A DNA stretch of 20,000 bases from Chiloscyllium plagiosum. Taxonomy: Eukaryota. The translations under genes and the position numbers were made by a program. The notes beneath the pieces were generated by a model that worked only from the letters and a program-made list of their open reading frames with translations, searched no databases and was not told where the DNA came from. Of the stretch, positions 1 through 20,000 are shown one piece after another; positions within the stretch are counted from its first letter, which is position 1, and each line of letters begins with the position of its first letter. The stretch is taken from assembly GCF_004010195.1 (NCBI RefSeq), contig NC_057749.1, positions 11,633,844 to 11,653,843 of the forward strand, in the 5' to 3' direction.

Positions 1-2218
1 CTCTTTTGTAAGACCTACCCATAGGCATAGCCTCTGATTTAGCAAAATTAATCTTATACCCTGAAAAAGCGCCAAATGCGTGAATGCATTGTATCAGGCA
101 AGGCACTGAGACTGCTGGATTTGTCCAAAAAATTAGAACATCGTCTGCATCGAGCTCTTATGTAATTTTGACCCCACTTCTGGAGTTGATATGTTGAGAT
201 CCCCATGAATGGTTTCTGCCAACGATTCAATCACCAACGTAAAAAGTAATGATGAAAGGGGACAGCCCTGCCGGCTGCCCCTAGAAATATTAAAATTGCT
301 TGATTGTATCCCGTTGGTAATGACTGCCATGAGAGGTACACTGTAAGGGACTTTACCCGTCTTATGAAAACGTCTAGAGTCTAGAGTATAGGAAAGGTAC
401 GGCCACTCAACTCGGTCAAATGCCTTCTCTGCATCTAAAGAAATCGCCAATCCCTGTATTGACGGCTGTTGGCATGCTTGAATTACATTAAGCAGCCTCC
501 TAACGTTATTGGAGGATCTGCGACCCTTTATGAAGCCCGTCTGATCCTCTTTAATAATAGAGGGTAACACAGTCTCCAGCCTTAACACAAGAGCCTTAGA
601 GAGGATTTTAAAGTCCACATTTAAGAGCAAGATGGGCCTGTATGAAGCACATTCTTCCAGATCCTTCCCTTTTTTAAGGATAAGTGAAGTATTGGCCTCT
701 CTCAGAGATGGTGGGAGACAATCATGACTGTATGAATCATTAAACATATTCAGCATCGGGCCTGACGGTGTACTTAGACTTCCCAGTGAATTCTATAAGG
801 AATTTATATCAGGACCGGTCGCCTTTCCACTCTGAAGCTGCCTCACAGCTTCCTGCACTTCTTGCTCTGATAATGGGGCATTGGGAAAGGACGGTTGTTC
901 GGGAGTCACACGCAGGAGCTTCAGATCTCTAAAAAAGGATTCCATTTTGGCCTGCCCCTCCTCACAATTCTCAGACTGATATAACTTAGAGTAGAATCTC
1001 TGGAACACCACATTAATCTTTTTAGAATCATATGTTAGGTTCACAGACCCTTCCCTAATCGCTGTAATGCTTTGTGGGGCACTTCTGTTTCTGGCAAGGT
1101 ATGCTAAGTATTTGCCTGGCTTGTTACCATGCTCGTATAACCTTTGCTTTGCAAAAGCGAGCTCCTTCTTTGCCGTCTGCTTGAGCATGGAATTTAGTGT
1201 AGACCGCAGTGCTGTAATCCTCTGTAGTTTGACCAATGAGGGTCTGTCAAAATAGGCCTTCTGAGCTGCCTTCAACCGTACTTCAAGGAGACGTTGCTGC
1301 TCACCCTTCTGCCGCTTCCTACTGGTGGAATATGAAATAACTAACCCCCTGGCATAAGCTTTGGCAGTTTCCCAGAGAACAGATGAACTATCAACCGAGC
1401 CTATGTTGATGTCTAGGAATGCCCGAAATTCCCTAGACTAATACTCCACAAATCTACTGTCCATGAGAATAAAGGGGTCCATTCGCCAGTACCTTGAATC
1501 CACTGTAACATCCTTAATCTTAACCATGAGGTACACTGGAGCATGATCAGAGATGGCAATATTACCAATCATACAGGATGCCACCAGATCCAAGGTTACC
1601 GCAGGGGTCAGAAAAAAAAAAATCAATCTTCGTGTGACATCTATGAGATTGGAGAAAAACGTGAAATCCCTACCTGTAGGGTGGAGATACCTCCAGACGT
1701 CCACCAACCCTAATTCCCCAGACAAACCCAATAACTGTTTAGTTTGTGCAGAGGGTATCGAGGGACCTTTAGGCAACCTGTCTACTGTGGGGTCCATGAG
1801 GCAGTTAAAATCTCCCCCTATAATGATGTGCCGAGACTTGAGAGACTTATCAGTTTAGGAAAAGCATCTACCACGAATTTAAGAGGATGAGTTGGGGGAC
1901 AATAAACATTTAAAATGCCATATTCTTCCCCATTTATCAAGGCTTACAAACCTCCCTTATGTGTCTTTAATACATTCCAACAATTTAAATGAGAGATTTC
2001 TCCTAACCAATATAGCCACTCCTCTACTTCTGGTATTAAATGATGAAAAATAAACTCGGTCAAAGCCATTCTGCTGTAATTTCAGATGCTTTTTGTCCCT
2101 GTAACAAAGCAATATCCACCCTATCCTTTCTAAGACTCAAGAGTACCTTCTTCCTCTTAATTGGTGAGTGACTTCCCTTGATATTCCACGTACACCATTT
2201 ACTCAAATCACTAGCCAT
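1..2218 (-). pseudogene. L1 ORF2 (APE endonuclease + reverse transcriptase), frameshifted
   Basis: ATG at 2218 gives MASDLSKWCTWNIKGSHSPIKRKK (EN start). Further motifs: GGDFNC, ISDHAPV (1438..1797), GKATGPD (793..1275), YRPILLLNVDFKILSK, DQTGF, SLDAEKAFDRVEW and RGSRQGCPLS (133..756). The catalytic YADD reads DADD near 140-151, in a shifted frame. Confidence 0.95.
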
Positions 2219-2820
2219 AATCTTCTGCAATTACATTTAAATTCCCGAGAGGCGGAACCCTAACCACAAATTGCTGAGCCTTAGTGTTGCATGGTCCACC
2301 AAATATAAAAACTACATAAACTAAAACCACTACATTTAACAAATATACAAAATTATTAAAAATAAAAAACAACAAAAACTAGAAAACAAACCAACATATA
2401 AAGCGCCAATAGCGCAGAGTAGGGGAACTCACCCCCTGCCCGGAGGGGGCAACTACCTGTCCCGAACTCCCCATAAGTAGGCATCTAACCATCTCAACCA
2501 CCTTCACTTCTCCCAGCTAGAGCCACATGGCAAGCACAAGCTAAAAAGAATAAACACCCTAGAGTATCAATATGAATTTTTTAAAATTCTTTTATTTTAA
2601 AAAAGGGGAATAAATACCCCACCCATCCTTTGGTATGTCCTGACTTAGAAATTTAAAATGTACATCTTACCCACCACCAGACATAGTTTGAACCAAATTA
2701 TTATCAAGAGAGGAAAAAAAGGGGAAAAACAAAGCTCCAACCGGATTTCCTCCATTTCTTTTACAGAATGAAAAATGCATTCCCAAGCAACAACATTTAT
2801 GCATACTACAATTGTTTAAA

Positions 2821-3626
2821 TTAGGTTAGTTTGTCCACAAAGTCTCTCGCCTTCTCCGATCTGTCAAAGGGATGCATGGATCCATCCAAGGTGATCCGAA
2901 GTACTGCCGGATATCTCAGGGAGTACTGAATCCCAAGTTCCTTCAGTCGTCTCTTGACACCATCATACAATTTTCGTTTCTGGATCACCGCCGCTGAAAA
3001 GTCCTGAAAAAACATGATCTTAGACCCCTCGTAAATTAGGGTCTTTGGATCCTTCCACTGGAGTCTGGAAGCCTTTATGACTCTCTCCTTATCCAGGTAA
3101 TGATGGAACCGCACCAGGAAAGGACAAGGGCATTGACCCATACCCGACCTCCGCGTTGCAACCTGGTGAGCCCTCTCTATCTTCAATCCTCTCATGCCAG
3201 TCTCCAAGTCAAGGAATTTCGGAAGCCAATCTTCAACAAATTCCACAGGCCACTCACCTTCCTTACTCTCAGACAGACCAATGATCCAAATGTTTTTTAT
3301 CCTACCCCTGTTTTCAAGATCATCCGCTTGGTCACGTAAATTACGAACCTGTGTCTTCAGGGCTTGGATCTCTTCCTTGAGTGAACTGGCATCAGCTTCC
3401 ACCTGTGCTCTACCTCATCTGTCCTCTTCTCCAGGTCTCCCAGCTGCTGCTCATCCTTCTGCAGCATCAGAGAGACTGGAGCCTGCTTCTCTTTAATCTG
3501 TTTCCCCAACATCTCGCGAGATTTCGAGAGCTGGTTCACCAGGTCCTGGAGAGTAATCGGCTCCGAGGCTGCAGCAGGCTGAGCTGCAGGCCCGGTCTTA
3601 GATGCTCCTCCTCCCTTTTTAGGCAT
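2821..3626 (-). pseudogene. L1 ORF1 (coiled-coil + RRM + CTD RNA-binding protein), one frameshift near 3400
   Basis: ORFs 3357..3626 and 2821..3402 join. Basic N-terminus MPKKGG, heptad-rich coiled coil, DLENRGRIKNIWIIGLSE (cf. L1 RxRRNNIRIIGLPE), IERAH, FFQDFS..QKRK, LRYPAVLRIT. Confidence 0.92.
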
Positions 3627-3790
3627 TTCTGGACAGCTGAAAATACAGGTAAGTCAATTTTTAAATGTTTCTTGCGGCTCCACAATCTTTCCAATGCCCC
3701 AAGAAATCCTGATGACCTGGGTTGGGCAGGTTAAAGGACCGTCCTGCTCCTGCTGCGATGCAAAACTCTGCAGTGCGATCTTCTCAGATC

Positions 3791-3801
3791 GCCGCCATTT
3801 T
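3791..3801 (-). promoter_or_regulatory. YY1-binding motif at the L1 5' end (internal promoter start-site element)
   Basis: GCCGCCATTTT on + (AAAATGGCGGC on the L1 sense strand) lies about 10 nt inside the apparent 5' end, the same position as the YY1 site of mammalian L1. Confidence 0.65.
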
Positions 3802-3812
3802 AGATCCCCGGA

Positions 3813-3993
3813 TGACCATTTAACCAAACTTTTGTACTGCTTCATACAGAATCAGGCACGAGAGTGTCAATATTTGTGACACTCACCTTTTTATATGTCA
3901 GGCAGGGTTCCCTGATTGGACCAGATTAACAGCGCAATCAGAGAACTCATATTCTGTAAGATCCAGTTCACAGACCTTGTTACAGTCACTACA
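3813..3993 (-). mobile_element. 5' part of a putative solo LTR, interrupted by the L1
   Basis: Minus strand begins TGTAGTGACTGTAACAAGG (TGT terminus at 3993) and contains a CCAAT box (TCCAATCAG) and a TATA-like CATATAAAAAG. It resembles a short shark LTR recalled from memory. Confidence 0.55.
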
Positions 3994-4009
3994 GAGGACA
4001 CTTTTTTAA

Positions 4010-4420
4010 ACTTAGGGATCGCCCTTTTAGGAGATATGAGAATTTTCTCTTTAAGAGTTGGGCTACCTTTGAACTCCCTGCCTCAGAAGGTGATGGAGGA
4101 TGAATCTTTAAATAATTTTAAGGTAGAGGTAGGTAGACGTCCATTAGGCAGAGGAATCAAAGGTTACCAGGGTAGTTGTAAATGTAAAATTCAAAACACA
4201 AACTGAGCAGCCATGATCTTATTAAATAAGGCAATAAAACTGCAAATACTGGAATCCAAAGTAGATAAGTAGGACGCTGGAAGAACACAGGAAGCCAGGC
4301 AGCATCAGGAGGTGGAGAAGTCAATGTTTCGAGTATAACCTTTCTTCAGGAATGGAGGTGGGGGTTGGAAGATCAGATTTCAGGAACCTATTAGTCTACT
4401 TCTGATTGCTACTTGTGTTT
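4010..4420 (+). mobile_element. Old CR1 LINE 3'-end fragment, interrupted at ~4232-4372 by a PLE-derived insertion
   Basis: Decayed ORF2 C-terminus (NSLPQKVMEDESLNNFKVEVGR) followed by the CR1 tail CAGCCATGATCTTATT; the tail resumes after ~4372. Confidence 0.7.
4232..4372 (-). mobile_element. Short Penelope-like terminal fragment with degenerate hammerhead motif
   Basis: Minus strand reads ATTC-CTGAAGA-AAGGTTATACTC-GAAA-CATT-GACT, then CTGATGCTGCCTGGCTTCCTGTGTTCTTCCAGC, homologous to 10817-10890 and 18519-18595. Confidence 0.75.
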
Positions 4421-4434
4421 ATTTGTTAGTAAGC

Positions 4435-4560
4435 GAGGAGAGAGATTAAGAAATTTCATAACGAAAGATTTTAGGAGTGTGGAATATTTTGCCACAGAGA
4501 ATATTTGAAACAGGAGAAATTACATCTTTTAAGAGAAAATTAAGTGAGTATTTGTCACAG
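4435..4560 (+). mobile_element. Highly decayed CR1-like 3' fragment
   Basis: GGAGTGTGGAATATTTTGCCACAG reads GVWNILPQ, like the CR1 C-terminal WNxLP motif. Confidence 0.4.
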
Positions 4561-4889
4561 GCAATAATGATATTATTAAACTGGAGTTAGTTTTTCATTG
4601 TTCTAGCACAGTTGGTGGAGAAGGAGCTTCAGTGTGAGCTTTAATTCAGTTAGCCATGTTCCATAAAACTCATGCCTACTGATTACTAGCTTCCCTTTTT
4701 TTTTTAACCAAAACACACAAAACAGAAGAGAAAACCAGAAGGCAAATGTTTCCCAACTCCGAGAACTAACTATTCCCCACAACTCAGAGTCAGTCACCTG
4801 AAATGAGGAGATTCTCACCTCCTGGAACTAGCTTCCCATATTTATGCAAGCAATTCACACCCAATTAACTTTAATTTATATATCCATCA

Positions 4890-4982
4890 CCTGGGCCCAC
4901 CTGTGACCCAAGAGGTTCAGTTCCCATCTGCTCAAAAAGTGTGTATTAACATCTTTGAACAAGTTGATTTTCAAAATATCTG
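4890..4982 (+). mobile_element. Short tRNA-derived SINE-like repeat (degenerate copy)
   Basis: GGTTCAGTTCCCATCTGCTC..GTGTGTATTAACATCTTTGAACAAGTTGAT..AAAATATC aligns with 13572-13638; B-box-like GGTTCAGTTCC. Confidence 0.6.
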
Positions 4983-5403
4983 TATCCATCAACAGTTCCC
5001 TCATTCCATTAGGCTGCAAGCCTTCCCTCAGACTATATTAAATATTAAATAATAACATCCTTCTGTGAACAAAAGACTTCCATTTCTTTGGAGTCCACTC
5101 TGATCTCAGCTTCTCCTAAAGTGCTTTACCATACACCTAAGTAGCTTTGAAGTGGGAATTAATATATGGATAATATGGTGTAAATGACTATGTGTATTTT
5201 TTTAAAAAAATTATCTCAGAGAGTTTTCATTTCCAGAATTGTTTTTGGAGGATTCTATAGATGGTTATAAATAAAATGATCTAATCCTCTGAAATTTATT
5301 TATACTCTTGATGATCATGTAGTTAGTTAACCAAATGGAACAGTGAACTCCGACATTATAGCTCAACATCTTCAGATACTGAAAATGAAAGTTTTCTGTG
5401 ATT

Positions 5404-5540
5404 TTTGATGAAAGGTTATCAAGTTTTAAAAAATCAGCTATATTTTCCTCTCCACAGCTGCTGCCTGACCTGCTTGGATGTCCAAATAGTTTCTAACTTT
5501 ATTTCATATTACCAGAACCCACAGGAGATTGATTTTCTAA
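5404..5540 (+). mobile_element. Old Penelope-like terminal fragment with eroded hammerhead motif
   Basis: TTGATGAAAGGTTATCAAG... followed by GCTGCTGCCTGACCTGCT, the 3' module shared with the other PLE-terminal copies. Confidence 0.55.
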
Positions 5541-5616
5541 ATGGACTTCAGAATATTTTCTTGTTCAAATTGACAATATCGGTCTATTGTTAGAGCCATC
5601 ATCTAATCTCTGCGCC

Positions 5617-6515
5617 TCTTTTTAAATTATTCAATTTGTGGGATATGGGCATTGCTGGCTGGCCAGCATTTTTGCCCATCCCTAGTGCACTTGAGAAGGT
5701 GGTGGTGATGAGCTGCTGCCTTGAACCGCTGCAGTCCATTTGCTGTAGAGTGACCCACAATGCCATTAGGGAGGGAATTCCAGGATTTTGACGCAACAGC
5801 AGTGAAGAAACAACAATATATTTGCAAGTCAGTATGGTGAGTGGCTTGGAGGGGAACTTGAAAATGGTGATGTACACATATATCTACTGCCGTTGACCTT
5901 CCAGATGGAAGTAGTTGTGGGTTTGCAAGGTGCTGTCTAAAGGACTTGGGTGCATTTCTGCAGTGCATCTTGCAGCTAGTACACATTACTGCTACTGAGC
6001 ATTGGTGGTGGAGAAAATAGATGCTTTTGGATGCAGTGCCAATCAAGTGGCTGCTTGATCCTGGATGGTGTCAAGCTTCTTGAGTGTTGTTGGGGCTGCA
6101 CACATCCAGACAAATGGGGAGTATTCCGTCATACTCCTGACTTGTCCCTAGTAGATGGTGGACAGGCTTTGGGGAGTCAAGATGTGAGTTACATGCTGGA
6201 GTACTCTTAGCCTCTGACCTGGCCTTGTAGCCACTGCGTTTATGTGGTTAGCCCAGTTGAGTTTCCAGCTGAGGTCTGGAACACCCAGGATGTTGTTAGT
6301 GGCAGATTCAGTGATTGTAACACTATTGAATGTCAAGGGGCGGTGGTTAGATTGTCTGTCTCTTTTTGGGAATGCTGATAGGCTGGCATTTGCGAATATT
6401 ACTTGCCACTTCCCCTCTTCTGACCTTATGATGGAGGGAAGGCCATTGCTGAAGCAGCTAAAGATGGTTGGGTCTAGGACATTACTCTGAGGAACGCCTG
6501 CAGCGATATCCATGA
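5617..6515 (-). mobile_element. CR1-group (L2/Crack-like) LINE 3' fragment with internal deletion
   Basis: ORF 6148..6528: AGVPQSNVLDPTIF (RT GVPQGSVLGP motif), KWQVIF, NILGV..KLNWANHI. ORF 5627..6046: SWNSLPNGIV..LQRFKAAAH. A-rich 3' end at ~5617-5630. Confidence 0.8.
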
Positions 6516-6519
6516 AAAG

Positions 6520-6578
6520 TTCAGCCATGTTCTTATTGAATGGCAGAGCAGAGTCGAGGGGCCATAAGGTGACACTCA
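6520..6578 (+). mobile_element. Isolated CR1 3'-tail fragment
   Basis: TCAGCCATGTTCTTATTGAATGGCAGAGCAGAGTCGAGGGGCC, homologous to the CR1 tails at ~4208 and ~17363. Confidence 0.6.
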
Positions 6579-7047
6579 GTCAAATGGCATTGGTTTGCCA
6601 CCCGCAAACAACTGTAGACCAAAAGGACTTCCTAGCAGCATTGGAATCAACCCTGAAGCACAACAGACTTACGGAAGAAACCCAACAGACCATCAGACAG
6701 ACAGTAGCAACAACATTAAACAGGAAGAAAGCAGGGAACACTCTCAACACACAGGAAAGGAAAGCCCTAGAAGGACTCAGAAAGACAGAAATATTGTAAT
6801 CCTCCCTGCAGACAAAGTGTGCATGATAGTCAGTCAGTCATTCTCAACAGAACAGTACATTGAAAAGGCTACTCAAAGATATCGACATTACCAACAGGTG
6901 GCGATGGACCTGACTCCACAGCTAGAAAAGCACATCACAGCATCACTGAAGAAACTCCACAAATCAGTTGAAATTAACAACACATATTTCCAAAGAATGA
7001 AATTTGATGGATCCATTTCTATGGATTACCTAATGTACACAAACCAT

Positions 7048-7063
7048 CCCCCCCCCCCCCCCC
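7048..7063 (+). repeat. Poly-C homopolymer expansion inside the PLE
   Basis: About 16 consecutive C in the HKP..PLRPI region. Confidence 0.9.
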
Positions 7064-7576
7064 CTCTCCCCGACCCATAATCTCACTTCCCGGCACACCA
7101 ACATGCAGATTAGCAAAAGAATTTCACCGTAAACTGAAATACCTAATAGAAGACTCATGCCACTCCATCCACTCCACCCAAAAATTCCTGAAGATCAAAT
7201 ACACAAAGATAGGAGAGGACAAAGTCATGTTCTCCTTTGACACAGTGGCCCTATTCACATTAATTAACATCAGCCTGGCCAAAGAAACACTGACCACACT
7301 ACTAGATGAACCAAGGATATAAACACCAGACAGCACCAACTCTATCAGCAAGGATAGCATCCTCAAGCTAGTTGTTTGTGCCTCACTATTCACTTCGCCT
7401 TCATTGACAAGACTTACAGGCAAATCAATGGAACACCAATATCAGGATTCTTGGCAGAAGCAGTGATGCAGAGATGAGGACGAACACTTTGCCCCACGAT
7501 CCAACCCAAGCTTTGGGTCCACTATGTGGATGACACCTTTGTCATCATGAAACGAAACAAATTAAAGAAAATAACC

Positions 7577-7898
7577 ACGGTGGCACAGTGGTTAGCACTG
7601 CAGCCTCGCAGCGCCAGAGACCTGGGTTCAATTCCCGACTCAGGTGACTGACTGTGTGGAGTTTGCACATTCTCCCCGTGTCTGCGTGGGTTTCCTCCGG
7701 GTGCTCCGGTTTCCTCCCACAGTCCAAAGATGTGCAGGTCAGGTGAATTGGCCATACTAAAATGCCCGTAGTGTTAGGTAAGGGGTAAATGTAGGGGTAT
7801 GGGTGGGTTGCGCTTCGGCGGGTCGGTGTGGACTTGTTGGGCCGAAGGGCCTGTTTCCACACTGTAATGTAATGTAATGTAATCTAATCTAATCTAAT
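7577..7898 (+). mobile_element. tRNA-derived V-SINE (HE1-like, elasmobranch), near full length
   Basis: A box TGGCACAGTGG (7581-7591), B box GGTTCAATTCC (7625-7635), V-domain TGTGTGGAGTTTGCACATTCTCCCCGTGTCTGCGTGGGTTTCCTCCGGGTGCTCCGGTTTCCTCCCACAGTCCAAAGA, CR1-like tail GGGCCGAAGGGCCTG, terminal (TGTAA)n(TCTAA)n. Confidence 0.92.
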
Positions 7899-8786
7899 AT
7901 AATTAGCAACATCCTTACTGGCATAAATGTTACAAAAGAGGAAGAGTTCAACAACAGACTCCCCTTCCTAGATGTCACAGTGGAACAAACAGTCAATAGA
8001 GAACTGTAGACCAGCGTCTATAGGAGAGCAACACACACAGACCAGATACTCAACAACAGAAGCAATCATCCCAACAGCCACAAACAGAGCTGCATCAGGA
8101 CATTATTTAATTGGGCCACAACACACTGCAGCACCCAGGAACTAAGAGCAGCAGAAGAAAAACACTTATACAGCGTATTCAAGAACAGGTACCTGATAAA
8201 CACAGTCCGCTGATTCTGAAACAACAAACCCAACAAGACGACACAACAACATGCCCAGAGACTCTAGACACACTACCATACATCAAAGACATCTCTGAGA
8301 TGACTACTAGACTACTCTGACCCCTTGGCATCATGGTAGCCCACAAACCTACAAACACACTGAAACAGATACTGATGAATGTAAAGGACCCAGTACCAAC
8401 AACTAGCAAAACAAATTCATATACAAAATACCCTGCAAGGACTGCAAGAAACGATAAGTCAGACAGGCAGGCAAGAAACTAGCAACCAGGATACACGAAC
8501 ACCAACTAGCCACCAAAGGACATGACCAGCTATCACTAGTATCCTTACACACAGATGAAAGAGGACACCACTTCAACTGGGGCAAGACATTCTAGGACAG
8601 GCTGAACAGAGACATGTACGGAATTCCTAGAGATCGGCATTCAAACCGAATCTCCATCGATAAACATATCGATTTGGACCCATTTACCAACATCTGAGAA
8701 AAAGGATCGGAAATAATATTACCCACCTTAACATTCGAAGACACATAAATAGAAAGCAGGATCGAACACCAGTGCTTCACCGGAGG

Positions 8787-8828
8787 CTCACTGATGATGT
8801 TACCTAGCATGGTGACAAAACGTCTGAG
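8787..8828 (+). ncRNA. Minimal type-I hammerhead ribozyme motif in the PLE terminus (G12 mutated to A)
   Basis: CTCA-CTGATGA-T-GTTACC-TAGCAT-GGTGAC-AAAA-CGTC-TGAG. Helix I is CTCA/TGAG, helix II is GTTACC/GGTGAC, the palindrome is ACGT and the cleavage triplet is GUC. Confidence 0.8.
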
Positions 8829-8904
8829 AACAAACCTACCAGCTCAGCGAGCAAACTTACAACCTGAACTATATTTCTGCAGCAGCTATGCAAATGGTCA
8901 TCAT

Positions 8905-9700
8905 TATAGAGTGTCAATCTCTTGCCTTTTCCCCATATTCTTGCACACTATTTCTATCCAAATAATCATCTAATATCATCTTGAATTCCTCAATTGAACT
9001 TGTCTCCACCACATTTCCAGGCAATGCATTCACACCCTAACTACTCTCTATGTGAAAACCTTTTTTCCTCATATCATCTTGCTTATTTTGCACATCACTT
9101 TAAATCTAAGCCCGTTCATTATTGTTCCTTTAATCAGTGAGAAGAACTTCTCCTGAACTACTGCATCCAGCCTGCTCATGATTTTGAAAACCTCTATCAA
9201 ATCTCTTCTCAGTCTTTTTCTCTCCGAGGTGAATAGTCCCAACTTCTTCAATCTCTCTTCATAACTGTTCATCACAGGAACTAAATTGCTAGGCACTTTC
9301 TTCAGTGCATTCACATCTTTCCTATAATGTGGTGCCCAGAACTATTCGCAATACTCTGGCAAAGGTCTGAAAAGTATGTTTAATATCACCTCCTTGCTCT
9401 GATACTGTATGCTTGTTTTGATAAAGCAGAGGAATGCTTTATTTACTGCTCTCTCCAGTTGTCCTATCACTTCCAATAACCTGTGCACATAGTACACCAG
9501 ATCTCTCTGTTCCTGCAACCACTTTAGAATTGTGTTTTATTTTATATTGTCTTTAAGTGTTCCTCCTATTAAAGTATATCATCTCACATCTCTCTGCATT
9601 GAACCTCATCTGCCACCTGCCATCCACTCCATCAATTTGTCAATATCCTTTTGGAGTACTACACTACCCTCCCCATAATTCACAATTCTTCTATTCAATT
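8905..9700 (-). mobile_element. CR1 LINE 3' fragment, degenerate
   Basis: ORF 9069..9314: SYEERLKKLGLFTSERKRLRRDLIEVFKIM. GCAGATGAGGTTCAAT (WQMxFN motif) near 9600-9620 on the minus strand. Confidence 0.85.
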
Positions 9701-9904
9701 TTTTTTACATCCAAGTTGTTGCGGTTCTCACTGAAGGTACAGGGAAAGGTTGACTCAGTAATTGTTCAGTTTTTAAGTCACTGGTTAATCATCACTGAAG
9801 AGTTAACTTTCCACAATCCTTGGTCTAACGCAGTCCTTTCCTCTTTTTGGTCCATAATCCAAATACAGAAAAATGAAAAGATATGGTCTTTGCAATTATA
9901 TACT

Positions 9905-10460
9905 TTGTCAAATTGACACAGTACTCCAGATGTAGCCTCACCAATACTTTGCTATAAAAAAACTGATCAAACTGTGGATGCTGTAGTTCAGAAACACAAA
10001 CAGAAATTGCTGGAAAAGCTCAGCAGGTCTGGCAGCATCTAGAGAGAAATCAGAGTTAACGTTTTGGGTCGAGTGACCCTTCCTCAGAACTCACCAATAC
10101 CCTGTACAGTTGCAGTATAACTTCACTTCCATCATATTTCGTTCTCTTTGCAATAAATGATAACATATGATTTTTCTTCCTAATCACTTGCTGTTAATGC
10201 ATTCTAATGTGCCAGCTCACTCAGATTGCTCTGTACCATTGGGTCCTGCAACTTCTCTACATCTAAATAGGGTACTGCTTCTCTATTCTTCTAGCCAAAC
10301 TAGAAAAGTTCGCATTTACCCATGCTGTACTCTATCTGCCAAATGTCTGCTTATTCCTTTGCAGACACATTTTTTTACCAAACTTCATGATATCAGCAAA
10401 TGTACCTACCATACCTTTGTTCCCGTCATCCGAATGATTGATACAGACTGTAAATAGGTA
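9905..10460 (-). mobile_element. Old CR1 LINE RT fragment, interrupted at 9948-10089
   Basis: With the insertion removed, the minus strand reads LYRVLVRLHLEYCV (CR1 C-terminal motif). Also FADI-like (TTTGCTGATATC) and WQIEY-like remnants. Confidence 0.75.
9948..10089 (-). mobile_element. ~140-bp PLE-derived mini-element with hammerhead motif and 11-bp target-site duplication
   Basis: Flanked by CTCACCAATAC (9937-9947 and 10090-10100). Minus strand reads AGTT-CTGAGGA-A-GGGTC-ACTC-GACCC-AAAA-CGTT-AACT, then GATGCTGCCAGACCTGCTGAGCTTTTCCAGCA. Confidence 0.85.
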
Positions 10461-10504
10461 AGTGGGGGTCAGTTAGCTCAGTTGACTGATCCTGGTTTCA
10501 TAAC

Positions 10505-10945
10505 ACAAGGCCACACGCAAACTGGAGGAAGAACACCTTATCTTCTGCCTCAGGAGCATACGGCCTTAACGTAGAATTCACCAGCTTCCAAATCTCCCCA
10601 CACTCCCACCTCATCCCAGACCCAGCCCTTCCTCTCCACCCTACCCCCTTAACCTGACCCTACCTGTCCATTTTCCTTCCCACCTATCTGCTCCACTCTT
10701 CCCACTGATCAATCACAATCACCTCCTACCTGCATCCACCTATTGCCATCCCACCCACCTTTTCCACAGCCCCACCCCTCAATTTATTTTGCAGCTCCCT
10801 TTCCGTTCCCGCAGTACTGATGAAAGATTCTGCCCTGAAACGTTGACTTCCCTTCCCTGATGCTGTTTGATCTGCTGTGCTTTTTCCAGCTCCGTTCTTT
10901 ATCCATTCTGACTCGTCAGAATCTGCAGTTCTCACTATCTCCAAG
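10505..10945 (+). mobile_element. 3' fragment of a second Penelope-like family (GIY-YIG C-terminus, pyrimidine-rich UTR, hammerhead motif, 3' module)
   Basis: ATRKLEEEHLIFCL..GLNVEF (cf. PLE RKLEExHLIFRLGT..PxGLNxEF), a C-rich tract, CTGATGA (10817-10823)..GAAACGTTGACT, then GATGCTG..TGCTGTGCTTTTTCCAGC. Confidence 0.8.
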
Positions 10946-11474
10946 GATTTTTAAAAGTTGAGTGCATGTTGATCTTCTGACAATATGTTACAGTCAGCAT
11001 TAAGGACTGAGTGTTGAGTGAGAATATCCGAGAGAGATCTTTCATTGGCTGTCACACTCTGCACAACCCTGATTGACTCTTGAACGTTGGAACAGGAGCA
11101 GTCCTCAGATAGAATATGATGCAGGGAGAAAGATTTATTCCTATTGCACTTTTGGTTATTTTCAATTTAAAATATTTTGCCACTGGGCTGTAACTTTAAA
11201 TGGAATATATGTTGTAAATATTAAAACTATTATATTTGTTATAATAGAGAAACCAAAGAGTGGAATATGATATGAAAATACAAACATAGGATCATGCAAA
11301 TTCAAAACAGGAATAGGCCAATATGGAAACAAGTTGGATCTTATCGTATCTGCTTTAATTCTCAAATCATACTAGTACGTCCACACATTTAATGAATAAA
11401 TTAAACTTTTGGAATTAAAAAATGTTGCTATATTGCTATTTTTGAATTAGGAAGATGTGTCTCTCAAAACATTA

Positions 11475-13204
11475 ATTGTTGTCAAATACAAGAGGATGGC
11501 CAGAGTGAGGGGTAGGGCCAATCGGAGTAGTGGAGGGAACTTGTGTGCGGAGTTAGAGGAGGTCCTTAATGAATACTTTGCTTCAGTATTCACTACTGAG
11601 AGGGACCTTGATGTTTGTGAGGACAGCGTGAAACAGGCTGATATGCTCAAACAGGTTGATGTTAAGAAGGCAGATGTGCTAAAAAATTTGAAAATTATAA
11701 GGATAGATAAGCCCACTGATCCAGACAGAATATACCCAAGATTACTACAGGAAGCGAGGGAAGAGATGGTGCCATTGGTGATGATCTTTGCATACTCACT
11801 GTCTACTGGAGTCTTGCCAGATGATTTGAGGGTGGCAAATGTTATTCCCTTGTTCAAGAAAGGGAATAGGGATAATCCTGGAATTTACAGACCAATCAGT
11901 CTTACGACTGTGGTGGGCAAATTATTAGAGAAGATTTTGAGAGACAAGATTTCTGATTACCTAGAAAACAATAGATTGATTAGAGCTGGTTAGATGGCTT
12001 TGTGAAGGGCAGGTCATGCCTCACAAGCCTTATTGAATTATTTGAGAATGTGACAAAACACGTTGACGATAGAACTGTGAATGTGGTGTACATGGATTTT
12101 AGCAAGGCGTTTGATAAGGCTCCCCATGGTAGGCTCATTCAGAAAGTAAGGAGGCATTGGATATAGGGAAATTTGGCTGTTTGCGTTTTGAATTGGGTGG
12201 CCCATAGAAAACAGAGGGTGGTAGTTGATGGAAAGCATTCAGCCTGGAGCTCAATGGCCAGTAGTGTTTTGCAGGGATCTCTTCTGATACCTCTGCTTTT
12301 TGTGAATTTTATAAATGACTTGGATTAGGAAATGGAAGGGTGGTTAGATTTGCTGATGACACGAAGGTTGGTGGAGTGGTGGATAATGTTGAGGGCTGTT
12401 GCAAGTTGCAACAAGACATTGACAGGATGCGGAACTGGGCTGAGAAGTGGCAGATGGAGTTCAACCTGGAAAAGTGTGAAGTGATTCATTTTGGAAGGTG
12501 AATTTGAATGCAGAATACAAGGTTAAAGGCAGGATTCTTGGCAGTGTGGAGAAACAGAGGGATCTTGGGATTCACATCCATAGATCCCTCAAAAGTTGCC
12601 ATCCAAGTTGATGGACTTCTTAAAAAGGGAATGGTATGTTGGCTTTCATTAGCAGAGGGATTGAGTTTAAGAGCCACGAGGTTATGCTGCAGCTCTGTAG
12701 AGCCCTGGTTAGACTACACTTGGAATGTTGTGTTCAGTTCTGGTCACCTCATTATTGGAAGGATGTGGAAACTTTAGAGAGGGTGCAGAGGAGATTTACC
12801 AGGATGCTGCTTGGACTGGAGGGCATGTCTTATGAAAAAAGGCCCTAGCTCACTCAACCTTTCTCATTGGAGTGAAGGATGAGAGGTGACTTGATAGAGG
12901 TGATGATGAGAGGCATAGAGTGAATAGTCAGAGACTTTTTCCCAGGGCAGAAATGGCTATCACAAGGGGGCATAATTTTAAGGTGATTGGAGGAAAATTT
13001 CGAGGAGATGTAATAGGTTGGTCCTTTACAGGTGCATGGAATGCACTGCCAGTGGTGGTGCTAAAGTCAGACACGTTAGGAACACCTTGGATGATAGTAA
13101 AATGAAGGTTATGTAGGTTAGTTTAATCTTAGAGCAGGATAAAAGGTTGGCACAACATCAAGTGCCGAAGGGCCTGTACTGTGCTGTACTGTTCTATGTT
13201 CTAT
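11475..13204 (+). mobile_element. CR1 LINE, 5'-truncated, RT region to 3' tail, degenerate
   Basis: LNEYFASVFT, PDRIYPRLL, ANVIPLFKKGNRDNPGIYRPISLT, DFSKAFDK, FADD (12349-12360), LVRLHLECCVQFWSP, WNALP; tail GCCGAAGGGCCTG..GTTCTATGTTCTAT. Confidence 0.95.
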
Positions 13205-13312
13205 ACGGAGCTGCTTTTGCTGGGAGTTGTTGTTCTAAAAGACAGGGATGAAGCATATTATTAGCCTACAGTCTAAGATAAAGACTCAAAACTCTTGTTT
13301 TCTTTTCTGCAG

Positions 13313-13369
13313 GTGCTTTTATCAGGGCTAATTGGTGTTGTTTCCTGGAAAAGACCCATCTCCCTGGTG
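13313..13369 (+). CDS. ENTREP2: Internal 57-bp coding exon of ENTREP2/FAM189A1 (CD20-like transmembrane region)
   Basis: Acceptor CTCTTGTTTTCTTTTCTGCAG ending at 13312 and donor GTGAGT at 13370-13375; phase 0/0. Translates to VLLSGLIGVVSWKRPISLV, versus recalled human FAM189A1 VLLSGLIGVVSWKRPLSLV. Lies in non-repetitive sequence. Confidence 0.88.
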
Positions 13370-13529
13370 GTGAGTAGCAACAGCAGCACCAAATTAACCG
13401 GAGCAACAAGACAGGGCTGTTGAATTGCATCAATGCCATTATGGGTGGTACAGTCATATCACTCAGGTTTTGCCATCTCATTACCATTAGGTAATGATTT
13501 TATGAATAATAACAATGTGGAGGGCTGTT

Positions 13530-13640
13530 ATGGTGCAGTGATAGTTTGCTCATCTCTGAACCAGGAGATCCTGGTTCACGACCTACCTGCTGCAGAGGTG
13601 TGTAATTAAATCTCTGAACAGTTCGATCAGAAAATATCCA
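13530..13640 (+). mobile_element. Short tRNA-derived SINE-like repeat
   Basis: A-box-like TGGTGCAGTGA, B-box-like GGTTCACGACC; 3' half matches 4915-4982. Confidence 0.65.
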
Positions 13641-15561
13641 GAAGTGTGAGCAACGCAAGTTAAGGCTTAGCTATTTTGCCTGAGGCTGACAACTAAAAGT
13701 TAAGAAAATCAACACAGTTACTCTTTGCACAGAGCAGTGGCTACTTGTGGGAATTAATCAGAAATGCCTAGTCCTTTTTCCATGAAACATATTTCTATTC
13801 CCAGATTATGCGTGGAGACTATAATTGTCTATTTACATTACAGAACTCAGGCTGGAGACAGGGCCTTAAACTAAACAGGGGAAGAGGGCTCAGTTATAGG
13901 GGAAATTAGAAAACTTGAATTAAAGAAGGAATTTAGAGTTGAATTAAGAGTGCAGAATTCAGGAGAGATTATTAAAATTCCGGCACAGACACAAATAGGA
14001 GAGAGTATATGGAAAGGGATAGCAATCAAACTTCAATCACGTTGGACAAACGAATGACAGAGAAGAGGGGTGGCTAATACAGGACTGAAGGTGTTATACC
14101 TGAATGCACACAGTATAAGGAATAAGGTAAATGAGCTTTTGGTGCTGATTGAAATTGGCAGGTATGACATGGTGGGCATCACGGAGACGTGGCTGCAAGG
14201 GGATCAGGATTAGGAGCTGGATATTCAAGGATATACATCCTGTCAAAAAAATAGCCAGGTGAGCAGAGGTAGTGGGGTTGCCTTATTAGTATGAAATGAA
14301 ATTAATAGTAAGAAACAAAGTAGGATCAGGTGTGTAGAATCTGTGTGGGTAGAATTAAGAAACTGTAAAAGGTAAAAAAAATGACAGTTGGAATTATGTA
14401 CAGGCCTCTAAACAGTAGTCAGGAGCTGGGGCACAAGATACACCAGGAGATGGAAAAGATGTGTAGGAAAGGCAAAGTTACAGTGATCGTGGGGGATTTC
14501 AATATGCAGGTGGACTGGGAAAATCAGGTTGGTAGTGGACTGCAAGAAAAGGAATTTGTGGAATGTCTATGAGATGGCTTTTTGGAGCAATTTGTGCTGG
14601 AGCCCACTAGGGAACAGACAATACTGGATTTAGTGTTGTGCAGTGAGATAGACTAAGGGAGCTTAAGGTGAAGGAACTCTTAGGAGTTAATATGATTGAA
14701 TTTACCCTGCAATTTGAGAGGGAGTAGATAGAATAATAGGTAATTGTATTCCAGCTGAATAAAAGCAACTACAGAGGCATGAAATAAGAGCTGGGTAGAA
14801 TTGGACTGGGAGAGGACCCTAGCAGGAAACATAGTGGAACAGTAATGGCAGGAGTTTCTGGGAATAATTCAGGAGACACATCAGAGATTCATCTAGAGGG
14901 AAAAGCAGCATGGTACAGGGAGGATGAGGCAACCATGGCTGACTTGGGAAGTCAGGGATAGCACAAAAGCAAAAGGGAAAGTATATCATGCGGCGAAGGG
15001 CAGTGGGAAACCATAGAATTGGGAAGCTTATAAAGACCAACAGAGGACAACAAAAAAAAGGGAGTGGATTAAATAGGAAAGTAAGCTAGCCAGTAATATA
15101 AAGGAAGACTGTAAGAGTTTCTTCAGATATACAAATGGCAAAAGAGAGGCAAAAGTGGACATTGAGCCGCTGGAAAATCTTGCTGATGAAATAGTAGTGG
15201 GGAACAAGGAAATGGCCGAGGAACTGAATAATTACTTCACATCAGTCTTCGCAGTGTAAGACACGAATAATATTCCAACAATTCAAGAGAGTAAGGGGGC
15301 AGAGCTGAGTATGGTGGCCGTCACTAAGGAGAAGTGACTAGAAAAACTGAATGGCCAGAAGGTGGATAAATCACCTGGACCAGATGGACTACACCCCAGA
15401 CTTCTAAGGGAGATATCTGAAGAGATAGTGGAAGTGTCAGTGGTGATCTTTTAGGAATTGCTACATTCAGTAAGGGTCCTAGAGGATTGGAAAATTGCTA
15501 ACATGACACTCCTATTTAAAAAGGGAGTAAGGCAAAACACAAAAAAAATTATAGACCTATT

Positions 15562-15610
15562 GAATTTAGAAGGATGAGGGGTGATCTATTTGAAACTTAC
15601 AGAATACTGA
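15562..15610 (+). mobile_element. 49-bp ectopic CR1 C-terminal fragment inserted into the RT motif NYRPISLTS
   Basis: GAATTTAGAAGGATGAGGGGTGATCTATTTGAAACTTACAGAATACTGA (EFRRMRGDLFETYRIL) splits ..AGACCTATT|AGCCTAACC.. Confidence 0.8.
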
Positions 15611-16128
15611 AGCCTAACCTCAGTCATGGGTAAGATCCTGGAATCCATTGTGAAGGATGAGATTTCTGAGTACTTGGAAGTGCATGGTAAAATAAAGCCA
15701 AGTCAGCATGGTTTCATCAAGGTGAGGTCATGCCTGAAAAATCTCCTGGAATTCTTTGAGGAACTAATGAGTAGGTTAGATTAAGGAGAGTCAATGGATG
15801 TTATCGACCTGGACTTCAAGGAGGTCTTTGGCAAGGTGCCACACTGGAGGCTACTGAGTGTCTAAAGGCCTATGGTGTCAGAGGTAAGGTGCTAGCATGG
15901 ATTGAAGCTTGGCTGTCTGGCAGAAACAGAGAGTGGGGATAAAAGAGTCCTTCTCAGGAAGGCAGCCGGTGACAAGTGGTGTTCCGCAAGGCTCCGTGTT
16001 GGGACACAACTTCTCACTTCATACACTAACAATCTAAATTAAGGAACTGAGGGCATTCTGGCTACGTTTGCAGATGATACAAAGATAAATAGAGGGATAG
16101 GTAGCAGGAGGAGGCAGGGAGGCTGCAG

Positions 16129-16652
16129 TTCTGGTCACCACATTACCAAAAGGGTATGGACGCTTTGGAGAGGGTGCAGACAAGGTTTACGAGGATGTCG
16201 CCTGGTATGGAAGTGCTAGCTATGAAGAGATGTTGAGTAGGTTAGGATTGTTTTCATTAGGAAAAAGGAGGTCGAGGGGGAAACCTGATTGAGATCTACA
16301 AAATCACGAAGGTATGGATAGGGTGGATAGAGATAAGCTTTTTCCCCAGAGTGAGGGATTCAATAATGAGAGGTCGTGTGTTCAAGGTGAGAGGTAAAAC
16401 GTTTAAGGGGGATACATGCGGAAAGTACTTTACACAGAGGGGGATAGGTGCCTGGAACGTGTTGCCAGCAGAGGTAGTAGAGGCAGGCATGGTATATTAA
16501 TTTAAGGTGCGTCTGGACAGATGCACGAGTAAGTGGGGAGCAGTGGGATACAGATGCTTAGGAATTGGGCAATAGGTTTAGACAGTAGATTTGGATCGGC
16601 TCAGGTTTGGAGGGCCAAAGGGCTTGTTGCTGGGCTGTAAATGTTCTTTGTT
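16129..16652 (+). mobile_element. Nested CR1 3' fragment of a different subfamily inside the 13850-17435 CR1
   Basis: Host GGCTGCAG|AAGGATTTGGAC (RLQKDLD) is split. The insert runs from FWSPHY to its own tail GGGCCAAAGGGCTTG..GTTCTTTGTT, with CAG on both sides. Confidence 0.88.
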
Positions 16653-17072
16653 CAGAAGGATTTGGACAAGTTAGGAGAGTGGGCAAAAAAGTGGCAGATG
16701 GATTACAACATAGGAAAGTGAGGTCATGCACTTTGGTAGAAGAATAGAGGCATGAACTCTTTTCTAAATGGAGAGGAAATTCAGAAGTCTGAAGTGCAAA
16801 GAGACTTGGGAGTAGTTAGGAAGGCAAATGCTGTAACGGCATTTATTTTGGGAGGACTTGAATTTAAAAAAGCAGGAATGTACTTATGAGGCTCTGGTTA
16901 GACCACATTTGGATTATTGTGCCTAGTTTGGTCCCCATATCTCAGGACGGGTGTACTGATCCTGGAGCGTATTCAGAGGAGGTTCATGAGAACGGTCCCA
17001 TGGATGAAAAGCTTAACGTATGAAGAACGTTGGAAAATTCTGAGTTTATATTCAATGGAATTCAGAAGGATT

Positions 17073-17089
17073 GGGGGGGGGGGGGGGGG
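17073..17089 (+). repeat. Poly-G homopolymer expansion in CR1
   Basis: About 17 consecutive G replacing the RMRGD codons. Confidence 0.9.
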
Positions 17090-18084
17090 AGGATATCATT
17101 GAAACGTACAGAATACTGAATGGCCTGAACAGAGCAGATGTTGGGAAGATGATTCCTTCGGTAGGAGAGACTAAGACCAGAGGGCACAGCCTTCGAGTAA
17201 AGGAGGAAAAACGTCTTCAGCCAGAGTGGTGAATCTATAGAATTCATTGCCACAGAAGGCTGTGGAGGCCAGGCCACTGAGTAAATTTAAGACAGAGATA
17301 GATAGGTTCTTGAGTATCAAAGGCTATGGGGAGAAAGTAGATAAATGGTGTTGAGAAACTTATCAGCCATGATTGAATGGCAAAGCGGACTTGTAGGGTT
17401 CAATGGCCTAATTTCTGCTCCTGTGTCTCATGCTCTTCGCGTGTATGTGTACACCTGAGGCTTACACATGCTTCTTCTCATACACACACAAGTACAGACA
17501 CTATTTCCAGTATGCTTTCCTAACTGTATAGTTCAAAATGATTTATGTTGTAAAAGTCACTGCTCAAGGCCCATCAATAAGATCCTGGAGAATAAGATCC
17601 TGGCGAGCCATGGCAGTCCTTGTAGTGACAGTGTCCTCAAAGTTATTTGAGATGGATGTCCAGGCATGTGACCCAGTGATCAGGAAAAAAAGTGATACAT
17701 TTTCAAGTCTGAAATTAGAGAGATTTGGCGATGTTGTTCTCATGTGCCTACTGCCCTTATATTCATACCCTCTTTTAGTATAAAATATTACTAAGACATA
17801 AAATGAAATAATGACCTGGGGGCCTGTGTTTTCTGTCATGTTTGTGTTAAGAAACAACATTGCCACGAATTGTTGGGCCGCGCACTGGAAATCAAACCCT
17901 ACTCTTCTCAGTCATCACAAATTTAAAATATAAATCAAAATATGCATTATGTCCAATGTACCTGTCATAACCCCAGGTTAACATAAATCACATACCAGGT
18001 TTCTGTTGTGAAATAGAACTACTATTTATTACAAATAAATAGATAACTAAATAAACCACACGTAAACAATTATGAACTGTCAAC

Positions 18085-18392
18085 AGGCAGCAGAGTGGTT
18101 CCTCAGTACTAGGGACCCAGGTTTGATTCCAGCTTTGGGCGCTATGTGTGGAGTTAGCACATTCTTTCTGTGTCTGCATGGGTTTCCTCCCACAGTCCAA
18201 CGATGTACAAGTTAGGTGAATTGGCCATGCTAAATTGCCCACAGTGTTCAGGGATATGTAGGCTAAGTGTATTAGTCAGCGGAAATGTAGAGTAATAGGG
18301 TAGGGGAATGGATCTGGGTGGGATACTCTTCAGAAGGCCAGTGTAGACTTGTTGGGCTAAATGGCCTGTTTCCACACTGTCAGAATTCTATA
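18085..18392 (+). mobile_element. V-SINE (HE1-like), older copy with small deletions
   Basis: B-box-like GGTTTGATTCC, V-domain TGTGTGGAGTTAGCACATTC..GGGTTTCCTCCCACAGTCCAA, tail GGGCTAAATGGCCTGTTTCCACACTGT..ATTCTAT; homologous to 7577-7898. Confidence 0.88.
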
Positions 18393-18396
18393 TAGC

Positions 18397-18620
18397 TTTT
18401 TTTTCTCCACTCATTCACAGCATGCAGGCCTTGTTGGTTAGGCAGTTAAAACTCAGCCATATCGCTTGTGTCTGGAGCCACATGTAGCCAGACCAGATAC
18501 AGGCACAAGTTCCCTTTCCTGATGAAGGGCTTATGCCCGAAACGTCGATTCTCCTGCTCCTTTGATGCTGCCTGACCTGCTGTGCTTTTCCAGCAACACA
18601 TTTTTAAGCTCCTAAAAGGT
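18397..18620 (-). mobile_element. Degenerate SINE fragment (possibly Deu-domain/SacSINE1-like), interrupted at ~18519-18610
   Basis: Minus strand CTGGTCTGGCTACATGTGGCTCCAGACAC..GGCTGAGTTTTAACTGCC resembles a recalled shark SINE body; poly-A end at ~18398-18405. Confidence 0.5.
18515..18612 (+). mobile_element. ~95-bp PLE-derived mini-element with intact hammerhead core
   Basis: CTGATGA-A-GGGC-TTAT-GCCC-GAAA-CGTC-GA (18519-18548), then GATGCTGCCTGACCTGCTGTGCTTTTCCAGCA. Confidence 0.85.
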
Positions 18621-19489
18621 ACCTCAATGACAGGAGTCCAAAAAAAGAAGTCAATTTCAGCTAAGGGCAGAGTTTAGAATGGGCCAAAGCCCACAATATA
18701 CAATTTCAAACACTTTGCACCTGGGTGCAGGCAATGTGTAAAGGAAAGCCCCTGACCAGCTTTCCTATAGACATGCTGTCGGCTGCCCTCCCCCTCCCCA
18801 GCTCAGTCATCAACCCTCCAGCGCCCAGCCGCTCCACATACTAGCTGGCCCACTCCCAAACATAATCAATTACAAAATCCACATCCAGTAACAGAATTCA
18901 CTAACTCCTCACAGTTGCGTTTCCAGCACACAGGCAGCAAATGCTCACCTCTCAGCATACACAGGTGTTCAGTCTTTACAGAGGCCTGCCCACCCCCACA
19001 GGGCCAGGCCTACCCGCAGAGGAACAGTTCATTTGGAAAGGTACAATTGACTCAGGTTCAGTCCAAACACCAATAAGTGAAGGCACATGAAAAAAAGAAA
19101 ACCAAACCAGAATGCAAGGGCCACAAAATCAGTATCGTCCTTTTCTCAAAGGAGAAGAGTAACACACAGGCTGTAACCAGTGAGTAAAACAATGAGAACT
19201 GAAATACACCTGTAACACATTGACTGTGTAGATCAACAAGTTTAGAAATCAGTCCTCAATGAAATAAAAGGGATACCAATCGACAAACTGGCTGTGTAAA
19301 TCAGCCATATACAAGAAACAGCATTTTACAGGGGAAAGGGTGGCAAAGCTAGACTACAAACCTCACCATACAACCAGTTCGCATGGAAACAAGTAACCTT
19401 GAATCCCACTTTACATTATCAAAAAGAAAACAGTGAACACAATCATATACAGAGTTTGATAAACCGAACAACAGTGCATATGTAACAGA

Positions 19490-19900
19490 CACATAGAACA
19501 TAGAACAATACAGCACAGAACAGGCCCTTCGGCCCACGATGTTGTGCCGAACTTCTAACCTAGATTAAGTACCCATCCATGTACCTATCCAAATGCTGCT
19601 TAAAGGTCGCCAATGATTCCGACTCTACCACTCCCACGGGCAGCGCATTCCATGCCCCCACCACTCTCTGGGTAAAGAACCCACCCCTGACATCTCCCCT
19701 ATACCTTCCACCCTTCACCTTAAATTTATGTCCCCTTGTAACACTCTGTTGTACCCGGGGAAAAAGTTTCTGACTGTCTACTCTATCTATTCCTCTGATC
19801 ATCTTATAAACCTCTATCAAGTCACCCCTCATCCTTCGCCGTTCCAACGAGAAAAGGCCGAGAACTCTCAAACTATCCTCGTACGACTTCCTCTCCATGG
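19490..19900 (-). mobile_element. CR1 LINE 3' fragment, relatively young
   Basis: Uninterrupted ORF 19560..19898 (SYEDSLRVLGLFSLERRRMRGDLIEVYKM..FFTQRVVGAWNALP), with tail GGGCCGAAGGGCCTG and (GTTCTAT)n terminus. Confidence 0.95.
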
Positions 19901-19917
19901 AATCTTCGTATCATCGT

Positions 19918-19966
19918 TTATATGTGTGTGTATGTGTATGTGTGTGTGTGTGTGTATGTGTGTGTA
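19918..19966. repeat. (TG)n/(TA)n microsatellite
   Basis: TATATGTGTGTGTATGTGTATGTGTGTG... Confidence 0.95.
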
Positions 19967-20000
19967 TAGAACATAGAACATAGAACAATACAGAACAGAA
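19966..20000 (-). mobile_element. 3' terminus of another CR1 copy (continues beyond the window)
   Basis: (ATAGAAC)3 AATACAGAACAGAA, nearly identical to the terminus at 19492-19521. Confidence 0.85.

What the first reader, a model, noticed from the sequence alone, without database searches (positions are those of the whole stretch)
4316..18550. Six dispersed minimal hammerhead-ribozyme motifs with a loopless ACGT palindromic helix III
Seen: the architecture helixI-CTGANGA-N-helixII-GAAA-CGTH-helixI' recurs at 4319-4353 (-), ~5405-5440 (+, eroded), 8787-8828 (+), 10054-10091 (-), 10813-10848 (+) and 18515-18550 (+). The three well-preserved helix II stems differ in sequence but all pair (GTTACC/GGTGAC, GGGTC/GACCC, GGGC/GCCC), and helix I covaries (CTCA/TGAG, AGTT/AACT, partial AGT/ACT). 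Known: Penelope-like elements carry minimal type-I hammerheads thought to act as dimers. Inference: helix III here has no loop and can form only between two copies (ACGU:ACGU). The clear copies also have one extra nucleotide between A9 and helix II. Several distinct families share this fold, and the three or four + strand copies would lie in the same ENTREP2 pre-mRNA.
Basis: partly seen in the sequence, partly recalled or inferred. Interest (0 to 1): 0.8.

Follow-up and report, generated by a model that had tools for sequence, protein, structure and literature searches.

The report
Penelope retroelement hammerheads, mostly decayed
The six motifs are worn end-pieces of Penelope-like jumping genes, which are already known to carry this small loop-less hammerhead ribozyme, so the catch is real but ordinary and almost certainly inert at this spot.

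Summary
The motifs exist, but only one of six (18519-18546, +) keeps every core base plus a paired helix II. Two (8791-8824 +, 10058-10087 -) have lost G12 by CpG decay. One (10817-10844 +) keeps both boxes but has lost helix II. One (4324-4349 -) has lost the ACGT palindrome and helix II. One (about 5405-5440) is unrecognisable.

They are not chance: 0 hits in 300 shuffles of the window. Genome-wide the core pattern occurs 168,981 times against 1,989 for a reversed control.

All sit about 50-130 nt from the 3' end of Penelope-like element (PLE) copies. The 8791 motif ends a 5'-truncated PLE copy (about 6626-8885) with reverse-transcriptase and GIY-YIG remnants, and its stop codon lies in hammerhead loop II. 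Long relatives of the other families run upstream into a second PLE clade's GIY-YIG endonuclease.

The ENTREP2 context could not be verified. This scan had already reported the same thing in other windows of this genome and in another shark genome.

Verdict: already known, low interest.

The parts
4239..4357 (-). Decayed family A copy (PLE 3' end piece). Hammerhead remnant at 4324-4349 with GAAACAT and an eroded helix II, followed by the conserved tail box.
   Evidence: inverted repeat I4 with the 18563-18594 tail. (A21: 5' homology ends 5-15 nt before CTGA). (D23: 3' extent 111).
5402..5483 (+). Heavily eroded family A-like copy. The hammerhead boxes are lost and only the tail box (about 5450-5483) is recognisable.
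   Evidence: repeat D8; D29: query positions 38-71 only.
6626..8885 (+). 5'-truncated, decayed Penelope-like element copy. It holds frameshifted RT and GIY-YIG ORF pieces, is interrupted by a SINE-like insert at 7653-7865, and ends in the family C hammerhead plus a tail-like extension.
   Evidence: ORF pieces. (pieces align to P0002 residues 227-278 and 363-455). (at least 150 scored relatives in the genome). (RVT_1 above cut-off in relatives L032, L034, L039). (GIY-YIG region). (3' end and tail).
8791..8824 (+). Family C minimal hammerhead with G12 changed to A. Helix II is 6 bp. The ORF stop codon TAG lies in loop II.
   Evidence: ORF of L040 ends ...TDDVT* inside the motif. (3,138 copies at 2 mismatches or fewer; 42 G against 32 A at G12 among 74 exact matches).
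9949..10093 (-). Family D copy. Hammerhead at 10058-10087 with G12 changed to A, helix II GGGTC/GACCC, helix I GAGTT/AACTC, and the long-form tail.
   Evidence: D27: 3' extent 135. (3,433 copies at 2 mismatches or fewer; 30 G against 18 A among 48 exact matches). (inverted repeat I2).
10509..10947 (+). Longer family A-related copy. A remnant of the endonuclease C-terminus lies upstream. Hammerhead boxes at 10817-10844 with an eroded helix II. Long-form tail.
   Evidence: (A20: upstream extent 308). (frame with ...RKLEEEHLIFCLRSIRP). (D22: 3' extent 131).
18516..18604 (+). Short-form family A unit of about 89 nt, without the optional tail. Holds the only fully intact hammerhead core of the window, at 18519-18546. 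The predicted cleavage site is between 18546 and 18547.
   Evidence: (150,434 copies of the 27-nt core at 2 mismatches or fewer). (loose ends at 18516 and at 18599-18610 mark the copy's borders).

Best explanation
The six sites are 3'-terminal pieces of Penelope-like retroelements (PLEs) from at least two PLE clades. I labelled the hammerhead families A, C and D. A fourth, B, occurs just outside the window.

Each PLE carries a minimal type-I hammerhead (min-HHR) about 50-130 nt before its 3' end. In source elements, two copies on one tandem or pseudo-LTR transcript are thought to pair their ACGU palindromes into a shared 4-bp helix III. This 'double hammerhead' would cut after GUC/GUU, probably helped by the element's protein. 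Reverse transcription then starts at one of two internal sites downstream. That gives copies with or without an optional tail of roughly 35-40 nt, and frequent 5' truncation leaves hammerhead-containing stubs scattered through the genome.

Shown here: the repeat nature, the PLE coding context, the two 3'-end classes, the inverted and tandem junctions, and the covariation.

Inferred from the literature: dimer formation, cleavage, and any role in transposition.

At this locus the copies are inert relics. CpG decay at the two essential CpGs of the core (C11.1-G12 and C15.2-G16.2) and erosion of the helices have disabled five of the six.
For: Repeat nature:
- The 27-nt core of the 18519 copy occurs 75,357 + 75,077 times at 2 mismatches or fewer, against 0 for the control.
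- The generic pattern CTGANGA N9-25 GAAACGTH occurs 84,594 + 84,387 times, against 983 + 1,006 for the reversed pattern.

PLE context, families B and C:
- The conserved upstream sequence is coding, and the ORF stop lies in loop II.
- The window copy has RT and EN pieces at 6626-8595.
- Relatives score RVT_1 at 33-42 bits against a cut-off of 29.6.
- Full-length homologues are 600-870 aa. One of them (P0023) has RVT_1 plus GIY-YIG above cut-off, and the local EN piece aligns to that GIY-YIG region at E = 5e-7.

PLE context, family A:
- Long copies run upstream into ...LLAERFREHL...VAEHFNSP...LEEERLIFRLGTLQPQG.
- This is the same protein type as L009, whose GIY-YIG scores 31.2 bits against a cut-off of 22.6.

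PLE hallmarks seen in the 294-kb sample:
- Two 3'-end classes: 16 copies end at +85 to +98, 23 at +111 to +139, and none of 43 beyond +139.
- Families B and C show the optional tail.
- Head-to-head inverted junctions in 9 of 35 family A copies. One inverted joint is also seen in reads and in DNA contigs.
- Variable 5' truncation.

All of these are described for PLEs (PMC8557442 passages; PMC11167929 passages).

Structure:
- Helix I cells pair in 59.3% against 44.5 +/- 2.9% when shuffled (0 of 500 shuffles reach it) and 15-38% when slid.
- B/C helix II pairs in 90.5% of cells, with CG 6, UG 5 and UA 3 at one pair.

The min-HHR definition matches point by point (PMC4209133).
Against: - No cleavage was shown here.
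- Rfam's hammerhead models give no hit at E up to 10. This is expected for a motif without a helix III hairpin, but it means there is no independent model support.
- Family A's helix I is weak: 2-3 pairs with a U.U mismatch.
- In families B and C, the 5' half of the motif overlaps the last codons of the ORF, so part of its conservation may be coding constraint.
- Only 2 of 43 family A copies begin near the predicted cleavage site (query start 36-40).
- The laid RNA run shows no pile of read ends there (table 6: none). That library was single-cell poly(A), which is poorly suited to see such ends.
- Published work reports low in vitro activity (PMC4209133), insertion in vitro that is unaffected by hammerhead mutations (PMC11167929), and PLE clades that thrive without hammerheads (PMC8557442).
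- The covariation rests on only four or five families, so there are few independent events.
- GIY-YIG in the B/C clade is below Pfam's cut-off (14.3 bits).
Confidence: 0.85

Rival explanations
1. The conserved box only looks like a hammerhead. It would serve as a structural or protein-recognition element at the PLE 3' end, for example to position the reverse transcriptase near its internal start sites, and would not cut RNA in vivo.
For: - The short family A units start 3-6 nt before CTGA and end at the RT start sites. Four of 25 carry target-site duplications of 14-18 nt.
- Few copies start at the cleavage site: 2 of 43.
- No pile of read ends.
- Published low in vitro activity and hammerhead-independent insertion in vitro.
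- Naiad PLEs lack hammerheads.
Against: - All invariant hammerhead core bases are kept across families whose helices differ.
- The 15.2-16.2 palindrome is kept.
- An anole PLE hammerhead cuts in the presence of its protein, with C3G/G8C rescue (PMC11167929 passage).
- A structural role and a cleavage role do not exclude each other.
Confidence: 0.12
2. The + strand copies are live ribozymes that pair within one host pre-mRNA and cut it, affecting host gene expression.
For: - Three recognisable + strand copies (8791, 10817, 18519), plus the unrecognisable 5405 site, lie within 13 kb.
- One has an intact core.
- A further intact family A copy lies 22.4 kb upstream on the same strand (position 96,102 of the 220-kb stretch).
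Against: - G12 is lost at 8791, helix II is lost at 10817, and 5405 is unrecognisable.
- In a double hammerhead, helix I forms between copies, and the flanks of different families do not match.
- No reads fell on the unique flanks in the sampled RNA run.
- No exon or gene could be verified in the window.
Confidence: 0.02
3. The copies are monomer offspring of tandem 'non-LTR retrozymes' that spread through circular RNAs, rather than truncated autonomous PLEs.
For: - Short head-to-tail arrays of family A hammerhead units (periods of 36, 44, 54 and 103 nt) exist elsewhere in the genome.
- Short TSD-flanked units exist.
- A 2026 preprint derives animal retrozymes from PLE pseudo-LTRs and reports them in one chondrichthyan (abstract and passages).
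Against: - None of the six window copies is tandem.
- Only 190 close tandem pairs were found, against about 169,000 motifs.
- Two window copies (8791, 10817) continue upstream into PLE coding sequence.
Confidence: 0.1

Closest known systems
Minimal hammerheads (min-HHR) in the pseudo-LTRs of metazoan Penelope-like elements (Cervera & de la Pena 2014, PMC4209133)
   Same: - CUGANGA and GAAA boxes.
- No helix III hairpin, and palindromic 15.2-16.2 (ACGU), implying action as a dimer.
- An unpaired base between A9 and 10.1.
- G10.1-C11.1.
- A short helix I.
- Several covarying consensus families per genome.
- Most copies are solitary and tied to truncated PLEs.
   Different: Nothing in kind. Helix II of family A is 4 bp, whereas the paper stresses 6-8 bp stems. 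The number here (about 169,000 exact-core motifs) is far above the 4,000-9,000 the paper quotes for coelacanth and Xenopus.
Penelope-like elements with a C-terminal GIY-YIG endonuclease (Craig et al. 2021, PMC8557442; Frangieh et al. 2024, PMC11167929)
   Same: - RT plus GIY-YIG ORF.
- Strong 5' truncation.
- Tandem and inverted insertions.
- An optional 30-40 bp tail explained by two adjacent internal RT start sites.
- A hammerhead near the 3' end.
   Different: In the anole element the ORF starts inside the hammerhead. Here the B/C-clade ORF ends inside it (stop codon in loop II), and the family A hammerhead lies about 210 nt after the ORF end.
Animal non-LTR retrozymes and the Schistosoma Sm-alpha type of hammerhead-bearing SINE-like repeats (PMC7229834, search listing only; preprint 10.64898/2026.07.22.740005, abstract and passages)
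   Same: Short non-coding hammerhead-bearing units. Tandem forms exist elsewhere in this genome.
   Different: Retrozymes carry canonical type-I hammerheads with a small helix III loop in tandem arrays. The window copies are dispersed, single and loop-less.
Viroid hammerhead with an extra nucleotide after A9 (De la Pena & Flores 2001, known to me only as cited within PMC4209133)
   Same: One unpaired base between A9 and G10.1.
   Different: A type III viroid ribozyme with a normal helix III.

Membership tests
PLE min-HHR (Cervera & de la Pena 2014) | Catalytic boxes CUGANGA and GAAA, with H (not G) at the cleavage position | tested here: met
   Met by the families: 168,981 exact genomic matches against 1,989 for the control. 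G12 is the majority state among exact family C and D matches (42 of 74 and 30 of 48). In the window it is met by 2 of 6 copies (18519, 10817).
PLE min-HHR (Cervera & de la Pena 2014) | No helix III hairpin; palindromic 15.2-16.2, so that helix III forms only between two copies | tested here: met
   GAAACGTH with nothing between C15.2 and G16.2 in all 30 distinct rows. One window copy has decayed to ACAT.
PLE min-HHR (Cervera & de la Pena 2014) | Unpaired nucleotide between A9 and 10.1, and a G10.1-C11.1 pair | tested here: met
   A (families A, D) or T (families B, C) follows CTGANGA in 30 of 30 rows. The 10.1-11.1 pair is GC in 10 and GU in 4 of the 14 B/C rows. It is G-C in family A, with a G.U variant (L014).
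PLE min-HHR (Cervera & de la Pena 2014) | Helices I and II paired, with compensatory changes between families | tested here: met
   given in full under Best explanation. The evidence is moderate because only four or five families are involved. The two outer helix I pairs are mostly unpaired.
PLE min-HHR (Cervera & de la Pena 2014) | Location in the pseudo-LTR or 3' region of an element that encodes RT plus GIY-YIG | tested here: met
PLE min-HHR (Cervera & de la Pena 2014) | Self-cleavage as a dimer | not testable with these tools
   Co-folding was not informative. The RNA lay showed no pile of ends at the site, but the library was unsuited.
Penelope-like element (EN+) | Reverse transcriptase followed by a C-terminal GIY-YIG endonuclease in one ORF | tested here: met
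   RVT_1 is above cut-off in three genomic relatives. GIY-YIG is above cut-off in the family A clade (31.2 bits). In the B/C clade it is weak (14.3 bits), but the piece aligns to the GIY-YIG region of P0023. Intact copies in my loci were partly masked, so no complete ORF was read.
Penelope-like element (EN+) | Optional 30-40 bp tail, 5' truncation, and tandem or inverted insertion structures | tested here: met
Rfam hammerhead families (Hammerhead_1, _3, _II, HH9, HH10; names recalled) | A match to a curated covariance model | tested here: not met
   No hammerhead hit in the window at E up to 10. Those models expect a helix III hairpin (my reading; I did not inspect the models).
Non-LTR retrozymes | Head-to-tail tandem units, each with a complete hammerhead | tested here: not met
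   None of the six window copies is tandem. Tandem forms occur elsewhere in the genome.

The most novel reading that the evidence does not exclude
The hugely abundant short family A units may be a SINE-like non-autonomous parasite of a PLE, rather than randomly truncated copies. They are about 90 or 130 nt long, start 3-6 nt before CTGA, end at the two RT start sites, and some are flanked by 14-18 nt target-site duplications. On this reading, 'hammerhead fold plus RT entry site' would be the minimal module that the PLE machinery copies. The sharp 5' end would reflect either a transcription start in the pseudo-LTR combined with internal RT initiation, or a stop of the RT at the folded hammerhead. 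That would give the hammerhead a role as a recognition or boundary element rather than, or besides, a cutter.
Probability: 0.25. Interest if true: 0.45.

Novelty: already known. Interest (0 to 1): 0.15.

Why it matters
It matters little for this locus. The window shows ordinary repeat debris of a published kind.

Two modest points are worth keeping:
- This genome holds an unusually large population of PLE min-HHRs: about 169,000 with exact core boxes, and by rough extrapolation from one 220-kb stretch several hundred thousand copies including decayed ones. That makes it a rich natural data set for hammerhead covariation and decay. Both essential CpGs of the core are mutational hot spots in a methylated genome.
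- The discrete class of short, TSD-flanked, hammerhead-headed units bears on the open question of what PLE hammerheads are for.

Tried and rejected
- Rfam scan of the window at E up to 10: no hammerhead family.
- Pfam GIY-YIG search of the whole genome: only 150 of 14,403 first-look candidates were scored. It gave one hit, which still supplied the family A-clade endonuclease.
- Pfam on the window's own short, frameshifted PLE ORF pieces: nothing useful. I used longer relatives instead.
- PDB sequence search with the B/C endonuclease piece: no meaningful hit.
- Pfam on 44 of the window's 57 open frames of 70 aa or more, leaving out 13 frames between 6218 and 8970 and at 18157-18673 (some of the + strand ones had been scanned): only a LINE-type RVT_1 at 136-792 (-). 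The ENTREP2 claim stays unverified.
- RNA co-folding of monomer against dimer: the predictions favour alternative pairings and do not settle anything.
- Sequencing runs: no RNA holder was listed for the stretch.
- One raw RNA run of the same species label gave 1,338 reads. Of these, 1,336 lay only partly on the stretch, so they come from paralogous copies. They lay in both orientations. The second RNA run gave none.
- A wider random genome sample for a family census could not be fetched, so family proportions rest on one 220-kb stretch, a few targeted loci and the first 100 places listed.
- Lunse, Weinberg & Breaker (RNA Biol, PMC5785218) is not held. I know it only from the reference list and one sentence of PMC6765202.
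- A literature search for hammerhead + Penelope + shark found no paper on shark PLE hammerheads (4 papers, none relevant).
- I could not test the idea that the short units' 5' end is a pseudo-LTR transcription start, because no full-length family A-clade element could be read.

Full report
**What is in the window**

I read the six sites and scanned the window with box patterns and with a descriptor that also asks for a helix II next to the core.

- Only 18519-18546 (+) is a complete motif: CTGATGA, one extra A, GGGC/TTAT/GCCC, GAAACGTC.
- 8791-8824 (+) and 10058-10087 (-) have well-paired helices II (6 and 5 bp) and I (4 and 5 bp), but read AAAACGT. G12 follows C11.1, so this is a CpG-to-CpA change. 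The window's CpG observed/expected ratio is 0.30. G12 is the general base of the ribozyme (PMC6155905 passage).
- 10817-10844 (+) keeps both boxes but its helix II is eroded.
- 4324-4349 (-) reads GAAACAT, so the second core CpG has decayed, and helix II is lost.
- About 5405-5440 (+) has neither box.

The motifs are far beyond chance. There are 2 exact box matches against 0.01 expected. With the pairing descriptor there are 1 strict and 3 decay-tolerant hits, against 0 in 300 dinucleotide shuffles. Rfam's curated models find no hammerhead at E up to 10.

**They are copies of very abundant repeats**

The window is G000:C40:11633844-11653843 in a 3.56-Gb assembly.

- The 27-nt core of the 18519 copy occurs 150,434 times at 2 mismatches or fewer, with 0 for the control.
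- CTGANGA N9-25 GAAACGTH occurs 168,981 times, against 1,989 for the reversed pattern.
- Of the first 100 places listed, by my count by eye about 90 are the AGGGC-loop-GCCC type, which I call family A. Nine are the longer GTYACC type, families B and C.
- The window's other two types are also families: 3,138 copies for the 8791 type (C) and 3,433 for the 10058 type (D), each at 2 mismatches or fewer.
- Among exact matches, G at position 12 outnumbers A (42 against 32 of 74; 30 against 18 of 48). The window copies are therefore the decayed state.

**The repeats are ends of Penelope-like elements**

I fetched 200 kb around the window and a few targeted loci, about 294 kb in all.

Families B and C:
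- Copies share conserved upstream sequence that is coding.
- They end about 50 nt after the motif, with or without an extra stretch of about 40 nt.
- In a relative, the long ORF ends ...TDDVT* with the TAG inside hammerhead loop II.
- In the window, + strand ORF pieces between 6626 and 8595 align to a 656-aa shark protein, P0002, from its residue 227 on. The 8791 motif therefore closes a 5'-truncated, frameshifted PLE copy that also carries a SINE-like insert at 7653-7865.
- Genomic relatives of its RT piece are numerous: 150 scored out of 7,379 first-look candidates. They score RVT_1 above cut-off.
- Full-length homologues are 600-870 aa. One of them, P0023, has RVT_1 plus GIY-YIG above cut-off.
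- The local endonuclease piece aligns to that GIY-YIG region at E = 5e-7. On its own it scores only 14.3 bits in Pfam.

Family A:
- Long copies run 300-438 nt upstream into the C-terminus of a second endonuclease type.
- This is the type found by the genome-wide GIY-YIG search, at 31-32 bits against a cut-off of 22.6.
- The 10817 copy of the window reaches into this coding remnant.

**Hallmarks of PLE insertion are all present**

- Family A copies end in two classes. Sixteen end 85-98 nt after the start of the motif, 23 end 111-139 nt after it, and none of 43 extends further.
- This matches the optional 30-40 bp 'tail' and the two adjacent internal RT start sites described for PLEs (PMC11167929 passages; PMC8557442 passages).
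- The 18519 copy is a short form. Reads and contigs from paralogues diverge from it at 18516 and at 18599-18610, and many continue with the tail sequence.
- Nine of 35 copies sit in head-to-head inverted junctions in or beside the motif. One such joint is also seen in reads and DNA contigs.
- Close direct pairs occur in L004 and L007.
- 5' truncation is variable.

**Structure and covariation**

- Across 30 distinct motif rows, the three inner helix I pairs change on both sides between families: AU/CG/UA, UA/CG, and GC/UA/CG/AU.
- 59.3% of helix I cells pair, against 44.5 +/- 2.9% in shuffles (0 of 500) and 15-38% when the partner is slid.
- Within the 14 B/C rows, helix II pairs in 90.5% of cells, with CG 6, UG 5 and UA 3 at one pair. 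Family B has an A.G or G.G mismatch at another pair.
- Helix II of A (GGGC/GCCC), D (GGGTC/GACCC) and B/C (GTYRCC/GGNNAY) are unrelated in sequence but all pair.
- These are few independent events, so the support is moderate.
- Family A's own helix I is weak.

**Comparison with what is known**

Cervera & de la Pena 2014 (PMC4209133; main text parts 1-2 read) define exactly this motif. Their description covers:
- no helix III or loop 3, and action as a dimer through an extended helix III;
- a conserved G10.1-C11.1 pair and palindromic 15.2-16.2;
- a short helix I;
- many covarying consensus families per genome;
- mostly solitary copies tied to truncated PLEs;
- low activity in vitro.

A review repeats this and cites Lunse et al. 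for dimer cleavage (PMC6765202 passages). I could not read the Lunse paper. A 2026 preprint links animal retrozymes to PLE pseudo-LTRs and includes one chondrichthyan. Earlier notes of this scan reached the same reading for other windows of this genome and for another shark genome. I had already seen the repeat structure and tested the PLE link myself.

**Function at this locus**

- In a double hammerhead, both helix III and helix I form between the two copies.
- The window's + strand copies belong to different families with non-matching flanks. All but one are disabled.
- The nearest intact same-strand family A copy is 22.4 kb away.
- A sampled poly(A) RNA run gave reads only from paralogues, in both orientations. 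None fell on the unique flanks, and there was no pile of ends at 18546/18547. That library is poorly suited to see such ends, so this is weak evidence.
- No host exon was recognisable in the frames scanned, so the ENTREP2 statement is unverified.
- I conclude the copies are inert relics.

**One point left open**

- Six to ten of 35 family A copies begin within a few bases of the motif's 5' edge.
- Four of 25 copies whose homology reaches the motif's 5' edge, all of them of this short class, carry 14-18 nt target-site duplications. Among 200 mismatched control pairs, only 2 reached 11 nt or more.
- Only 2 of 43 copies begin near the cleavage site.
- So short hammerhead-headed units of about 90 or 130 nt were inserted as such, and cleaved RNA does not look like the usual template.
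- I could not test whether the sharp 5' border is a pseudo-LTR transcription start or an RT stop.

**Verdict**

Interest is low.

Noticed in passing
G000:C28:11848979-11849658; C6:10710400-10710611; C10:64121052-64121459; C7:6482155-6482356; C26:15592370-15592494 (places listed): Short head-to-tail arrays of family A hammerhead units, with periods of about 36, 54, 103, 103 and 44 nt. The 36-nt array reads GTG at the cleavage triplet, so it should not cut. The 103-nt arrays keep GTC. These are retrozyme-like tandem forms. Only 190 such close pairs exist genome-wide.
   Followed up: no
L001, L002, L006 (around position 1500 of each) and L028:9822-9861: Short family A units start 3-6 nt before CTGA and are flanked by 14-18 nt target-site duplications. 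This means 90-130 nt hammerhead-headed units were inserted as such.
   Followed up: partly
L040 about 2188-2227 (both strands), L032 about 942-969, L010 about 8524-8530, and the two strands at position 212776 of the 220-kb stretch (L029): Head-to-head inverted pairs of family A copies, joined in or next to the hammerhead (9 of 35 copies). An inverted joint at window 18530/18589 also appears in RNA reads and DNA contigs of paralogues.
   Followed up: partly
window 7653-7865 and 18145-18380: Two copies (77-89% alike) of a SINE-like repeat. One is inserted into the decayed PLE copy. The other lies 135 nt upstream of the intact hammerhead unit.
   Followed up: no
window 136-792 (-), 5630-6579 (-), 11994-12820 (+), 15578-16720 (+): LINE-type reverse-transcriptase remnants. 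RVT_1 scores 86 bits at 136-792. The others are recognised from repeats D1, D5 and D6 and from typical RT peptide motifs, which I identified by eye.
   Followed up: partly
window 19916-19986 (+): A TG/TA-rich simple repeat gives a sub-threshold Rfam match to mir-297 (31.8 bits against a gathering score of 90). Most likely a low-complexity artefact.
   Followed up: no
Core of every family (C11.1-G12 and C15.2-G16.2): Both CpGs of the minimal hammerhead are essential positions. In this CpG-depleted genome, 38-43% of otherwise exact family C and D copies already read A at G12. New copies are therefore disabled quickly.
   Followed up: partly

Follow-up and report, generated by a model that had tools for sequence, protein, structure and literature searches.

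How a short segment carrying a hammerhead motif came to interrupt an old retrotransposon fragment, and whether it is a unit in its own right or the stub of something longer, is the question raised by this locus. The segment, an insert of 142 bp, occupies 9948..10089 (minus strand) of the window, by which is meant the whole 20,000-nucleotide stretch of DNA analyzed. It splits a host fragment at 9910..10418 (minus strand) that is collinear with window copies at ∼12614-12740, ∼16810-16930, and 12331-12494 and that we take, as regards family name, to be CR1-like. Minus the insert, the host flanks aligned gap-free across the site to the copies at ∼12614-12740 and ∼16810-16930, the two of four regions tried that exceeded the alignment threshold. 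Each of these two copies contains one unduplicated equivalent of an 11-mer, CTCACCAATAC, that is present exactly at 9937..9947 and 10090..10100 and is absent elsewhere in the window on both strands. An open reading frame upstream of the ∼12614-12740 copy gave a weak Pfam match to RVT_1 (E 0.021, below the curated cut-off).

The two 11-mers (plus strand) adjoin the 3' side (9937..9947) and the 5' side (10090..10100) of the element, and the pair is the longest repeat found around the core. The perfect 11-bp target-site duplication (TSD) described in the initial annotation, which had put the insert at ∼140 bp, was therefore borne out, as was its view of a discrete insertion event rather than erosion, given the duplication at the boundaries and the single 11-mer in the paralogous host repeats. 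The further claim that excision restores a CR1 frame held in part; with the insert and one 11-mer removed, a 14-residue frame on the minus strand is open, but this frame is short and the host fragment contains stops on either side of it. At two other repeat 3' ends in the window, 12860-13204 (plus strand) and 19493-19854 (minus strand), both of which we presume to be CR1-like, the sequences lie in opposite orientation, are 71% alike, and terminate in short tandem tails of a kind not found in the insert at 9948-10089.

By itself, a pair of 11-mers at a spacing of 100-200 nt is no rarity, three occurring in the window against a mean of 0.84 in 200 shuffles. By contrast, the chance that such a pair would coincide to within ±5 nt with independently defined element boundaries was estimated at about 6e-5. 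This figure bears on the reading in which the insert is the residue of an originally longer one, reduced by deletion or by pLTR-pLTR recombination, or in which the paired 11-mers are a coincidence. Recombination and deletion are both described as sources of solo pLTRs (PMC3846280), and recombination between direct pLTRs would retain the TSD; the three pairs in the window likewise speak for coincidence. After erosion, however, the two TSD copies would no longer both be complete and adjoin the two ends, and recombination, though conceivable for this one copy, does not account for the inverted joints found at the same position (see below). This reading appears extremely improbable.

Two contigs of run X6, among the best 12 of 37 rows, skip from 9942/9943 to 10099; the 3 or 2 intervening letters restore a single 11-mer, and the contigs are best read as paralogous host repeats. 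At two shared positions, most paralog reads depart from both copies of the TSD (26/40 and 31/40 reads). That these two differences are shared by most paralog reads indicates that the duplication copied the locus's own version of the target, although a subfamily difference could also be their cause. The bases of the TSD adjoining the 5' end of the element (10090-10091) also fit the upstream sequence of the repeat family itself. Because family sequence thus reaches two bases into the right TSD copy, the junction is consistent with 2 nt of microhomology and a TSD of 9-11 bp.

Inspection of the insert for a core pattern and for published features of minimal hammerheads (PMC4209133) identified a minimal type I hammerhead at 10053..10092 (minus strand). 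Read on this strand, the insert opens with two bases followed by the core CUGAGGA (10087-10081). Helix I is formed by 10092-10088 paired with 10057-10053, an unpaired A (10080) precedes a 5-bp helix II (10079-10066), position G12 corresponds to 10065, and the sequence 3' of position 12 reads AAAC and then GUU, with a palindromic AACGUU in place of helix III. The features tested, namely the unpaired base before helix II, G10.1-C11.1, and the palindromic 15.2-16.2, were all present. Cleavage is predicted between 10058 and 10057, 32 nt inside the insert from its 5' end. This 5' end falls within helix I, in line with the claim that the two coincide, but it lies 2-4 nt before core residue C3 (10087) and not at a clean helix edge.

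At position 12 (10065) the insert has A, in contrast to the G of the family consensus derived from raw-read loose ends behind 10040. Given that G12 is the general base of the hammerhead (PMC6155905), the insert copy is, judged from its sequence, probably catalytically inactive. A search of Rfam returned no hammerhead at the insert at E<=1, the sole match in the window being a microsatellite.

Downstream of the hammerhead is a 3' module (9977..10039, minus strand) that is conserved among window copies and common to several subfamilies. A possible outer helix pairs 10039-10033 with 9983-9977 around an inner hairpin at 10024-10009. Across five window copies, the outer 7-bp helix was kept in 89% of cells, and the paired share was reached in 16/500 shuffles with a structure derived from one row, so that these pair counts are suggestive only. 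Folding energies were not beyond those of shuffled sequences (z of -1.13 for the insert and -1.03 for the module). Of the hammerhead and the "structured 3' module" originally annotated, both are present, but the term "structured" is weakly founded. The module begins with an ATG followed by 16 open codons (10038-9991, minus strand) that were similar in 4/4 translated copies, after which there is a stop. By analogy, this stretch could represent the first codons of the open reading frame of a Penelope-like element (PLE); first codons within the pLTR have been described for other PLEs (PMC3846280).

The insert ends in a T-rich 3' segment (9948..9962, minus strand) with neither poly(A) nor a short tandem tail, and family similarity fades here, read depth dropping from ∼6,200 at 9970-9999 to ∼170 at 9940-9969. 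The last ∼8 bases may be filler rather than family sequence. In the orthologous contigs of organisms B and C there is a C at 9953, and that of organism C has two extra A residues after 9955. Searches of the insert revealed no tRNA head and no Rfam family, and no A or B box was found on the element's strand at one mismatch. A classical SINE was rejected, there being no tRNA-, 7SL-, or 5S-derived head with A/B boxes and no poly(A) or LINE-type tandem tail.

Four further, diverged copies that combine the hammerhead with the 3' module are present in the window at 4220-4355 (minus strand) and at 5400-5530, 10817-10945, and 18513-18612 (plus strand). Judged by eye, 4/5 window copies of the module, the insert included, appear to begin near the core. 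The copy at 10817 is preceded by ∼310 nt (10504-10816) that resemble, and are likely to be, element body. The first codons upstream of this copy resemble an endonuclease C-terminus; a weak search with the 42-residue read-through upstream of it returned no homologue, and a 21-residue stretch there matched no Pfam family. A search for TSDs at the five other hammerheads of the window found none longer than 7 bp.

Several other repeats lie within the window. A broken long element at ∼6490-8870 (plus strand) ends in a different hammerhead motif at 8791 and is interrupted at ∼7545-7900 by another repeat. We take its open reading frame pieces to resemble a Penelope-type reverse transcriptase and endonuclease; no convincing Pfam match was obtained with three of these pieces. 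Two copies of a ∼230-bp repeat, which we assume to be SINE-like, are found at 7653-7865 and 18145-18380 (plus strand) and are 77-89% alike in blocks. A fragmented LINE with upstream open reading frames, presumably L1-like, spans 133-3414 (minus strand) and contains an RVT_1 domain at 136-792 (Pfam, E 3e-24); among the seven other window open reading frames submitted to Pfam, this was the one clear RVT_1 match, a second being weak.

To what extent the insert is representative of a family was addressed with public read data. All or part of the stretch was present in 18 of the 24 runs listed, from three organisms, and four runs were aligned to 9550-10420 at 85% likeness. In raw reads of organism A (run X19, 1.93 Gb), depth reached ∼6,400 across the hammerhead and 25,000 in the core of the module, compared with less than ∼2.5 in the lowest flank bins, the mean of the 13 lowest of 30 flank bins (chosen by eye) being 0.56. 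On the assumption of a 3-5 Gb genome, these depths correspond to about 10,000-16,500 copies of the subfamily at 85% identity and to 39,000-65,000 copies of the 3' module, both values being lower bounds.

In 4/4 runs, loose ends piled up behind 10091, and their consensus was alike in 17 of the first 18 letters. These loose ends were taken from the best 24 of 1,312 rows, with no more than 30 letters of upstream consensus visible. The presence of a common upstream consensus in all four runs indicates that a longer parent element exists. Agreement with this consensus was 0.51, 0.40, 0.37, and 0.41 in the four runs, and many family copies continue into unrelated flanks instead of parent sequence. 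An agreement of 0.37-0.51 is consistent with many ends lying nearby, whether the copies are stubs of the parent or members of a dedicated short family.

Joints within the reads place many of these ends more precisely. Among the best 15 of 230 joint rows, 14 were head-to-head, opposite-strand inversions at 10081-10092, and 184/192 raw reads from those 14 rows end at 10086-10092. This suggests that the 5' ends of the family cluster at helix I, as seen in the best-supported rows only; the view of these ends is censored, as the window itself ceases to match the parent at 10091-10092. Directly before the first base of the insert, the parent consensus has a pyrimidine-rich stretch and AG, resembling a splice acceptor, and in Drosophila Penelope an intron is described as ending at the 5' end of helix I (PMC4209133). 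The link between this AG and a splice acceptor is weak since the family ends scatter around the insert start.

The same data bear on the possibility that the unit is a non-LTR retrozyme monomer, for which a ribozyme-cut and circularized RNA was reverse-transcribed and inserted; a retrozyme-like derivative was among the options of the initial annotation. The type I hammerhead, the lack of coding capacity, the low GC content, and a TSD of more than 4 bp all agree with retrozymes as described in PMC7229834, and retrozymes have been proposed to derive from PLE pLTRs and to occur as solo monomers (10.64898/2026.07.22.740005); joints that "go back", moreover, occur in a few contigs (one of the best 15 of 230 rows). 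Yet no tandem repeat was detected at the insert, the locus being a single copy and not an array, and the 5' end of the insert precedes the predicted cleavage site by 32 nt, so that its ends do not match the cut. The hammerhead is of the minimal PLE type and not canonical, and inverted rather than tandem joints dominate. A retrozyme origin is thus very unlikely, and this part of the earlier proposal was not sustained.

Greater weight attaches to a second alternative, in which the ∼130-140-nt unit is itself a self-propagating, non-autonomous, PLE-dependent, SINE-like family with a putative internal pLTR promoter, re-copied in trans. The family numbers at least ∼10,000 copies, its depth is nearly flat across the hammerhead with many ends at the front, and most window copies of the module seem by eye to begin near the core. 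Precedents include the internal promoter held by the pLTR of Penelope (PMC2377424), the sufficiency of pLTR sequences for mobilization in trans (PMC3846280), and putative non-autonomous PLEs in algae (PMC8557442). Against this, a share of the copies runs into the common upstream sequence in 4/4 runs, and the ends scatter over 10081-10092 instead of falling on one base. Within the window, moreover, several subfamilies that have diverged from one another contain the short form alike, an indication of a common mechanism rather than of a single master copy. On balance, we consider a self-propagating family unlikely. The SINE-like PLE derivative lacking a Pol III promoter was another option of the initial annotation; a dedicated family of this kind is not needed, given the share of copies that run into common upstream sequence.

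The insert is most probably the pLTR end of an endonuclease-bearing PLE, generated by target-primed reverse transcription of an uncleaved RNA. A PLE derivative with its 5' end at the ribozyme was among the options originally put forward, and it is the best reading of a longer parent, inverted joints, and a minimal hammerhead. Counting against it, the protein searches upstream of the 10817 copy tied no coding parent to the family, and the other hammerheads of the window yielded no TSD above 7 bp. With respect to the nicking enzyme, the priming route, and the reason for the stop point, we infer the following minimal scheme. The endonuclease of an autonomous partner would have introduced staggered nicks 9-11 nt apart in the old host repeat. 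Reverse transcriptase, primed from a nick, would then have begun copying at a fixed position ∼100-110 nt 3' of the hammerhead cut site, the distance between this cut site and the putative initiation point being 102-110 nt here. The uncleaved RNA would have been copied back through the hammerhead, with synthesis stopping at the front of helix I; that the whole hammerhead is kept, with a 5' end upstream of the cut site, implies that the copied RNA was uncut at this position. The new end would have been joined to the target by 2 nt of microhomology, and fill-in would have produced the TSD. The recurrent stop would most likely reflect either a template RNA whose 5' end lies at this point or stalling of the enzyme at the hairpin. 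Decay of the copy, including loss of G12, and its inheritance by at least three organisms would have followed.

A more specific version of this PLE scheme, which we regard as possible but doubtful, would involve run-off synthesis. Here the enzyme would start at a copy of the internal initiation site near the 5' end of the transcript and copy to the start of the RNA, so that a single element would give rise to promoter-bearing stubs of uniform length by the tens of thousands, a portion of them being re-transcribed and re-copied as a SINE-like family with neither a Pol III promoter nor ribozyme cleavage. In Penelope, both the promoter and the transcription start are located within the pLTR (PMC2377424). 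If the run-off reading is true, the 5' ends of the stubs would map PLE transcription starts from genomic DNA.

The age of the insertion was assessed from orthologous contigs. The 3' junction is crossed at the orthologous site by X5 (organism B; 9591-10017) and X6 (organism C; 9550-10016), with ∼70 letters lying within the insert. X5, X6, and X10 also reach across the 5' junction, with only 26 letters inside the insert, fewer than the 31-letter bar. Divergence of the flanks was 3.4% for organism B and 5.5% for organism C. An empty orthologous site, put forward earlier as a check on the insertion, was not encountered, the site being filled in both organisms compared, B and C. The insertion is therefore old and shared, having been inherited by at least three organisms, and could serve as a presence/absence marker.

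Taken singly, the locus matters little, being an old and probably catalytically dead stub of a known class. As a clean example of a hammerhead that was apparently uncut in the copied RNA, it agrees with the one in vitro PLE study described in PMC11167929, and the family to which it belongs constitutes a large natural data set on where PLE reverse transcription stops and on the role of the hammerhead. A limited search of the literature, to which Repbase and Dfam did not belong, found no study of this hammerhead family in cartilaginous fish and is no proof of novelty; a 2026 retrozyme preprint (10.64898/2026.07.22.740005) sampled one such fish. A pattern scan of metagenomes yielded 14 loci, of which 0/14 extend past 19-28 bases, and these were set aside as chance matches.

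Comparison with known systems places the insert closest to PLEs. Non-LTR retrozymes (Cervera and de la Pena 2020, PMC7229834; Li et al. 2026, 10.64898/2026.07.22.740005) are, like the insert, non-coding and related to PLE pLTRs, carry a type I hammerhead, and can occur as monomers. They are described, however, as tandem repeats with a hammerhead per unit that is cleaved to give circular RNA, whereas the insert stands alone, its motif is minimal and mutated at G12, and its ends bear no relation to the cut site.

The solo hammerheads reported by Cervera and De la Pena (2014, PMC4209133) resemble the insert in their conserved core, G10.1-C11.1, helix III palindrome, and short helix I, as well as in the unpaired base between positions 9 and 10.1 and in their occurrence as thousands of single dispersed copies. 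Most PLE minimal hammerheads are single according to that study, which ascribes them to truncated PLEs. The copy number obtained here for one subfamily (about 10,000-16,500 at 85% identity, for an assumed 3-5 Gb genome) is higher than the 4,000-9,000 reported for coelacanth and frog; in the available portion of that paper, sharks are unmentioned and neither the clustering of 5' ends nor the TSDs of solo motifs are analyzed.

For EN+ PLEs, Arkhipova et al. (2013, PMC3846280) and Craig et al. (2021, PMC8557442) describe TSDs of 8-10 bp, 5' microhomology, 5' truncation, and solo pLTRs, together with an inverted, truncated partner copy at the 5' end. The insert is similar in its short TSD, its microhomology, its 5' truncation, and its solo occurrence. 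The inverted truncated 5' partner was seen in other family copies but is absent from the insert, which, unlike full EN+ PLEs, is without coding sequence.

A final comparison is provided by PAc, a Poseidon element of the green anole (Frangieh et al. 2024, PMC11167929). PAc is described as preferring AT-rich targets, and its open reading frame begins at helix II; the available text of that study does not take up the generation of short stubs in large numbers. In vitro, PAc used mainly uncleaved RNA as template and initiated synthesis 85-92 nt past the cut site, as compared with a putative start-to-cut spacing of 102-110 nt here.
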